From assembly GCA_964503755.1 (NCBI GenBank), contig CAZDBO010000001.1, positions 200,926 through 264,925 on the forward strand: a stretch of 64,000 nucleotides of DNA, given 5' to 3'. Positions 1 through 64,000 of this stretch are shown piece after piece. Within the stretch, counting starts at the first letter, position 1, and each line of letters begins with the position of its first letter. The translations under genes and the position numbers were made by a program. Under the pieces are notes generated by a model that had not been told where the DNA came from, ran no database searches, and saw nothing but the letters and a program-made list of their open reading frames with translations. The DNA is from an uncultured Candidatus Saccharibacteria bacterium (GTDB lineage: Bacteria > Patescibacteriota > Dojkabacteria > JAOAGR01).

Positions 1-402
1 GGAGATACTACTATTTCTAGTTGGATATATAGTGTTTATTCGCTTTTTTGTCACCAAAAGTCTAGCAGATCTATATTTATATGTGGTAATCAGTGTGGAT
101 TATGTGCTAGATGTACATTCATATGGTGGTCTTTATTTTTTTCTGCATTTTATACATTTGTTGGTTTTGCTAAATATTATATTAGACCATTACATTGGGC
201 TGTTGCTGCTGGTTTGATGTTACCAATGATTTTTGATGGTGGATTGCAATTTGTCGCTACTCTTGTATCAATCTACACACAGACAGATCCTTTCTATGAA
301 TCCACAAATACGATAAGAGCGATTACAGGTTCTCTTTTTGGTATTGGGCTTGGATTGTTTATATTTCCTTTGCTAAAAAATGATCTAAGTAATGCAAATT
401 AA
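1..402 (+). CDS. DUF2085-family membrane protein (5' end outside window)
   Basis: Frame 1 is open from base 1. Translation reads ...GNQCGLCARCTFIWWSLFF...AVAAGLMLPMIFDGGLQFVATLV..., matching the CxxC...CARCTG core typical of DUF2085 proteins. Confidence 0.55.
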   Translation, partial: GDTTISSWIYSVYSLFCHQKSSRSIFICGNQCGLCARCTFIWWSLFFSAFYTFVGFAKYYIRPLHWAVAAGLMLPMIFDGGLQFVATLVSIYTQTDPFYESTNTIRAITGSLFGIGLGLFIFPLLKNDLSNAN

Positions 403-1006
403 GCTTAGTGAAGTTTTTATTTATAAATTAATTTCTTATATTTTTGAACCGTTTTTGGTGTATTTGGCAGTTATAATTTATTATTTGTTTTATCAAAATA
501 ATTTTAATTTTGTTAGTTATGAAACATTCATATATTTATTTTTACCTTTACTAACATTTTGTATTTTTCTAAAAATTAATGGGTTAAAAAATCTTGATTT
601 AAGTAATTATAAGCTTCGTAAAAAGATAGTTTTTCGTGCTTATCCTATTTTTGTGCTTATTATGCTTGTATCTGTATTTTTCGTTGAAAATATAAAATTT
701 CACTTGCTTCTGACTTTATGTGTATCACTTTGGGTAATAAGTCTTTTGTATATCAAAACAAGTGCGCATGTTTATTTTTTTATTACATTGCCTTCTATTA
801 TAAATTTGGACCTAATATTAGTTTTACTAATATTTACAATATCTATTTTTATTGCTTATTCACGTTTTAAGCTTAATAGACATACTTTAAAAGATTTGTT
901 TGTAGCATACTTCTTAGGGGTGTTATATTATTTATATTATTTATTTTATATTATTTATTTTATTTTATTTTATTTTATTTTATTTTATTTTCGTTTAAGG
1001 CATTAG
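392..1006 (+). CDS. hypothetical polytopic membrane protein
   Basis: 204-aa ORF, very hydrophobic with several predicted TM helices. The 3' end contains the ATTTT pentanucleotide repeat. Confidence 0.4.
   Translation: MQIKLSEVFIYKLISYIFEPFLVYLAVIIYYLFYQNNFNFVSYETFIYLFLPLLTFCIFLKINGLKNLDLSNYKLRKKIVFRAYPIFVLIMLVSVFFVENIKFHLLLTLCVSLWVISLLYIKTSAHVYFFITLPSIINLDLILVLLIFTISIFIAYSRFKLNRHTLKDLFVAYFLGVLYYLYYLFYIIYFILFYFILFYFRLRH
957..991. repeat. (ATTTT)7 perfect pentanucleotide tandem repeat inside the 3' end of ORF 392..1006
   Basis: Read directly: atttt x7 at 957-991, preceded by a partial unit. It encodes ...YFILFYFILFYF. Confidence 0.9.
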
Positions 1007-1046
1007 TATATGATTATTATTGAATTGTCTAGAAACAGATATTGTG

Positions 1047-1052
1047 CTAAAA
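1047..1052 (+). promoter_or_regulatory. candidate -10 box (TAAAAT) about 9 nt upstream of tRNA-Asp
   Basis: TAAAAT at 1047-1052, with TTGTCT about 16 nt upstream. The genome is AT-rich, so this is weak support. Confidence 0.2.
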
Positions 1053-1061
1053 TCCACTCAC

Positions 1062-1137
1062 GGGCTCGTAGTGTAGTGGTTAACATGCCTCCCTGTCACG
1101 GAGGAGATCGAGGGTTCGAGTCCCTTCGAGCCCGCCA
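1062..1137 (+). tRNA. tRNA-Asp (anticodon GTC)
   Basis: Cloverleaf with acceptor GGGCTCG/CGAGCCC, anticodon stem CCTCC/GGAGG, loop CTGTCAC, T-loop GGTTCGAGTCC and an encoded CCA. Confidence 0.9.
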
Positions 1138-1158
1138 AATAATGATATTTAATAAAAC

Positions 1159-1434
1159 ATGGCAAATTTAAAGTCGTCGAAAAAAGATATAAGACGTATT
1201 GCAAGACGTACAAAACGTAGAAAACCTTTTGCTCGTAATGCAAATATCTATCCCAAAAAGCTAGAAAGACTTATCGCTCAAGGCAAAGTCCAAGAAGCAC
1301 AAGAATTTTTATCTTTGGTATTCAAAGCATTAGACAAAGCAGCCAAACAGAATATTATTCATAAAAATAAGGCTGCAAGGATCAAATCACGAGTTTCTAA
1401 AAAATTATATGCATTAGTTGCTCAATCAAGCTAG
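1159..1434 (+). CDS. rpsT: 30S ribosomal protein S20
   Basis: 91 aa, MANLKSSKKDIRRIARRTKRRKPFARN..., typical S20. Confidence 0.9.
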   Translation: MANLKSSKKDIRRIARRTKRRKPFARNANIYPKKLERLIAQGKVQEAQEFLSLVFKALDKAAKQNIIHKNKAARIKSRVSKKLYALVAQSS

Positions 1435-2045
1435 TGTATCTAATAGGTATTGATGAAGCGGGTAGGGGACCATGGGCTGGTCCTCTTTTTGTTTCTGTTA
1501 CGGTGATAAAAATAGAAAAAGTTCCACTATTTGTAGAAATCGGCGTTAATGATTCTAAAAAGTTATCTGCAAAAAAACGAGATATTTTATTTGATTTTAT
1601 TGTATCAAATGTAGATTACTATTCATTTTTATCTGCAGATGTAGAATTAATTGATAGCTTAGGTATTTACAAAGCTACAAAGAAACTGATGCAGGATTTA
1701 ATTTATGATTTACCTTTAAAATATATATCAAATTCGCAGGTAAAAATTGACGGAGTATTTGATTCTTTAGATATTAAAAATCGGTATTTTGATGAAAAAA
1801 TAGATTTTGAATGTATTATTGATGGTGATGAAAAAGAGATATGTATATCTGCGGCTTCTATTATTGCTAAGGTTCTAAGGGATAGAGAAATGATTCGACT
1901 AGCATCTTTATATCCTCAATATGGATTTGATAAGCATAAAGGTTATGGTACAAAATTGCACATAGAAGCATTAAAAAAATATGGAGTTTCTCCAGTACAT
2001 AGAAAAAGCTTCAAACCTATACAGAAATTATTGGCTTTTTTTTAA
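1434..2045 (+). CDS. rnhB: ribonuclease HII
   Basis: GTG start overlapping the rpsT stop. Contains the IGIDEAGRGPWAGPL motif of RNase HII. Confidence 0.88.
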   Translation: MYLIGIDEAGRGPWAGPLFVSVTVIKIEKVPLFVEIGVNDSKKLSAKKRDILFDFIVSNVDYYSFLSADVELIDSLGIYKATKKLMQDLIYDLPLKYISNSQVKIDGVFDSLDIKNRYFDEKIDFECIIDGDEKEICISAASIIAKVLRDREMIRLASLYPQYGFDKHKGYGTKLHIEALKKYGVSPVHRKSFKPIQKLLAFF

Positions 2046-2400
2046 ATCTCCAATAAATTATTTCTCTGCCAATTTCTGCTATTAATGACTCAAAATCATC
2101 AACTTCTGGATCAAATAATATTTCAAGAGTGGTATTATCTGTAAAAATGATCAAGATATAATCAACATGTATTTTGATTACATGATAATTAAATTGATCA
2201 ATAATTTCATTAATAACTTCAATTTTTCCATCAGCAAGTTTGGATACTTCATTTATATGAACTATCGTCAAATTGTCGCCTAGTTCTTCTTTTAATATAT
2301 TGTAAGCACTATTCATCATCTCCTCAATCTCTGACCAAACAACAAGAACTTCCTTTGTGGATTCACATTTATGCAGTTGATATGAAAATAATTTTCTCAT
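2017..2400 (-). CDS. hypothetical protein, translationally coupled downstream of sufS
   Basis: 127-aa ORF whose start overlaps the sufS stop as ATGA. No recognisable motif. It has a single Cys, so it is not an obvious SufU or SufE. Confidence 0.4.
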   Translation of the reverse strand: MRKLFSYQLHKCESTKEVLVVWSEIEEMMNSAYNILKEELGDNLTIVHINEVSKLADGKIEVINEIIDQFNYHVIKIHVDYILIIFTDNTTLEILFDPEVDDFESLIAEIGREIIYWRFKKKPIISV

Positions 2401-3638
2401 CTGAATATTTTTTTAATTTCTTTTAATGCATTAATAAATATATCTATTTCTTCTATAGTATTGTAGAAACATAAAGACACTCTTGCAACAGAATTGACTT
2501 TTAGCTCATGCATTATTATTTGTGTACAATTATGACCTGTTCGTATTGCAATGCCATGATTATCTAGTATTGTTCCAACATCATGAGAATGTACGCCATT
2601 AATATTAAATGAAAATATTGCTAAACGATTTTTATTTCTTTTGGGACCATATATTGTCAAATTATCAAGATTTAACAATCTTTCTAGCATATATTCACTT
2701 AATTTTTCTTCGTAAGATTTGATATTATGTAATCCTACAGATTGGATAAATTTTATAGACGCATCGAATGCTATTACATCAGCAATATTTGGAGTACCAG
2801 CTTCGAATTTGTTTGGAATATCAGCATATGTTGTATTTTCCCTTGTTACGGTTTTAATCATATCGCCACCGCCAAGAAAAGGGGACATTTTTTCTAATAC
2901 GGATTTTTTTCCAATAATTATGCCTACCCCCATTGGGCCTAAACATTTGTGAGCGGAGAATGTGAAAAAGTCCGGATTAATCTGTGATAGATTAATTTCA
3001 AAATGTCCACATGCTTGTGCACCGTCTATTACGATTAATGTTTTGGGGTTTTTATTTCGGATTTTTTTGATGATAGATTCAACATCATTAATTGACCCAA
3101 ATGTATTTGATACAAAACAGAATGAAACTATTACTGTTTTATCATCTATTTTAGATATCAAATCATCTATATCTATATATCCCTCTTCATCAAATCTGCA
3201 AAATCTAATTCCAAATTTTTTAGATTTTTGTACAAGTTGCCATGGTACTACGTTGGAGTGATGTTCTAAGTCGGTTAGTATGATATTGTGATCATCTGTT
3301 AGTTTTTCAGATATTCCATAGGCTATTAAATTTAGACTTTCGGTGTCGTTTTTGGTAAATACAACTTCATACTCATCTGATGCACTCCAAAAATTTTTTA
3401 TAGTGTTTCGGACATTTTCATACTTTTCAGTTGCTTCTTGGGATAAAGTATGCACACCTCTATGAATATTTGCATTATATTTTTCATAATATTCAACTAG
3501 AGTATCTATCATTACTTTGGGCTTTTGAGTAGTTGCGGCATTATCAAAATATATTAATCTCTTTCCATTTACTTTACGTTTTAATATTGGAAACTGTTTA
3601 CGAATATTTACTACATCAAACATGTTATGATTATACAA
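2397..3638 (-). CDS. sufS: cysteine desulfurase (SufS/Csd, class V aminotransferase)
   Basis: 413 aa with ...FDNAATTQKP..., the PLP-lysine context ...FSAHKCLGPMGVGII... and RTGHNCTQ near the C-terminus. Confidence 0.82.
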   Translation of the reverse strand: MYNHNMFDVVNIRKQFPILKRKVNGKRLIYFDNAATTQKPKVMIDTLVEYYEKYNANIHRGVHTLSQEATEKYENVRNTIKNFWSASDEYEVVFTKNDTESLNLIAYGISEKLTDDHNIILTDLEHHSNVVPWQLVQKSKKFGIRFCRFDEEGYIDIDDLISKIDDKTVIVSFCFVSNTFGSINDVESIIKKIRNKNPKTLIVIDGAQACGHFEINLSQINPDFFTFSAHKCLGPMGVGIIIGKKSVLEKMSPFLGGGDMIKTVTRENTTYADIPNKFEAGTPNIADVIAFDASIKFIQSVGLHNIKSYEEKLSEYMLERLLNLDNLTIYGPKRNKNRLAIFSFNINGVHSHDVGTILDNHGIAIRTGHNCTQIIMHELKVNSVARVSLCFYNTIEEIDIFINALKEIKKIFR

Positions 3639-3643
3639 CGATT

Positions 3644-4423
3644 ATGCGAGGAAATATAAAGGCATTGTTAATTTTTCTAAAGAAACAAAATATTGACTTT
3701 GTACAGCATGATGAAAATTTTATTGAAGTAAATTATAAAAATCAAAAACTATTTTTTATAAATTGTCGTGTCCCTTTTAATGATCATGCAAAATCAACCT
3801 TGTTTACCGATAAATATTTTACATATACATTACTCAAGGATAATCTAAAAATGCCGAAAACTTATTTTTACTTAGATCCTTTTGTTGAAAAGAAGTTTGA
3901 TAGATATAGAAAATTTTTAACTTATGATGAAATTTCTTCTGATGTCAAATCTAAATTTTCACTACCCTTTGTAATAAAACCAAATAGATTATCAAGGAAA
4001 AAAAATTTTTTTCTTATAGATGATCCGAAAAAGTTAGAGTTTGCTATTAAGCAAATTTTTAACCATAAAAGTGAAAATTATGATTATGGATTGATCTGTC
4101 AGGAATATATAAATATCAAAGATGAATATCGAGTTATTGTAGTTGCTAACGAAATCAAACTTATCTATAAAAAATGGAAATTTATTAAGATAACAGATAT
4201 TAATATGATATTTGATATTCAAAAGTTTGCTGAAAACATTGTAAAAACAGTGCAATTAGACTTTGTTGGTATCGATTTAGCATATGATATAAATGGAAAT
4301 CTTTTTTTAATCGAAATAAATAGTGCGCCTGATTTCACCCCATACATTAAACATAATTGTATTGACGATATTGTAGATATATACTCTTTTGCCTTTGAAA
4401 AATTCGTCTTCTATTTTACCTGA
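3644..4423 (+). CDS. ATP-grasp family ligase (RimK/alpha-L-glutamate ligase-like)
   Basis: Contains ...YRVIVVANEIKLIYKK...VGIDLAYDINGNLFLIEINSAPDF..., an ATP-grasp C-terminal signature. The start is set at ATG 3644 to avoid the 5' antisense overlap with sufS. Confidence 0.55.
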   Translation: MRGNIKALLIFLKKQNIDFVQHDENFIEVNYKNQKLFFINCRVPFNDHAKSTLFTDKYFTYTLLKDNLKMPKTYFYLDPFVEKKFDRYRKFLTYDEISSDVKSKFSLPFVIKPNRLSRKKNFFLIDDPKKLEFAIKQIFNHKSENYDYGLICQEYINIKDEYRVIVVANEIKLIYKKWKFIKITDINMIFDIQKFAENIVKTVQLDFVGIDLAYDINGNLFLIEINSAPDFTPYIKHNCIDDIVDIYSFAFEKFVFYFT

Positions 4424-5393
4424 TTGCTTTGTCTAATATTGGTTTTATGCCAATTTCATAATCTTGATTACCAACAATTTCGGCTAGAAGATTATAAGTT
4501 TTAGTTTGGCTGGTTTTCCCATCTAAGGTCTTTATAGTTACTTCTTTTACTTCATAAAGATAAAAGGTAGGTGTACCGGTAGTGCCTAATATATCACTGC
4601 TGAATTGTGATATTTTTCTCACATGCTCCTCGTATTGTCCCGAATTTATACATGATTCAAATTTATTTACATCTAACGACTTTGTAGCTTTTATACTATT
4701 AAAATATTCTTTCGCTTTATTTATATCGAATGGAGAAAAATTTTTATAATAGATAGTTTTTAGCTCAAAAAAAGCTTTTGGATCCTGCTCTCCAGCACAA
4801 TATAAAGATGAATGTTTTCTTATATCGCCTAACCCTTGTTTGTCAACAAAAATGTAGGTTAGTTTACCAGTTAACAAAAAATCACGCGATAATTTTTCAA
4901 AACTTGAATCTTTGTTTTGTTGATATCCATGAAACTTTGCACAGTTTATACAATCTAAGTCACTAATCTCAACGAATATATATTTTGCGTTTACATTATA
5001 AGTAAGTATCGGTTGGTTTTCTAGGACGCTATTGCTAGATTCATAGTTTTTGGGCGTCTTAAACGAATAAAATGCATATTTTGGTAATACATAAATTAAA
5101 TTTTTATATATAACATCATGCAAGTTGAAAGCAAAAATAAATGTAATAGAGACAATCAAACTGCTGATAATTATACTTAAAGATGCTATTAGGTTAAAGT
5201 TATACTTTATTTTTTTTAGTTTGTTTTCAAGCCATGGAAATTTTAGATCAAAATTCTGGAATCTCAGAAGAAGATTGTGTATCTGTGATGGAATTTGTTT
5301 GATTTGAGCTAGTATCGATCTCTTCATGATATAAATCTTTTCTATTATATACTGTTTTAAGAAGTGTTTCATTAAAAGGTTGGGGGAGCACAA
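4416..5393 (-). CDS. membrane-anchored DsbA-like thiol:disulfide oxidoreductase (thioredoxin fold)
   Basis: One N-terminal TM helix plus ...VEISDLDCINCAKFHGYQ..., a CxxC in DsbA-like context. The true start is probably downstream of 5393 (ATG at 5327 or a non-ATG start near 5250), because the 5' part overlaps another ORF. Confidence 0.5.
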   Translation of the reverse strand: MCSPNLLMKHFLKQYIIEKIYIMKRSILAQIKQIPSQIHNLLLRFQNFDLKFPWLENKLKKIKYNFNLIASLSIIISSLIVSITFIFAFNLHDVIYKNLIYVLPKYAFYSFKTPKNYESSNSVLENQPILTYNVNAKYIFVEISDLDCINCAKFHGYQQNKDSSFEKLSRDFLLTGKLTYIFVDKQGLGDIRKHSSLYCAGEQDPKAFFELKTIYYKNFSPFDINKAKEYFNSIKATKSLDVNKFESCINSGQYEEHVRKISQFSSDILGTTGTPTFYLYEVKEVTIKTLDGKTSQTKTYNLLAEIVGNQDYEIGIKPILDKAIR

Positions 5394-5529
5394 TATTTGT
5401 TTGTTCTATTAGTTTTGGATCAACTTCAAATTTACTAGACTGATGAAAAAATTCAGCTACTATCCAAATAACTAAGCCGACGATTATTATAGCTAAAAAT
5501 ATCGATATTCTAAGGGAGTTAAGTTGCAT
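5248..5529 (-). CDS. small single-pass membrane protein (hypothetical)
   Basis: 93 aa with an N-terminal TM helix and a Ser/Thr-rich tail. It overlaps the 5' end of the DsbA-like ORF in another frame, so it is uncertain. Confidence 0.3.
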   Translation of the reverse strand: MQLNSLRISIFLAIIIVGLVIWIVAEFFHQSSKFEVDPKLIEQTNIVLPQPFNETLLKTVYNRKDLYHEEIDTSSNQTNSITDTQSSSEIPEF

Positions 5530-5687
5530 AAGATCATACTATCAATTATTTTTTTATATTACAAGATTAGTGAGTTTTTATCTTATGGCACTGGCGATGA
5601 TATTTAACATAAAAGCTAAGGTCAAAACTCCTATTAAGATAAATAAAAATAAGAAAGCGATTTTTATTGTATTGTTATTCATAAAAT

Positions 5688-6968
5688 TTACATTTTTATT
5701 ATCATTCCTCTTTGTTTTGTAGGGGTAGTATAAAATTCTATTTCCGAATTTTCAAATTTTTTGGCTAAATCTATCTCTAAATCTAAAACTTGCATTTTAT
5801 TTGTATTACGTGAGTTGATATATAAAGCATTATTGATTATTAATCTAAAAATACGCCCGTTTTTATTTTTCATTCCGGAAAGACAAAAACAGTAAACAAA
5901 ATTCGGGTTACTAAAATTAATAATGGATTGATTTTTTATACCTTCAAAGGTTAAATTATTAAAATGTATAAATTCGACAGTAGGAGTGTTAATGCCAAAT
6001 TTAAGATAATTTTTGTTATCACCAAAAGGAATATTTAGTTTGCCAAACTTTATGATATATTGCTTTTCTGCAACTGTACCATATGATGTAAATCTGTAAG
6101 ATCCGGGTTGTTGTTTTAGTTGTGGATCATAAGCAATACTTGTCCTGCCAAACAGTTTTTTCTTTTCTAAAAAATCTTGCACTTTGTAAATCGATTTTTC
6201 TAACAGAATCCTTTCGGATGAGAAATTTGATAAGAAAAACTCTGTTAGTATCTCCTCTGTTGCTTGAAGTCCAAATACTATATATCGATCCTGCAAATTT
6301 AGTGTTTTCACCTCTTTAGATTTTTTATACAAATCATAATAGTTTCCAATAAATGATAAAAGTTCACTAATTTCCTTTAGAGATGGTAGATAAGATATTG
6401 TATAACTCCAATTTATTATTTGGGGTATAACTATTTTTAAATCAAATTTTGTATATATAAATTCTTCAGTTATGCCACGAGAACTATATAAATATTTAGT
6501 TCCATCTACAACTTCTAAATTATAATCTATACCTACATTTAGTATTTTGGCTGTTTCTTCTATGAGTTTTATTATTTTGAATAAATATTCTGGTTCATAA
6601 ATTGAGTTTGATAATTGTCTATCATTACATATAACAAGAGGATAAAGATTTTTCGATGGTATAAATATCTTTTCGTTATTTTCTAGTGTCAATCTGTTTT
6701 CGTAGGCTGTTTCTATCCATTCATCAATTTTATTTAAATATGTATGATCTACTTCTCCTTCGGAATATTCATGTTCAGGCCATACAATCGTATAAAACCC
6801 CCTTGAATTTTCTTCTATTTCTATTGGATTGTTTAAATGGTGATTTTTATCAATTTTATTATCGAATTGGACTTTATAATATTCGTCATTATAAAGCACA
6901 TAATCAACAATCTGCTTTTTAGAAAGTAGATTCTGTAATTTCTGCGCAAGTTTTTCTGTTAAGTTCAT
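5688..6968 (-). CDS. hypothetical protein (third gene of the PEP-utilising-like operon)
   Basis: 426-aa ORF with a 4-nt ATGA overlap to the upstream gene. No recognisable motif. Confidence 0.5.
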   Translation of the reverse strand: MNLTEKLAQKLQNLLSKKQIVDYVLYNDEYYKVQFDNKIDKNHHLNNPIEIEENSRGFYTIVWPEHEYSEGEVDHTYLNKIDEWIETAYENRLTLENNEKIFIPSKNLYPLVICNDRQLSNSIYEPEYLFKIIKLIEETAKILNVGIDYNLEVVDGTKYLYSSRGITEEFIYTKFDLKIVIPQIINWSYTISYLPSLKEISELLSFIGNYYDLYKKSKEVKTLNLQDRYIVFGLQATEEILTEFFLSNFSSERILLEKSIYKVQDFLEKKKLFGRTSIAYDPQLKQQPGSYRFTSYGTVAEKQYIIKFGKLNIPFGDNKNYLKFGINTPTVEFIHFNNLTFEGIKNQSIINFSNPNFVYCFCLSGMKNKNGRIFRLIINNALYINSRNTNKMQVLDLEIDLAKKFENSEIEFYTTPTKQRGMIIKM

Positions 6969-8026
6969 ATAAGCTTAGCTTTATTCTTTGATACAACAAA
7001 TAATGTAAATTTGTTATCTACAAACATTGATTTTGGAGCTGATTTTAGTATCACGAAATCACGATTTATTGTTTCGATTTGTTCGCCATCAAAAAAAAAT
7101 ACTTCATCTAACATCAGAGTATTGTTTTTTTCTAAATCCCTTGACTCAGATGATATACAAAAAAGTACAGGTGTCTTAATTGAAATTTTATTACATATTT
7201 GATTTAGGTAATCTTTATTGTAAAGGAAATAGGGGCTTTTGAGTTGCTTTAAATTTATAAGTACTTGATCACTTATATTGTCTATATCATAGAATTTTTG
7301 TGAGTCACTAAATATAAGTACTATATAATTATTTACATTTTTTAATGTTGATTTTTTCTTGTTTTTTTGTTTTTTGGGGATATCAATATAAGATAAATGA
7401 GTCTCCAAAGTATATGTCTTATTTTTGATTAAATCAGTATCAATATAGATATTTTTTTTACTAATTAAATTTGAATCTTGATAGATAAAAATTTCTAAAT
7501 ATACGTATGAATTATTGCTTGCCGATACTTGTTTTGAAGATTTTGTAAAATATTGACATAGATTATTCTCGACTACTAATTTATATTCGATGTTGATATT
7601 AGAGTATTTATCTTTAGTGTGATCTATACTTTCAATTAATATCTCTTTTAAATATTCAAAGTCAGATTTATTTATACTTTGATTATTTTGAGACTGTTCT
7701 TCTATATTTATGTAAATATTATTTATATAAACTTGTGATGATTTTTTATAAAATTGATAAATATTTTCACTATATGAATAGAGTCTTTGGGACAAATCTG
7801 CAAGATGTGTTTTGTCTGATTTACCGTTTAGAACAAGGTCTTTATAAACTTTGGTGAGACATATTCGTTCTTTTGTTTTGTGATAAGATCTTATTATGCG
7901 TTTATTTATAGTGTGTAAAGTAAAATTTTCTATTGATTCTACCTTAATGTAAATTTGCTTCTTTTGATTTGATTTAGAACAGGTTTTAATTATGTGAGGC
8001 TTGTGATTGTCATATTGATATATCAT
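6965..8026 (-). CDS. hypothetical Asn/Lys-rich protein (second gene of the operon)
   Basis: 353-aa ORF, same strand, tightly linked to both flanking genes. Confidence 0.5.
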   Translation of the reverse strand: MIYQYDNHKPHIIKTCSKSNQKKQIYIKVESIENFTLHTINKRIIRSYHKTKERICLTKVYKDLVLNGKSDKTHLADLSQRLYSYSENIYQFYKKSSQVYINNIYINIEEQSQNNQSINKSDFEYLKEILIESIDHTKDKYSNINIEYKLVVENNLCQYFTKSSKQVSASNNSYVYLEIFIYQDSNLISKKNIYIDTDLIKNKTYTLETHLSYIDIPKKQKNKKKSTLKNVNNYIVLIFSDSQKFYDIDNISDQVLINLKQLKSPYFLYNKDYLNQICNKISIKTPVLFCISSESRDLEKNNTLMLDEVFFFDGEQIETINRDFVILKSAPKSMFVDNKFTLFVVSKNKAKLI

Positions 8027-8124
8027 GATTTATACAATTTTTAATCATGAGATTATACATTGAAAATACGTATATCATCAATGCGATATAGTAATGAAAA
8101 ATGTGTTATAAAAATAGTATTTAT

Positions 8125-11019
8125 TTATAATCTTTTGCTTAATTCTCTCTGTTCTAGTTCGCGTAGAATTGTCTTAACAGTATCGCAATTATCCATGCGA
8201 CAGGCTATATGAGTGAAATTATTATTGAAAATATACTCAGCAACTTCACTCGGTTTTTCAAATCCACTTATATCAATTATAGAATTATCTTTTAAACTAT
8301 CTCGCTGTGATAAATATTTAACAAGATTTCTCATACCTTCTACAAATTTAGTTGACGCAGTAAGTTTTTCTACACCAAGCATGTTCATCTTCAACCTGAA
8401 TAGATCATAATAGCGTCCGTCAACAAGAATATTGTCCATAATTTCTTCTAAACGAAAAACGTTGATCATGCGCGATACATTGGCATAGATAAAAAATGTA
8501 GAAGATCTTTTTAATCCAACTTTATTTAATAATTGTTTGGTCTGAACTATATCCTTTTTATTACGATAATCCGGTAAAATAAGCGAAAGATTCTTAAATT
8601 TAGACCTAATATTGTTGTGTATTTGCACTAAAAAGTTAAGCATAACTTGACTTTCGTATGGGGGGCATATAACTAGTACTTTTTTTTCTAAACCTATTAT
8701 TTGTAAATTCTGTAAAAGTAAATTTATGCCTACAGGCATATCTTGGGTAAAAGAAAAAATCGCGCCATCATAATTAGCTAGAGAACGATCGACAACTTCG
8801 TCTATCAGATGAACATATACTTTTGATATTGTAGGCACAAAGTCCAGATATTTTTTATGTCTTTTAGGAGTATTAATTTCATGTATATATGATTCTTCTA
8901 TGTCAAAATTAAATTCTTTACTTTCATTTGATATCTTATTAAGCTCGTAATTTATAGAATCAATGGATGTTGTTGCCTGTTGTGGATTTACTTCACTACT
9001 GGTTCTAACGAGCTTTTGCAAACTATTGGCCCATAGTTTTGTTTGATCAGATTCACTGATTCCTTGTACTACATCTAAATTATTATTTTCTACTACTGTT
9101 TTTTTTTCATCTTCTGTTACATAATTTAATATACTTTCTAGTATACTTTGTTTATCTTCTTTATTTGTTTCTGCTATATAAATAGAGCTCTCAGAAATAT
9201 CTGATTTAACATCCGCCTGAATTATATATTCTTTTTTTGGTTCGACTGGTATAGATAAAGATTCGCCTTCTATACCTTCATGTGTTTGTCGTTCTAATTG
9301 TATTGTAAGGTCAATTTGCGTATTAGGTTCTGTTATTTCAAATGTTTCTTGTGATAAAGAATTTTCATTTGTAACTTTATTTATGTTATCAGTCTTAAGT
9401 CCTTCCGTACTGTTCGATATACTTGATATTTCAATATTATTTGTTGCATTCGGGTCAGAAACGTATATTCCTCCTGTTTGAGGATCAATTCTTATTGGTT
9501 CACCTTCTTTTAATAGTCTATTTGCCAAAGGTGCACCAGTAATAATTGGTATTTTAAAATGTTCATAAAGCCTTATTGCCAATATCTCTGATGGTTCTAC
9601 TATTATAAATCCTCTAACTTTAAGATCAGCTCTAATATCCTCGAAACCTTCAAGGATAAGAATACTATCTTCGCTTGGAGATTCATAATTAAAAGTAGCC
9701 TTTCCCACAACTACTGAATCTCCCCTATAATATCGTCCTTCAATCAAAGGACGTTGTTTAAATATTACATTGTTGTCCATATGATCATAGATTACATTTT
9801 TTTGAAATTCTTTTCTAGTGTTGTTTTCAACAGTAATATTTTCTGCTTTATTTATATAGTTTGATGATAAATTTTCATTTAAATTTGTCGCCACGTCTTG
9901 ATCATCTGTAATGGGCTTAAATATTTGTTGGGGTAATTCAGTTTGTTCAAAATGAATAATAAAACTATTTTGATTTACTTGATCTAAAAATTGATTATGT
10001 TTTGCGCTTAGGGTAATATCTTCTATTTGCTGTGTATCTGATAATTTATCGTCTTCTTGATAATTAATCTCGATTTGTTCTGAGTTTTTATTGTCTCTAA
10101 CTTCGATTTGTTCTGCAGTTTTTTCAGGTATTGCGTTATTAATTTCTATTTCTGTTTCATCTATTTCTGTATCAAATATGATATCCTCAGTACTTTTTTT
10201 AGGTACATAATCTATTTGATTAATGTAATAAATCCATATTTTGCCATTATCTAGCATCCAGTGTATTTCATAATCTCTATGAAGTTCTTCTGAGATGATT
10301 TTTATAGTTTTGGTTAGTGATTTAATATGTTTGTCGTCTATTTTTTGTTTCTTTTGCCAAGCAACAGAAACTTCTATCTGCTTGTATGGTAATGCATCAT
10401 GTCCTCGAATATACATGAATTTTTGTTCTGCAATATGTTTCTCGAGTATTTTTTCTGTATTTTTATTTACGATATAAGTGTCATATTCAATATTTAGATT
10501 GTTAACTGGTATTCCATAAGCAGCCTCGATAAGTATTGTTTCATCAGAATTGTTTAATACATTCTTGGAAAAAGCATATCCAAAAGAATCACAGTTATTT
10601 GATTTTAGTATCAGTATGTTAACTATACTATTTGAATATTGTTTCAAAACATTTGTCTGCATCTCATTAATAACATCTTCTATTGAAAAGATTATCTTTT
10701 GTATACCTTTTACTTGATATGCACATAAATCTTTTATAATCTGATTATTATCATTAGATTTAATAAAAACGAAGATATTGACATATGATTCGGTTAATCC
10801 AGATATTGATTCATATTGGTCAATTATTTCTTTGGAAATTGAGTCTCTAATATGTGAATCAGTAGAATTGCTTGCTAATTTTGTTACTCCACTATGACTT
10901 ATTATAAATCCATTTGGTATAGGTAGTAATTCTTTATATAGATCTGATAATAAAACTGTTAAATCAGTAAAATCTTGGCCTGCTTTGATTTTTTCTTGTA
11001 GACTATATACGTGCTTCAT
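8125..11019 (-). CDS. large PEP-utilising enzyme (PEP synthase/PPDK)-like multidomain protein, probably non-canonical
   Basis: 964 aa. The N-terminus resembles the PPDK/PEPS nucleotide-binding domain (PIPNGFIISHSG...). The central segment resembles the PEP-utilisers mobile domain (...RGFIIVEPSEILAIRLYEHFKIPIITGAPLANRLLKEGEPIRIDPQTGGIYV) but has no His at the phospho-carrier position. The C-terminal roughly 240 aa are TIM-barrel-like. Long E/N/Q/I-rich low-complexity linkers separate the domains. Confidence 0.5.
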   Translation of the reverse strand: MKHVYSLQEKIKAGQDFTDLTVLLSDLYKELLPIPNGFIISHSGVTKLASNSTDSHIRDSISKEIIDQYESISGLTESYVNIFVFIKSNDNNQIIKDLCAYQVKGIQKIIFSIEDVINEMQTNVLKQYSNSIVNILILKSNNCDSFGYAFSKNVLNNSDETILIEAAYGIPVNNLNIEYDTYIVNKNTEKILEKHIAEQKFMYIRGHDALPYKQIEVSVAWQKKQKIDDKHIKSLTKTIKIISEELHRDYEIHWMLDNGKIWIYYINQIDYVPKKSTEDIIFDTEIDETEIEINNAIPEKTAEQIEVRDNKNSEQIEINYQEDDKLSDTQQIEDITLSAKHNQFLDQVNQNSFIIHFEQTELPQQIFKPITDDQDVATNLNENLSSNYINKAENITVENNTRKEFQKNVIYDHMDNNVIFKQRPLIEGRYYRGDSVVVGKATFNYESPSEDSILILEGFEDIRADLKVRGFIIVEPSEILAIRLYEHFKIPIITGAPLANRLLKEGEPIRIDPQTGGIYVSDPNATNNIEISSISNSTEGLKTDNINKVTNENSLSQETFEITEPNTQIDLTIQLERQTHEGIEGESLSIPVEPKKEYIIQADVKSDISESSIYIAETNKEDKQSILESILNYVTEDEKKTVVENNNLDVVQGISESDQTKLWANSLQKLVRTSSEVNPQQATTSIDSINYELNKISNESKEFNFDIEESYIHEINTPKRHKKYLDFVPTISKVYVHLIDEVVDRSLANYDGAIFSFTQDMPVGINLLLQNLQIIGLEKKVLVICPPYESQVMLNFLVQIHNNIRSKFKNLSLILPDYRNKKDIVQTKQLLNKVGLKRSSTFFIYANVSRMINVFRLEEIMDNILVDGRYYDLFRLKMNMLGVEKLTASTKFVEGMRNLVKYLSQRDSLKDNSIIDISGFEKPSEVAEYIFNNNFTHIACRMDNCDTVKTILRELEQRELSKRL

Positions 11020-11078
11020 TATTTATTCATATAGCATATTTGAGATATAGTCACAATGTTAGCAGACAGTAAGAGTGA

Positions 11079-13559
11079 TTGCTAAAAATGATTGGCTGTA
11101 CTACAATATTGATAGCTATGGAAAATTATTTTAGTAACAGTGCCAAACAAGTTTTACAAGAAGCCGCACAATTAGCGGTTGAACGTGGTACAACTTATAT
11201 AGACACGGAGCATCTTTTGTATGCTGCTATACAAACGGAAATAAATAGAAAGATATTAGAAGAGATCAATAAAAATCCAGAGACCATTATTGAATATCTG
11301 GATAACAACATGCCTACATTTTCTAGGAGATTTTATGGAACTATTGCCGCTGATTTGACGCCACGTGCAAAACAAACATTAAATTTAGCTTTTGAATTTG
11401 CAAGGGAATTTGGGCATGGATATGTAGGTGTGGAACACGTTCTTTTAGGGATTTTAGAAGAAGGTGAAGGATTTGGGGCACAAGTTTTAAGAAGGTTTGG
11501 AGTAACAGTTGAAGATTTAAAAAAAGCCATAAAAAAAGTACTTGGTGAGGGTAGCAAACAGACTACAAAATCTGATACTCCTACTTTAGATAAATACTGT
11601 CGTGATGTTACAAAGCTTGCAAGAGAAGGAAAGATTGATCCAGTTATTGGGCGTAAAAATGAGATCGAAAGAGTAACTCAGATTCTTTCACGACGAAGAA
11701 AAAATAATCCTGTTTTGATTGGAGAACCAGGGGTTGGAAAAACTGCAATCGTAGAAGGATTGGCATTGAAAATCGTTCAGGGAAACGTTCCAGATGTATT
11801 GCAGGATAAGCGCGTTCTTGCTTTGGATATGGGAATGCTTATCGCTGGCACAAAATATCAAGGTGAGTTTGAAGAAAGGGTTACTAAAATTATCAAAGAG
11901 TTGCAATCATCTGGCGGAAATATAATTCTTTTCTTGGATGAATTGCACACTATTGTTGGGGCTGGAGCTGCTGAAGGCAAAACTGATTTGTCCAATTTGC
12001 TAAAACCCGCATTAGCAAGAGGAGAGTTACAAGCTATTGGTGCGACTACGCTTATAGAATACAAGAAATATATAGAAAAGGATCCAGCTCTTGAGAGGAG
12101 ATTTCAGCCAGTACTTGTTTTAGAGCCATCAATAGAAGATGCTATACAGATATTGAAAGGATTAAGAGATAAATATGAAGCACATCATAAAATACAGATT
12201 TCTGATGAAGCAATAGAAGCAGCTGTCAATCTGAGTGTTAAGTATATTAGTGACAGATTTTTGCCTGACAAAGCACTAGATGTGCTCGATGAATCTGCAT
12301 CAATGTTGAGGTTAAAAGCTATAAATGAACCAGAACCTATCAGAAACATAAAGCAGAAAATAACTGATTTGGAAAGAGAAAGAGAAGCTCTAACTCGTTC
12401 AAGAGAATACGAAAAAGCAGCATTAATAAAGCAAGAGGTAGAAAAGCTTAAAACAGAGCTACAACCATTAGAAGAAGAGTGGCTAAAAACTAGAGGTACT
12501 GGTACTCCGGTTTTAGGTGTAAATGAAATAGCCGAGGTTATTTCGAATATGACAGGTATTCCTGCAAATAAAATAAACAAGCAGGAAAAAGAAATACTGG
12601 CTAATCTTGAACAACTCTTACATAAAAGGGTTGTAGGACAAGAAAGAGCAGTAAATGCAGTTGCAAACGCGGTACGCAGATCGAGACTAGGTCTAAGTGA
12701 TGAAAAAAGGCCCATAGCTTCATTCTTATTTGTTGGACCAACAGGAGTGGGAAAAACTGAATTGGCAAAAGCCTTGGCTGAGAATTTATTTGGACATGAG
12801 TCAAATTTAATACGTATAGACATGAGTGAGTACATGGAGAAACATTCTGTTGCTCGTCTAATAGGAGCACCTCCAGGATATGTTGGGTATGAAGAAGGCG
12901 GACAGCTAACAGAAAGAGTTCGACGTAAGCCATATTCAGTTATATTATTAGACGAGATAGAAAAAGCTCATCCTGATGTCGCTAACATATTTTTACAAAT
13001 ATTAGAAGATGGACGTTTGACAGATGGACATGGTCGTACAGTTAATTTTAGAAATACAATAATTATTGCTACCTCAAATGTAGCATCTAACCAAATTTTT
13101 GAATATTACGAGAAGCAAAGAGATAATATAGCAGAAAAACCAGAAAGTAGTATTTTAAAATTCAAAGAGGATGAAGGAAAGAAGGATATAGAAACTGTAG
13201 TAATCAATGCGCTCAAAAGTGTTTTCAGGATAGAGTTAATCAACAGATTTGATGGTATCATTGTTTTCGAACCACTTAGCCGAGATATAATTCAGCAAAT
13301 AGTCAGATTGCATCTGACTATATTGGTAGAAAAATTAGAAAGAAATGAAATTAAATTATCTTATTCAGATGAAGTAGTCGAATACATAGCAAATAAAAGT
13401 TATAATCCTCGCTTTGGAGCTCGAGAGGTACGTAGATTTGTACAAAAACATGTTGAATATCTTATTTCAAATTATTTGATAAGTAGAGATTCAAATATTA
13501 GTCAGAACATTAGGCTTGTTTTAGAGGATGAAAAAATAAATATAGTTGAAGATTGTTAA
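11079..13559 (+). CDS. clpC: ATP-dependent Clp ATPase, ClpC/ClpB family (two AAA+ modules)
   Basis: Clp N-domain repeats, Walker [16 protein letters not shown] and [15 protein letters not shown], and a short coiled-coil middle domain typical of ClpC. The start is either 11079 or ATG 11118 (MENYFSN...). Confidence 0.85.
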
Positions 13560-13771
13560 AGTGTTTTTTTGATTTGAAAAGATTTTCTTCTAGATTTATA
13601 GATATTTTAATAGTGTTTGATTAAATAATAAAATACGTGCATTTTGATTGTGAATAATTCTTGTGATTATTTTTTCCTAAAGATTATGACAATTTATTAG
13701 GATAGATTTTAAGATTATCGATTTTGTGGTAAATTTACTACAAGATTAAATCTATTATAATTAAGGCTATC

Positions 13772-15280
13772 ATGGATACGTCTAAGTTTATTCCGATCAT
13801 TGGCCTTGAAATACATGTACAATTGAAAACGAACTCAAAGTTGTTTTGTTCTTGTAGTGCTGAAGGGGATGAACCAAACACGAATGTATGCGAGATATGT
13901 CTTGCATATCCAGGGTCAATGCCAAATCTTAATATTGAGGGAGTGCGCAAAGCTATTATGGCGGGTATTGCTCTAAACTGTAATATAGAAAGGATAACTG
14001 CTTGGGATAGAAAAAGTTATATGTATCCGGATTTATTTAAAGGATACCAGATTAGTCAATATGATAAACCAATATGCTATGATGGCAATGTAGAATTTGT
14101 TGTCAGATCAAGAAAAAATTATTACTCATCAGATGCTTATAAAAAAAGAGTAGGTATTTTTAGAGCTCATCTAGAAGAAGATACAGCTAAATCTACGCAT
14201 GAAGGAGATTATACACTTATTGACGCCAATAAAGCAGGTATTCCACTTTTGGAGATTGTAACTAAGCCTGAATTATACTCTGTAGATGAGGCGGTAAGTT
14301 TTGCAAAACGAGTCAGAGATTTGATCCGATGGTATGAAATTTCTGAATGTGATATGGAAAAAGGACATATGCGTTTTGATGCTAATATCTCTATTTGCGT
14401 GAATAATCCCAATATTAGGTCAAAGAGGTATGAAGAATGGGGAGATATATTGTTTACTCCAATTGTTGAAATTAAAAATTTAAATTCTTTTGGAAATTTG
14501 GAAGCAGCACTAGAGTATGAAATAAAAAGACAGATTGAAGAGTATAAGCAAACTGGAATTTTGTATTCTAAAGGTCAAAAGGAGACAAGAGGGTTTGATG
14601 CGGATAAAGGTGTTACATACATTCAAAGAAAAAAAGAGGAAGCAAATGAATATAGATATATTCCAGAACCTGATATTCCATACTTAGAAATAACTCAGCA
14701 AGATATAGATCAGATCAGATCTCAAATGGGCATTACACCATTAGAAGCTGTAGACTCAATTAGATCGGATGTCCCAGATATCAATGAATACGTAATAGAG
14801 TTGATTTTGGGAGAAAGAAAATTATTTGATATATATACTGATCTAAAACAGAGAACAGGGTTAGAACCAAAAAAGTTAATTAATTTAATGATAAACGAAT
14901 TAAAACCTGATCTTGATGTTTTGATTGACCGACAAAATGATTTATCTGATTGGATGGATCAGATCGTGCAAGTACTAATTAGTTTTAGGGAAAATAAAAT
15001 TTCACAGAATCAATTGAAGCTTTTATTTTCTAAGCATCAGGTCGGTAAAGCAGACTTCGAAGAGCTTTTGAATGAATTAAAATATGGAGATGTTGATTTA
15101 GACTTGGAAAAAATTGTGAGTACAGTTATAAATTCAAATCCTTCTGTCATAGAGCAGATCAAAGGCGGCAAAGAATCAGCAAAAATGTTTCTTTTGGGAC
15201 AAGTAATGAAGATCACAAAAGGAAAAGCTGATCCAAACTTGAGTAAGTCCATAATTGATAAACAAATAAACTTAATCTAA
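13772..15280 (+). CDS. gatB: Asp/Glu-tRNA(Asn/Gln) amidotransferase subunit B
   Basis: 502 aa, MDTSKFIPIIGLEIHVQLKTNSKLFCSC..., with a GatB/YqeY C-terminal domain. Confidence 0.9.
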   Translation: MDTSKFIPIIGLEIHVQLKTNSKLFCSCSAEGDEPNTNVCEICLAYPGSMPNLNIEGVRKAIMAGIALNCNIERITAWDRKSYMYPDLFKGYQISQYDKPICYDGNVEFVVRSRKNYYSSDAYKKRVGIFRAHLEEDTAKSTHEGDYTLIDANKAGIPLLEIVTKPELYSVDEAVSFAKRVRDLIRWYEISECDMEKGHMRFDANISICVNNPNIRSKRYEEWGDILFTPIVEIKNLNSFGNLEAALEYEIKRQIEEYKQTGILYSKGQKETRGFDADKGVTYIQRKKEEANEYRYIPEPDIPYLEITQQDIDQIRSQMGITPLEAVDSIRSDVPDINEYVIELILGERKLFDIYTDLKQRTGLEPKKLINLMINELKPDLDVLIDRQNDLSDWMDQIVQVLISFRENKISQNQLKLLFSKHQVGKADFEELLNELKYGDVDLDLEKIVSTVINSNPSVIEQIKGGKESAKMFLLGQVMKITKGKADPNLSKSIIDKQINLI

Positions 15281-15282
15281 GT

Positions 15283-15813
15283 TTATCTTATATTTTCTAA
15301 TTTTTTATTTATTTTTATAAGTATAATCAACGATAAGATACCAGAAATAGTATAAAATGTGATTAGTATATGATCGCTAAATAGTTCATATCCAAATCTT
15401 CTCCAGGAATAGCCTGGCCAATTTTGTAATATTGCGGGTAGTTGCCAAATACAACCACCTAATATTTGGCTTATTGAACCAATGAAAATTGAAAGACACA
15501 CAAAAATTATTAATTCATAAAATGTTTTCTCTAATTTATTGTTTTTAAATTTAAATTGTTTTTTTTCTTTGAAATAAAGTATGATGGCCATTAAAATGGA
15601 AAAGTACCATAGAAAGGGAATAACGAGTTTTTCGTGAAACCATTCCCAAGAGATCCAATAATTTTTAGATAAAAAGAAAAAGTGTGGGAGGATAAATAAA
15701 TTTGAAATTATCAATAAATAAATAAAATAATATTTTAATTTAGAAAACAATACTTCTGTAATGTTTAGTATATAGTCTAGTATTTTCTTTGTTTTTATAG
15801 AATAATACTGCAT
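15283..15813 (-). CDS. hypothetical polytopic membrane protein
   Basis: Hydrophobic ORF. The start is placed at the internal Met (MQYYS...) so that it lies divergent to yidC and does not overlap it. Confidence 0.35.
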   Translation of the reverse strand: MQYYSIKTKKILDYILNITEVLFSKLKYYFIYLLIISNLFILPHFFFLSKNYWISWEWFHEKLVIPFLWYFSILMAIILYFKEKKQFKFKNNKLEKTFYELIIFVCLSIFIGSISQILGGCIWQLPAILQNWPGYSWRRFGYELFSDHILITFYTISGILSLIILIKINKKLENIR

Positions 15814-15814
15814 T

Positions 15815-16702
15815 ATGTTTGATCTAATTATACTAAATCCGCTAACTAATTTGTTTATTGGATTGTATTTTCTTTTTTGGGAAAACATTGGCTTAGCTAT
15901 CATTGTATTCACAATTTTAATAAGGATTTTATTGTTGCCATTGAACATACAGCAGATAAAGACTCAACGTAAAATTGCAAAATTACATCCTAAACTTCTA
16001 GAATTACAATCAAAGAAAGATCCAAATAAGCTGACCCTTGATGACATCAATCTTGTAAAAGAAACAACAGTGGGCTTTTTGGGTGGCTGTCTCTTTCTTA
16101 TCTTGCAAATACCAGTGTTCTGGGCTTTGAATGTACTTATTCATGACATTTCTAATGTTAATACCGATGCAAATAAAGGAGGAGATTTTTTTAATAATAG
16201 AATTTATTTTGATTTTTTGAAAAGGGATCATTCATATGTATTTAATACTAATTTTATAGGTATTGATTTGACTTTAATACCATCGCGGTTGGATTTTAAT
16301 CAGTTTTCAACCGTTATTATCATAGTTCTTTCTTTGGTATTTTTATCCCAGTATCTTTCTTCACTTTTAATGTTGCGAATGCAAGATCTAAGTTCTGGAT
16401 TCAATAAAAATCAAAAAAAGAAAAAAGTTAAAAGTAAAGAAGAAAAAGAGCATGAGGAAATGATAGAGATGCAAAAAAAGACAATGAGGTTTCAAATGCT
16501 TTATTTGATACCAGGTATGGTAGTTTTTGGGGCTTATTATTTTAGTTTTGCTTTGTCTTTGTATTGGATTGTACAAAATATACTAGGAATAATTCAGATA
16601 ATACTTCAGTATTCTTATACAAGAGGTAAAATTGATTATGGTAAAATGCAAGAGATACTAGGTTATAAAATAATAAAAAATTTATGGCAGAAGAAAAGTT
16701 AA
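15815..16702 (+). CDS. yidC: membrane protein insertase YidC (short form)
   Basis: 295 aa with ...GLAIIVFTILIRILLLPLNIQQIKTQRKIAKLHPKLLELQ..., the YidC/Oxa1 core. Confidence 0.8.
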   Translation: MFDLIILNPLTNLFIGLYFLFWENIGLAIIVFTILIRILLLPLNIQQIKTQRKIAKLHPKLLELQSKKDPNKLTLDDINLVKETTVGFLGGCLFLILQIPVFWALNVLIHDISNVNTDANKGGDFFNNRIYFDFLKRDHSYVFNTNFIGIDLTLIPSRLDFNQFSTVIIIVLSLVFLSQYLSSLLMLRMQDLSSGFNKNQKKKKVKSKEEKEHEEMIEMQKKTMRFQMLYLIPGMVVFGAYYFSFALSLYWIVQNILGIIQIILQYSYTRGKIDYGKMQEILGYKIIKNLWQKKS

Positions 16703-17172
16703 ATATAGTCAAAGATATAGTCAGCAGATTTTTACAATTACTATTAGAAGAAGGTAAGTATGAATTTGATATACAAGTGCTTTCTCAAAATGAAATAAAA
16801 ATATATATAGGTGGAGAATATTCTGCTTATTTAATAGGTAAGAGGGGAAATACTCTTTTGGCATTACAGCATCTGATAAGACAGATATATATTCAAAATA
16901 CCGGTGACTTTGCTGAAAATATAAAACTAATAATAGATGTAGATGACTACAAAAGAAAAAGAATAGAGAAACTTTATCAGATAGTAGATAAATATATTAG
17001 TGAAAATCATTATAAACAAAGGATACCTTTACCATCAATGAAGGCTTCTGATAGAAAAATTATTCATAATTATGTAACTCAGAAATATCCTCAATACAGT
17101 ACAAAAAGTGAAGGAGAAGAACCGCGAAGGAGAGTAGTTATATTTTTGAACAATGCACAAAATAATCAATAA
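16684..17172 (+). CDS. jag: Jag/KhpB RNA-binding protein (KH-like and R3H domains)
   Basis: 162 aa. Its position immediately after yidC is the classical arrangement, and it has a C-terminal R3H-like segment. Confidence 0.7.
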   Translation: MAEEKLNIVKDIVSRFLQLLLEEGKYEFDIQVLSQNEIKIYIGGEYSAYLIGKRGNTLLALQHLIRQIYIQNTGDFAENIKLIIDVDDYKRKRIEKLYQIVDKYISENHYKQRIPLPSMKASDRKIIHNYVTQKYPQYSTKSEGEEPRRRVVIFLNNAQNNQ

Positions 17173-18664
17173 CATAACACAAAAATTAGTTAATAGTCCA
17201 AAATTTTATCGTTTTTTGGAAATGCTGCCTGGTATTTTATCTCTATTATTTATTTTTTTACCGGTCATATTGGCATTTTTTAATCCTGTATGGGCTGCAT
17301 ATTTTGTGCTTTTATATATGGTTTATTGGACTTATAATAGTATAAAATTTATTGTATACGCATTTATAGCTCATAAAAAAGTTTTAACTGTAAAATCTAT
17401 TGACTGGATTGAAAAACTGAAAAGTGATTATCCGGATGAATGGAATAAATATTATTATGTAGCACTTATTCCTTTTGCTTCAGAATCAATAAATGTATTA
17501 AGGCCTACTGTTCAATCTATAGTAGATAACAACTGGCGAAAAGATCGTAAAATATTATGTTTGTCCTCAGAAAAAGCTATCCCAAAAGGAAAACAAGTTG
17601 CTGAAGAGCTTAGAGAAATTTTTAAGTATGAATTTGCATATATTTTTATCACAGAACACGAATTAAAAGAGGGAGAATTAAAGGGAAAAGCAGCTAACCA
17701 AAATCATGCGGCTAGATTTTTATATGATGAATTAATCAAGATCGGCCTAGACCCAAAATATGTTTTATTAACAAGTAATGATGCGGATGTTAGAAATGAT
17801 AAAGAATATATCCCGTATTTGATACACAAATTCTTATGCGAAGGTGATGAACGCTACTACCGTATTTATCAACCTATACCAACAGATTATTCTGATTTCT
17901 GGGATGCAAAATTTTTTTCTCGTTTAATTGTATCGATAGGGGCAAATTGGAGACTGGCCTTGCAGCAAAGAGATAATTATCGCTGTACTGTTTATTCTTT
18001 TTATTCGATGAGCTTGTATACTTTAAAAGAGATTGGATTTTGGGATGTTGATCTTATACCGGAGGATGAACGTACGATGTTTAAGGCTTTATTTCGTTTT
18101 GGTGAAAAATTTAAAGTTGTGCCATTATTTATTAATACTTATGGTAATCCTGTTCAAGCTGATTCATTTTGGAAAGCAGCGAAAGAACAGTACATACAAG
18201 TTCGTCGTTGGGCTTGGGGAGCATCAGAGTTTGCTTATTCGTTTACTCATGCATTAAAAAACACACATGTTTCTTGGAGGGTAAAACTTTTACCTATACT
18301 CAATCAGCTACGTACAGCGGTAGAATGGTCTTCATCGTCTATATTGCCATTGCTTGGAGGATACATACCAGGGCTTTTCAGTCAAGAATTTAGACTAACC
18401 ACATTAAATCATTATTTAGGACCAACCATTGTTTTACTTATTCAGTTAGCTTCCTTATTGGTCTTGATGATTGTTTATATAGAGTATCAATTGATACCCA
18501 AGAGTGATAATACCAAAGGTATTATGAGATTCTTAAAGTATATTCACTGGATACTAATGCCTTATGTTGGTTTGATTTTTAGTTCTATACCTGCTTTAGA
18601 CGCTCAGATAAAACTACTTTTGAATAAACGTATAGTTTATGTTGAAAGTAAAAAAGAAAAGTGA
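17153..18664 (+). CDS. integral-membrane processive family-2 glycosyltransferase (cellulose/chitin/hyaluronan synthase-like)
   Basis: 503 aa. TM helices flank a GT domain with a DxD-like TSNDAD, an ED motif (PEDERTMF) and the Q-x-x-R-W signature (QVRRWAWG). It ends with a TGA stop. Confidence 0.65.
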   Translation: MHKIINNITQKLVNSPKFYRFLEMLPGILSLLFIFLPVILAFFNPVWAAYFVLLYMVYWTYNSIKFIVYAFIAHKKVLTVKSIDWIEKLKSDYPDEWNKYYYVALIPFASESINVLRPTVQSIVDNNWRKDRKILCLSSEKAIPKGKQVAEELREIFKYEFAYIFITEHELKEGELKGKAANQNHAARFLYDELIKIGLDPKYVLLTSNDADVRNDKEYIPYLIHKFLCEGDERYYRIYQPIPTDYSDFWDAKFFSRLIVSIGANWRLALQQRDNYRCTVYSFYSMSLYTLKEIGFWDVDLIPEDERTMFKALFRFGEKFKVVPLFINTYGNPVQADSFWKAAKEQYIQVRRWAWGASEFAYSFTHALKNTHVSWRVKLLPILNQLRTAVEWSSSSILPLLGGYIPGLFSQEFRLTTLNHYLGPTIVLLIQLASLLVLMIVYIEYQLIPKSDNTKGIMRFLKYIHWILMPYVGLIFSSIPALDAQIKLLLNKRIVYVESKKEK

Positions 18665-19793
18665 CCAAAATTTAGATAAAATTTTAGTCACGGGAGGACA
18701 TCTGACACCAGCTCAAGCTTGTATAGAAGAATTAATCACCAGAGGATATAAAAATATTTTGTATGTAGGACAAAAACGTACGATATTATTCGATAAAAAT
18801 TTATCAGCTGAGTATAAAGTAATTACATCTTTGAATTTAAAATTTATAAACATTATAGCGGGCAAATATTCTAGGTTTTTAAATTTTCATGCTTTGATCT
18901 GGTTTTTAAGGATACCTATAGGTTTTATTCATGCTTTGATTATTCTTTTATTGGAAAGACCAAAATTGGTTTTGAGTTTTGGGAGTCATGTTGCTTTACC
19001 TATTGTATTTTGGGCTAAAATTTTATTAATACCCGTTGTTACACACGAACAAACAGTTACTATTGGTTTATCAAATAAAATAATTCAATTTTTTGCTGAT
19101 AAAGTGTGTTATTCATGGGAAAATAATGAATACAATACTAGCGATAAATATATATTAACAGGTAATCCTGTGCGTAAAGCAATTAGAGATTTTGTCAATT
19201 CGATCAATAATACAAATAACAACAATAACCAAAACATTATTATTCTTGTCACAGGAGGTAATCAGGGAGCTCATATTATCAATCAATATATTTTCGATAA
19301 TATTCACACACTAATAAAAAAATATAGAATTATTCATTTAACAGGTTCAAACACTATTTTTAATGATTATTCAAAAGCTAAAGAAATAGAAAATGCTATT
19401 AATAAAAGCAATAATTTACCAAAATATATTGCTTATGACTACGTATCTGTAAATGAGATGATCGATTTTTATAGACAGTCCAATATATTAATCACTAGAG
19501 CAGGGGCAAATACAATAGGCGAAATAATAATTTTAAGAAAAAAAGCATTAGTTATACCGATAAAGACAACATCTGGAAATGAACAATTTTTAAATGCAAA
19601 ATTATTAGAAAAACTAGGATTAGGACACACTATCAATCAAGATGATCTATATCGAGTTGATTTGGAGAAATTAATAGATAATCTTTTACAAATCAGTGTT
19701 GATGAAGAAGAAATAGACAGTATATCGAGATTACACTTAAATGCTCACAAAAACATAGTTAAAATTGTAATAGAAATATTAGAGAAAGCATAA
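18639..19793 (+). CDS. MurG-like GT28 glycosyltransferase (possibly bona fide MurG)
   Basis: N-terminal ILVTGGHLTPAQA (compare GGTGGHVFPA) and C-terminal NILITRAGANTIGEIIIL (compare ICRAGALTVSE). Confidence 0.55.
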   Translation: MLKVKKKSDQNLDKILVTGGHLTPAQACIEELITRGYKNILYVGQKRTILFDKNLSAEYKVITSLNLKFINIIAGKYSRFLNFHALIWFLRIPIGFIHALIILLLERPKLVLSFGSHVALPIVFWAKILLIPVVTHEQTVTIGLSNKIIQFFADKVCYSWENNEYNTSDKYILTGNPVRKAIRDFVNSINNTNNNNNQNIIILVTGGNQGAHIINQYIFDNIHTLIKKYRIIHLTGSNTIFNDYSKAKEIENAINKSNNLPKYIAYDYVSVNEMIDFYRQSNILITRAGANTIGEIIILRKKALVIPIKTTSGNEQFLNAKLLEKLGLGHTINQDDLYRVDLEKLIDNLLQISVDEEEIDSISRLHLNAHKNIVKIVIEILEKA

Positions 19794-19807
19794 TAAGAAC
19801 ACTAATA

Positions 19808-20035
19808 TCATGTAGGTAATATTGTTTGGCTGTCGTCTAAGTTTTGAGATCCACATCTTGGGCATGTTGTATGTTCTGTGCTTCCCTCATATACATATCC
19901 ACAATCTTTACATATGATATGGTATATTATACCATTGGTTTGATTTACGTCGCTTGGTCCTTTTGACAAGTCTATTATACCCGCCATTATATCGGGGTCT
20001 AGCTGATAGCCTTGGTAGGTGTTTGGGTTTAACAT
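19808..20035 (-). CDS. small rubredoxin-like zinc-ribbon protein
   Basis: 75 aa with CKDCGYVYEG...CPRCGS, a rubredoxin-type CxxCG...CPxCG knuckle pair. Confidence 0.45.
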   Translation of the reverse strand: MLNPNTYQGYQLDPDIMAGIIDLSKGPSDVNQTNGIIYHIICKDCGYVYEGSTEHTTCPRCGSQNLDDSQTILPT

Positions 20036-20090
20036 CTTGTGTTTTTATTGATATATTTTATTAAAACTGATAATATTATCAAGTTTAATT

Positions 20091-20384
20091 ATGGCGTCTA
20101 CAAAAAATCAAAAAAATGATATTTTAAGTATGACTGATGAGGAAATAATTTCTACCTTTGCAGTGTCAGAAAAAGATACGGGTTCTCCTGAAGTACAAGT
20201 AGCTTTATTTACAAAAAGAATACAGAACTTGATTGAACATTTGAAAAAAAATAAAAAAGATATCCACTCGAGACGTGGACTTTTACAAATGATTGGTAAA
20301 AGGAGAAGAATGTTAGAATATTTAAAAAGGAAGGATGAGGCTAGATATAAAAAAATAATTGAAGCTGTTGGACTAAAAAGATAA
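20091..20384 (+). CDS. rpsO: 30S ribosomal protein S15
   Basis: 97 aa with ...[24 protein letters not shown]..., typical S15. Confidence 0.9.
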
Positions 20385-20386
20385 CT

Positions 20387-22498
20387 ATGCAAAAAAATAA
20401 ATTTTCTTTCGATTTTTACGGTAAAGAATACATTATAGAGTTTGGACATATTGGATTTAATTCGGATGTTTGTTTTTTGCTTACTTGCGGAGGAACTTCG
20501 GTACTTTTGAATCTTGTTATTGGTAAAGAAGATACTACTTTAGATTTCTTTCCTTTAACAGTAGAATATATTGAAAAGCTTTACGCATCTGGTCAAATCG
20601 CATCTTCGCCTTACATCAAAAATGAAGGTAAACCAAATGATCATGAAATTTTAAATGCACGATTGATTGATCACGCGATACGTTCCTTGTTTCCATCTGA
20701 TTTTAGAAGGGAGGTACAGATAATATGTCAAGTTGTTTCTTATGATAGGATTGTAGATCCTGTTTTGATATCGATTGAAGGTGTTAGTTTTGCCGTGGTG
20801 TATTCAGGTCTTCCATTTTATGGTCCTTATGGTACGACTAAAATAGGATACAAATCAGGAGAATTTTTGATAAATGCCGATATATCTGATTTTGCCGAAT
20901 CAGAGATGGAAATGTTTGTTTCAAGTGTCGAAAAAGGTATTGTTTCCATTGAGGCAGATATTCATAATTTGTCTGAAGATATTGTTAAAAAGGCTATACA
21001 AATATCATTTGAAAAAAATCAATATTTGATAGATAAACAAAAAGAATTTGTCTCTTTATTTTCACCTAAATCAACTTTTGAAATAAAAAAAGAAGAAAAT
21101 CCATTCTTTACTATTTACTACGAAGAAATAGAAAAAAACTTTAAGTTAGATATTGAAAATGCTATCTATGTAAAGGATAAAAAATCTCGTGAGATAAATT
21201 TAAAGTCACTTTTTGAAAAAATAAAATCATTTTTTAGTGAGAAAAATTCTAATCAAGAGATCGAAGAATCTACTCTTAGGTTAGCATATGAAAAAATTCA
21301 AAAAAACTTAGTTAGAAATAACATAATTAATTATGAAAAAAGACCGGATGGTCGGAAATTAGACGAAATTAGACCGATAGATGTGCGGGTTGGAGTACTA
21401 CCATCTGTGCATGGTTCGGGGTTGTTTACAAGAGGAGAAACACAGTCATTGACCGTTGTTACTTTGGGAACTGATCAGGATGCATTAATTTATCAAAATT
21501 TGGAGGGAGATCTTTCGAAAAGATACTTTCATCATTACAACATGCCTGGATATGCAAATGGCGAGATAGATAGAAAAATAGGTTTTCAAAACAGACGAGC
21601 TATCGGCCATGGTGCTATAGGAGAAAAGGCTTTGAAAAATGTTTTGCCAAAATATGAAGAATTCCCTTATACCATAAGAATTGTATCAGAGATAGTATCT
21701 TCCAATGGTTCAACCTCCATGGCTGCTACATGTGGTTCGACATTAGCGTTGATGGATGCTGGTGTTCCTATCAGGGATGTTATTGGTGGTATTGGAGTTG
21801 GTCTTGTGTATGAAAGTGAAGACAAATATAAAATTCTAACTGATATTATAAATATTGAGGATTTTTTTGGTGATATGGACTTCAAAATTACCGGGTCTGA
21901 GACTGGTATCACTGCTATACAGCTTGATAATAAGCTTGCCGGTATTCCTATCAAAGTCATATTTGAAGCAATAGATAGATCACTACAGGCGAGAAAGTAT
22001 GTGATAAATTGCATGAAAAACAGTATAAGTTCACCTAGGAGTAAAGTTGCCGATAATGCTCCAAAAGTAAGAATAGTAAAGATAAATCCGGAAAAGATTG
22101 CTGAGTTGATTGGTCCTGGAGGAAAGAATATAAAGGATATTATTGAAAAAACAAGTACTGAAGTAAAAATAAATCCAGATGGTACAGTTATAGTTTATGG
22201 AAAAGATCAATTAGGGCTTGAAAATGCTTTGCATATGATACAGAGTGTAGGGTTTGTTTTAGATGAAAATAATGAATATCAGGCAGAAGTAGTACGTATA
22301 GAAGAATATGGTGCTATCGTGCGGGTTTTAAATACAAATGTATTTGGTCTCATACATATATCGACTTTTAATAATTCATCAGAACATAAGTTCGTAAAAA
22401 TAGATTTAAATAGAATATTTAAAGTTGGTGATATAGTTAAGGTGAAATATATAGGTAATGATGTCAAAGGAAGACCCAAATTTAGACTTGCACTATAA
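20387..22498 (+). CDS. pnp: polynucleotide phosphorylase
   Basis: 703 aa with two RNase PH domains, KH and S1 domains, in the canonical rpsO-pnp order. Confidence 0.9.
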   Translation: MQKNKFSFDFYGKEYIIEFGHIGFNSDVCFLLTCGGTSVLLNLVIGKEDTTLDFFPLTVEYIEKLYASGQIASSPYIKNEGKPNDHEILNARLIDHAIRSLFPSDFRREVQIICQVVSYDRIVDPVLISIEGVSFAVVYSGLPFYGPYGTTKIGYKSGEFLINADISDFAESEMEMFVSSVEKGIVSIEADIHNLSEDIVKKAIQISFEKNQYLIDKQKEFVSLFSPKSTFEIKKEENPFFTIYYEEIEKNFKLDIENAIYVKDKKSREINLKSLFEKIKSFFSEKNSNQEIEESTLRLAYEKIQKNLVRNNIINYEKRPDGRKLDEIRPIDVRVGVLPSVHGSGLFTRGETQSLTVVTLGTDQDALIYQNLEGDLSKRYFHHYNMPGYANGEIDRKIGFQNRRAIGHGAIGEKALKNVLPKYEEFPYTIRIVSEIVSSNGSTSMAATCGSTLALMDAGVPIRDVIGGIGVGLVYESEDKYKILTDIINIEDFFGDMDFKITGSETGITAIQLDNKLAGIPIKVIFEAIDRSLQARKYVINCMKNSISSPRSKVADNAPKVRIVKINPEKIAELIGPGGKNIKDIIEKTSTEVKINPDGTVIVYGKDQLGLENALHMIQSVGFVLDENNEYQAEVVRIEEYGAIVRVLNTNVFGLIHISTFNNSSEHKFVKIDLNRIFKVGDIVKVKYIGNDVKGRPKFRLAL

Positions 22499-22518
22499 TT
22501 ATGATAAAATAATCATAT

Positions 22519-22944
22519 ATGAAATTAAATTCAGCGTTAAATAGATTTTTATTATTTTTATTCCTTAATTTATTATCATTTGTTATAAGTATTCGTAATG
22601 TACTGGCTCAGGGAAATAATAATACAACTAATCAATGTCCAGCTAATGGTATTTATAATCCATTAGATCCTAACTGTGATAGAAACTTAAATCTAGGTGT
22701 GATATTTAATGTTATATTAAATGTAGTTCCGTTTATAGTAGTACTTATTGCTGTGGGATTTTTTGCCTGGGGAGCTATAAAAATTATGATTGCTGGTGAA
22801 GATAGTAATGCAAGAGAGAAAGGTATAGAAACAATGAGAAATGCAATTATCGGATTAATAGCATTTTTTTTTATTGGAATGATTCTTTGGGTTATATCAT
22901 TGATAACAGGTTTTAATATAGCATCATTTATTTTGGGTAATTAA
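22519..22944 (+). CDS. secreted two-helix hairpin membrane protein, paralogue A (VirB2/TrbC-pilin-like topology)
   Basis: 141 aa. Signal peptide (...RNVLA/QG), a Cys pair (QCPANG...NCD), helix 1, the cytoplasmic loop AGEDSNAREKG, then helix 2. Confidence 0.6.
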   Translation: MKLNSALNRFLLFLFLNLLSFVISIRNVLAQGNNNTTNQCPANGIYNPLDPNCDRNLNLGVIFNVILNVVPFIVVLIAVGFFAWGAIKIMIAGEDSNAREKGIETMRNAIIGLIAFFFIGMILWVISLITGFNIASFILGN

Positions 22945-22947
22945 ATT

Positions 22948-23523
22948 ATGCAAACCTCAACAAACAAAATAAAAACAATTAAAAAAATAATTAATTTGAT
23001 TTTCTTTTTTATAATTTCCGTACAGTTTGTAATTTATTTTAATAATGCTTTTACTGTTTTTGCAAATACAACACCGACTGATACGTGTGATATTAATTGT
23101 TTGAGACAACGACTTGGTCTTGTTGATGATCAAGGTAACAGTACAGTACAAGATACTTTTGGACTTTTAGAGCCTAGAGATCCAAATGATTTTATTATAT
23201 TAGTTTTTCAAATACTTCTTTATGCTGCACTAATTATTGCTGTTGGCAGTATAGTTTTTGCAGGATATAAGATTGCTGGAGCAGGGGATAACGCTGATGA
23301 GAGAAAAAAAGGTTTTGATAAGTTAGTTTGGTCAATAGTTGGATTTGTTTTATCTATTTTGTCACTTACAATTATAAATTTGATTTCATCTTTTTTTGGA
23401 TATCAATTTGATGGAAATATAACTGAACAACTTTGTAGAAATTTACAAAACTATCCTAATCCGGATCAGGAGTTGGTAGATGAATGTAACAGGAGGTATC
23501 CCGGTTCATTTACCCCACCCTAA
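22948..23523 (+). CDS. secreted two-helix hairpin membrane protein, paralogue B
   Basis: 191 aa. Signal peptide, a Cys pair (DTCDINC), helix 1, the loop AGAGDNADERKKG, helix 2, and a C-terminal tail with a second Cys pair. Confidence 0.6.
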   Translation: MQTSTNKIKTIKKIINLIFFFIISVQFVIYFNNAFTVFANTTPTDTCDINCLRQRLGLVDDQGNSTVQDTFGLLEPRDPNDFIILVFQILLYAALIIAVGSIVFAGYKIAGAGDNADERKKGFDKLVWSIVGFVLSILSLTIINLISSFFGYQFDGNITEQLCRNLQNYPNPDQELVDECNRRYPGSFTPP

Positions 23524-23832
23524 TACTAACACAAGAGGTGGAAGAGGTGGTATACCGACTATGCAACCGACGTAAAGTCTGTTTTGTTTTTCTGATATAT
23601 CAAATAGAATTGAGTGACTTTCAAGATTGTTTTAATATACAAGCCTCCTTTGTATATAGCAGTTATTTTACGTTATTAATATTGGTTATTTAAACAGGTT
23701 GAATATGTGGGTATAAGAATATAAATTATTTCTATCTGTGGTAAAATTAATTTGAAGTATTTTATATACGATGATTTGTAATACCAATGACAATTTGTTA
23801 GTCTTGTAATTTCAGAAAATCTAATATAAAAT

Positions 23833-24384
23833 ATGACTAATATGTCAAATCAAAACAAATTAAAACAAATAATATTTACTTTAATAATTTCTACTTTTTT
23901 ATTTGCTTTTGTCGCATATCCAGTAAATGCTCAACTTGCTAATGTTTTTCCAACACCATTCGGCGGAGACGGTAGATTGGATTTAGGTGCTATAGTTACT
24001 TTCTTTTTTAATATTGTGCTTTATGTAGCTTTGCTCTGGGCTGTATGGCATATTGTTTTGGCTGGCTTTACTATAACTAAAGCCAAAGATAATGCAGACG
24101 AGAGGAAGAAGGGTATAGATGCTATAATCAACGCTGTAATAGGTTTGGTGGTTGCTTTATTGGCTTTTGTCATAGTTAGCGTTGTTACAAATTTCTTAGG
24201 CGTAAGTGTTTATCAGCTTGAAATATCATCTGTACCTTGTACTGGAAGAACAGCTAATGGTGAAGTATTTCCTGGTTTCCACCCTCAGGGACAAAATGGT
24301 ATAGATTATAATACCTGTGCAACTAAGGATGGGAGAAAAACAGGTTCTGTAATACGTGGTGGTACGTCTATACCTAGACCATAA
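23833..24384 (+). CDS. secreted two-helix hairpin membrane protein, paralogue C
   Basis: 183 aa. Signal peptide (...PVNA/QL), helix 1, the loop TKAKDNADERKKG (identical core motif to paralogue B), helix 2, and a Cys-containing C-terminal tail. Confidence 0.6.
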   Translation: MTNMSNQNKLKQIIFTLIISTFLFAFVAYPVNAQLANVFPTPFGGDGRLDLGAIVTFFFNIVLYVALLWAVWHIVLAGFTITKAKDNADERKKGIDAIINAVIGLVVALLAFVIVSVVTNFLGVSVYQLEISSVPCTGRTANGEVFPGFHPQGQNGIDYNTCATKDGRKTGSVIRGGTSIPRP

Positions 24385-24431
24385 TGTTATATATTTACAT
24401 AACGTAAAATTTATTAATTGATTATTACTTT

Positions 24432-24508
24432 GAGCCATTAGCTCAGTTGGTTAGAGCACGGTGCTTATAACGCCGGGGTCGCTGGTTCAAATCCAGCATG
24501 GCTCACCA
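24432..24508 (+). tRNA. tRNA-Ile with anticodon TAT (UAU); body resembles tRNA-Ile2
   Basis: Acceptor GAGCCAT/ATGGCTC, D-arm TAGCTCAGTTGGTTAGAGC, anticodon stem CGGTG/CGCCG with loop CTTATAA, T-arm GCTGGTTCAAATCCAGC, then CCA. Confidence 0.75.
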
Positions 24509-24588
24509 CTATATTTAGTGGTTATTTATTTTATTCGATTATTTAAAATTTTAATTTATAGAAATATTCGGGTTTGTAATCATATTTT

Positions 24589-25134
24589 GTGTTATATTGT
24601 TTTATGACTGGATCTAATGTTCAATTTCTAGAATACTCACGTAGTACAAAAAAAAATGAATTTAACTTTAGATTTTTACCATCCAGTGACTTGTTGGATT
24701 CCAAATATTTTGAAAAAATAGATAAAGTTAGATGTATTGCTCTGGATACATCAAATAGAGTTTGTTTGGTTTCTTACAATGGAAGATATTGGATGTTGCC
24801 AGGTGGAACAATAGAAAATAACGAAAATCCCATATTAGCTCTCAAACGTGAGCTTAGAGAAGAAGCGGATATTGATATTTACAACTACGAACTGTTGGGA
24901 TTTTTGGAAAAGGCTATATTTAGCAAAAAATATTTTAAATACTCCAAGCATGTTGAGATGATTTTTATAGCAAGAGTTGCTAAAGAGTATCCTCAGACAC
25001 CTGATCCAGCTATAGGAATGACACTTAAGCGTGCTTATTTTGATTACAAAACCGCATTGCCAAAATATATGAAATTATCAAAAATTAATGATTACATTAT
25101 AAAATACATAGATAGCTACATAAAGGAAAAATAA
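24589..25134 (+). CDS. NUDIX hydrolase
   Basis: Nudix box ...LPGGTIENNENPILALKRELREEADIDI... Confidence 0.75.
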   Translation: MLYCFMTGSNVQFLEYSRSTKKNEFNFRFLPSSDLLDSKYFEKIDKVRCIALDTSNRVCLVSYNGRYWMLPGGTIENNENPILALKRELREEADIDIYNYELLGFLEKAIFSKKYFKYSKHVEMIFIARVAKEYPQTPDPAIGMTLKRAYFDYKTALPKYMKLSKINDYIIKYIDSYIKEK

Positions 25135-25135
25135 T

Positions 25136-25924
25136 ATGGCAGGACATTCGAAATGGGCCCAAATAAAAAGAAAAAAAGCAGCGAATGATGCTCAGAAAGC
25201 AAAAGAATTTACTAGAGTTTCACGCCTAATTACTCTTGCAGTTCAGCAAGGTGGACCGGATCCAGAATTTAATTCTTCCTTGGCATTCGCAATAGAAAAA
25301 GCACGTGAAATAAATCTACCGAAAGACAATATAGAACGTTCAATAAAAAGAGGACTGGGTAGCTCAAATGAAGGAAAATTGGAGACTATTGTTTATGAAG
25401 CATATTCGCCTGACAAGGTAGCGATCCTTATATTTTGCACTACTGATAACAAAAGTCGTACTTTGGGAGAGATACGATCAATTGTTGAAAAAAATGGGGG
25501 GACTTTTGCTTCAGCTGGATCTGTTAGTTGGCAATTTGATACTGTGGGTTTTATTTTTGTACCATTTGGAGAAAATAATAATGATGAAAAAAGTTGGAAT
25601 AAAGTCGGTGAAAAAAGGTATTTAGAAAAAAATAGCGCAGAAAAGTTTGTACTAGCTTTAATGGAGTATAATGGTATTTTAGATATATCTATATTAGATG
25701 ATGGAGTACAAATAATAACAGATTTTCAATCTTTGAATGAAACTAGAAACAATATAATTAAGCAACATGGATTCTATATTGATACTGCAGAGGAAAATCG
25801 TACACCAAATGTAACTATTGGGATAAATAAAGAACAGTTTGATAGATTAGAGGGTCTTATAGAAAAATTAGAGATGCACGATGATGTACAGAAAGTATGG
25901 CATAATGGAGTGTTGGTTGAATAA
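25136..25924 (+). CDS. yebC: YebC/PmpR family DNA-binding transcriptional regulator
   Basis: 262 aa, MAGHSKWAQIKRKKAANDAQKAKEFTRVSRLITLAVQQGG... Confidence 0.88.
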   Translation: MAGHSKWAQIKRKKAANDAQKAKEFTRVSRLITLAVQQGGPDPEFNSSLAFAIEKAREINLPKDNIERSIKRGLGSSNEGKLETIVYEAYSPDKVAILIFCTTDNKSRTLGEIRSIVEKNGGTFASAGSVSWQFDTVGFIFVPFGENNNDEKSWNKVGEKRYLEKNSAEKFVLALMEYNGILDISILDDGVQIITDFQSLNETRNNIIKQHGFYIDTAEENRTPNVTIGINKEQFDRLEGLIEKLEMHDDVQKVWHNGVLVE

Positions 25925-26186
25925 GCTTTTGCCGAACAAAAATCTAAAATTTTTATAGCATTGTATTTATATTTTCTAAATATTCTTTGATTCTTGATCT
26001 TTCAAGATTTCTTCATTTTCTAATTTTTAAATTATATTAAATATCATGCGAAATCATACATTAGCAGTAGATTTTTATTTAATCTATAAATAAAGGATTA
26101 TTGGACTAATAAGGTACTAATTTAGATTGTTTTAGTGGATCAATGAATTATTATAATTACTACAAAATTTATTGTCTCTCGAAAAT

Positions 26187-27641
26187 TTATATATCTTGAT
26201 AAAGCTTTAATGCTTTTTCCCTCGCTTTTTTGTGATTTACTATGGGATGAGGATAATCTAATTTTAATATTTTTCTTTCATTTTCACTCATTTCAGGTAG
26301 ATTGTGAATTGTTTCGGGTGACAAATCGGCTAATTCTCTCACATATTTTTTTATAGATTTACATTCTGCATCAAATTTTTTTGATTGTTCTACTGGATTG
26401 TAAATGCGGAAATAAGGTGCTGCATCTGTACCAACTCCGGCCGTCCATTGCCAACCGCCGTTATTTGAGGATAAATCATAATCAATTAGTTTAGATTGAA
26501 AATATTTTTCTCCCCATCGCCAATCTATATGCAAGTCTTTACATAAAAATGACGCCACTATCATTCTACCTCTATTATGCATCCAACCTTCTTCGTTGAG
26601 TTGACGCATACAAGCATCTACTATTGGATAGCCGGTTTTTCCTTTACTCCAAGCTTCAAACTTTTCCTTATCATTTTCCCATTTTATGTTATCGAATTTC
26701 TGCTGAAATGATCGTTTTGTCACAAAAGGATGAGTGTCTAAAATGTATTTATAAAACTCTCGCCAAATTATTTCTGATAAATAATGTTCTATTCCTGCAA
26801 GATTTGTATTTTGAAATTTTCTAAAATTAAAAAATTCATCACCAAGTATTTTTATGCATTCATGGGCTATTTGATGTGGAGATATACAACCAAATTTTAG
26901 ATGAGCTGATAATTTTGACGTTCCATCTTCTGACAGAAAATCTCTTTTTAATTTATATTCTTTGATTTTATTTCTAAAAAATTCATTCCATATAATTTGA
27001 GCCTGTGTCTCTCCACCTATAAAAATATTACTTTTTTCACGTTCATCAATAAGTTCGGATAAATTATGTATTGTTGGTATTTTTAATTTATTTAATAAAT
27101 CTGTAAATTCTTTTATTTTAATTTGGTTACAGAAATTAGATGAGTAGTCTAAATCTATAAGTGATAAGTTGTGATATAACTTGTTTAGCCATTCAATTTT
27201 ATATCTAGTAAAGACTTTGATTGGTTGATGGTCTTTTGCTTCAATTTTTTCTGTGTTTTGGTCAAAAATGACATTAGAACAATAGCTTTTTAGTTTATTT
27301 TCTAACAAATCATTTATTTTATTGTCTCTGTTTTTAGCGTAGGGAGAATAATCACGAGACACATGTATCGAATTTATATAGTCCTTAAAGATTTTGAAAA
27401 ATTCAATTGGATCATAATCAATGACTATTAAATCTGAATCGACAATACGGAGTTGGTTTTGTATATCAATCAGCGACTCAAATAAAAAATTATTTCTTTT
27501 TTTGCAACTGTATTTATCATTTAATAATTTATTATCTAATATAAAAATTGGTATTAGGTTTTCGTGCTGTTTACTTGCTTCGAATATAGTTCTATTGTAC
27601 TTTAACCTTAAATCGTTTCTAAACCAAATTATATTAAACAT
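26187..27641 (-). CDS. phr: deoxyribodipyrimidine photolyase / cryptochrome family
   Basis: 484 aa with an N-terminal photolyase domain (IIWFRNDLRL) and the FAD-binding motifs ...WREFY... and ...GWMHNRGRMIVASFL... Confidence 0.82.
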   Translation of the reverse strand: MFNIIWFRNDLRLKYNRTIFEASKQHENLIPIFILDNKLLNDKYSCKKRNNFLFESLIDIQNQLRIVDSDLIVIDYDPIEFFKIFKDYINSIHVSRDYSPYAKNRDNKINDLLENKLKSYCSNVIFDQNTEKIEAKDHQPIKVFTRYKIEWLNKLYHNLSLIDLDYSSNFCNQIKIKEFTDLLNKLKIPTIHNLSELIDEREKSNIFIGGETQAQIIWNEFFRNKIKEYKLKRDFLSEDGTSKLSAHLKFGCISPHQIAHECIKILGDEFFNFRKFQNTNLAGIEHYLSEIIWREFYKYILDTHPFVTKRSFQQKFDNIKWENDKEKFEAWSKGKTGYPIVDACMRQLNEEGWMHNRGRMIVASFLCKDLHIDWRWGEKYFQSKLIDYDLSSNNGGWQWTAGVGTDAAPYFRIYNPVEQSKKFDAECKSIKKYVRELADLSPETIHNLPEMSENERKILKLDYPHPIVNHKKAREKALKLYQDI

Positions 27642-27679
27642 AAATTTTGTTTTTTAATGTATAATCGTAAAGATTATAT

Positions 27680-28684
27680 ATGTTTTGGAAAAGATTGATA
27701 GGGATTGATTTTGGTACTTATCGCTCAAGGATTATTTTACCTGATGGTGTCATATATGAAGAACCAACTTTAATAGCTAGAAATAAAAAATTAAATAAAG
27801 TTGTTGCAATAGGTACAAAAGCAGAAGAATTACTAGGTAAGACTCCAAATGACATTGAGCTTATCAGACCAATAGAGAATGGGGTTATTACAAATTTACG
27901 TGCAGCAGAATATCTATTGCGTCATATGATCTCTACTGTAAGCGGGAATATTATCTTTACAAAACCTACTATTATCATAAATATTCCTACCAATGCGTCA
28001 TCTGTCGAGGTAAGAGCTTTGGAAGAAGTAGCCTTAGCTGCAGGGGCTGGTGATGTATTGATATACCCGAATACATATTTAGCGGCTTTGGGTTCAGAGT
28101 TTAACATAGAAGAACCATTTGGATTATTGGTAGTAGATATTGGTGCTGGAACAACAGAAACTGCAATTATTTCTTATGGAGGCATTGTAATATCTGATAC
28201 TACTAAAATTGCATCGCATACAATAAACGAAAACTTAAATAACTTTCTTAAAAAGAATTATGGAATAATCGTTGGTGATCTAATGCTTGATAAAATCAAA
28301 CATCAGATTGCATCAGCTAGTGAGAGCGTGGAAAATATTGAGATAGAAATACGGGGACGTGATATTAGTTCGGGACTTCCTAAAAGTATAAATATACGAA
28401 CCTATGACATTCTCGATGTGGTGACCACAGTATTAGAACAAATAATACTGCATATCAAAGGTGTACTAGAAAAATCTCCACCAGAGTTATCTTCGGATAT
28501 AGTTGATACAGGAATTATATTGACAGGTGGTGGTGCAAAGTTACGAGATATTGAAACTGTAATACTAAAAAGTTTAGGTTTACCAGTTGTAAAACTCGAC
28601 GATGTAGATAGGATTGTGTCCAATGGTATCCGAACAATAGTTAAAGATCTTGATAGATATGCTTATAGAAATAGGGTAAATTAA
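27680..28684 (+). CDS. mreB: MreB/Mbl actin-like rod-shape protein
   Basis: 334 aa with ...IGIDFGTYRSRI... (phosphate-1 motif) and ...IRPIENGVITNLRAAEYLLRH... Confidence 0.72.
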   Translation: MFWKRLIGIDFGTYRSRIILPDGVIYEEPTLIARNKKLNKVVAIGTKAEELLGKTPNDIELIRPIENGVITNLRAAEYLLRHMISTVSGNIIFTKPTIIINIPTNASSVEVRALEEVALAAGAGDVLIYPNTYLAALGSEFNIEEPFGLLVVDIGAGTTETAIISYGGIVISDTTKIASHTINENLNNFLKKNYGIIVGDLMLDKIKHQIASASESVENIEIEIRGRDISSGLPKSINIRTYDILDVVTTVLEQIILHIKGVLEKSPPELSSDIVDTGIILTGGGAKLRDIETVILKSLGLPVVKLDDVDRIVSNGIRTIVKDLDRYAYRNRVN

Positions 28685-28957
28685 ATATCTTTAAGTATTT
28701 ATTAAAGCTAATTTTTCACGCTCTATTTAAATATTACTATGAATTAAGAAAACTAAATTAGTTTTGATTGATTAAGTATTTATTAAAATTCAAATAATAT
28801 TTGCGTGCAATTACAAATTATAAGTGATTCTCGCTTATCTGGTATTAAAATATAAATATAAACACTTCTAATTCAAGCACAAGCAAAAATCAATTAACCA
28901 CAGAAAAACTAAACCAAACCTAAAATATAACAATTCTTATAACTATAAAATATGATT

Positions 28958-29665
28958 TTAGGATATCTGCATAAATTCTGATTTAGTGATTTTTACTGAA
29001 GGGGTCATTGTAGTTTTGATATGAATTGACACCAAATCAGAAAAAATTCCGGGTGCTGACGTTTTAATTTCTTCTAAAACTTTTAATAAATTTTCCTTAA
29101 GTTTGTCTTTGCCTTGGGAAACTTTTCCGAATACTATATTTATTACTCCAGTTTTATCCTCTTTAAAATTTTTTCTTCCTTGTTTAAATTCTTTGACTGC
29201 GTTTACTATATCATTCGTTACTGTCCCGTTTTTTGGATTTGGCATGAGACCTTTTGTGCCGAGTGCTTTACCAAGTTTCGCAATTTTGGGCATGACACTT
29301 GGATGTGCAATCACTATATCAAAATCAAACCAATTTTGATTTAAAATTTTATTTATATATTCATCTAACCCTGCATAATGACCTCCTGCCTTTAAAGCCT
29401 CTTCCGCTTCTTTTGGTTCTGCAAAAACAAGTATTTTTGTTTCTTTACCGAAACTATGAGGAAAGACAACACTTATTTTATATGGTTGAGGATTTTTATT
29501 TGATCTTTTTACGGCGATTTTTAGTTCTACTGTCTGATCAAATTTATAATTGTTTACTTTATCAAGTATTGATAAATATTCATCTAAACTTCTTGTTGTA
29601 GAAATTACTTCGCTATTTAACTTATATTTTTTTGATCTTTTCATAGTATTTTGATTACTCAACAA
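28958..29665 (-). CDS. rplA: 50S ribosomal protein L1
   Basis: 235 aa L1 signature, following rplK with a slight overlap. Confidence 0.9.
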   Translation of the reverse strand: MLSNQNTMKRSKKYKLNSEVISTTRSLDEYLSILDKVNNYKFDQTVELKIAVKRSNKNPQPYKISVVFPHSFGKETKILVFAEPKEAEEALKAGGHYAGLDEYINKILNQNWFDFDIVIAHPSVMPKIAKLGKALGTKGLMPNPKNGTVTNDIVNAVKEFKQGRKNFKEDKTGVINIVFGKVSQGKDKLKENLLKVLEEIKTSAPGIFSDLVSIHIKTTMTPSVKITKSEFMQIS

Positions 29666-30080
29666 TTTCTATGCCCATATTTTTTGCTGTTCCGATAACT
29701 GTGCGCATTGCGGCCTCGATATCTTCTGTATTTAAATCTGGCAACTTTTGTTCTGCTATTTCCCGTACTTGGGCTATGGTCAGTTTGCCTACTCTATTTT
29801 TATTGGGTTTGTCTGACCCTTTTTCTATTTTTAGAACTCTTTTGATAAGAGCAGATACTGGAGGTGTTTTTAGTTGGATTTCAAAAGTTCTATCTTCATA
29901 TATTGTAACAATTGCGGGTACCATAATATCACCCATGTGTGCAGTTTTGTCATTAAATTCTTTAACAAATTGTCCAATATTTATACCAGTAGCACCCAAT
30001 GCAGGGCCTAGTGGAGGTGCAGGGGTTGCTTTACCAGCTGGTGCCTGTATTTTTTTTATCAATTTTACTTTTTTAGCCAT
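29655..30080 (-). CDS. rplK: 50S ribosomal protein L11
   Basis: 141 aa, MAKKVKLIKKIQAPAGKATPAPPLGPALGATGINI... Confidence 0.92.
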   Translation of the reverse strand: MAKKVKLIKKIQAPAGKATPAPPLGPALGATGINIGQFVKEFNDKTAHMGDIMVPAIVTIYEDRTFEIQLKTPPVSALIKRVLKIEKGSDKPNKNRVGKLTIAQVREIAEQKLPDLNTEDIEAAMRTVIGTAKNMGIEIVE

Positions 30081-30325
30081 GATTAAGTTGCTATGCGGAA
30101 GTATACTATATTAATTAAATTTTGAAAATGTCATAAGTTATATTTTTTTGCATCTTAAATTGAATCAAATTTATAGTAATTTAATGTTGATTATAAAAAA
30201 CAGTAAAATTATATACATAAACTCAATGTATCTTGGACTATTTATCTAATTTTTTGTCAAAATTTACATCTTTTGTGTTGGCTTATAAAAATGGAACTTT
30301 AAATTATTATGTTATGCTTGTAAAC

Positions 30326-31044
30326 CTAGTTGTTAATATTGATTTTATAAATTAATTCTTTTATATCGGTCTGTTCACATATACTTGTTTCGATATTTTC
30401 CATGTATTCATCAAGAAACGCGTACCTCATTTTATAAATTTTATTCTTCTTATATTTTACCCATCCTTCACAAATAGGGTATTTGTGGTTTTTTCTTATC
30501 AGCGTCAAAGTAAAATTTGACTTGGCCTATTATTTTACTTTTCTTGGTGTGTATAAAAGTAATTATTATGCATTTTTTATTTTTAAAATCAGAAACCACA
30601 GTGAATGCCTCTATTTTTGCATGAAATAGAAAAGTAAATTTATCAAGAAATGCATAGAAAAATCCAAGCACTAGCTCGTATTTACGATCAGTGAAATTTG
30701 ATACTAGTCTTATAAAAAATCAGTATGCACACCTAACATATGAAACCAAATTAGTCCTTCAGATTTTTTGACTTTTTGGAGTTTAGATGATTTTTTGTCT
30801 TTTGAGCTAGGTACTAAACCATAAATTTTATCTTTATTTTCCTTTTCTAATAACTTAAGAATCGCATAAGATATATTTTTTATTCCAGTGAATCTGTCTT
30901 ATTTATCTTTATGGCACAGACCTAAAATAGGATGAATTATCAATTCTTTATCAATTATAGAATCGTCATCTACTATGTTGAATAAAATGGGTATACGTTC
31001 TTTTGTTTCTTCAGCTGTTTTTAGTATTAGTTTTAGAAGATACA
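30326..31044 (-). pseudogene. decayed gene remnant (four or more consecutive ORF fragments in shifting frames) between rplK and nth
   Basis: Minus-strand translation gives consecutive fragments: MYLLKLILKTAEETKERIPILFNIVDDDS...*, then DRFTGIKNISYAILKLLEKENKDKIYGLVPSS...*, then the ORFs 30468..30671 and 30326..30508, which overlap in different frames. No family was recognised. Confidence 0.35.
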
Positions 31045-31224
31045 TTTTATTTGTTTATATCAATTTAAATTGTCTTTTATAATTCTAGTTTACAAACTTA
31101 TCAATACAATTAGGTAATACTCTTATTTTATATATTGTATGAAAAACTAGGATAAATATTTAATTTTTATAATTTGAACTTTCGCCGAATATACGAACGA
31201 TTTTTAAGTGATATTATCAACAAG

Positions 31225-31869
31225 TTAGAATCGTTTATTGCAATATTTTTGCAATGGACATTTATCACATTTTGGTTTCCTTGGATGACAAAAATTTCGC
31301 CCAATAAGTATCAGTTGTTTTGATATAGTAGTCCAGTATTTTTTTGGTATCTTTGTCATTAGATCTTTTTCTATTTTTTCGGGATTTTTTTCATTAGTTA
31401 GGCCTAGTCTAAATGAGACTCTTTTTACATGCGTATCAATCACAATACCAACAGGCTTATTAAAATAATCACATAATATGACATTAGCTACCTTGCGACC
31501 GACACCTTTGAGTTTTAGTAAATCTTCCATATCGTCAGGTACTTTGCCATCAAATGAATTCTCAATTATTTTTGCGGATTCTATGATATGTCGCGATTTT
31601 GTCTTGTAGTAGTTAATTTCTCTAGTAATATTCATCACTTCTGATAAATCAGCATTCGCAAGTGATTTACTATCCGGAAAACGTTCGAATAATTTTGGAG
31701 TTACTTGATTAACTTTATTATCAGTAGTTTGTGCTGACAGCATAATCGCCACTAAAAATTCGAACACATTTTTGTGGTGTAAAAAATGAGGAATTTTTGG
31801 ATATACACTATTTAAAATTTTTAGTACTTGTTGAATTTTATATTTACTTCGTAAATCTTTATTTCGCAT
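31225..31869 (-). CDS. nth: endonuclease III (HhH-GPD glycosylase with a 4Fe-4S cluster)
   Basis: ...LSAQTTDNKVNQVTPKLF..., LKGVGRKVANVIL, and a C-terminal C-x6-C-x2-C-x5-C. Confidence 0.9.
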   Translation of the reverse strand: MRNKDLRSKYKIQQVLKILNSVYPKIPHFLHHKNVFEFLVAIMLSAQTTDNKVNQVTPKLFERFPDSKSLANADLSEVMNITREINYYKTKSRHIIESAKIIENSFDGKVPDDMEDLLKLKGVGRKVANVILCDYFNKPVGIVIDTHVKRVSFRLGLTNEKNPEKIEKDLMTKIPKKYWTTISKQLILIGRNFCHPRKPKCDKCPLQKYCNKRF

Positions 31870-33182
31870 TAAGGCGTTAGTCTATTAATATCTCTTGGGA
31901 ATAATGTAGCTTCTCTAATATTTTTTAGACCCAAAAGATTTTGTGTTAGTCTTTGCAATCCCATACCAAAACCACCTTCGGTTGGTATACCATATTTATG
32001 CATCATTAGATAACCTTCAAAATCATCAGGATTTAATCCTTTTTCTTTTAATCTTTCAATTTGATGTTGGTATTTATTTACTCTTTGACCGCCAGTTACG
32101 ATTTCTGATCCATTTCCGATAAGATCAAAAGATTCACTAAGTTCGGGATTATCTGGATTTGGATACGTATAAAAAGGACGTTTTGATAAAGGATAATGAG
32201 TCACAAAAACAAAATTAGAATTATGTTCTTTTGGTGCCCATTCGGTACTGAGCCATTTTTCTGCTCTTGGAGATAAATCCGGTTCATTTGTTTCATCTAT
32301 TCCTGTTCCTTCTTTATAAATCTCTAGTGCTTGTTTAAGAGTTATACGTGGAAATAATGTATTTTCGGGTACTATTGGAAGAGTTGTATTTAATATCTCT
32401 AATTCTTTTACATATTCTTTCTGAATTTTTTTGATTATATGTCTGATTACATTTTCGCAGTGATGCATTAGATCTTCTATACTATCAATAAAACCTAATT
32501 CAAACTCAAATTGATTGAATTCTGTTAAATGTCTTGTGGTGGCGGATTTTTCTGCACGAAAAGAATAAGATAAACCATACACACCTTCATAAACTCCCAT
32601 CATAATTTGTTTATAAAGCTGTGCTGATTGAGGAAGAGTCGCTTCTTTCCCAAAATAATCAAGTTTAAATACTTCAGCACCACCTTCTGATGATGCGCCG
32701 GCGAGAATTGGGAAGATTATTTCGACAAATCCTTGACTACGCATGTATTCTCTGTATCCTTCTACGATACCTGCTTGTATCTTAAAAATTGCTTGAAGTT
32801 TTTGATGTCGTAATGTTATTGGACGATAATCAATGATTGTGTCGATATGTGCGTCTATTTCTTCTTTATTTATTTCAACAGGAATTATGTCGTAGACGGG
32901 TGATATAATTTGTATTTCCTTAACATCTAATTCGATACCTGATTTTTGTTTATCTGAGACTCGTACTATCCCTTTAATTTTTAATACAGACTCAACTTGT
33001 AGATCTTTGACTTGATTAATTAATTCTTTGTTACCTAATACACATTGGATTATTCCAGTACGATCTCTAAGAATCACGAATGCAATCTTTCCTAAAATAC
33101 GGATACGATGCATCCAACCTGCTATTATCACTTCTTGGTCAATGTATTTATTTAAATCTGATATTAAAATACGATTTTTCAT
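31869..33182 (-). CDS. aspS: class IIb aspartyl-tRNA synthetase, archaeal/short type (AsnRS cannot be excluded)
   Basis: 437 aa with an N-terminal OB fold, class II motifs 2 and 3 (...FRAE...; ...GGFGMGLQRL...) and no bacterial insertion domain. The presence of gatB favours a non-discriminating AspRS. Confidence 0.72.
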   Translation of the reverse strand: MKNRILISDLNKYIDQEVIIAGWMHRIRILGKIAFVILRDRTGIIQCVLGNKELINQVKDLQVESVLKIKGIVRVSDKQKSGIELDVKEIQIISPVYDIIPVEINKEEIDAHIDTIIDYRPITLRHQKLQAIFKIQAGIVEGYREYMRSQGFVEIIFPILAGASSEGGAEVFKLDYFGKEATLPQSAQLYKQIMMGVYEGVYGLSYSFRAEKSATTRHLTEFNQFEFELGFIDSIEDLMHHCENVIRHIIKKIQKEYVKELEILNTTLPIVPENTLFPRITLKQALEIYKEGTGIDETNEPDLSPRAEKWLSTEWAPKEHNSNFVFVTHYPLSKRPFYTYPNPDNPELSESFDLIGNGSEIVTGGQRVNKYQHQIERLKEKGLNPDDFEGYLMMHKYGIPTEGGFGMGLQRLTQNLLGLKNIREATLFPRDINRLTP

Positions 33183-33219
33183 AACTTTTGGATTTTACAA
33201 TATTAAAAGGTACTTATCA

Positions 33220-33441
33220 CTATGTTGGTCTGATTTTTAGTCTGTCTTCTAATGGATCGCGTGTGTATCCTTGTCTATCGTTATCTATTAAAAAATCTGT
33301 AGGTTTGTTATCTTCTGGGCCTGTAAAATGCCAAAGCGAAAAAAGTATTACATAAATTATAGTCATAGTAATTAGCAATATTAATATTAAAAATTTGGCA
33401 TCAATTGATTTGGAAAGATTTTCTTTTTGTTCTTGACTCAT
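33220..33441 (-). CDS. small membrane protein (hypothetical)
   Basis: 73 aa with one TM helix, lying between ftsH and aspS on the same strand. Confidence 0.3.
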   Translation of the reverse strand: MSQEQKENLSKSIDAKFLILILLITMTIIYVILFSLWHFTGPEDNKPTDFLIDNDRQGYTRDPLEDRLKIRPT

Positions 33442-33453
33442 TAAATAAAAATT

Positions 33454-35391
33454 TTATGAAGCTATTAGTGTCATAAATTCGTCCTGTTCGATAACTTCTT
33501 TTTCTAAAAGTGTTTGCGCTATCTTATCTAGTTTTTCACGATTTTTGATGATTATTTCTTCTGCAGTTTTTCTTGCTTTTTCAAGAATTTTTGCTATTTC
33601 TTCATCAATTTTTTTTGCTGTTTCTTGAGAATAAGTTAGATGTCCGATGTCGTCATGACTATATTCTACGTATCCCAAGCTACTCATCCCGTATTTTTTC
33701 ACCATATCAGAGGCAATTTGTGTGGCTCTTTTTATGTCACTACTAGCTCCTGTTGTGAAAGTGTTAAATACAATTCTTTCTGCTTCACGGCCTCCGTACA
33801 AACTTGCAAGATCTGCTTCAAATTTTTCTATTGTTCTTAGAGAATATGCTTCTTCATCAGGTATAAAAATAGTAGCTCCACCCGAGTCTCCTCTTGGAAT
33901 TATAGAAATACGGTGTACAATATCGGCTTCTGGTAAATGATAGCTTACCAAGGCATGCCCTGCTTCATGATATGCAACTATCTTTTTGTACTTTTCTGAT
34001 TTAGTTCGATTTTTTGCTGGTCCTAAAATAACTTTGTTGATAGCTTCTTCTATATCTTCTTTTTCTATTGTTTGTCGATCATGTTTGGCCGCTATTATCG
34101 CTGCTTCGTTTAAAACATTTTCCAAATCAGCACCACTATATCCAATAGTTCTTTTGGCTAAAGTTTCTAAATCTATCTCATGACTTAAAGGCTTATTTTT
34201 TGCGTATATTTTTAGAATTTCTAATCTACCATTCATATCTGGAAGATCTAATACAACTCTTCTATCAAATCTACCTGGTCTAAGTATTGCAGGATCTAGT
34301 ACATCTGGCCTATTAGTTGCAGCTATTACTATCACATTTGTATCTTTCTGAAAACCATCCATTTCGACAAGAATTTGATTTAAAGTTTGATCTGTATTTC
34401 CTGAGTGTATTATTGTTCCTCTTTTTTTGGCTATAGAATCAATTTCGTCTATAAAAATAATTGATGGTGCCATCTTTTTTGCTTTCGTGAAAAGATCTCG
34501 AACTCTAGATGCTCCTGCTCCTACAAGCATCTCTTCAAATTCTGATCCTGATGTAAAAAAGAATGGTACGCCAGCTTCACCTGCAATTGCTCTTGCTAGT
34601 AGTGTTTTTCCTGTTCCAGGAGCACCGACAAGTAGTACGCCTTTCGGAATCCTTGCACCCATTTTGATAAATTTTTTAGGATTCTTAAGGAATTCAACTA
34701 TTTCTCTAACTTCATTTACAGCTTCGTCTACACCTTTTACATCGTCAAATTTGACATCCTGCATTTTTGCGGTAAATAATTTGGCTTTACTTTCACCAAA
34801 AGGCAAACTTGCAGCTGAATTTGAGATGTTTTTTGCTGAGTATATTATATAAATGATAAAGCCTAATATACCTAATGTGCTAATAAGGGATATTATGGAA
34901 AAAAGATTGAATTCACTTGCAGGTACAGCATAAATATTTTTTTGGGTAGGATCTATACCAGCTTTTCTTAGATCTTCAAAAAAAGTTATCGTATTGGGTA
35001 TATTTCCTTCTATTTTTTGATTATCATTTTTAGTTATAACAACTTTTTCAGGATGCACCTCGACTTTAGAGTATTCTTCTTTCTTAATAACTTCTATGAT
35101 TGTGCCGTAATCTAGATTGTTTAAGCTGTTGATATTATAAATTTGTAATCCAATTGTAAAAACAAACAAAATTATTACAGTAATAATGATAGGATTTTTG
35201 TACCAAGGTACATTCTTTTTGAATGGACGGATGATATTAGATTCTGTTGTTTTACCTTGCTTAGTTTCTGGATCTGTATTTGGTTCTTGAGTAGGATTTT
35301 TTCTTTGATTACTAACCTTAAAATATTTTTCTTCTACAGATTCTGGTAGACCCGAATTTGGCTTGCGTATATTTTTATTTTTAAGTTTCAT
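33454..35391 (-). CDS. ftsH: ATP-dependent zinc metalloprotease FtsH
   Basis: 645 aa with N-terminal TM helices, the AAA module [18 protein letters not shown], and HEAGHALV. Confidence 0.92.
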
Positions 35392-35471
35392 CGTATTTTG
35401 TTATTTTAGCATATGGGACAGATGCTTATACATTTTATTGCCACAAATATTGTAAAGACATATAATTAGTT

Positions 35472-37610
35472 ATGTACAAACTTTCTACTTTTTTGTTAAG
35501 TTTGTTTATTATTATGGGATCTATATTTTTGGATGTTGTAAATTCGAAGATAGCAGCAGAAGAAAACAGCAGTGCACATAAAAAGATTTCTATAATAGAA
35601 ATTAATTGGGCGGGTAGTAAAAGATCATCAAATGATGAATGGATAGTACTTAAAAATCTTACAGATGAGGATATTGATATCACAGGATATAAACTTTTTG
35701 GTACACGACGTGGAGGGGGGTATTTTGAGTTGACTGGGATTGTAAGAGCGAACGATGTATTCGTTGTTAGTAGATATAATCGGAGCGATCCTAATACAGT
35801 AATTAATGTGAATTCTAATTTTGTTAGCTCTTCTTTTTCTATTTCAAATGCAGCTTTAAATATAAGGTTAGACGATTCTAATGGTCAAATTGTAGATAGT
35901 GTAATAACTACTACCAAGCCAAAGGTAGGGGATAATTCTTCAACTTCTGGTACGTATTTTGCCATGAGTAGGATTAATCCATTTAATGATGGAAATGATC
36001 TAAATAATTGGAGGAATGCAGATAAAATTTATGTGGTGCAAATAGTTGAAGATGGTGTTTGTAGAAATTATATTGGTTATTCTGAACTTATTGGAAAGGA
36101 ATTTATTGATCCAACTGATTTGTGCGAAGGAAATACAATAAGTCCAAATGAGACGATAAATTTAGAGTTTTACACTCAAACTAATAGTTTAGAAATCCAA
36201 ATAAATGAAAATACATTAAGTTCCGATAACATCAATACAAATTTGTTTAGTGTAACAGTAAATAGTATGTTTGGCAGTACGAATGTTGTTGATAGTATAG
36301 ACTATGTAAATGCAAGATATTTATCGCAAAATTCTAGTATTTTCGCGTATCGTTTCAACGACTATATGGGATCTGAATACTATAAAGTTTCTACTCAAAT
36401 TAAAAATATAAGTAATTTTGAATGTTTAATAGATAAATTAGATTTTTTTGTAGATACAAATGTAATTAATCAAAGACTTTTGATTAATCAGTTTAATATA
36501 CATGAAAATGTTAATAATTATCAAAATAACATGTTTAGTCTTTTAGGAAATGATGAATATATCGAATCTATAACGCCTATTAATCAGATAATAAAGGATC
36601 AAGATCTAATGATTTACATTGATAATCTAAACTTAGAAAACTACAACTCAGGTTTTATAGAAATTGGTACTCAAAGAATTCCATTGGTTCAGTTTGTAAA
36701 TAACAATAAAGTGACATTAAATAATGTCAGTACAAATAAATTAATTCTAGATCTAAAACAAGATGAGTTGGCAAGTTTTGCTACTATAAATATCGAATTA
36801 GTAGGTCCAAATTATATTGGCGATTTACCATTTGATGTTAGCGAATACATAAATTCAGAAGTTACCACAGAAATGATTAATAACACAATTAAGTTTACAA
36901 ATGAAAATTATTCTCATATTTTAACATTTGAAAAAAATAACCTTTGTGATAATTATTTTGCAAATATTTGTAATATTAGTTTAGTATTTAGATTGGAAGA
37001 AAACACCCTATCATCAGATCAAAATATCCTAAAAATAAAGTATGGTACGACCGATCATAAAGTATTTAACGAAAAAATATTTAGATTTGCTGATTTTAAT
37101 CAAAATCAGATAGAAATTAACTTTTCGTTTACAGAAAATATAAATAAACTGCAGATATATTCTTATAAGCCAATTTATTTAATACAATATCGAAAATTCT
37201 TGTCTAACCAACCTAATAATCTCTTTGAAACTGATTTTGAGAGTATTGAAGGACTAAATATAAGTCAAGGATATGAAAATTCTACTACCGAGATGAGATG
37301 TAGACCCGTTTATTTTGATATGATTTATTTGACTCCAGATTCGTCTTATATCACATCGGTCAACATAAATGGATTATCAAAATATCGTAATTATAGTTTG
37401 GTCAAAGTATATTTATTTGATAATCAAGGTAAAGTAATGTTAGATGAAAAAATTACAGAATCCGAACTTAGAAATGGAAAATACGAAACAGTTCCGGTTT
37501 TGATTGATAATAATTTAAGATCTTATATTTATTTAGTACAAATTTGTGATTATTCTAATCAAAGCGTACCTTACTGGGATAATATAGAAATTCAGTTTAC
37601 AAAAAAATGA
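35472..37610 (+). CDS. large secreted protein with an N-terminal lamin-tail-domain (LTD)-like module
   Basis: 712 aa with a signal peptide and ...ISIIEINWAGSKRSSNDEWIVLKNLTDEDIDITGYKLFG..., resembling the LTD consensus (INE..., EWIEL.N, DLSGW.L). The rest is Asn-rich and unrecognised. Confidence 0.5.
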   Translation: MYKLSTFLLSLFIIMGSIFLDVVNSKIAAEENSSAHKKISIIEINWAGSKRSSNDEWIVLKNLTDEDIDITGYKLFGTRRGGGYFELTGIVRANDVFVVSRYNRSDPNTVINVNSNFVSSSFSISNAALNIRLDDSNGQIVDSVITTTKPKVGDNSSTSGTYFAMSRINPFNDGNDLNNWRNADKIYVVQIVEDGVCRNYIGYSELIGKEFIDPTDLCEGNTISPNETINLEFYTQTNSLEIQINENTLSSDNINTNLFSVTVNSMFGSTNVVDSIDYVNARYLSQNSSIFAYRFNDYMGSEYYKVSTQIKNISNFECLIDKLDFFVDTNVINQRLLINQFNIHENVNNYQNNMFSLLGNDEYIESITPINQIIKDQDLMIYIDNLNLENYNSGFIEIGTQRIPLVQFVNNNKVTLNNVSTNKLILDLKQDELASFATINIELVGPNYIGDLPFDVSEYINSEVTTEMINNTIKFTNENYSHILTFEKNNLCDNYFANICNISLVFRLEENTLSSDQNILKIKYGTTDHKVFNEKIFRFADFNQNQIEINFSFTENINKLQIYSYKPIYLIQYRKFLSNQPNNLFETDFESIEGLNISQGYENSTTEMRCRPVYFDMIYLTPDSSYITSVNINGLSKYRNYSLVKVYLFDNQGKVMLDEKITESELRNGKYETVPVLIDNNLRSYIYLVQICDYSNQSVPYWDNIEIQFTKK

Positions 37611-37633
37611 GTTTTATTGTATTATTGTTTTAC

Positions 37634-37709
37634 GCGAGTGTAGTTCAGTTGGTAGAACGTCTCCTTGCCAAGGAGAAGGCCGGCGGTTCGAGTCCGCTCA
37701 CTCGCTCCA
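37634..37709 (+). tRNA. tRNA-Gly (anticodon GCC)
   Basis: Acceptor GCGAGTG/CACTCGC, anticodon stem TCTCC/GGAGA with loop TTGCCAA, T-loop GGTTCGAGTCC, then CCA. Confidence 0.9.
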
Positions 37710-37923
37710 GTAAGACCTATCCTTAAAAAGCTTGTTCGAAGTTTTTTATATTTTAATACTTACAAGTTTTATTATATACTTTGATTTACGTCTTAGGCTA
37801 TTTCAATCAATTTCAAGTAGATAAATAGCTTAAAATTGTTAATAATTACACAACAAAGATAAAATTTATTTATTTGCAAAAGATTCTTACTATATTGATG
37901 GATTTTAGCGTTAATAGCCATAT

Positions 37924-39003
37924 TTACAACATGCTTAAATTCTCAATCTCTTGAATATGTTTCAACTTTTTGTACACAGCAATATATGCTTCTTTGCCAA
38001 GTATTTTTAGCTTAAATTTTCTTGTAAGTTGCCAGTTTGGAATCTTCAGGATTTTTGGATAGAGTAAAGTAACCATTTGCAAATTTGGAATATTGTTAAT
38101 CTTTTCAACAAATTTTTCCTCAAAATTATCTGATTGTATATGCTTATCACCAAAAGGAGGATTAGTAATAATCTTATTTGCATGGCGTTTTGATAAAAAG
38201 AAATCTTCTAATCGTATATATATTTTTGGTTTTAGTCTGTCGTATATGTGTATTTGTTTTAAGTTATTTTGTGTCTTTTCTAAAGCATTTTCGTCTATAT
38301 CACCAATCAGCAGTTTCTTAAATTTGAAATTTAATAAAATTTCACATGGTATTGTCCCAGCACCTGCAAAAGGATCCCATATTATATATTTTGATTCTAT
38401 ATCGCTTACATATGCCATTGAAAATGCCACTGACGGACGGACCGATCCCAATATATTTTCTTGTTTATAAAATCTATGTCTTTTGGTCTTATCCGTAAGT
38501 CTGAGAGCGATTATTAGTCTATTTTTTACTAAAGTTAGCCAAATTTCTTTATTATTTTCATCATCATTTATTTTTATCTTCGGTAATTTAGAACGAAAAA
38601 AGTTTTTGAGGCCTTCCTCTAGATCTACACGTCTAAAGTTATGTAGACTCTTTTTTCTTGTAATTATGCGAAAATTAAGAGACTTATCTACAAAAGTATT
38701 TTGATCTAATATGAATTTAAGATGGCTAGCTATTTTTTCTTTGTCAATTTTTTTAATTACATCTTTTAGTGAAAAATATTTGCTAACGTCTTTTATGTAT
38801 TCAAGTACAAAAAAAGCATCTTCTATGGAATTTAACTCGTCCCAGAATTTTTGAAATTTACCTCTCCAATCAATAATCAAAAAACCATTTCTTCTAGGTA
38901 CATAACCTAACTGATCAATTGAAAAACATTTTCTATATTTTTCCTCTAATTCTAACTTGGTGATTTTTTCAATTCCAATCTGAGTTTGTAATAAAAATTT
39001 CAT
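37924..39003 (-). CDS. THUMP-domain class I SAM-dependent RNA methyltransferase (RlmL/Trm14-like)
   Basis: 359 aa with ...WDPFAGAGTIPCEILLN..., ...LIGDIDENAL..., and the NPPFG catalytic motif. Confidence 0.62.
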   Translation of the reverse strand: MKFLLQTQIGIEKITKLELEEKYRKCFSIDQLGYVPRRNGFLIIDWRGKFQKFWDELNSIEDAFFVLEYIKDVSKYFSLKDVIKKIDKEKIASHLKFILDQNTFVDKSLNFRIITRKKSLHNFRRVDLEEGLKNFFRSKLPKIKINDDENNKEIWLTLVKNRLIIALRLTDKTKRHRFYKQENILGSVRPSVAFSMAYVSDIESKYIIWDPFAGAGTIPCEILLNFKFKKLLIGDIDENALEKTQNNLKQIHIYDRLKPKIYIRLEDFFLSKRHANKIITNPPFGDKHIQSDNFEEKFVEKINNIPNLQMVTLLYPKILKIPNWQLTRKFKLKILGKEAYIAVYKKLKHIQEIENLSML

Positions 39004-40793
39004 TAGAGTCTATTTTCATATTCGTGTAACATGCGGCTAGCTATCTCATCTAGTGTCATAAGACCGATGTTAAGACCTGCTCGAGTACGAACGGATACCG
39101 CTTTACTTTCTTCCTCTTTGTCACCGACGATGAACATATAAGGTATTTTCTGTTCCTGTGCTTTTCTGATTTTATTATTCATTGATTCATTATCTACATC
39201 TGCTTTCACTCTTAAACCTTTAGATTTTAAGTAATTTGATACTTCTAATGCATATTCGCTATGTTTTTCGTTAGATACCGGAATAACAATACCTTGTATA
39301 TATGAAAGCCATAAAGGGAAGTTTCCCCCAACGTGTTCTATGTATACTGATAAAAATCTTTCAATAGAACCAAGTAGAGCTTTGTGAATCATAACTGGAG
39401 TTTTTTCTTTTCCATGAGCATCTACATAAGTGAGACCAAATCTAGATGGTTGTACAAAATCTAACTGTTGAGTTGCACATTGCCATTCTCTTCCTAATGA
39501 GTCGGTAACCATGATATCTATTTTAGGTCCATAAAATGCTGCTTCGCCAAGTGCGATGAAATAGTCTAAACCAAGATTTTTAGCAACATTTTCTATCATC
39601 ATTTCCGCATTACGCCATGTTTCTTTATTCCCAAGATATTTATCAGGATTTTCAGGATCATGAAATGATAGCCTTGCTCTAAATGACATACCAAGAGTCT
39701 GATATAGTTTTTTGATCATCTGCATAATGTTGTTTATTTCATATTCGATCTGATCTACACGACAAAACACATGACCATCATCTTGAGTAAGTGACCTAAC
39801 TCTTGATAATCCGTGTAATTCTCCTGCTTTTTCATCACGATATACAGTGGTTGTTTCACAATATCTTATGGGTAATTCTTTATAACTGCGTATACGTGAG
39901 GCATATATCTGAGCATGATGAGGACAGTTCATCGGTTTTAATGCCATTTCGGTTTCTGTTTCTCGGCTCTGGACTATCATAAGCTCATGACCAAATTTAT
40001 CCCAATGCCCAGATGTCTTATAAAGATCCACCTTTGTGATATGAGGAATCCAAACCATTTCAAATCCACCCTCCAATTGAAGTTGTTCAGAATATCTTGC
40101 TAATTGATTCCTCAAATATGTACCGCGTGGAGTAAAAAGTGGTAATCCGGGACCTACAAGATCGGAAAAAGTGAATAGATCTAATTGTTTACCTAGTTTT
40201 CTATGATCACGTTTTTTCGCCTCTTCTAATTTGTTAATATAGTCATCCAATTCTTCCTTCGTATTAAATGCAACACCATATATTCTCTGTAACATTGGTT
40301 TTTTTTCATCACCACGCCAATAAGCACCAGCAATACTTGTGAGTTTGAATGAATGGGGATTGATAACAGAAGTATCATCTACGTGTGGACCTTTACATAA
40401 ATCTGTAAATTCTCCTACAGTGTAAAAAGAGACTTTTTCGGCACCGCCATTAGCAAGTTCATTAACCAGCTCCAATTTAAATTTCTGATCCATTTTAAGT
40501 AGGTATTCAGTGGCTTCTCCTATTGTCATCTCTGACTTTTCAAAAGGATAATTTCGTGATAGTAATGACCTCATTTCTTCCTCTATTTTTGCTAAATCAT
40601 TTTCGGATATGGGCTGATCTAAAAGAAAGTCATAATAAAATCCATTTTCTATAACAGGACCAATGCCTAATTTGACATTATCCCTTCCAAATATTCTGAT
40701 AACAGCATAAGCTAATATATGAGATAGCGAATGTCGTTTTTTGTATAAGAGATCCTGATCTGTGTTATTTTGTGGATTTTTATTTTCTGGCAT
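39003..40793 (-). CDS. thrS: threonyl-tRNA synthetase
   Basis: 596 aa with a class II core and anticodon-binding domain, ...RVDQIEYEINNI... Confidence 0.9.
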   Translation of the reverse strand: MPENKNPQNNTDQDLLYKKRHSLSHILAYAVIRIFGRDNVKLGIGPVIENGFYYDFLLDQPISENDLAKIEEEMRSLLSRNYPFEKSEMTIGEATEYLLKMDQKFKLELVNELANGGAEKVSFYTVGEFTDLCKGPHVDDTSVINPHSFKLTSIAGAYWRGDEKKPMLQRIYGVAFNTKEELDDYINKLEEAKKRDHRKLGKQLDLFTFSDLVGPGLPLFTPRGTYLRNQLARYSEQLQLEGGFEMVWIPHITKVDLYKTSGHWDKFGHELMIVQSRETETEMALKPMNCPHHAQIYASRIRSYKELPIRYCETTTVYRDEKAGELHGLSRVRSLTQDDGHVFCRVDQIEYEINNIMQMIKKLYQTLGMSFRARLSFHDPENPDKYLGNKETWRNAEMMIENVAKNLGLDYFIALGEAAFYGPKIDIMVTDSLGREWQCATQQLDFVQPSRFGLTYVDAHGKEKTPVMIHKALLGSIERFLSVYIEHVGGNFPLWLSYIQGIVIPVSNEKHSEYALEVSNYLKSKGLRVKADVDNESMNNKIRKAQEQKIPYMFIVGDKEEESKAVSVRTRAGLNIGLMTLDEIASRMLHEYENRL

Positions 40794-40895
40794 AGTTGTT
40801 AAAAATTGTATATTTACAATGATATATAGTCAAATTAATTTATATTGACAATATTCAATATAAATATATAATTTTGAGGTTAAATTTTATCTCTT

Positions 40896-43800
40896 ATGGA
40901 AAATTCTAATTTTAGTAGCAAATTCTCAGGTATTTTTATTAACAATTTGCGATTTACGTTTATTACTTTGATATTAATTGTTTTATTGGGAGTGTATGCA
41001 GTGTTAAATCTTGTACCTACAGGATTTCCACAGCCAAGTGTAAACTTGATTAACATAGCCGCCACTTATCCTGGTGCTAATACTAATGTTGTTTTAAACA
41101 ATGTTACTGTTCCCTTAGAAAACGTTGTAACTAAATATTATTCTGATGTAGATACATACTCATCTACTATTAATAATGGATTTACAAACATTATAGTAAC
41201 ACCTAAGTTTGGTGTAGATGTAGAGGAATTAATTACTAAGATTGAAAACGATGTAGAACAACTTAATTTGCCAGAAGTAGTAGATGTTAAAGTTTCCAAG
41301 CCAGAGTTTCCTTCTGTTGACTTCGTTATTGCGATTTTTTCCGAGAATAGAGAAGAACTATACGTGAAATATAAAGAGTTTTTAAGGCAAGCCAGATCAA
41401 TGCCAGAAACTGATTCTGTAATACCACAGGTAGATCTCAAGCAAATAGTGGATATCAAGCTAGATGAATCAAAGCTAAATCAGTATAGAATCAGCACTAA
41501 CGATATAAAGCAAGCAATATCAAATTATGAGTTCAATATTCCTATAGCTCAAAATATAACTGTAGATAATTCTCAAACATCTTTTATATTAAATGGTTCA
41601 GATGTAGAGAATTTGGATCAGCTTTCGAATGTGGTCATTCGAACGCAAAATAATCAGTTAGTAAAACTAAACGAAATCGCTGATCTTACATATAGATATG
41701 TTTTTACAAATAGCGAATTTCCTAGTCTAGCTTTTGACGATAATCCTACATATTTTGGTTTTGTTCAAAATGATAAAAATTTGACAAAAGAAGCGATACT
41801 TTTAAATTATTCTGCTGCTGGAGGATATTCTATCGAAGAAGTACAGAATAAAATATCAAATTTACTGAAATATATTGGTTTGACAAATATAGATAATAAT
41901 GAAATCTCTAGAGAAAAAATTTATTTTGAAATTCCATACTCCGCAAGTGCCGTTTCTAAAAAGCAGATAGATGAGGTCGTAAACGGTCTTTTGCAAGGTG
42001 CAATTTTAGTTTTTTTGGTAATGTTCATTTTTGTTTCTTGGAGGGCTGCTATTATTGCGACTTTGGGTATACCGGTAAGCTTAATTTTTGCGTTAATTTA
42101 TATATTCTTGACTGGAGATGAACTAAATACTTTAGTACTTTTTTCTCTAGTATTAGTTGTTGGACTGGTTGTGGATCCTGCTCTTGTGATTCTTGAGGTT
42201 TTACAAAGAAAATTAGACGCTGGATTGAGTAAGTTACAAGCTGTAATAGAGTCAATCAAAGAAGTAGGTGATGGACTTTTAGCATCAACCGTGACTAATA
42301 TTATTGTATTCATTCCTTTTGCAGTTGTATCAGGAGTACTTGGACAAATATTTGGCTATATACCAAAGACAATAATACCAGCAATTGTTGGTTCTTATGT
42401 TGTTTCTGTGGTGTTTTTAGCAATATTTGGTGGAATGTTTCTTGCTAAACGTAGAAAAAAGCAAAATGAACAAGTTGAAGATGAAGAGTATGCATCTATA
42501 TGGCCAATATCAAAAAAGGTAGAAGAAATAAATAGATTTATTTTGAATTATCATAATAAAATAAAAAATAAATTTGTTGCAGGTTTGATACAAATCACTA
42601 TTGTAATCGCTTCTATTGTTGTTCCTTTGGCAATAGTTGGATATCTCTTCGGAACCGGTCAGCTTAGATCTACCCAATTTACTCAAAACAGAACTGGATC
42701 AACACTGAATATACTTCTTGACAGACGTTCGGATATATCATCCGTAGAGATAAATCAACTAACTAAGCAAACTATAGAATTTATAGCAAGTACGGGTTTA
42801 TTTGATAATGTAACACCATTTAGTACACAGATAATTGCATCACTAAAAAAAGACTATCAAAATACTGCATTAGAAAAAGCTCAGGATCTGAGAGAACTTC
42901 TTGTAAATAAGTTCGGTGACAAATATCTTGATATAAATGTTGTGGTAGGTGGTGGAGCTAATACGACAAATAGCTATCAGGTTAATCTGGCGATAAGGTC
43001 AGATGAAAATCAGAAATTAATAGAGTCATCAAATATTTTTGCCGAGAATATAAAAAGTAATCTTTGTCAAAATAATAAAAATTTATATTGGGATGAAAAT
43101 TGTGAAGAACAAAATAGCGTTATAGAAAAAGTAGATAATGGGATTGATGGAAGATTACAAAATCAGATCAAGATTACTCTTGATATACAAAAGGTATTGG
43201 AGAACAATTTAAGTATACCTGGTACTCCATTATTTAGTTTTGTATTGTCACAATTACAAAAACAATTTCCTAAATCTCAAATTACAAATGTTTCAAATTT
43301 TAACAATATTGATGAAACAAAAGTATATACAACTATTAACTTGGATAAAGATGTAAATTTGAAAACATTAGATGATGTTAAAAATATAAATATCGTTTCG
43401 CCTCAAGGCGTTATCTTCAGGTTAAGTGATATTGCAAATGTGGAATTATCACAGATAAACCAAACAGTAACACGTTTTGAAGGTAAAACCGCCAATCGTA
43501 TCAAAATAAGATTAAAAGAAGAGTTTAGGTTAGATCAGGCTTATGCATCTAGAGTGGCGAATTTTATTGTACAAAAGTATTCAGAAGACAATTATAAATT
43601 AACAAGGGAATTAGGATTAGAAAACGAAGCAATTTATATAGATAGATCCGGAGCTAGTGCTGAATTTGTGCGTGGATTTACTGAACTTTTGACGGCATTT
43701 GTGTTAAGCATATTTTTGATATATGCAGTATTAGTTGTACTTTTCAAATCATTCTCTATGCCCATCGTGGTTATATTTACGATTCCTTTATCCTTTATTG

Positions 43801-44201
43801 GAGCGTTTTTGGGAATAAAATATTTTGTTGGTCCTGAATTTGGATTTTTAGAAATTATAGGACTGATTATATTGGTTGGTATTGTTGTAAATGTTGCAAT
43901 ATATATGATTGATTTTGCTAATCAAAAGACAAAAGAAAACGGTTGGGATGATAAGAAAGCAATTATTTATGCATCAGCCGTAAGATTTCGACCTATATTT
44001 TTAACAACATTCACTTCTATTACTTCTTTGGTACCGTTGTATATTAATAGCGATTTTTATAAATCTATATCAGCTGTTATTATTGGTGGTTTGTTTACTT
44101 CGACTATTATCTCTTTGTTTGTTGTACCTGTATTGTATGTATGGATTAATAGAATGCGTAGAAAAATACACAAGATTTTTCATAGGATATCTTTGAGCTA
44201 A
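40896..44201 (+). CDS. RND-family efflux transporter permease (AcrB/HAE-like)
   Basis: 1101 aa with 12 TM helices and two large external loops. The N-terminus (...LVPTGFPQPSVNLINIAATYPGANTNVV) parallels AcrB (...[23 protein letters not shown]). Confidence 0.78.
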   Translation: MENSNFSSKFSGIFINNLRFTFITLILIVLLGVYAVLNLVPTGFPQPSVNLINIAATYPGANTNVVLNNVTVPLENVVTKYYSDVDTYSSTINNGFTNIIVTPKFGVDVEELITKIENDVEQLNLPEVVDVKVSKPEFPSVDFVIAIFSENREELYVKYKEFLRQARSMPETDSVIPQVDLKQIVDIKLDESKLNQYRISTNDIKQAISNYEFNIPIAQNITVDNSQTSFILNGSDVENLDQLSNVVIRTQNNQLVKLNEIADLTYRYVFTNSEFPSLAFDDNPTYFGFVQNDKNLTKEAILLNYSAAGGYSIEEVQNKISNLLKYIGLTNIDNNEISREKIYFEIPYSASAVSKKQIDEVVNGLLQGAILVFLVMFIFVSWRAAIIATLGIPVSLIFALIYIFLTGDELNTLVLFSLVLVVGLVVDPALVILEVLQRKLDAGLSKLQAVIESIKEVGDGLLASTVTNIIVFIPFAVVSGVLGQIFGYIPKTIIPAIVGSYVVSVVFLAIFGGMFLAKRRKKQNEQVEDEEYASIWPISKKVEEINRFILNYHNKIKNKFVAGLIQITIVIASIVVPLAIVGYLFGTGQLRSTQFTQNRTGSTLNILLDRRSDISSVEINQLTKQTIEFIASTGLFDNVTPFSTQIIASLKKDYQNTALEKAQDLRELLVNKFGDKYLDINVVVGGGANTTNSYQVNLAIRSDENQKLIESSNIFAENIKSNLCQNNKNLYWDENCEEQNSVIEKVDNGIDGRLQNQIKITLDIQKVLENNLSIPGTPLFSFVLSQLQKQFPKSQITNVSNFNNIDETKVYTTINLDKDVNLKTLDDVKNINIVSPQGVIFRLSDIANVELSQINQTVTRFEGKTANRIKIRLKEEFRLDQAYASRVANFIVQKYSEDNYKLTRELGLENEAIYIDRSGASAEFVRGFTELLTAFVLSIFLIYAVLVVLFKSFSMPIVVIFTIPLSFIGAFLGIKYFVGPEFGFLEIIGLIILVGIVVNVAIYMIDFANQKTKENGWDDKKAIIYASAVRFRPIFLTTFTSITSLVPLYINSDFYKSISAVIIGGLFTSTIISLFVVPVLYVWINRMRRKIHKIFHRISLS

Positions 44202-44586
44202 AGGTTTTTATTTACATAGATTTGTTTTTGTTATTTGAATGTTTACGTTCTGTTTATGTTAAAGTAAGTTTAGTGATTAGTCTGTTTAATATTTCTTAAA
44301 ACGTGTAAATCAAGAAAAGTTTTACTCTAAAAAATGACTAGATTGAAAATTTACTATTTATTATCGTCATATATATGGTAAATTTAGAAATTTGTAAATT
44401 TATTATTTTAATAAGTTCTGGATTGGCAATTAATAAAATTTAACAAAAAGATTATTAAGTCTTATTTAGCAATTATCTAAAATATTGTGAAATTGTCCAA
44501 TGCTAACTTAAAACTTTATCTTTGTCAGCACAATACAAAAGTGTATTAAATAATTTATATTTTTCTAAATTTAGGAAAAATACCTA

Positions 44587-45834
44587 TTATTCATATCTTA
44601 ATGCATCTATTGGATTCAATCTGCTTGCTTTTAGAGCGGGTAGAGTACCAGCTAAAAATCCTATTATCATCGTAAATGCGTTTATGATCAAAAGAAGTTG
44701 AATATCAAAAACAAAAACCTGAAATCCTTCTAGGGTTGTTTGAAAAATATTTATGAATAAATAATTTAAACCATTACCTATTAGTACTCCCACAAGGATT
44801 CCAAATATTCCACCCCATAATCCTAATAAAATTGCTTCTATCGCAAAGAGTAAAAATATTTCAAAGCTTGTCATACCTAGTGCTTTCAAAAGACCAATTT
44901 CGCGGGTTCTTTCATAAACTCCCATAAGGATAGTGTTGATTATTCCTATACTGCCAGCAATTATGACTATTATTGCAAACGCATTTAATATTAGTTTTAA
45001 TATATTTAGAACGTTTCTAATTTCGTTTATCGCTTCATCCCAAGTAACACCGTTAAATCCTATTTTTCTTAGTTCATCTTTGGTTTCTTTTACAGAATTT
45101 TCGTCTGTTTTGTCTAAAACACCTATGATTTCAAACGAACGTTGATTTTCTCCATAAATTTCATTGGATATATCTGTAATTTCTTTATAACTCAATCTTG
45201 TTATACCGCCTGCTAGAGAATTTATGAGTACACCGGATATTTCATACTCTCTTTCAAAGATACTTTCATCTTGTTTTTTATAACCGATTTTTATTTTTGC
45301 ACCTATGCCTTCTTCAGAATCCTTAAAACCTAAAGGAGAAAGATAATTATATGATAGTAAAATTTTGTCTTTTTCTTCGGATGACGGGATTTTGCCTGCA
45401 GATACGGGTATCTCTACTTCATCAATAATAGAGCCGACTAGTTGCACTTCGTATTTTTCATTACTATCACGATAAATATACTCAGGAAATAAATTGTAAA
45501 GTTTATAAACTTTTTTAATATTTGGAATATTTTCTATTTTTTGTATATCTTCATCAGATGTTATGGTTGGTGTTCTATTCACTCTTTTTTCGGGATCATA
45601 TTTTCTTACTTCGAGAGGATTATCAGTAACAGTAATAGGTGATATTCGTATAGTATTTTGAGAGTTAATCGAGTTTACTTGTGCGTTTACATAAGTTTGA
45701 ATCCCATCACTTAGGGCATTTGTCAAGGTTAGTGTTAATGTACCAATCGATAAAGCTAATATTGTAAGAAAACTCCTTAATGGAGCTCTAAGCATGTTTT
45801 GTTGAGAAAGTTTGATGATATCAATTAGTTTCAT
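44587..45834 (-). CDS. ABC transporter permease, FtsX/MacB-like
   Basis: An N-terminal TM helix, a large external domain, and a C-terminal FtsX-like four-TM bundle. The start is placed at MKLIDIIKL (45834), directly after the stop of the ATPase gene. Confidence 0.72.
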   Translation of the reverse strand: MKLIDIIKLSQQNMLRAPLRSFLTILALSIGTLTLTLTNALSDGIQTYVNAQVNSINSQNTIRISPITVTDNPLEVRKYDPEKRVNRTPTITSDEDIQKIENIPNIKKVYKLYNLFPEYIYRDSNEKYEVQLVGSIIDEVEIPVSAGKIPSSEEKDKILLSYNYLSPLGFKDSEEGIGAKIKIGYKKQDESIFEREYEISGVLINSLAGGITRLSYKEITDISNEIYGENQRSFEIIGVLDKTDENSVKETKDELRKIGFNGVTWDEAINEIRNVLNILKLILNAFAIIVIIAGSIGIINTILMGVYERTREIGLLKALGMTSFEIFLLFAIEAILLGLWGGIFGILVGVLIGNGLNYLFINIFQTTLEGFQVFVFDIQLLLIINAFTMIIGFLAGTLPALKASRLNPIDALRYE

Positions 45835-45836
45835 AA

Positions 45837-46499
45837 TTATTCTATTATTCCATCTTTTATTTTCAATATAACATCGCATTTGTTAGCGATATCAAAATCA
45901 TGAGTAACAATAATCAGTATAGTTTTATGTTTTCTATGTAGTTCAAATAGAAGATTAATTATTTTTTCTCCGTTTTCAGAATCGAGGTTTCCTGTTGGTT
46001 CGTCAGCAAAAATGATTTCTGGCTCTGTAATGAGAGCTCGAGCGATAGCTACACGTTGTTTTTGTCCTCCTGAAAGGTTTATCGCTTTTTGATTCATTTG
46101 ATCTGTTAAGTTGACTTCTTCTATTATTTTTCTAGATTTTTTGTCAATGTCTTTATAAGATTCACCTCTAATTATTAAGGGAAGTTCGATGTTTTCTTTT
46201 ACAGTTTTGTTTGGTAAAAGAAAAAATTGTTGAAATATAAATCCGATTTTACGATTCCTAAATAGCGTTCTCTTGTTTTCCGAATATAAACCTATATTTT
46301 GATTATCATAAAAAACTGCACCATCTGTTGGTGTATCTAAACCAGCCATGATGTGCATAAGGGTAGACTTTCCAGAGCCAGATTTACCGACAATACCATA
46401 GGATCTTCCTTTTTCAAATGTGCAGCTTATGTTTTTCAATACTTGAATAAAATTTTTACCATCCTTGTAAGATTTGGAAAGATTAAAAATTTTTATCAT
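45837..46499 (-). CDS. ABC transporter ATP-binding protein (MacB/LolD-type)
   Basis: Walker [17 protein letters not shown], signature [15 protein letters not shown], and Walker [13 protein letters not shown]. Confidence 0.85.
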
Positions 46500-46581
46500 T
46501 ATTGCATTATATAAGATTTATAAATTATATACGATACATTTTGGTTGACGCGATGTAATTAAATGAATAAGATTTTTTATT

Positions 46582-46875
46582 ATGAAAAAGATATCAAATT
46601 TGACAAAAGAAATGATTAACGGATTCAACTATAAAATTTTAATAATCTTCGTAGCATTGATAATTTTTACTCTTGTTCTAACAACATTTGTTTTATATTT
46701 TCGAGGACGACAGTACAATTACACAACTTTGACACAAGAGCAGAATTATGAAGATACAACTTCGAAACTTGGTAATAATCAACATGAAAACAATTCAAAT
46801 GATAATCTACGTTCAGAATTAGAAAAAAAGTTTGTAGAAAAATTTGAGACGTATGTGGGGTTAGATTGGCAGTAG
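46582..46875 (+). CDS. small N-terminally anchored membrane protein (hypothetical)
   Basis: 97 aa with one TM helix. Confidence 0.35.
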   Translation: MKKISNLTKEMINGFNYKILIIFVALIIFTLVLTTFVLYFRGRQYNYTTLTQEQNYEDTTSKLGNNQHENNSNDNLRSELEKKFVEKFETYVGLDWQ

Positions 46876-46899
46876 TATAATAAAATTTTTGGAAATAAA

Positions 46900-47526
46900 T
46901 TGTACAATTCTCTGAATTCTTATTTGTTTTCTGGATGTGATGTAAGCTTGATTAGTGATTATACAAACGAAATTGTAAATTTGTTGAATTATCGTGATAT
47001 TATTTATGATTATTTTGAAATAGAAAAGAATAATGCAAATCAGATTTTATATACAAATTGTTCCCTAGAATATTTGGATAAATCGACGATATTGGATATG
47101 CCGGTCAAGGATTATGACTATTTGATAGATTATGTATTCAGAATACCATAAATAAGCGATTTTAAAGATGGCTTAAAAGTAGATTATGACTCTTTATTAT
47201 CAAATGTATTGGAGCAAATCATTGGAACGCAAGCAAACTCTAAAATATTGAGTGGAGTTAATAATTCGGTTAACTATGCCAAAATGGTTCTTTATCCAAA
47301 AGATTCTACACAAAAGTTTAGAGTAAGTTCTGTCCATTTTTATGGTTTGACATATGATCCTTATGTTGTAAATTATACAGTTGATCGACATATTGATGGA
47401 TATTTTCAGGCTGCTGATATTTTTAGTGGTTATTATTATTTTTGGTTTAATAATCCAGATGTTAAATTTGGAATAAAAGATAATGATTATAAACTTATTT
47501 ATGACCAAAAAGATGATATGTATTAA
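46900..47526 (+). pseudogene. single reading frame interrupted by one in-frame TAA (47152); possibly a disrupted gene or two small ORFs
   Basis: ORFs 46900..47151 and 47209..47526 share a frame. The 54 nt between them has no other stop. Confidence 0.3.
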
Positions 47527-47788
47527 AGGTTGAATACACATTTGATGATAATTTCGATTTAAAGAAAGTAAGTTTAATTTTGCAAAATTCAACAAATCAA
47601 TCGGAGATAGAATTAGTTACTTTTTTATGTAAAAATAGTAATATTTCTTTTGATGATATTGAACTGAAATACAATCAATTAATTTCAGAATTTGAGAATA
47701 AATTGAATTTTCGTTCGTATGACTTTGGTAATCTTGACGATATTAAATATCATACTTTTCAAATGTAGCATCGAGAATTCCTTTCATC

Positions 47789-48769
47789 ATGATTGATGAT
47801 AGTCCTGTTTTGTATCAATTTTATGAAAGAGATGGTAAATATAACAGATATATAGGCGAAATCTACAATATACAACTTAAAGGTTCAAATATAAACCCTA
47901 TACAAATTTCGGGAACTTTGTTTCTTTTTATACAATCAAAAGATTTTGATATATCATACAATCCAAATGGTGTTGGTTTAATGAATAGTTGTGGCAGTTA
48001 TACTTTGTTTTTGGAAGGTTTGGGAAATATAGAGTTAGAATGCAGTGAATCAAATATAGAATTAAGTGATGAATATAAAAATCGGTTGATAAGTGAAAAT
48101 AAAAGTTTTCATACCTATAAGATTAAAACAGATATAAGTACTAGATTAGGATACAAATCTGCTGATATTTATATATATCCAAAATCTTATGAGGCTGAAA
48201 AGAAATTAGAAGAAAAAAAGATAAAATTAAGATTATTAAATACAACTGAGGCTAAAAAGTTCGATGAAAAATATAGAGATATAATTCATGTATATAATGC
48301 CAATATTAATCCAATTTCTACGTATATATCTAAAGAAAAATTAAGGACAAATTTAGTATTTAAAGAAGATTTTAACGCATTTTTTAGTAAATTTTTTGAA
48401 TCTAACGATAACCAAAAAAACTGCTACGCATTTTTTGATAATGTCAATAAATTTGATGCAACATTGTTTAATATATTAGAAGTTCGCGATATCGAAAGGT
48501 ATTTTCTAAAGTGTGCCGCTGGTATATTTAATGGTTATCATTTAACGTTGCAAGATAAACAAAATGAAAAAGATCGTTTTGAAGTCTATGTGATTAACTC
48601 AAATGAAAAGACGGAGAAAATTATAAACTTTTATATCAATTCTGATTTGTATAAAAGAGATGAGAAGATAAGAGGTATGGAATATAAAAAATTTGGCGAT
48701 ATATACATATTTATTTATAGTGAAGATGCAAAGGATAAAGTAATCGATGTTTTGATAATATTCAGTTAG
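47789..48769 (+). CDS. hypothetical cytoplasmic protein
   Basis: 326-aa ORF with no signal peptide and no recognised motif. It may be the 3' part of a longer disrupted gene (see findings). Confidence 0.4.
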   Translation: MIDDSPVLYQFYERDGKYNRYIGEIYNIQLKGSNINPIQISGTLFLFIQSKDFDISYNPNGVGLMNSCGSYTLFLEGLGNIELECSESNIELSDEYKNRLISENKSFHTYKIKTDISTRLGYKSADIYIYPKSYEAEKKLEEKKIKLRLLNTTEAKKFDEKYRDIIHVYNANINPISTYISKEKLRTNLVFKEDFNAFFSKFFESNDNQKNCYAFFDNVNKFDATLFNILEVRDIERYFLKCAAGIFNGYHLTLQDKQNEKDRFEVYVINSNEKTEKIINFYINSDLYKRDEKIRGMEYKKFGDIYIFIYSEDAKDKVIDVLIIFS

Positions 48770-48809
48770 TAGAGTAAAATCATTATGAATTTAATCCAAC
48801 TATTAAATA

Positions 48810-49328
48810 ATGAATGAATTGTTTGAAAATTTTTATCAAAATACTTTTTCAAAGGCTTATAAGTATTTATATATTCGCATCAATAACGTAGGTGACATAG
48901 AAGATATACTGCATGATGCATATCTCGTTTTTTATGAAAAATATAGAGAAAAACTTCATTCCACCGAAGGTGAAAAGATTTTATTTGGTATTATCCAAAA
49001 AAAATACATTGATTATATTAGATCAAAATATAGAGAATATGAAAATATAGAGTATATAGATAATCTGTCAGAATACAACCCAATCATAATTTCTCAATTA
49101 GATTTAACACATTTAGAAGAAAAAATTAAAGATTATATCTACAAGCTAGAAAAGAAATATCCAAAGCTTATGATTGTTTTACGTATGCGAATTTTGGATA
49201 AGATGAGTAGAAAAGAGATAGCAGAAGTTTTGGGTATTAGTGAAGATAATGTGCATACATATCAAAAAAGAGCCGTATCTATAATAAAAAAATTAATTAG
49301 TAATGAAAAAGATGATGACAAAAAATAA
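48810..49328 (+). CDS. ECF-type sigma-70 family RNA polymerase sigma factor
   Basis: 172 aa. Region 2 is ...ILHDAYLVFYEKY..., and the region 4 HTH is ...MSRKEIAEVLGISEDNVHTYQKRAVSIIKK... Confidence 0.72.
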   Translation: MNELFENFYQNTFSKAYKYLYIRINNVGDIEDILHDAYLVFYEKYREKLHSTEGEKILFGIIQKKYIDYIRSKYREYENIEYIDNLSEYNPIIISQLDLTHLEEKIKDYIYKLEKKYPKLMIVLRMRILDKMSRKEIAEVLGISEDNVHTYQKRAVSIIKKLISNEKDDDKK

Positions 49329-51963
49329 AAATAAAAAACTGTACCCCCACGACGATATATATAGTGAAATGGATCAAGTTGAACGAAAAATTGAAGACAT
49401 TCTTACATCTGTTCTGGCTAATACGCCAACAGATGAGGAAATATTATCTGCGCAGATAAGAATAAAAAATCAACTTGTCCATTCGATAAATAAAAAATCT
49501 ATGGACCAAAAAAAATTTGTAGCTCAAGTATGTCCTGAAGAAGGATCAGCTACACAAAGTCATAATGTTCAGAATTCTCAACCAAACAATAATATATTCA
49601 TGAATTTTTTACAAAATAAGCCGTTGGTCATATTTTCTACATTGACATTAATTACAATTATTACACTGTCAGGAGTGGGGATTTATTATTTGAATTCTGG
49701 TAATAATAATCGATATTCTTCTACGGAAGTTTCTAAAAATGGACAGAAAAATGGTGATATTGTTACATTAGCAAAGGAAAGGTTTAGACAGTTATATGGT
49801 ATTGAATATGATGATTATGTAAAAATAGCATCAAATGTGTCTGCACCTTCTAACACGGCAGAAAATTTCAGAGATATCATAGCACCTACAGGTAGACCGG
49901 GATCAAGACAAATAATGGCTAAACAGAGTGCGGGAGTTCAGAGTATTTTGGATAATGTTGATGTGACACGAAATAAAGGTGCGCTTTATACATACACAGT
50001 GGATTTGCATAAAGCCGATTATACAAAATATATGGATGTTTATATACCAATAGATACTCCTTATGTAGCACTACAAGATTTTATGCGTTATCCTGAAGCA
50101 AAATATGAATACTATGTATCTTTATACTCTACTGGAGCTCTGGTGCAGAGAGATCAGGATGTACTATATGCTTATATTTCTTATGTATCTAATCAGGGAG
50201 ATGATTATAATGTAAAGACATTGGAATATAAGAATGGTAAGTTTGCTTTAGAAGGTAACTATATTCATCCAAAAACTTTTTATGAAGGACAGAATATTTC
50301 TTATATACAATTTACGCCTGACTATATACTTTTGCAAAAACTGGAAAGTAAAAATGAAAATGTAAAAGATTTAGGAGTAAAAGAAATTGATGGGGTAAAG
50401 TATCGTGTTATAGAGGAAACTATTAATGTATTAGGTCCTGTATACACACCACCTGTTCCTTCTGAGATGTTGAATGGTGAGGAGCCAGTTGGTTATCAAA
50501 CAGAGTCTGAGATGATAATTAAAAAGACATATTATGTAAATCCTGACACTACGCAAATAGTGAAAGTAGACTTTAGTGAGGGAGAAGATCTTTTGTTTAG
50601 CATAAAATATGAAACAAATAAAATCGTCGAAAATAGTGATATTCAGAATAAGTATAATGATGTTAGAAATGTTATTAATAAATTAGGTAAGGAAATTAAA
50701 ACATTTGATTTTGGAGCTGTTTACGACGTTAGCTCTTATCCGAAATTAGCAGATTTTGTGAAAAAGTATCCAACGCTTAATTTTGATACTGATAGAAAAG
50801 AAAGATTGAATTTTTATGATAATGACAGTGAGGTAGGACGATTGTATAATGAATACTTTAGATTGTACTTTTCACAAGATTTTGATCCAGCATCCCAAAA
50901 TTCATATGGACAGTACGAAGAGGGCTTACTTGCTTATTTCAGTTCTATGAAGGTATCAATAGAGTATTATAAATCTGGTGCACAGCGATCCAATATAGTT
51001 TGTACCGGTAAAAAATCTGCTATTAATATAAAGAATACAGGTACATTTGAGACGGAGGTTTGTAAATATTCATATGATAATGTAATGACTATACAGCCTG
51101 AAAAGAAAGAAGGATCAACAAATTTATTGCCACCACATTATGAACAAATTATTTACAAACTGAGTCAAAAAATAGGATCATATTCATCATATGATATTTA
51201 TATCTCAGTTAATTCGCCGGAAGATCATAGTTTTGATTTTGTACTGATAAGTGAATCGGCAGCTAAACAGTATGATGAAGAAATAAGTCAAATTACCACT
51301 ATGGAAACTGTGTCTTATGGTGGACAAATAGATCAATCGAAAGTAGATACATTTATCGCAACTCCGGTAGATTTTGTGAAAAAAGAAAATTATAGTGTGT
51401 ATGATAACACCTTTAAATCTCCATATTACAGTAAAGAAGAAACTTGTATTACACCTTTAAAAAATGCACAAAATAATCCAAGATTGTTAGATTATCTTTA
51501 TATGCAGCACAAATATGTACTTGATTGTTTGGCATTAGTCGGTGATGGATATATATTGAGTTATTATGCATATGAGCCATCAATGTACGAGATGCCAGCT
51601 ATATCTGAAACAGAAGCACAGAATTCTGATAATAGAGTTACACAAATTGGGCAATCAAGTTTTGATGTTTATATTTTCAAAAAAAATGATTTTACTTCAT
51701 CGATTTTGGAGTTTTATATAACTTACTTAAATAATCAATTTGGTCAATTTGAGGAGAAGGAGTATAAAAAATTCTTGCCAGTTTATAAGGGAGTCGATGG
51801 ATATATTGTAGTAATAATTCGATCTATGTTTTGGTCTTCTTCTGAGGTGGATACTGATTTTGAGGAAAAAAGAAATAGATTATTAGACAATATACGCATC
51901 TTAAATGAACAAGAAAAAAAATTATTCTTTGATAAACTTCATGGTGTCGAAAAAGACAAATAA
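49303..51963 (+). CDS. membrane protein in anti-sigma-factor position, with a large extracytoplasmic domain
   Basis: 886 aa. It overlaps the sigma gene by 26 nt. It has roughly 105 cytoplasmic residues, one TM helix (PLVIFSTLTLITIITLSGVGIYYL), and about 760 external residues of unknown fold. Confidence 0.5.
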   Translation: MKKMMTKNKNKKLYPHDDIYSEMDQVERKIEDILTSVLANTPTDEEILSAQIRIKNQLVHSINKKSMDQKKFVAQVCPEEGSATQSHNVQNSQPNNNIFMNFLQNKPLVIFSTLTLITIITLSGVGIYYLNSGNNNRYSSTEVSKNGQKNGDIVTLAKERFRQLYGIEYDDYVKIASNVSAPSNTAENFRDIIAPTGRPGSRQIMAKQSAGVQSILDNVDVTRNKGALYTYTVDLHKADYTKYMDVYIPIDTPYVALQDFMRYPEAKYEYYVSLYSTGALVQRDQDVLYAYISYVSNQGDDYNVKTLEYKNGKFALEGNYIHPKTFYEGQNISYIQFTPDYILLQKLESKNENVKDLGVKEIDGVKYRVIEETINVLGPVYTPPVPSEMLNGEEPVGYQTESEMIIKKTYYVNPDTTQIVKVDFSEGEDLLFSIKYETNKIVENSDIQNKYNDVRNVINKLGKEIKTFDFGAVYDVSSYPKLADFVKKYPTLNFDTDRKERLNFYDNDSEVGRLYNEYFRLYFSQDFDPASQNSYGQYEEGLLAYFSSMKVSIEYYKSGAQRSNIVCTGKKSAINIKNTGTFETEVCKYSYDNVMTIQPEKKEGSTNLLPPHYEQIIYKLSQKIGSYSSYDIYISVNSPEDHSFDFVLISESAAKQYDEEISQITTMETVSYGGQIDQSKVDTFIATPVDFVKKENYSVYDNTFKSPYYSKEETCITPLKNAQNNPRLLDYLYMQHKYVLDCLALVGDGYILSYYAYEPSMYEMPAISETEAQNSDNRVTQIGQSSFDVYIFKKNDFTSSILEFYITYLNNQFGQFEEKEYKKFLPVYKGVDGYIVVIIRSMFWSSSEVDTDFEEKRNRLLDNIRILNEQEKKLFFDKLHGVEKDK

Positions 51964-52005
51964 TGATATATTATTAGATTAGAACAAAATAATAAATAAA
52001 ATCTT

Positions 52006-52392
52006 ATGGTAAATGAAAAAACAAATCAAATAAACAAAAAAACAATACTTTTAATAGTGGCGATCATATTGACTCTCATTACTGGATCTATCATTTCATA
52101 TTTTTATTTTCAAAACTTATCTAGAGTATCAAATAATGTTAACAACAGAGAATTGGATAGCTTTAAAAGTAGTAATAATAATGTTGAAAATATCGAAGAT
52201 TTAACGGATGACAATTTAGACTATAAAAATCCATTTTTGGATATAGAAAAAACTGATTTAGAATTTGATGACGGTTTTAGTACAATAGAAGATATTAAGA
52301 ATAATATTTTAAATTACGTATTTGGTGATACAGAATTTAGAAATGATAATTTTTATAATTTAATTTTGATTCGATTAACATTGCTGTTATAG
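52006..52392 (+). CDS. N-terminal, TM-anchored part of a probably frameshifted gene
   Basis: 128-aa ORF. Its last roughly 12 codons (...NFYNLILIRLTLLL*) look like out-of-frame read-through. The adjacent frame is open from 52359 and continues into ORF 52563..53396. Confidence 0.4.
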   Translation: MVNEKTNQINKKTILLIVAIILTLITGSIISYFYFQNLSRVSNNVNNRELDSFKSSNNNVENIEDLTDDNLDYKNPFLDIEKTDLEFDDGFSTIEDIKNNILNYVFGDTEFRNDNFYNLILIRLTLLL

Positions 52393-52562
52393 ATAAATAT
52401 GATGTTAATCCTTTTCTAACTCGTTTAGATTTAGCAAGAGAGATAGATGTAACAGACTACGAAGAGAATTTTGTTGAAATAAATTATACTTATAGAGAAA
52501 CTAATAGTACTAATTTTAAGTTTAGATGTACGCAAATTCTGAATGTTTATTTAATAGCGAAT

Positions 52563-53396
52563 GTGTGTAGAGAGTCGAGTAATCGTATTGACTTAGAGAA
52601 AAGCAATTTACATTTTGTGAAAAAATCCGCAGGCCAGATCACCCATAAATTTGTAAAAAGAGTTAATGAAAAGGACGCAAGTTATCAATATGTAATTGAT
52701 CCTTATCCGTACTATAATGTTTTACTCTATAACCTATTTCAAGAATATGCTTATGTTTATGTAAATGATGATGAGACGACAATCGATAATAGTGCCAATA
52801 AAATTATTGTAAAGACTAATGTCGATGATATGGAAGTCGTTTATGATAATCCAAAGGTTTTTCAAAGCAATAATGAAGAGGCAGAAAAATATTTTGATAT
52901 GATAATAAACGAACTACTAAGGCAAGATGCTATCATTAAAGTTGAAAATAATTATATTTTTAATATAACTGAATTTGTAAAAAAATATCCAGTTCTAGTA
53001 CTACAGGGTCAATTTAAAGAATTTGGATACTACAGTGATTTTAAAAGAGGCGTGGTAAATTTAACTTATGAAAATTCTGGTAGATCTGTTAGGATTATTT
53101 CAGAATTCTATAATTCTGGTAGCCAAGGAAATGTAAATGTAAATTGTTCTGAAGCGAACGGTACAAATCAAATAAAAATAAATGATAAATCATATGAAGC
53201 TATTGTTTGTAGAGGTGATAAAATAGCGGGTAATGTCGTAAAAGTAATAGGTGTGAATGGATATGATATATATATTCAAGCCGTTGATTACTCTATGAAT
53301 CCTGACGAAAAGATTTCTGTTGATCTAATGTCAAGAGAGTTTAGATTTATGACGATAGATGAGGCACCGCAATATGAGATGAAGGTACGAGAATAA
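52563..53396 (+). CDS. C-terminal part of the same probable frameshifted gene (hypothetical)
   Basis: This frame is open from 52359, about 200 nt upstream of the first start codon. The upstream in-frame translation looks protein-like (DKYDVNPFLTRLDLAREIDVTDYEENF...). Confidence 0.4.
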   Translation: MCRESSNRIDLEKSNLHFVKKSAGQITHKFVKRVNEKDASYQYVIDPYPYYNVLLYNLFQEYAYVYVNDDETTIDNSANKIIVKTNVDDMEVVYDNPKVFQSNNEEAEKYFDMIINELLRQDAIIKVENNYIFNITEFVKKYPVLVLQGQFKEFGYYSDFKRGVVNLTYENSGRSVRIISEFYNSGSQGNVNVNCSEANGTNQIKINDKSYEAIVCRGDKIAGNVVKVIGVNGYDIYIQAVDYSMNPDEKISVDLMSREFRFMTIDEAPQYEMKVRE

Positions 53397-53420
53397 TAAA
53401 TTAACATTATTAAAAAATAA

Positions 53421-53448
53421 AAGGCAGGAATTACTTCCTGCCTTTTTG
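53421..53448. terminator. bidirectional rho-independent terminator between convergent genes
   Basis: aaggcaggaa-ttac-ttcctgcctt forms a 9-10 bp stem, followed by TTTT. It lies between the stop at 53396 (+) and the ilvE stop at 53471 (-). Confidence 0.7.
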
Positions 53449-53470
53449 CATTCTTGTTATTTATTTCAAT

Positions 53471-54388
53471 TTAATTATAAATAGATCTGATCCAACTCGA
53501 ATAGGAGGGATCATTTCCTCTTACAGCATTAAAATATTTTTCTTGTATTAATCTAGTGATACTTCCTATTTCACCATTTCCTACTTTACGATAATCTACC
53601 TCCACAATTGGTGTAACTTCTGCTGCTGTACCTGTCATAAATACTTCATCTGCTGCGTATAACTCGCTTCTTGCAATTTTACGTTCTTCAAAAGGAATTC
53701 TTAGATCATTCGCTATTTGTTTTACCGCATTACGTGTGATTCCTTCTAGGATATGATCAGAATATTCGGGTGTAATTATTTTACCATTTCTTACGATGAA
53801 TATGTTTTCACCAGATCCTTCGGATACATATCCTGCAGAATTAAGCATCACTGCTTCATCAAAGCCAGATAATATAGCTTCAGTTTTAGCGAGGGCACTG
53901 TTTACATATCCACCAGCGACTTTCCATCTTGAAGGTATAGAATTATCATCGTTTCTCACCCAAGATGAAGTTTGGACTCGAATGCCTTGAGAGGTGTTAA
54001 GATATTTTCCAAACTTATAAGTATATATTGTTACTGTAGCTTTATAACCAATAAGTTTTGGGGTAAGTGCTAAATCGGCAAAATAGACTAAAGGTCTTAT
54101 ATATACATCTTCTTTGATATTATTTTTTCTTAATAATTCTAGTGTAATATCCACCAAATCATCGGGAGTATATTCGATATTCATAAACATAGATTTTGTG
54201 TTACGCAAGAGTCTTGTATAGTGTTCTTTACCAAACAACAAGAAAAGCTCTTGCTTTTCATCATTCCAATATGCCCTTATCCCTTCAAATATAGCAGTTC
54301 CGTAATGCAATGAATTGGTTTTCACACTTATCTTCGCTTGGTCTGCCTCTACAAACTGGCCATTAAAAAAGATGTATTCTTTATACAT
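53471..54388 (-). CDS. ilvE: branched-chain amino acid aminotransferase (class IV PLP enzyme)
   Basis: 305 aa with ...NGQFVEADQAKISVKTNSLHYGTAIFEGIRAYW... and ...EVFMTGTAAEVTPI... Confidence 0.82.
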   Translation of the reverse strand: MYKEYIFFNGQFVEADQAKISVKTNSLHYGTAIFEGIRAYWNDEKQELFLLFGKEHYTRLLRNTKSMFMNIEYTPDDLVDITLELLRKNNIKEDVYIRPLVYFADLALTPKLIGYKATVTIYTYKFGKYLNTSQGIRVQTSSWVRNDDNSIPSRWKVAGGYVNSALAKTEAILSGFDEAVMLNSAGYVSEGSGENIFIVRNGKIITPEYSDHILEGITRNAVKQIANDLRIPFEERKIARSELYAADEVFMTGTAAEVTPIVEVDYRKVGNGEIGSITRLIQEKYFNAVRGNDPSYSSWIRSIYN

Positions 54389-54465
54389 AGAATAAAATTG
54401 TAAGATAAATTTGTTAGTTTGTAAATTTGAAATAAATATCTTGTATGTATTAAAATACCTTTCGT

Positions 54466-54551
54466 GGAGAGTTCGCCTAGTGGTCTATGGCGCTGCTCTG
54501 GAAAGGCAGTTGGGGAAACCCTCGTGGGTTCGAATCCCACACTCTCCGCCA
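54466..54551 (+). tRNA. tRNA-Ser (anticodon GGA), long variable arm
   Basis: Acceptor GGAGAGT/ACTCTCC, anticodon stem CTGCT/GGCAG with loop CTGGAAA, a 14-nt variable arm, T-loop GGTTCGAATCC, then CCA. Confidence 0.88.
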
Positions 54552-54643
54552 GGCTCAAGGTTTTCATTCATTAATATTTTGAGGGTAAGACTTATCGTTA
54601 TACAAATACGAGATATAATTTTTCGCTGAGAATATTTAACAGT

Positions 54644-55090
54644 TTGAAGAAAGTATCATCTGATGATTCGGATCCTAACACTTATTCTGAAACTTTTGGA
54701 TCTGCAGATGGAAAAACTGCTTTATCAATTATATATAGTAAAAATACATCGGGTACCACCGATTTAAGAAATATATATAGTGTATTGGATACAGTGGAAG
54801 AAAATCAGAATTCATCAGAAACAAACATTGCCGTGAATTGTAGAGTGGAAAAAGTAAAAATTGATTATGTAGCTTGTCAGTATGTAAATGCATTATCTAA
54901 TGGAAAATATGCTTATGTAATACAAACCATTATACCTGATCAAAGAGATTTTGACGGTGTAATAGATTTGACTGGTTTATTTTCATTAGAAAGTCCAGAT
55001 GAAGCACAAAATCTCCTGAGGAATGAAAGTTTTTTAACATTTGGAATTAGCGTAGAAGTATATTCTGTGTTTACTATTGAATTTAATTAA
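54644..55090 (+). CDS. hypothetical protein
   Basis: 148-aa ORF with no motif. Confidence 0.35.
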   Translation: MKKVSSDDSDPNTYSETFGSADGKTALSIIYSKNTSGTTDLRNIYSVLDTVEENQNSSETNIAVNCRVEKVKIDYVACQYVNALSNGKYAYVIQTIIPDQRDFDGVIDLTGLFSLESPDEAQNLLRNESFLTFGISVEVYSVFTIEFN

Positions 55091-55109
55091 TATTTTAATA
55101 TAATAGACT

Positions 55110-55895
55110 ATGGAAAACAGCACGGTACAAAATCAATTTTTTCAAACTGCATCAAATAATTCGGATGTGCAAAATGTTATTAATCCAGCAGTAAACGAAA
55201 TAAGAAAGAAAATAAAACAAGCCTTACTTATTGGAATACTAATTGTCTTAATACTTTCTGGGGTAGTTGCTGCATTCCTGGTTGCTGTATCTGCCCAAGT
55301 TAATGTAATTACGAGAACATTTACTTTTATATTCAACTTAATATTTCATTTAGCGGTAGCTTTAATCTTAATATGGGATGAAAAAAATAATATCTTGAAT
55401 AGTCGTTTTCAAGCGTTAATGATCACCATTTTTTTTAGTGTTATAGTCAACTTTTTTAATTTTTCTATACCAATATTTTTTGAGGAATATAAATACATGG
55501 GATCCGTCTTTATATCGTTAGTTACTACAGTTGGTCTAGTCAGCGTTTTGGAGTTTATTTATAGAGTTTTAGGTAAAAGTATGTATGTTGATGTGTCTTT
55601 GTATTCGACATCGTTCTTTTTGATTCTATCTTATTTTATGGTTTTACCGCTTTACTTTGAGCCTGATATAATACTTCAAGTTTTTAATAGGTACGGAAAT
55701 GTATTATTAGCTCTTTTAATTTTGATGTCAGTCTCTACATTTTCTGCAGTTGTTTTGTACAGAATATATCTAAACAAAAATCCTCAAGCATCGCAAGAAA
55801 AAATGTTTACTTCGGATGTACAATTACTAATTTCATTAGCTATAGTTATATTTGTGTTTGTATTTTGTATTACTTCCTCTATAGTTGCTTTTTAA
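55110..55895 (+). CDS. hypothetical polytopic membrane protein
   Basis: 261 aa with about 6 TM helices. Confidence 0.42.
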   Translation: MENSTVQNQFFQTASNNSDVQNVINPAVNEIRKKIKQALLIGILIVLILSGVVAAFLVAVSAQVNVITRTFTFIFNLIFHLAVALILIWDEKNNILNSRFQALMITIFFSVIVNFFNFSIPIFFEEYKYMGSVFISLVTTVGLVSVLEFIYRVLGKSMYVDVSLYSTSFFLILSYFMVLPLYFEPDIILQVFNRYGNVLLALLILMSVSTFSAVVLYRIYLNKNPQASQEKMFTSDVQLLISLAIVIFVFVFCITSSIVAF

Positions 55896-56967
55896 GTATG
55901 TTTTATATGCAGTGAAGCGGCTAGTAATTTTTGATATACTGCGAGGACATTTGCTTTTGTCAGTTGTTTGGGACCATCTGACTTATGTTATTGGTCTTTC
56001 ATTATTTTCTTATTACAATTATAAAGGCCTTTTATGGGTTTCTGCTGCTGAAGGATTTGTAATAATTTCTGGGTTACTTATTGGTTATATTTTTCTTAAT
56101 AGAAAAACTCATTGTAATATTGATTTTGTAAGAATAATGTTAAAAAGAACATTTGTTTTGTATTTAATTTCAGTATTATCAAGTATAATATTAACAATAT
56201 TTTTCTGGAAAGGAAATAAACTAGAAGTTAGTGGAATATGGAGAGATAATCATCCTGAAGAACCCGATTTTTTCCTTACAATTTTATATTCAATACTTTT
56301 TATACATCATTATGGTTGGATGGATATTTTTGTACTTTATGTTTGGCTATTTATTATTACAATTCCAATTGTTTTGATTATAAGAAAGTATAGATTATTA
56401 TTTATTTTGGTTTTAATATTATCATTTTCACTATGGTTGTTTGATCAAATTTTTAGACTTGAATTGAATCTAATACAAGTTAGTTCTTTTAGACTTTTAT
56501 CTTGGCAATTTTTATTTATTGTAAGCTTAGTTTTGGGGATGTATTTTGAAAGATTACGTTACTTTTACAAAAAAAGAATTTTACGTATTTTAGTAATAAT
56601 TACATTTGTTGTTTTTTTTGTTTGTGGTGTGGTGTTTCCTTACAATGAGATTGACTTTCTTGCATTTTTATTTTCAAAGGAATTTTTGGCAGTAGGAAGA
56701 CTAATTTTATCTTTTTTTTGGTTATATGCAGTTGGAGTAATATTGAGAATGTTATCAGATAAATTTAATTTACTAGCCAATTTATTATCTTATATTGGCA
56801 AAGAATCTCTTTATGTGTATGCTATACATGCTTTAGTTCTTGTTTTTTTGGACGGTGTATTTATTGAAGACTTTTTCTTGAATAGCTTGGTTGTAATTGT
56901 AATCACGATATTTATATATTTTCTTGTTTTTCTAAAAAATAAATTTTTTAATAAGAACAGAGTTTGA
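55885..56967 (+). CDS. acyltransferase family 3 (OafA/OpgC-like) membrane protein
   Basis: 360 aa polytopic. The N-terminal ...RLVIFDILRGHLLLSVVWDHL... matches the AT3 signature (R-x-x-x-LD-x-LRG...H). Confidence 0.55.
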   Translation: MLFKYVLYAVKRLVIFDILRGHLLLSVVWDHLTYVIGLSLFSYYNYKGLLWVSAAEGFVIISGLLIGYIFLNRKTHCNIDFVRIMLKRTFVLYLISVLSSIILTIFFWKGNKLEVSGIWRDNHPEEPDFFLTILYSILFIHHYGWMDIFVLYVWLFIITIPIVLIIRKYRLLFILVLILSFSLWLFDQIFRLELNLIQVSSFRLLSWQFLFIVSLVLGMYFERLRYFYKKRILRILVIITFVVFFVCGVVFPYNEIDFLAFLFSKEFLAVGRLILSFFWLYAVGVILRMLSDKFNLLANLLSYIGKESLYVYAIHALVLVFLDGVFIEDFFLNSLVVIVITIFIYFLVFLKNKFFNKNRV

Positions 56968-56992
56968 CAAGTATATAGAGATTTTATAGTAT

Positions 56993-57598
56993 TTGTACAT
57001 GGACAATTTCTCAAAAAATAATAAAAATTTGCCACTTTTGGTTGCTGCAATTATATCTATTTCAACTCTAGTTTTAGTCATATTTTTTAGTTTATTGCCT
57101 AATATCGTGAAAATGCCATTAACAAAATATAAACTAGTTTTTTCTGTTTTGGTAGAACGAGATACAGAATATCCTTATTATTTTAACAAAATTAGGACTA
57201 GTAGGAACCAGTATAAAGTAGAAATACAAAAGCGGAATCAGCAAGAAAATATTGATGATATTAAAAAGATGTTAGCATCGTCTAGGAAGTATTATTTATA
57301 TGATTTTAAAGTTGGAAATATCCAAGAAATAAAATTGGATGATGTCCTTAGCAAAACTTATTATATGAATCAGAATTTTATGTTTATAGGTAGTGCTATT
57401 GTAGGTTCGTTATGTGATGATTCGCCAGATCGATATAGATTAGAAAGTACGGGTTATTATGATTTTTTGGAATATAAGAATAATCCAGAATTGATGATTT
57501 ATTCCGATGAGGAAGTGGGCATATATATCACAAACTTTTTTGTAAAACATAAATTTTATAATGGAGTCATGTCCGAATGTTTTGGATGGACTTTGTAA
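56993..57598 (+). CDS. membrane-anchored hypothetical protein
   Basis: 201 aa with one N-terminal TM helix. Confidence 0.38.
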   Translation: MYMDNFSKNNKNLPLLVAAIISISTLVLVIFFSLLPNIVKMPLTKYKLVFSVLVERDTEYPYYFNKIRTSRNQYKVEIQKRNQQENIDDIKKMLASSRKYYLYDFKVGNIQEIKLDDVLSKTYYMNQNFMFIGSAIVGSLCDDSPDRYRLESTGYYDFLEYKNNPELMIYSDEEVGIYITNFFVKHKFYNGVMSECFGWTL

Positions 57599-57608
57599 AT
57601 AAAATATT

Positions 57609-58619
57609 ATGTCATCAGAAACGATCAAAACATATCAAAAAAAGGCATCGGTAGAATTTATAGATATTCTTTTTTATGTTTCGGCTGTCATTATCTCAAT
57701 TGGTACTTTCGTTTTTATTAATCAAACGCTAAATTTGTTTATCAGACTTTCTATTACTACTTTTATAGCGATAATACCTTTGCTTTTTGTTTTGTTCGTA
57801 AAGTTTAGAAAAATTGAACAGTTTTACAGATTAGCAAATCCTCTTTTATTGGTACATGTGCTTGTAGGTACTGCTACTTTATACGCATGGTATGAACCAA
57901 TTAATGCCTTGTCTTTAATGTTTTTTGAACGTGATTTATTATATATCTATTACATTCTGTTTGCTTCTCTGATTTTAGGAGCGTGGTTTTGGTTTTTGTC
58001 TAAAGTTCTGAATGGAAACCAAATACTTATATACTTCACTATTATTACTCTTCCTGTTACATATATTTCGTTTATACAGTCTTATTTAGAATTATTACAA
58101 AGTTGGCTAGGTATAATCTATCCTTTTTTAGATTCAAGGTATCATCATTTTTATTCATTTTTTGTTTTAACTATTGGTTTAGTTATATTTTCTATATCAA
58201 ATTACCTTTTAAATTTAGGTGAGAAATTTCGTATATTAACATATTTTGTTAGGATAAGTGGTTTAGTCGCTATATATTTTACATTTGTCTCATTTACAGC
58301 GTATTTTGCTTATAACGATTTACTTCATTTCTTTTTATTGATTTTTAATTACATTATGGTTTTGTTCTTTTTTTATTATTTCAATCGAATCAGAGCAGTT
58401 GATGGATATATATTAGCATCTTTATATTTGGTTGGTTTGATTAATTATTCGATATTTTATTTGGTTTACGAATTTGATTTAATGTTTGGAAGAGATTATA
58501 TAGGTCCTCTTCTTTTTATAGCGTCTGGCGTATCTTTGCTTATAGTATCAGTTGTTGGGTATTATTTTTGGAATAAAGATAAAAATGCTATAAATATAGA
58601 ATCTAATGTTTCTAATTAA
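57609..58619 (+). CDS. hypothetical polytopic membrane protein
   Basis: 336 aa with about 9 TM helices. Confidence 0.42.
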   Translation: MSSETIKTYQKKASVEFIDILFYVSAVIISIGTFVFINQTLNLFIRLSITTFIAIIPLLFVLFVKFRKIEQFYRLANPLLLVHVLVGTATLYAWYEPINALSLMFFERDLLYIYYILFASLILGAWFWFLSKVLNGNQILIYFTIITLPVTYISFIQSYLELLQSWLGIIYPFLDSRYHHFYSFFVLTIGLVIFSISNYLLNLGEKFRILTYFVRISGLVAIYFTFVSFTAYFAYNDLLHFFLLIFNYIMVLFFFYYFNRIRAVDGYILASLYLVGLINYSIFYLVYEFDLMFGRDYIGPLLFIASGVSLLIVSVVGYYFWNKDKNAINIESNVSN

Positions 58620-58677
58620 TTTTTAGATATTATGTTCTTTGATTAAATTGATAATTTGTATCGGAAAAAACAAATAT

Positions 58678-60078
58678 TTAGGTCACTTGCATTAATCTTT
58701 GACATTCTGTAAGAATATCATCAATTTTAACCCTCATTTGATCCATTGTATCTCTATCTCTAAGAGTGACGGTGTTATCTTCAAGTGTTTGATAGTCAAC
58801 AGTGATACAATAAGGCGTGCCTATTTCGTCTTGTCTTCTGTATCTTTTTCCAATCGATCCTGATTCATCATATTCTGCAACATAGAATTTTTTCAAATTA
58901 TGGTACAAATCTTTTGCCACATTTTGTAAATCTGGTTTTTTGAATAGTGGTAAAATAGCAAATTTGATTGGACTTAGACGTTTGTCTAATTTTAAGACAA
59001 TTCTAGTTTCGTTATTTACAATTTCTTCCGTGTATGCGTGATCAATGAACATCATAACAAATCTACCTAGTCCTGCTGATGTTTCTAGAATATGAGGAAT
59101 ATATCTTTCTTTTCTCTCTTGATCATAATAATCTAAAGTTATACCACTATATTTAGTGTGTTGAGATAAATCCCAATCACCTCGAGCGTGTATCCCCTCA
59201 ACCTCTGCGAATTCACCCAAACTTGCAAAATTGTATTTGATATCATATGCCTCACTTGCATAATGAGCCAGTTTCTCATGTTTATACCATTTTAGTGATG
59301 TTTCGTTGATTCCATATTCCAAATACCATCTCCATCTATATTCTTTCCATTCATTATATTTTGTTTGCATTTCAGACGGATGTAAAAAATATTGCATTTC
59401 CATTTGTTCAAATTCTCTTGTTCTATAAATAAATTGCCTGGCTACTATTTCGTTTCTAAAAGCTTTTCCTACTTGAGCTATACCAAAAGATAATTTTGCA
59501 TGTAAAGTATCCACTACATTTTTGAATTGTAGATAAATTCCACCGCATGTTTCTGGTCTTAAATACGTCACCTCGTCTTTTGAAATAGAATCAACGGTGC
59601 ATCCAAGATTAGACTTGACCATCAAAGAAAATCTGCGAGCTTGTGTAAGATTTTTTGATTTACAATTTGGACAGAACAATTTATTGTTTGCTCTTAATTC
59701 ATCTAATTTTTGATTTATTTCTTCTGTAGTTGCTTTGTCATCGATTTCAATCCCAAATTCTGCCAACAAATGATCAGCCCTGTATCTGTGTTTACAATCT
59801 TTGCAATCTACCATAGGATCATCAAAAGTAGCTACATGACCTGAAGCTATCCATGTGGTTGGATGCATGAATATCGCAGAATCCAATAGATATACATCAT
59901 CTCTTTCATTTATCATGTTTCTTATCCATGCGTTTTTAATGTTTTCTTTGAGTAAATATCCATAATGCCCATAATCATATATACCCGAAAGGCCACCATA
60001 TATTTCTGATGAGGGATATATAAATCCTCGTGTTTTACAAAAATTTGCTAACTTTTCTAATGACAAAGATTTCGACAT
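58678..60078 (-). CDS. glyQS: glycyl-tRNA synthetase, alpha2 (eukaryote/archaeal-like) type
   Basis: 466 aa, MSKSLSLEKLANFCKTRGFIYPSSEIYGGLSGIYDYGHYG... Confidence 0.9.
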   Translation of the reverse strand: MSKSLSLEKLANFCKTRGFIYPSSEIYGGLSGIYDYGHYGYLLKENIKNAWIRNMINERDDVYLLDSAIFMHPTTWIASGHVATFDDPMVDCKDCKHRYRADHLLAEFGIEIDDKATTEEINQKLDELRANNKLFCPNCKSKNLTQARRFSLMVKSNLGCTVDSISKDEVTYLRPETCGGIYLQFKNVVDTLHAKLSFGIAQVGKAFRNEIVARQFIYRTREFEQMEMQYFLHPSEMQTKYNEWKEYRWRWYLEYGINETSLKWYKHEKLAHYASEAYDIKYNFASLGEFAEVEGIHARGDWDLSQHTKYSGITLDYYDQERKERYIPHILETSAGLGRFVMMFIDHAYTEEIVNNETRIVLKLDKRLSPIKFAILPLFKKPDLQNVAKDLYHNLKKFYVAEYDESGSIGKRYRRQDEIGTPYCITVDYQTLEDNTVTLRDRDTMDQMRVKIDDILTECQRLMQVT

Positions 60079-60124
60079 TTGCTAATTATACAAAAGAAAT
60101 ATAATTTTTATAAAGTTTAACAAG

Positions 60125-61393
60125 CTAGCTTATGTATTTTTGATTTATTATTTCTTCGATTCTTATTAATTCATTGTATTTAGCTACTCTATCTGTGCGT
60201 GAGGGAGCGCCACTTTTGATCTGTCCGCAGTCTGTACCGACGGCTAGATGAACTAATGTCACATCTTCTGTTTCTCCAGATCTGTGACTTACGACGTTTT
60301 TCCAACCAGCATCTTTTGCCATTTTTATTGCATCAAGTGTTTCACTTAAAGTGCCGATTTGATTCATCTTGACTAATAGCGTATTACATAATTCCTTGTC
60401 TATTGCCATTTTGATTCTTTCTGTATTGGTTACCAATAAATCATCCCCTACAATTTGTAAATTATTTCCATATTTTTCGTTAAAAATGCGCCATGATTCG
60501 ATATCATCTTCAGAAAACCAATCTTCGACACTTATTATTGGATATTTTTCATAAAGATAATTGAACCATTCGATCATTTCATCTGGAGTTTTGTTTTCAC
60601 CATCTCTTTTTAGTACGTAAAGACCCTTATCCGCATCGTAAAATTCGCTTGCGGCTGCATCTAATCCTATTGCAAAATCAATTTCTGGTTTATATCCTGC
60701 CTTTTCCATTGCATCTATAATTGTTTTTATGGCATCTTCATTTGAATCTAATATCGGTGCATAGCCACCTTCATTTCCGACATTTGTACTATGTCCATGA
60801 CTTTTTAGGATTTTGCCTAAGTGGTGATATACTTCAGCACATTTTCTGAGGTTTTCTTTCCAACTATTGTTATTTATCGGGATTATCATGTACTCTTGTA
60901 TGTCAGTTGCCCAGTCAGCATGTTTACCACCATTCATGATGTTCATCATGGGACGGGGTAGAGAAAATTTACTATTTCCTGATATTTGACCTATGTATTC
61001 GAATAATTCTAATGATCTGCTTTTTGCGCTAGCCCATGCATAAGCTAGGCTAACAGCAAGTATTGCGTTTGCTCCAAGATTAGATTTATTTTTGGTACCA
61101 TCCAAATCTATTAATCTTTGATCAAATAATTCTTGTTTGCTTGATTCAAAGCCGAAAAAATATGTATTAAAAATTGAATTGATAGTATTGACTGCATTCA
61201 AAACTCCTTTACCTAGAAATCTGTGTGGATCGTTATCGCGTTTTTCTATCGCTTCATATGATCCTGTAGATGCGCCGGATGGTACAGATGCTCTGCCTTT
61301 TGATCCATCGTCTAGTATGACCTCTGCTTCTACGGTAGGATTGCCTCTAGAATCTAATATCTCTCGACCGTGGATTTTAATTATTTTTACCAT
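60125..61393 (-). CDS. eno: enolase
   Basis: 422 aa, ...ILDSRGNPTVEAEVILDDGSKGRASVPSGASTG... Confidence 0.92.
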   Translation of the reverse strand: MVKIIKIHGREILDSRGNPTVEAEVILDDGSKGRASVPSGASTGSYEAIEKRDNDPHRFLGKGVLNAVNTINSIFNTYFFGFESSKQELFDQRLIDLDGTKNKSNLGANAILAVSLAYAWASAKSRSLELFEYIGQISGNSKFSLPRPMMNIMNGGKHADWATDIQEYMIIPINNNSWKENLRKCAEVYHHLGKILKSHGHSTNVGNEGGYAPILDSNEDAIKTIIDAMEKAGYKPEIDFAIGLDAAASEFYDADKGLYVLKRDGENKTPDEMIEWFNYLYEKYPIISVEDWFSEDDIESWRIFNEKYGNNLQIVGDDLLVTNTERIKMAIDKELCNTLLVKMNQIGTLSETLDAIKMAKDAGWKNVVSHRSGETEDVTLVHLAVGTDCGQIKSGAPSRTDRVAKYNELIRIEEIINQKYIS

Positions 61394-61612
61394 ACATGAT
61401 CAGTTTAGTATATTTGAAAAATTTTTAAAATTAACAAATTAAGTAAATTGTGTAAAAGACAAATAGAAATTAGTTTTTTAAATCGATACGAATACTAACG
61501 CAATATATTTACTGTTTTGATTAATTTTAATTACTTGGAATGTACTATATTGTTGTAATTGAATACTTAAAATATACCTAGTTGTTTCCAGTTTAGGTCA
61601 TCCTTTGCAAAT

Positions 61613-62995
61613 CTATAGTTGCTCTTCTAATTCGATAATTTGAGCACGTAATTTATCCGCCTCTTCCCATCTTTTCTCTTCACGTAATCTATTCCATCCG
61701 GATCTAAGGGCGTCTAGTCTTGTTTGTTCTGGATGTATCAAATTTTCTCTAAGCCTTAATCCCAATACCTCATCAAAACTCAAAATCTGTTTTAGTTTTT
61801 CATCGGCACCGATGTTTGGATCTTTTAGTAATTGGAAAAATACACCAACGGCTTTAGGTACATTCAGATCATCGGCAATTGCTTTTTCAAATTCTTCTTG
61901 GTAACTATTTTGAATTTTTTCTGATGATACTATGTTTGGGTTGGGATAAGTCGATTCTCTAAATAATTCGCGTATTTGCTTGTATATTTTTCTCAAAGCA
62001 TTTTGACTTGCTGTAAGTGAATCAAAAGTAAAATTTAACTGATCACGATATTTGTTCTGTAAATAAAGTAATCTCAATGCTAATGGATGAAATCCTCTTT
62101 CTTCTAAATCACTAAGTAGATAAGTATTACCAAGTGATTTACTCATTTTTTGACCTTCAACTAAAATATGTTGGTGATGCAGCCAATACCTTACAAATTG
62201 CTTACCAGATACGCCTTCGCTCTGGGCAATTTCATTTGTATGATGAATATTTATATGTTCGGGACCACCGGTATGTATGTCGATTTGTTCACCCAAAAGA
62301 GCAAATGCCATAGCACTACATTCGATATGCCATCCCGGAAATCCATCACCCCAAGGTGAATCCCAATGCAATATATGATTTTTGAATCTACCAACACGTT
62401 TAAACCATAGAGCAAAATCATATGGCTTTTTCTTATGGGGATCTATATTAACATCTTCACGTGCGGCTTGGATAAGGTCCTCTAATTTTTGTTTTGACAA
62501 TTTTGTGTAATTTTCAAATTTATCTACTTCAAAGTACAAAGCTTCATCAGTTTCATAAGCATACCCTTTTTCCTGTAGGATTTTGTTCATTTCAATCATT
62601 TTCTCAATATATTCAGTTGCTCTTGGCCTGTATTTTGGATGAATAATCTTTAATTTTTCAACATCTTCAAGATATTTTTCAGTAAAAAACTGTGCAATTT
62701 CAAGAGGTGATTTACCATATTTTTTTGCTCCTTTTTCAAGTTTGTCTTCACCTTCATCACTATCACTTGTCAGATGTCCAACATCGGTTATATTCATCAC
62801 GTTTATTACTTCGTATCCCAGATATCTAAAAATTCTTGCCAAATAATCAGCAAATACTGCTGAATACAAGTTGCCAATATGCTGATAATCGTATACTGTT
62901 GGACCACAACTATATAGTTTTACTTTACCATTTTCTAATGGGATAAATTCTTCTATTTTACGAGTTAGTGTGTTGAATAAATAAATTTTTATCAT
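61613..62995 (-). CDS. cysS: cysteinyl-tRNA synthetase
   Basis: 460 aa with the HIGN motif (HIGNLYSAV) and KMSKS. Confidence 0.9.
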   Translation of the reverse strand: MIKIYLFNTLTRKIEEFIPLENGKVKLYSCGPTVYDYQHIGNLYSAVFADYLARIFRYLGYEVINVMNITDVGHLTSDSDEGEDKLEKGAKKYGKSPLEIAQFFTEKYLEDVEKLKIIHPKYRPRATEYIEKMIEMNKILQEKGYAYETDEALYFEVDKFENYTKLSKQKLEDLIQAAREDVNIDPHKKKPYDFALWFKRVGRFKNHILHWDSPWGDGFPGWHIECSAMAFALLGEQIDIHTGGPEHINIHHTNEIAQSEGVSGKQFVRYWLHHQHILVEGQKMSKSLGNTYLLSDLEERGFHPLALRLLYLQNKYRDQLNFTFDSLTASQNALRKIYKQIRELFRESTYPNPNIVSSEKIQNSYQEEFEKAIADDLNVPKAVGVFFQLLKDPNIGADEKLKQILSFDEVLGLRLRENLIHPEQTRLDALRSGWNRLREEKRWEEADKLRAQIIELEEQL

Positions 62996-63195
62996 ATTTA
63001 GATTGTATCAGATTTTATGTTTTATATTACAATGAGTATCATTAACGGCATCAAGCATTTTATTATGAATAAACATAAAAATATTTGAATTCAAAATCAA
63101 AAATTACCTTTAATATAGAAGATTTAATAATAATTTGCAATTTGAGAATTATAAATTTTATATTGATTAAATATTAAAATTCAATGAATATAATA

Positions 63196-63227
63196 AAAAG
63201 AGCATGTCTCAAACGACATGCTCTTGA
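63196..63227 (-). terminator. rho-independent terminator downstream of rplL
   Basis: Perfect 10-bp inverted repeat agagcatgtc / gacatgctct with a 6-nt loop. On the minus strand it is followed by CTTTTTATTAT. Confidence 0.75.
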
Positions 63228-63245
63228 CTATTTATTTGATTAAAA

Positions 63246-63626
63246 TTACTTCAATGTTACTTTCGCTCCTGCTTCTTCTAATTTCTTCTTTATTTCTTCA
63301 GCTTGTTCTTTCTTAACACCGGACATCACAATAACAGGTGCTGATTCGACTTTGGCTTTTGCCTCTGCCAATCCTAGACTCTGATCGATTTCTCTCAAAG
63401 TTTTAATTACATTCAATTTTTGAGCGCCGACTTCTGTTAGCTCAACATCAAATTCTGTTTTTTCTTCTCCAGCTTCTGCTGCTTGTGCTGGTCCTGCTGC
63501 AACTGCCATAACAGGTGCTGCCGCAGTGACGCCAAACTTCTCTTCCATTGCTTTTTTTAGCTCTGCTGCTTCTAGCAAGGTAAGAGAAGCGATTTCTTCC
63601 AATAATTTTTGAATTTTTTCTGACAT
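63246..63626 (-). CDS. rplL: 50S ribosomal protein L7/L12
   Basis: 126 aa, [32 protein letters not shown]... Confidence 0.92.
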
Positions 63627-63629
63627 GGT

Positions 63630-64000
63630 TTATTTGTTTTGTTTTTTAGTTACTTCTTCTACAAGATATGGGATATCTCTCATCACGGCATTGATAGTAC
63701 CTACAACACCACTTGCCCCAGAATCCAAAAGGTGTAGAATTTTTGCCAGAGTTTGCTCTCTGGATTCGACTTTTGATAGTTTATCTATCTCAGTACCATC
63801 ATATAAATTTCCTTCTACAAAGGAGAAAAGATATTCACATTTTTCTTCTTTTTTTAGAGCTGCCAATTTTTTGGCAATCTCAACAAAGTCATCATAACAG
63901 AAGAATACAAATATAGGTCCAGTTAGATTAAGTTTTGTAGATAATGTTTCTTCTGCTGCTATTCTAAAAAGAGTATTTTTAATAAGCGTAAAGTAACAAC
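63630..64000 (-). CDS. rplJ: 50S ribosomal protein L10 (5' end outside window)
   Basis: The minus-strand frame stays open to the window edge, reading ...LFRIAAEETLSTKLNLTGPIFVFFCYDDFVEIAKKLAALKKEEKCEYLFSFVEG... It lies immediately upstream of rplL. Confidence 0.85.
   Translation of the reverse strand, partial: CYFTLIKNTLFRIAAEETLSTKLNLTGPIFVFFCYDDFVEIAKKLAALKKEEKCEYLFSFVEGNLYDGTEIDKLSKVESREQTLAKILHLLDSGASGVVGTINAVMRDIPYLVEEVTKKQNK

Follow-up and report, generated by a model that had tools for sequence, protein, structure and literature searches.

The window, by which we mean the whole analysed stretch of 64,000 nucleotides from a Candidatus Dojkabacteria (CPR) genome, carries on its forward strand the gene of an ECF (group 4) sigma factor of the sigma-70 family (172 aa; 48810..49328) and, directly after it, a gene for a single-pass type II membrane protein, hereafter the partner (883 aa; 49312..51963), recognised as an open reading frame with a start conserved in relatives and orthologues after the sigma gene. 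Both reading frames had been placed here by a preliminary description of this DNA and were found there. On one side of the pair lie a MacB/FtsX-type ABC transporter on the reverse strand (44587..46499; ATPase 45837..46499, permease 44587..45879), identified by the Pfam families ABC_tran, FtsX and MacB_PCD, and a pseudogene on the forward strand (46582..48769) of a 736-aa protein that crosses the membrane once and has a short cytoplasmic tail. On the other side follows, also on the forward strand, a frameshifted gene for a 435-aa single-pass membrane protein (52006..53396) that is intact in locus L003. A sigma-70-like promoter, TTGACG-N17-TAAGAT (46545..46573, forward strand), conserved in three lineages, stands 5' of the first gene of this block, and a GC-rich hairpin between the convergent 435-aa and aminotransferase genes (53419..53446) is likely the bidirectional terminator that closes it.

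The preliminary description had seen in this block several lineage-specific reading frames that looked disrupted. The disruption is real, with stop codons and frameshifts, and these frames are better described as decayed neighbour genes for similar single-pass membrane proteins. A tblastn search with the 736-aa homologue (L1_736) runs through frames 1, 3 and 2 of the pseudogene and crosses two in-frame stops (TAG 46873, TAA 47149) and two frameshifts; the gene is intact in L001/L005 and fragmented also in L007. Altogether three genes next to the pair are pseudogenised or truncated in the window genome, and the products of two of them resemble the partner in part. For the 736-aa protein this resemblance is weak (BLAST E 9e-6 over residues 612-828 in a small local database; hhalign E 0.015, probability 2.9%), and the 435-aa protein shares with the partner a module FVKKYP...C-x19-C...YDIYI, located at partner residues ~480-640 (hhalign against the 435-aa family E 3e-5). 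An alternative genetic code as cause of the broken reading frames was rejected, as the frames are interrupted by TAG and TAA and not by TGA, and long reading frames end mostly in TAA.

The sigma factor and its conservation with the partner

The 172-aa protein consists of two domains, sigma2 and sigma4, and is an ECF sigma factor, as had been proposed from its recognisable regions 2 and 4. It passes the TIGR02937 sigma70-ECF model (49.5 bits, cutoff 42.9, residues 3-161) as well as Sigma70_r4_2 (30.7 bits, cutoff 25.7) and Sigma70_r4 (25.3 bits, cutoff 24.1). Pfam Sigma70_r2 taken alone yields 12.3 bits, below its threshold of 24 bits; the sigma2 domain is spanned by the TIGR02937 alignment and appears in the AlphaFold (AF2) model, which has an overall pLDDT of 76, as three helices at residues 3-73 with pLDDT values of 74-91. 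A disordered linker (76-97) connects it to sigma4 (~99-165), and regions 1.1 and 3 are absent from this short protein (<~200 aa), which has only the 20-residue disordered linker between its domains. In a Foldseek comparison of the model with the PDB the best 27 matches are ECF sigma factors (SigH, SigL, sigmaE, SigW, AlgU, BldN), with full-length alignments at a probability of 1.0, and the sigma4 part superposes with region 4 of sigmaE and with SigD4 at TM values of 0.7-0.85. SigW is the top match by sequence in the PDB. The nearest NCBIfam subfamily models, of the Bacteroidetes, SigX and BldN types with a SigX model second-best, all remain far below their cutoffs, so that the protein scores as a generic ECF sigma factor. 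No further paralogue of the sigma factor or of the membrane protein family was found elsewhere in the 64-kb window. A phage origin was considered and rejected, given that PHROGs return a generic sigma match only and the neighbours are housekeeping genes.

Is the pair more than a chance arrangement? The sigma gene is followed directly by the partner gene in five lineages, including the loci L001/L002/L005, L003/L007, L006 and L008, and the two are adjacent in all lineages in which either was found with sufficient flanking DNA. In L001/L002/L005 and L003/L007 the sigma factor is 69-72% identical to that of the window and is followed by partner orthologues at 65% identity; in L006 and L008 sigma identity falls to 37% and 30%, respectively, and the genes directly after it encode distant partner homologues. 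One locus from a metagenome scan (L009) turned out to be an unrelated ECF sigma factor that had been caught through a short peptide pattern. The preliminary description's sigma/anti-sigma pairing is strengthened by co-conservation in five lineages, and of the two observations that only together were to refute it, lack of co-conservation is not seen and lack of anti-sigma similarity in the N-terminus is (see below). The MacB/FtsX-type transporter adjoins the pair in all five lineages as well: in the clade of the window an inserted membrane-protein gene separates it from the sigma gene, L006 has a divergent ABC ATPase 45% identical to that of the window, and in L008 the sigma gene has an FtsX permease directly upstream.

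With three decayed genes next to it and an extremely small family, the pair could itself be taken for a decaying or non-functional remnant, its conservation merely reflecting close kinship of the compared genomes. Against this, both genes are intact in all lineages at a dS of 1.2-2.4 and dN/dS of 0.08-0.16 (0.08-0.11 for the sigma gene), and intact pairs occur also where the sigma factors share only 30-37% identity. This already disfavoured reading is very improbable; purifying selection acts on sigma factor and partner, whereas the membrane-protein genes next to them decay.

The membrane partner

The length of the overlap between the two genes depends on the partner start. From ATG 49303 (886 aa) it amounts to 26 nt, the value originally reported. 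The ATGATG at 49312, the start that relatives share and that NCBI called (883 aa), gives 17 nt, and with the alternative ATG 49369 the overlap vanishes. In the numbering of the 886-aa form, a cytoplasmic N-terminal segment of residues 4-106 (49312..49620), a candidate sigma-binding domain, precedes a single transmembrane helix at residues ~107-131 (49621..49695), which is the sole Kyte-Doolittle peak of the protein (2.1 for a 19-residue window at residues 109-127). The early proposal of about 105 cytoplasmic residues, one membrane passage and a large external domain is thereby borne out, as ~105 residues precede the helix and ~755 follow it. The helix is 88-100% identical between lineages (dN/dS 0.00-0.05).

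The N-terminal segment is predicted to form two long helices, ~17-37 and 44-76 (low-confidence AF2 secondary structure), and contains the conserved pattern KIE..L...[TD]..E....[VI]...L..IN. It aligns, together with the transmembrane and juxtamembrane region, with the N-terminus of the L006 partner (hhalign E 3.6e-6) and marginally with that of L008 (1 in 60 shuffles). Its dN/dS of 0.3-0.6 is the highest within the partner gene, partly because dS is depressed in this region. How does this segment compare to known anti-sigma domains? The check suggested at the outset, a comparison of the N-terminal ~100 residues with anti-sigma profiles, came out negative: searches with the N-terminal 102-133 aa of three lineages retrieved no anti-sigma Pfam family at E<=10 and irrelevant matches only, and a profile built from four N-termini matched coiled coils but no anti-sigma domain among all PDB chains. 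The HxxxCxxC (H-x3-C-x2-C) zinc motif is absent from the partner N-terminus, the sole cytoplasmic cysteine, C77, not being conserved, and a large-database search with the profile of the N-terminal core (A7) gave nine candidates, none of which scored.

The extracytoplasmic domain (~755 aa; 49696..51960), examined in alignment A1 and by profile searches, has an unrecognised fold and a dN/dS of 0.14-0.16. It carries the juxtamembrane motif LAKERF.QLYGIEYDDY and has four invariant cysteines, C567/C587 and C715/C742 (alignment A1), all in its C-terminal part. Pfam, NCBIfam, PHROG and the PDB returned no matches to it, Pfam also when five members were searched at E<=10, and among 1.84e9 representatives it has five relatives at most, P0003 and P0005 being the only ones that an exhaustive profile search retrieved, which makes it an orphan. 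No FecR domain follows the transmembrane helix (Pfam, five members, E<=10), and a LolA/RseB/DUF4367-like reading of a beta-meander at ~228-440 was dropped, as weak Pfam and PDB matches were not consistent across the five members. Structure prediction, which the preliminary description had recommended for this domain, yielded no usable model (AF2 for the 886-aa protein from a 3-sequence alignment, pLDDT 31).

It could be imagined that the partner is not a regulator of the sigma factor but its main target or cargo, a surface or envelope protein such as an adhesin or a cell-surface enzyme of an episymbiotic CPR cell. In such a scenario the partner would be co-transcribed with the sigma gene and additionally driven by the sigma factor's promoter, the neighbours would be sister surface proteins and the sigma factor would be controlled otherwise. 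The outer domain indeed comes from a local surface-protein family of small size, two members of which flank the pair without a long cytoplasmic head, the N-terminus lacks an anti-sigma signature, and the junction motif described below directly precedes the partner gene or lies within its 5' end, as would be expected of a target gene. However, the helical cytoplasmic extension of 50-105 aa occurs in sigma-linked members only, with a pattern that persists at 30-37% sigma identity, while the tails of family members not directly after a sigma gene (the 736-aa and 435-aa proteins and P0005) comprise just ~12-27 aa, which supports a sigma-binding role of the extension. Moreover, the neighbours decay whereas the partner copy is retained along with the sigma gene, and downstream position, tight spacing or overlap and a single transmembrane helix constitute the typical anti-sigma layout (PMC7826278). 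We therefore regard the target or cargo scenario as unlikely, and the partner is, judged from sequence and gene order, probably the anti-sigma factor and sensor of the sigma factor.

The junction motif and the structured 5' region of the partner gene

At the junction of the two genes lies the motif TGTACCCCCA (49340..49365, forward strand), a candidate ECF-type promoter or operator in which TAGT follows 16 nt after TGTACC and which fits TGTACC-N16-T[A/T]GT. Its GTACCCC occurs once in 64 kb on both strands, namely here, and the motif recurs at the junction in every lineage (L001, L003, L005, L007, L006 at 1266 and L008 at 1498). L006 has in addition two back-to-back copies (679 on the reverse and 711 on the forward strand), each 46 nt from the start codon of the ABC ATPase or of the sigma gene. 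The preliminary description had suggested a search for a sigma-dependent promoter motif upstream of neighbouring genes. Copies exist before the sigma and ABC genes of L006; in the window the motif is confined to the junction, and in the window clade it lies inside the annotated coding region, with no copy upstream of the sigma gene, which speaks against the promoter reading. The only clue to a regulon is this sharing of the motif with the ABC-transporter promoter region in one relative. Three further TGTACC-N15-17-TxGT matches in the window (40119, 45739, 11192) lack the C-run and probably arose by chance.

Downstream of the motif, the 5' region of the partner gene (49346..49554, forward strand) combines synonymous constraint with a predicted conserved RNA structure, as judged by dS, folding z-scores and covariation. 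Here dS drops to 0.24-0.28 versus 1.2-2.4 elsewhere, and invariant residues are encoded by identical codons in 76% of cases as compared to 44% (Fisher p 3.6e-5). A long-range stem is predicted between ~49366-49383 and 49469-49487, with inner hairpins. The structure has a z-score of -4.0 and, in a scan of 67 segments, is the lowest at -4.9; in L001 the z-score is -3.0. Of the predicted pairs 97% are kept, with 4 compensatory pairs. The region also contains an invariant and rare 16-nt perfect palindrome, TTATCTGCGCAGATAA (49444-49459). Overlapping small reading frames as source of the constraint were dismissed, only trivial ones of 26-31 aa being present, and an Rfam scan of the region gave solely a sub-threshold algC match (E 0.7).

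Could the motif and this structured region work in the RNA, or by way of some other DNA-binding protein, rather than as a sigma-dependent promoter? Options would be processing or translational control that sets the ratio of sigma factor to partner, or binding of an unlinked repressor to the 16-nt palindrome as its operator. The strong predicted structure and the synonymous constraint downstream of the motif in the window clade, together with the invariant palindrome, favour such a role, as do the conserved core of 10 nt, longer than a usual -35 element, and the surroundings of the motif in the distant loci: a GAAGTG/CACTTC hairpin carries it as its loop in L008, and the two L006 copies make up an inverted repeat. 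The RNA structure is, however, missing from the L006 homologue (z +0.4) and can therefore not account for the wider conservation of the motif. Furthermore, all copies point at a start codon 29-55 nt away, one of them on the opposite strand toward the ABC operon, and the gap between TGTACC and T[A/T]GT is constant at 16 nt (17 in L008), which is promoter-like and strand-specific to the gene, not to the transcript. A role other than that of a promoter is possible but on the whole doubtful. Recurrence in three deep lineages and the geometry make the junction motif a candidate sigma-dependent promoter, at which transcription would start at or just past ATG 49369.

As to its form, promoters of the B. 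subtilis SigX type read TGTAAC-N17-CGAC. The junction motif is likewise bipartite and consists of a -35-like block TGTA(A/C)C, a spacer of 16-17 nt and a short -10 element that ends in GT/AC; it differs in that the -35-like block runs into a run of five C (TGTACCCCCA) and the -10-like element is T[A/T]GT instead of CGAC, in what is a candidate promoter only.

Relation to known systems and proposed function

The arrangement resembles that of E. coli sigmaE-RseA, B. subtilis SigW-RsiW and P. aeruginosa AlgU-MucA, in which a two-domain ECF sigma factor is encoded immediately before its regulator, and the partner, too, has a cytoplasmic helical N-terminus, one transmembrane helix and an outer domain with a putative sensing role; the sigma model aligns to the structures of SigW, sigmaE and AlgU. 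Like anti-sigma factors of class I, the partner is encoded directly downstream, co-conserved (five lineages) and anchored by a single transmembrane helix. Unlike them, its N-terminus has no detectable similarity to ASD, zf-HC2 or RskA and is predicted to contain two long helices (low-confidence model), not a four-helix bundle. The orphan outer domain of ~755 aa also sets it apart from class I pairs, as does the lack of identified RIP proteases nearby; site-1 and site-2 protease genes were not found in the 64-kb window, where FtsH (33454..35391) is the sole membrane protease seen. Conceptually, a membrane anti-sigma factor with a large ligand-binding outer domain is familiar from SigI-RsgI of cellulolytic clostridia and from FecI-FecR types. 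Neither protein of the pair, however, matches RsgI_N, FecR, a carbohydrate-binding module or SigI in Pfam and NCBIfam, and the sigma factor scores as a generic ECF, not as SigI. Anti-sigma factors are mostly group-specific and usually possess one transmembrane helix (PMC7826278). In group ECF258 the anti-sigma factor is linked with ABC transporters, and an ECF sigma factor grouped with both a single-pass anti-sigma-like protein and a nearby ABC transporter recalls this ECF258/DUF4179 context (PMC7826278), albeit the partner has no DUF4179 or other Pfam domain, the phylum is a different one (CPR) and the transporter is of the MacB/FtsX type.

How might the pair work? We favour, with a probability of roughly 0.6, an ECF sigma factor accompanied by the single-pass membrane regulator cognate to it, in a Candidatus Dojkabacteria genome. 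The cytoplasmic head, of a sequence type outside current anti-sigma profiles, would keep the sigma factor inactive at the membrane, and a signal perceived by the outer domain, possibly envelope damage, a surface ligand or a host-derived ligand, would lead to its release, probably via proteolysis or a conformational change. The freed sigma factor may then transcribe from TGTACC-N16-T[A/T]GT promoters. In the window clade the single site at the partner start could feed back negatively or give rise to a partner transcript under separate regulation, with a structured 5' end. In L006 the copy before the sigma gene would mean autoregulation, which is usual for ECFs (PMC7826278), and the motif also before the divergent MacB-type ABC operon suggests an exporter as ancestral output of the module.

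A more far-reaching version would be a CPR-restricted module that combines a new anti-sigma class with a short two-helix head (KIE..L...T..E....V...L..IN), the orphan ~755-aa surface domain, perhaps responsive to contact with host or envelope, an unusual TGTACCCCCA-N12-TAGT promoter and a structured 5' mRNA control layer. All these elements together are improbable, at about one chance in several; if true, the structured mRNA element would add post-transcriptional control as a second layer, which has not been described for sigma/anti-sigma operons. Otherwise the pair is one of a great many ECF/anti-sigma pairs whose regulator is group-specific and unannotated. Its signalling layout is familiar, its parts are not, and the shared DNA motif is newly noticed here. 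Regulation in CPR/Patescibacteria is almost unexplored, and a full-text search of a paper collection returned nothing relevant on anti-sigma factors in Patescibacteria/Saccharibacteria or on sigma factors in Dojkabacteria. The pair offers a concrete promoter candidate that can be put to the test, has a MacB-type exporter as its likely output, and is tractable through heterologous ECF reporters though the organism is uncultured. Kept under purifying selection amid decaying neighbours, it marks a signal whose perception these reduced organisms still require.

The ECF sigma factor and its membrane partner

Both open reading frames that the preliminary description placed at 48810-51963 are present there. 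The 172-residue product of the first (48810..49328, + strand) scores 49.5 bits against TIGR02937, the NCBIfam ECF superfamily model (cutoff 42.9, residues 3-161), and lies above threshold in both Pfam region-4 models, while Pfam region 2 alone gives a sub-threshold 12.3 bits. AlphaFold, given four homologues, yields a model (pLDDT 76) with two helical domains and, between them, a disordered linker at residues 76-97, and the top 27 matches of this model in a Foldseek search of the PDB are all ECF sigma factors, including SigH, SigL, sigmaE, SigW, AlgU and BldN, aligned across 160-180 columns. The TIGR02937 and region-4 scores together with these structural matches make the assignment as ECF sigma factor secure, as originally proposed.

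The partner encoded by the next gene contains one hydrophobic helix (residues ~107-131), preceded by ~105 hydrophilic residues and followed by ~755. Its four invariant cysteines are all found in the C-terminal part and its sole cytoplasmic cysteine is not conserved, a placement that, with the single helix, fits an N-in, C-out topology. The 26-nt overlap with the sigma gene described earlier applies to a start at ATG 49303 (+, 886 aa); from the ATGATG at 49312 (+, 883 aa), a start that every close relative has in frame and that the NCBI record uses, the overlap is 17 nt, and from ATG 49369 (+, Met23) there is none. No part of the partner has a sequence match in Pfam, NCBIfam, PHROG or the PDB, and its AlphaFold model, based on three sequences only, is unusable (pLDDT 31).

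In layout, topology and co-conservation the pair resembles ECF sigma factors with single-pass anti-sigma factors, the latter being mainly group-specific and typically having one transmembrane helix (Casas-Pastor et al. 2021, PMC7826278). The comparison of the partner N-terminus with anti-sigma profiles suggested in the preliminary description gave no match, and profile tests of the partner against named anti-sigma families revealed no membership. As no named family accommodates it by profile, the partner is not assigned to ZAS, RskA, FecR, RsgI or DUF4179 and is described as probably an anti-sigma factor with an as yet undescribed type of sequence.

Co-conservation, selection and rarity

How far is the pairing conserved? 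In the closely related loci L001/L002/L005 and L003/L007 a sigma gene (69-72% identical) is followed by the partner with the same overlap as in the window. In the distant locus L006 the sigma homologue P0008 (37% identity) is followed 13 nt downstream by a 598-aa protein that is a distant partner homologue, sharing cytoplasmic helix, transmembrane helix and juxtamembrane motif (hhalign E 3.6e-6). In a fifth lineage, L008, a sigma factor 30% identical and carrying the same ITEDNVHTYQKR signature precedes an ORF that begins with a helical head of 47 aa and a transmembrane helix, after which the contig stops; this head can be aligned with the family pattern KIE..L...T..E....V...L..IN, with 1 of 60 shuffles equally good. 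Family members that do not directly follow a sigma gene, namely P0005 (a distant ectodomain homologue) and the 736-aa and 435-aa neighbours, have cytoplasmic tails of just 12-27 residues, and of the arguments available this difference in tail length is the strongest for a sigma-interacting role of the partner's cytoplasmic extension.

Purifying selection acts on both genes, with dN/dS of 0.08-0.11 in sigma and 0.14-0.16 in the partner ectodomain at dS 1.2-2.4. The pair evolves much faster than its ABC transporter neighbour, since between window and L001 sigma is 72% and partner 65% identical (48810-51963) vs 90% for the ABC ATPase and 84% for the permease (44587-46499).

Searching 5.8 billion proteins by word index retrieved the partner and, at 65% identity, two orthologues; an exhaustive HMM search across 1.84 billion representatives yielded one more sequence, the fragment P0005 (E 6e-7). 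P0005 is the only distant ectodomain homologue, and its C-terminus is an assembly artefact because its contig, L004, terminates in Illumina adapter (AGATCGGAAGAGCACACGT..., positions 1410-1455). Among species-representative genomes, the nearest is JAOAGR010000002.1, a Candidatus Dojkabacteria MAG. The window has a G+C content of 25-37% in 1-kb windows, mostly 26-33%, and bears ordinary housekeeping genes (ClpB, GatB, YidC, MurG, PNPase, MreB, L1/L11, FtsH, ThrRS). It also encodes a tRNA-Ile with anticodon TAT (UAU) at 24432-24508; reading of AUA by a UAU tRNA is rarer than by a lysidine-modified CAU tRNA.

The junction motif and the constrained partner 5' region

With both strands of the 64-kb window counted, the heptamer GTACCCC is found a single time, at 49341, 12 nt past the sigma stop codon. 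The 10-mer TGTACCCCCA (49340-49349) is likewise unique in the window, and every close relative carries it at the orthologous position. The L008 copy (1498) lies within the sigma-partner spacer, and the L006 copy at 1266 (+) overlaps the final sigma codons, 32 nt ahead of the partner ATG. L006 has in addition a back-to-back pair, 679(-) and 711(+), in the interval that separates sigma from the ABC ATPase, and each of the two points to a start codon 46 nt away. The pattern TGTACC-N16-T[A/T]GT fits all independent copies, with a spacer of N17 in L008. Geometry, gene-directed orientation and restriction to these loci make a candidate ECF-dependent promoter the best reading of the element; autoregulation is usual among ECFs (Casas-Pastor et al. 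2021, PMC7826278). For the window's clade, this places the element within the annotated partner coding sequence, and a transcript from it would start at about Met23.

The surrounding region, 49325-49554, which takes in roughly the first 200 nt of the partner gene, is itself under strong synonymous constraint. Partner codons 4-78 have a dS of 0.24-0.28 vs 1.2-2.4 elsewhere, 76% of invariant residues use the identical codon in all three lineages vs 44% in the ectodomain (p 3.6e-5), and three-way nucleotide identity is maximal at 49325-49400 and 49430-49530. Among 67 windows scanned across the block, this stretch folds with the lowest z-score (-4.9), a separate folding test gave z -4.0 (0/200 shuffles), and the orthologous region of L001 gave z -3.0. 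A consensus RNA structure keeps 97% of its pairs with four compensatory pairs and is matched by 13/500 shuffles, with ~40% pairing in slid controls. An invariant 16-nt palindrome, TTATCTGCGCAGATAA (49444-49459), lies inside the stretch and is one of two GC-containing perfect palindromes of at least 14 nt in the window. No Rfam family matches the stretch, and the structure is absent from the distant L006 gene (z +0.4). The predicted RNA structure, significantly stable and partly covarying, stays a lead, since it is derived from only three sequences.

Transporters and decaying genes around the pair

Each of the three deep lineages has a MacB/FtsX-type ABC transporter beside the pair: it lies divergently on the far side of the 736-aa gene in the window, in L006 divergently and immediately next to the pair (ATPase 45% identical to the window's), and in L008 as an FtsX permease immediately upstream of sigma. 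In one Firmicute group, ECF258, the anti-sigma factor is combined with ABC transporters (Casas-Pastor et al. 2021, PMC7826278). A full-length AcrB/RND-family transporter (40896-44201; ACR_tran, E 4e-105) adjoins the window's ABC transporter and is conserved in L001, L005 and L007; in passing, no membrane-fusion or outer-membrane component was noted close to it.

The disrupted ORFs suspected earlier around the pair are real, and two genes explain them. Five ORF fragments at 46582..48769 belong to one gene for a 736-aa single-pass membrane protein, in which TAG 46873 and TAA 47149 are nonsense codons and the frame shifts twice; the gene is intact in L001/L005 and fragmented in L007 too. A second, at 52006..53396, is a frameshifted copy of the 435-aa gene, intact in L003. 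The 435-aa family corresponds to partner residues ~480-640 by profile comparison (E 3e-5), with FVKKYP, C-x19-C and YDIYI in common; the 736-aa protein is weakly linked to the partner (hhalign E 0.015, probability 2.9%; BLAST E 9e-6 in a small local database). Further downstream, the window (54552-54640) lacks ~2.4 kb that L001 has just past tRNA-Ser(GGA) (L001 15182-17594). With it most of a gene for a 459-aa membrane protein with three TM helices is gone, and all that is left codes for the C-terminal ~150-200 residues (54644..55090); a deletion beside the tRNA or the excision of an element may account for the loss. With the 736-aa, 435-aa and 459-aa genes broken, frameshifted or truncated, the sigma-partner pair has been kept intact among decaying membrane-protein genes.

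Elsewhere in the window, a 712-aa protein (35472-37610) whose sole match, near its N-terminus, is to the Lamin Tail Domain (LTD, PF00932) is likely another large surface protein, and three consecutive small genes at 22519-24384 (141, 191 and 183 aa), each matching Pfam T4SS_pilin (PF18895), are probably the "hairpin-protein triplet" of the preliminary description.

The ECF sigma/membrane-partner module of this Dojkabacteria genome is thus real and functional-looking. The chief new results are its co-conservation, an origin for the disrupted ORFs, the conserved ABC transporter neighbourhood and the TGTACCCCCA element with its constrained, predicted structured surroundings, all of which are directly testable.
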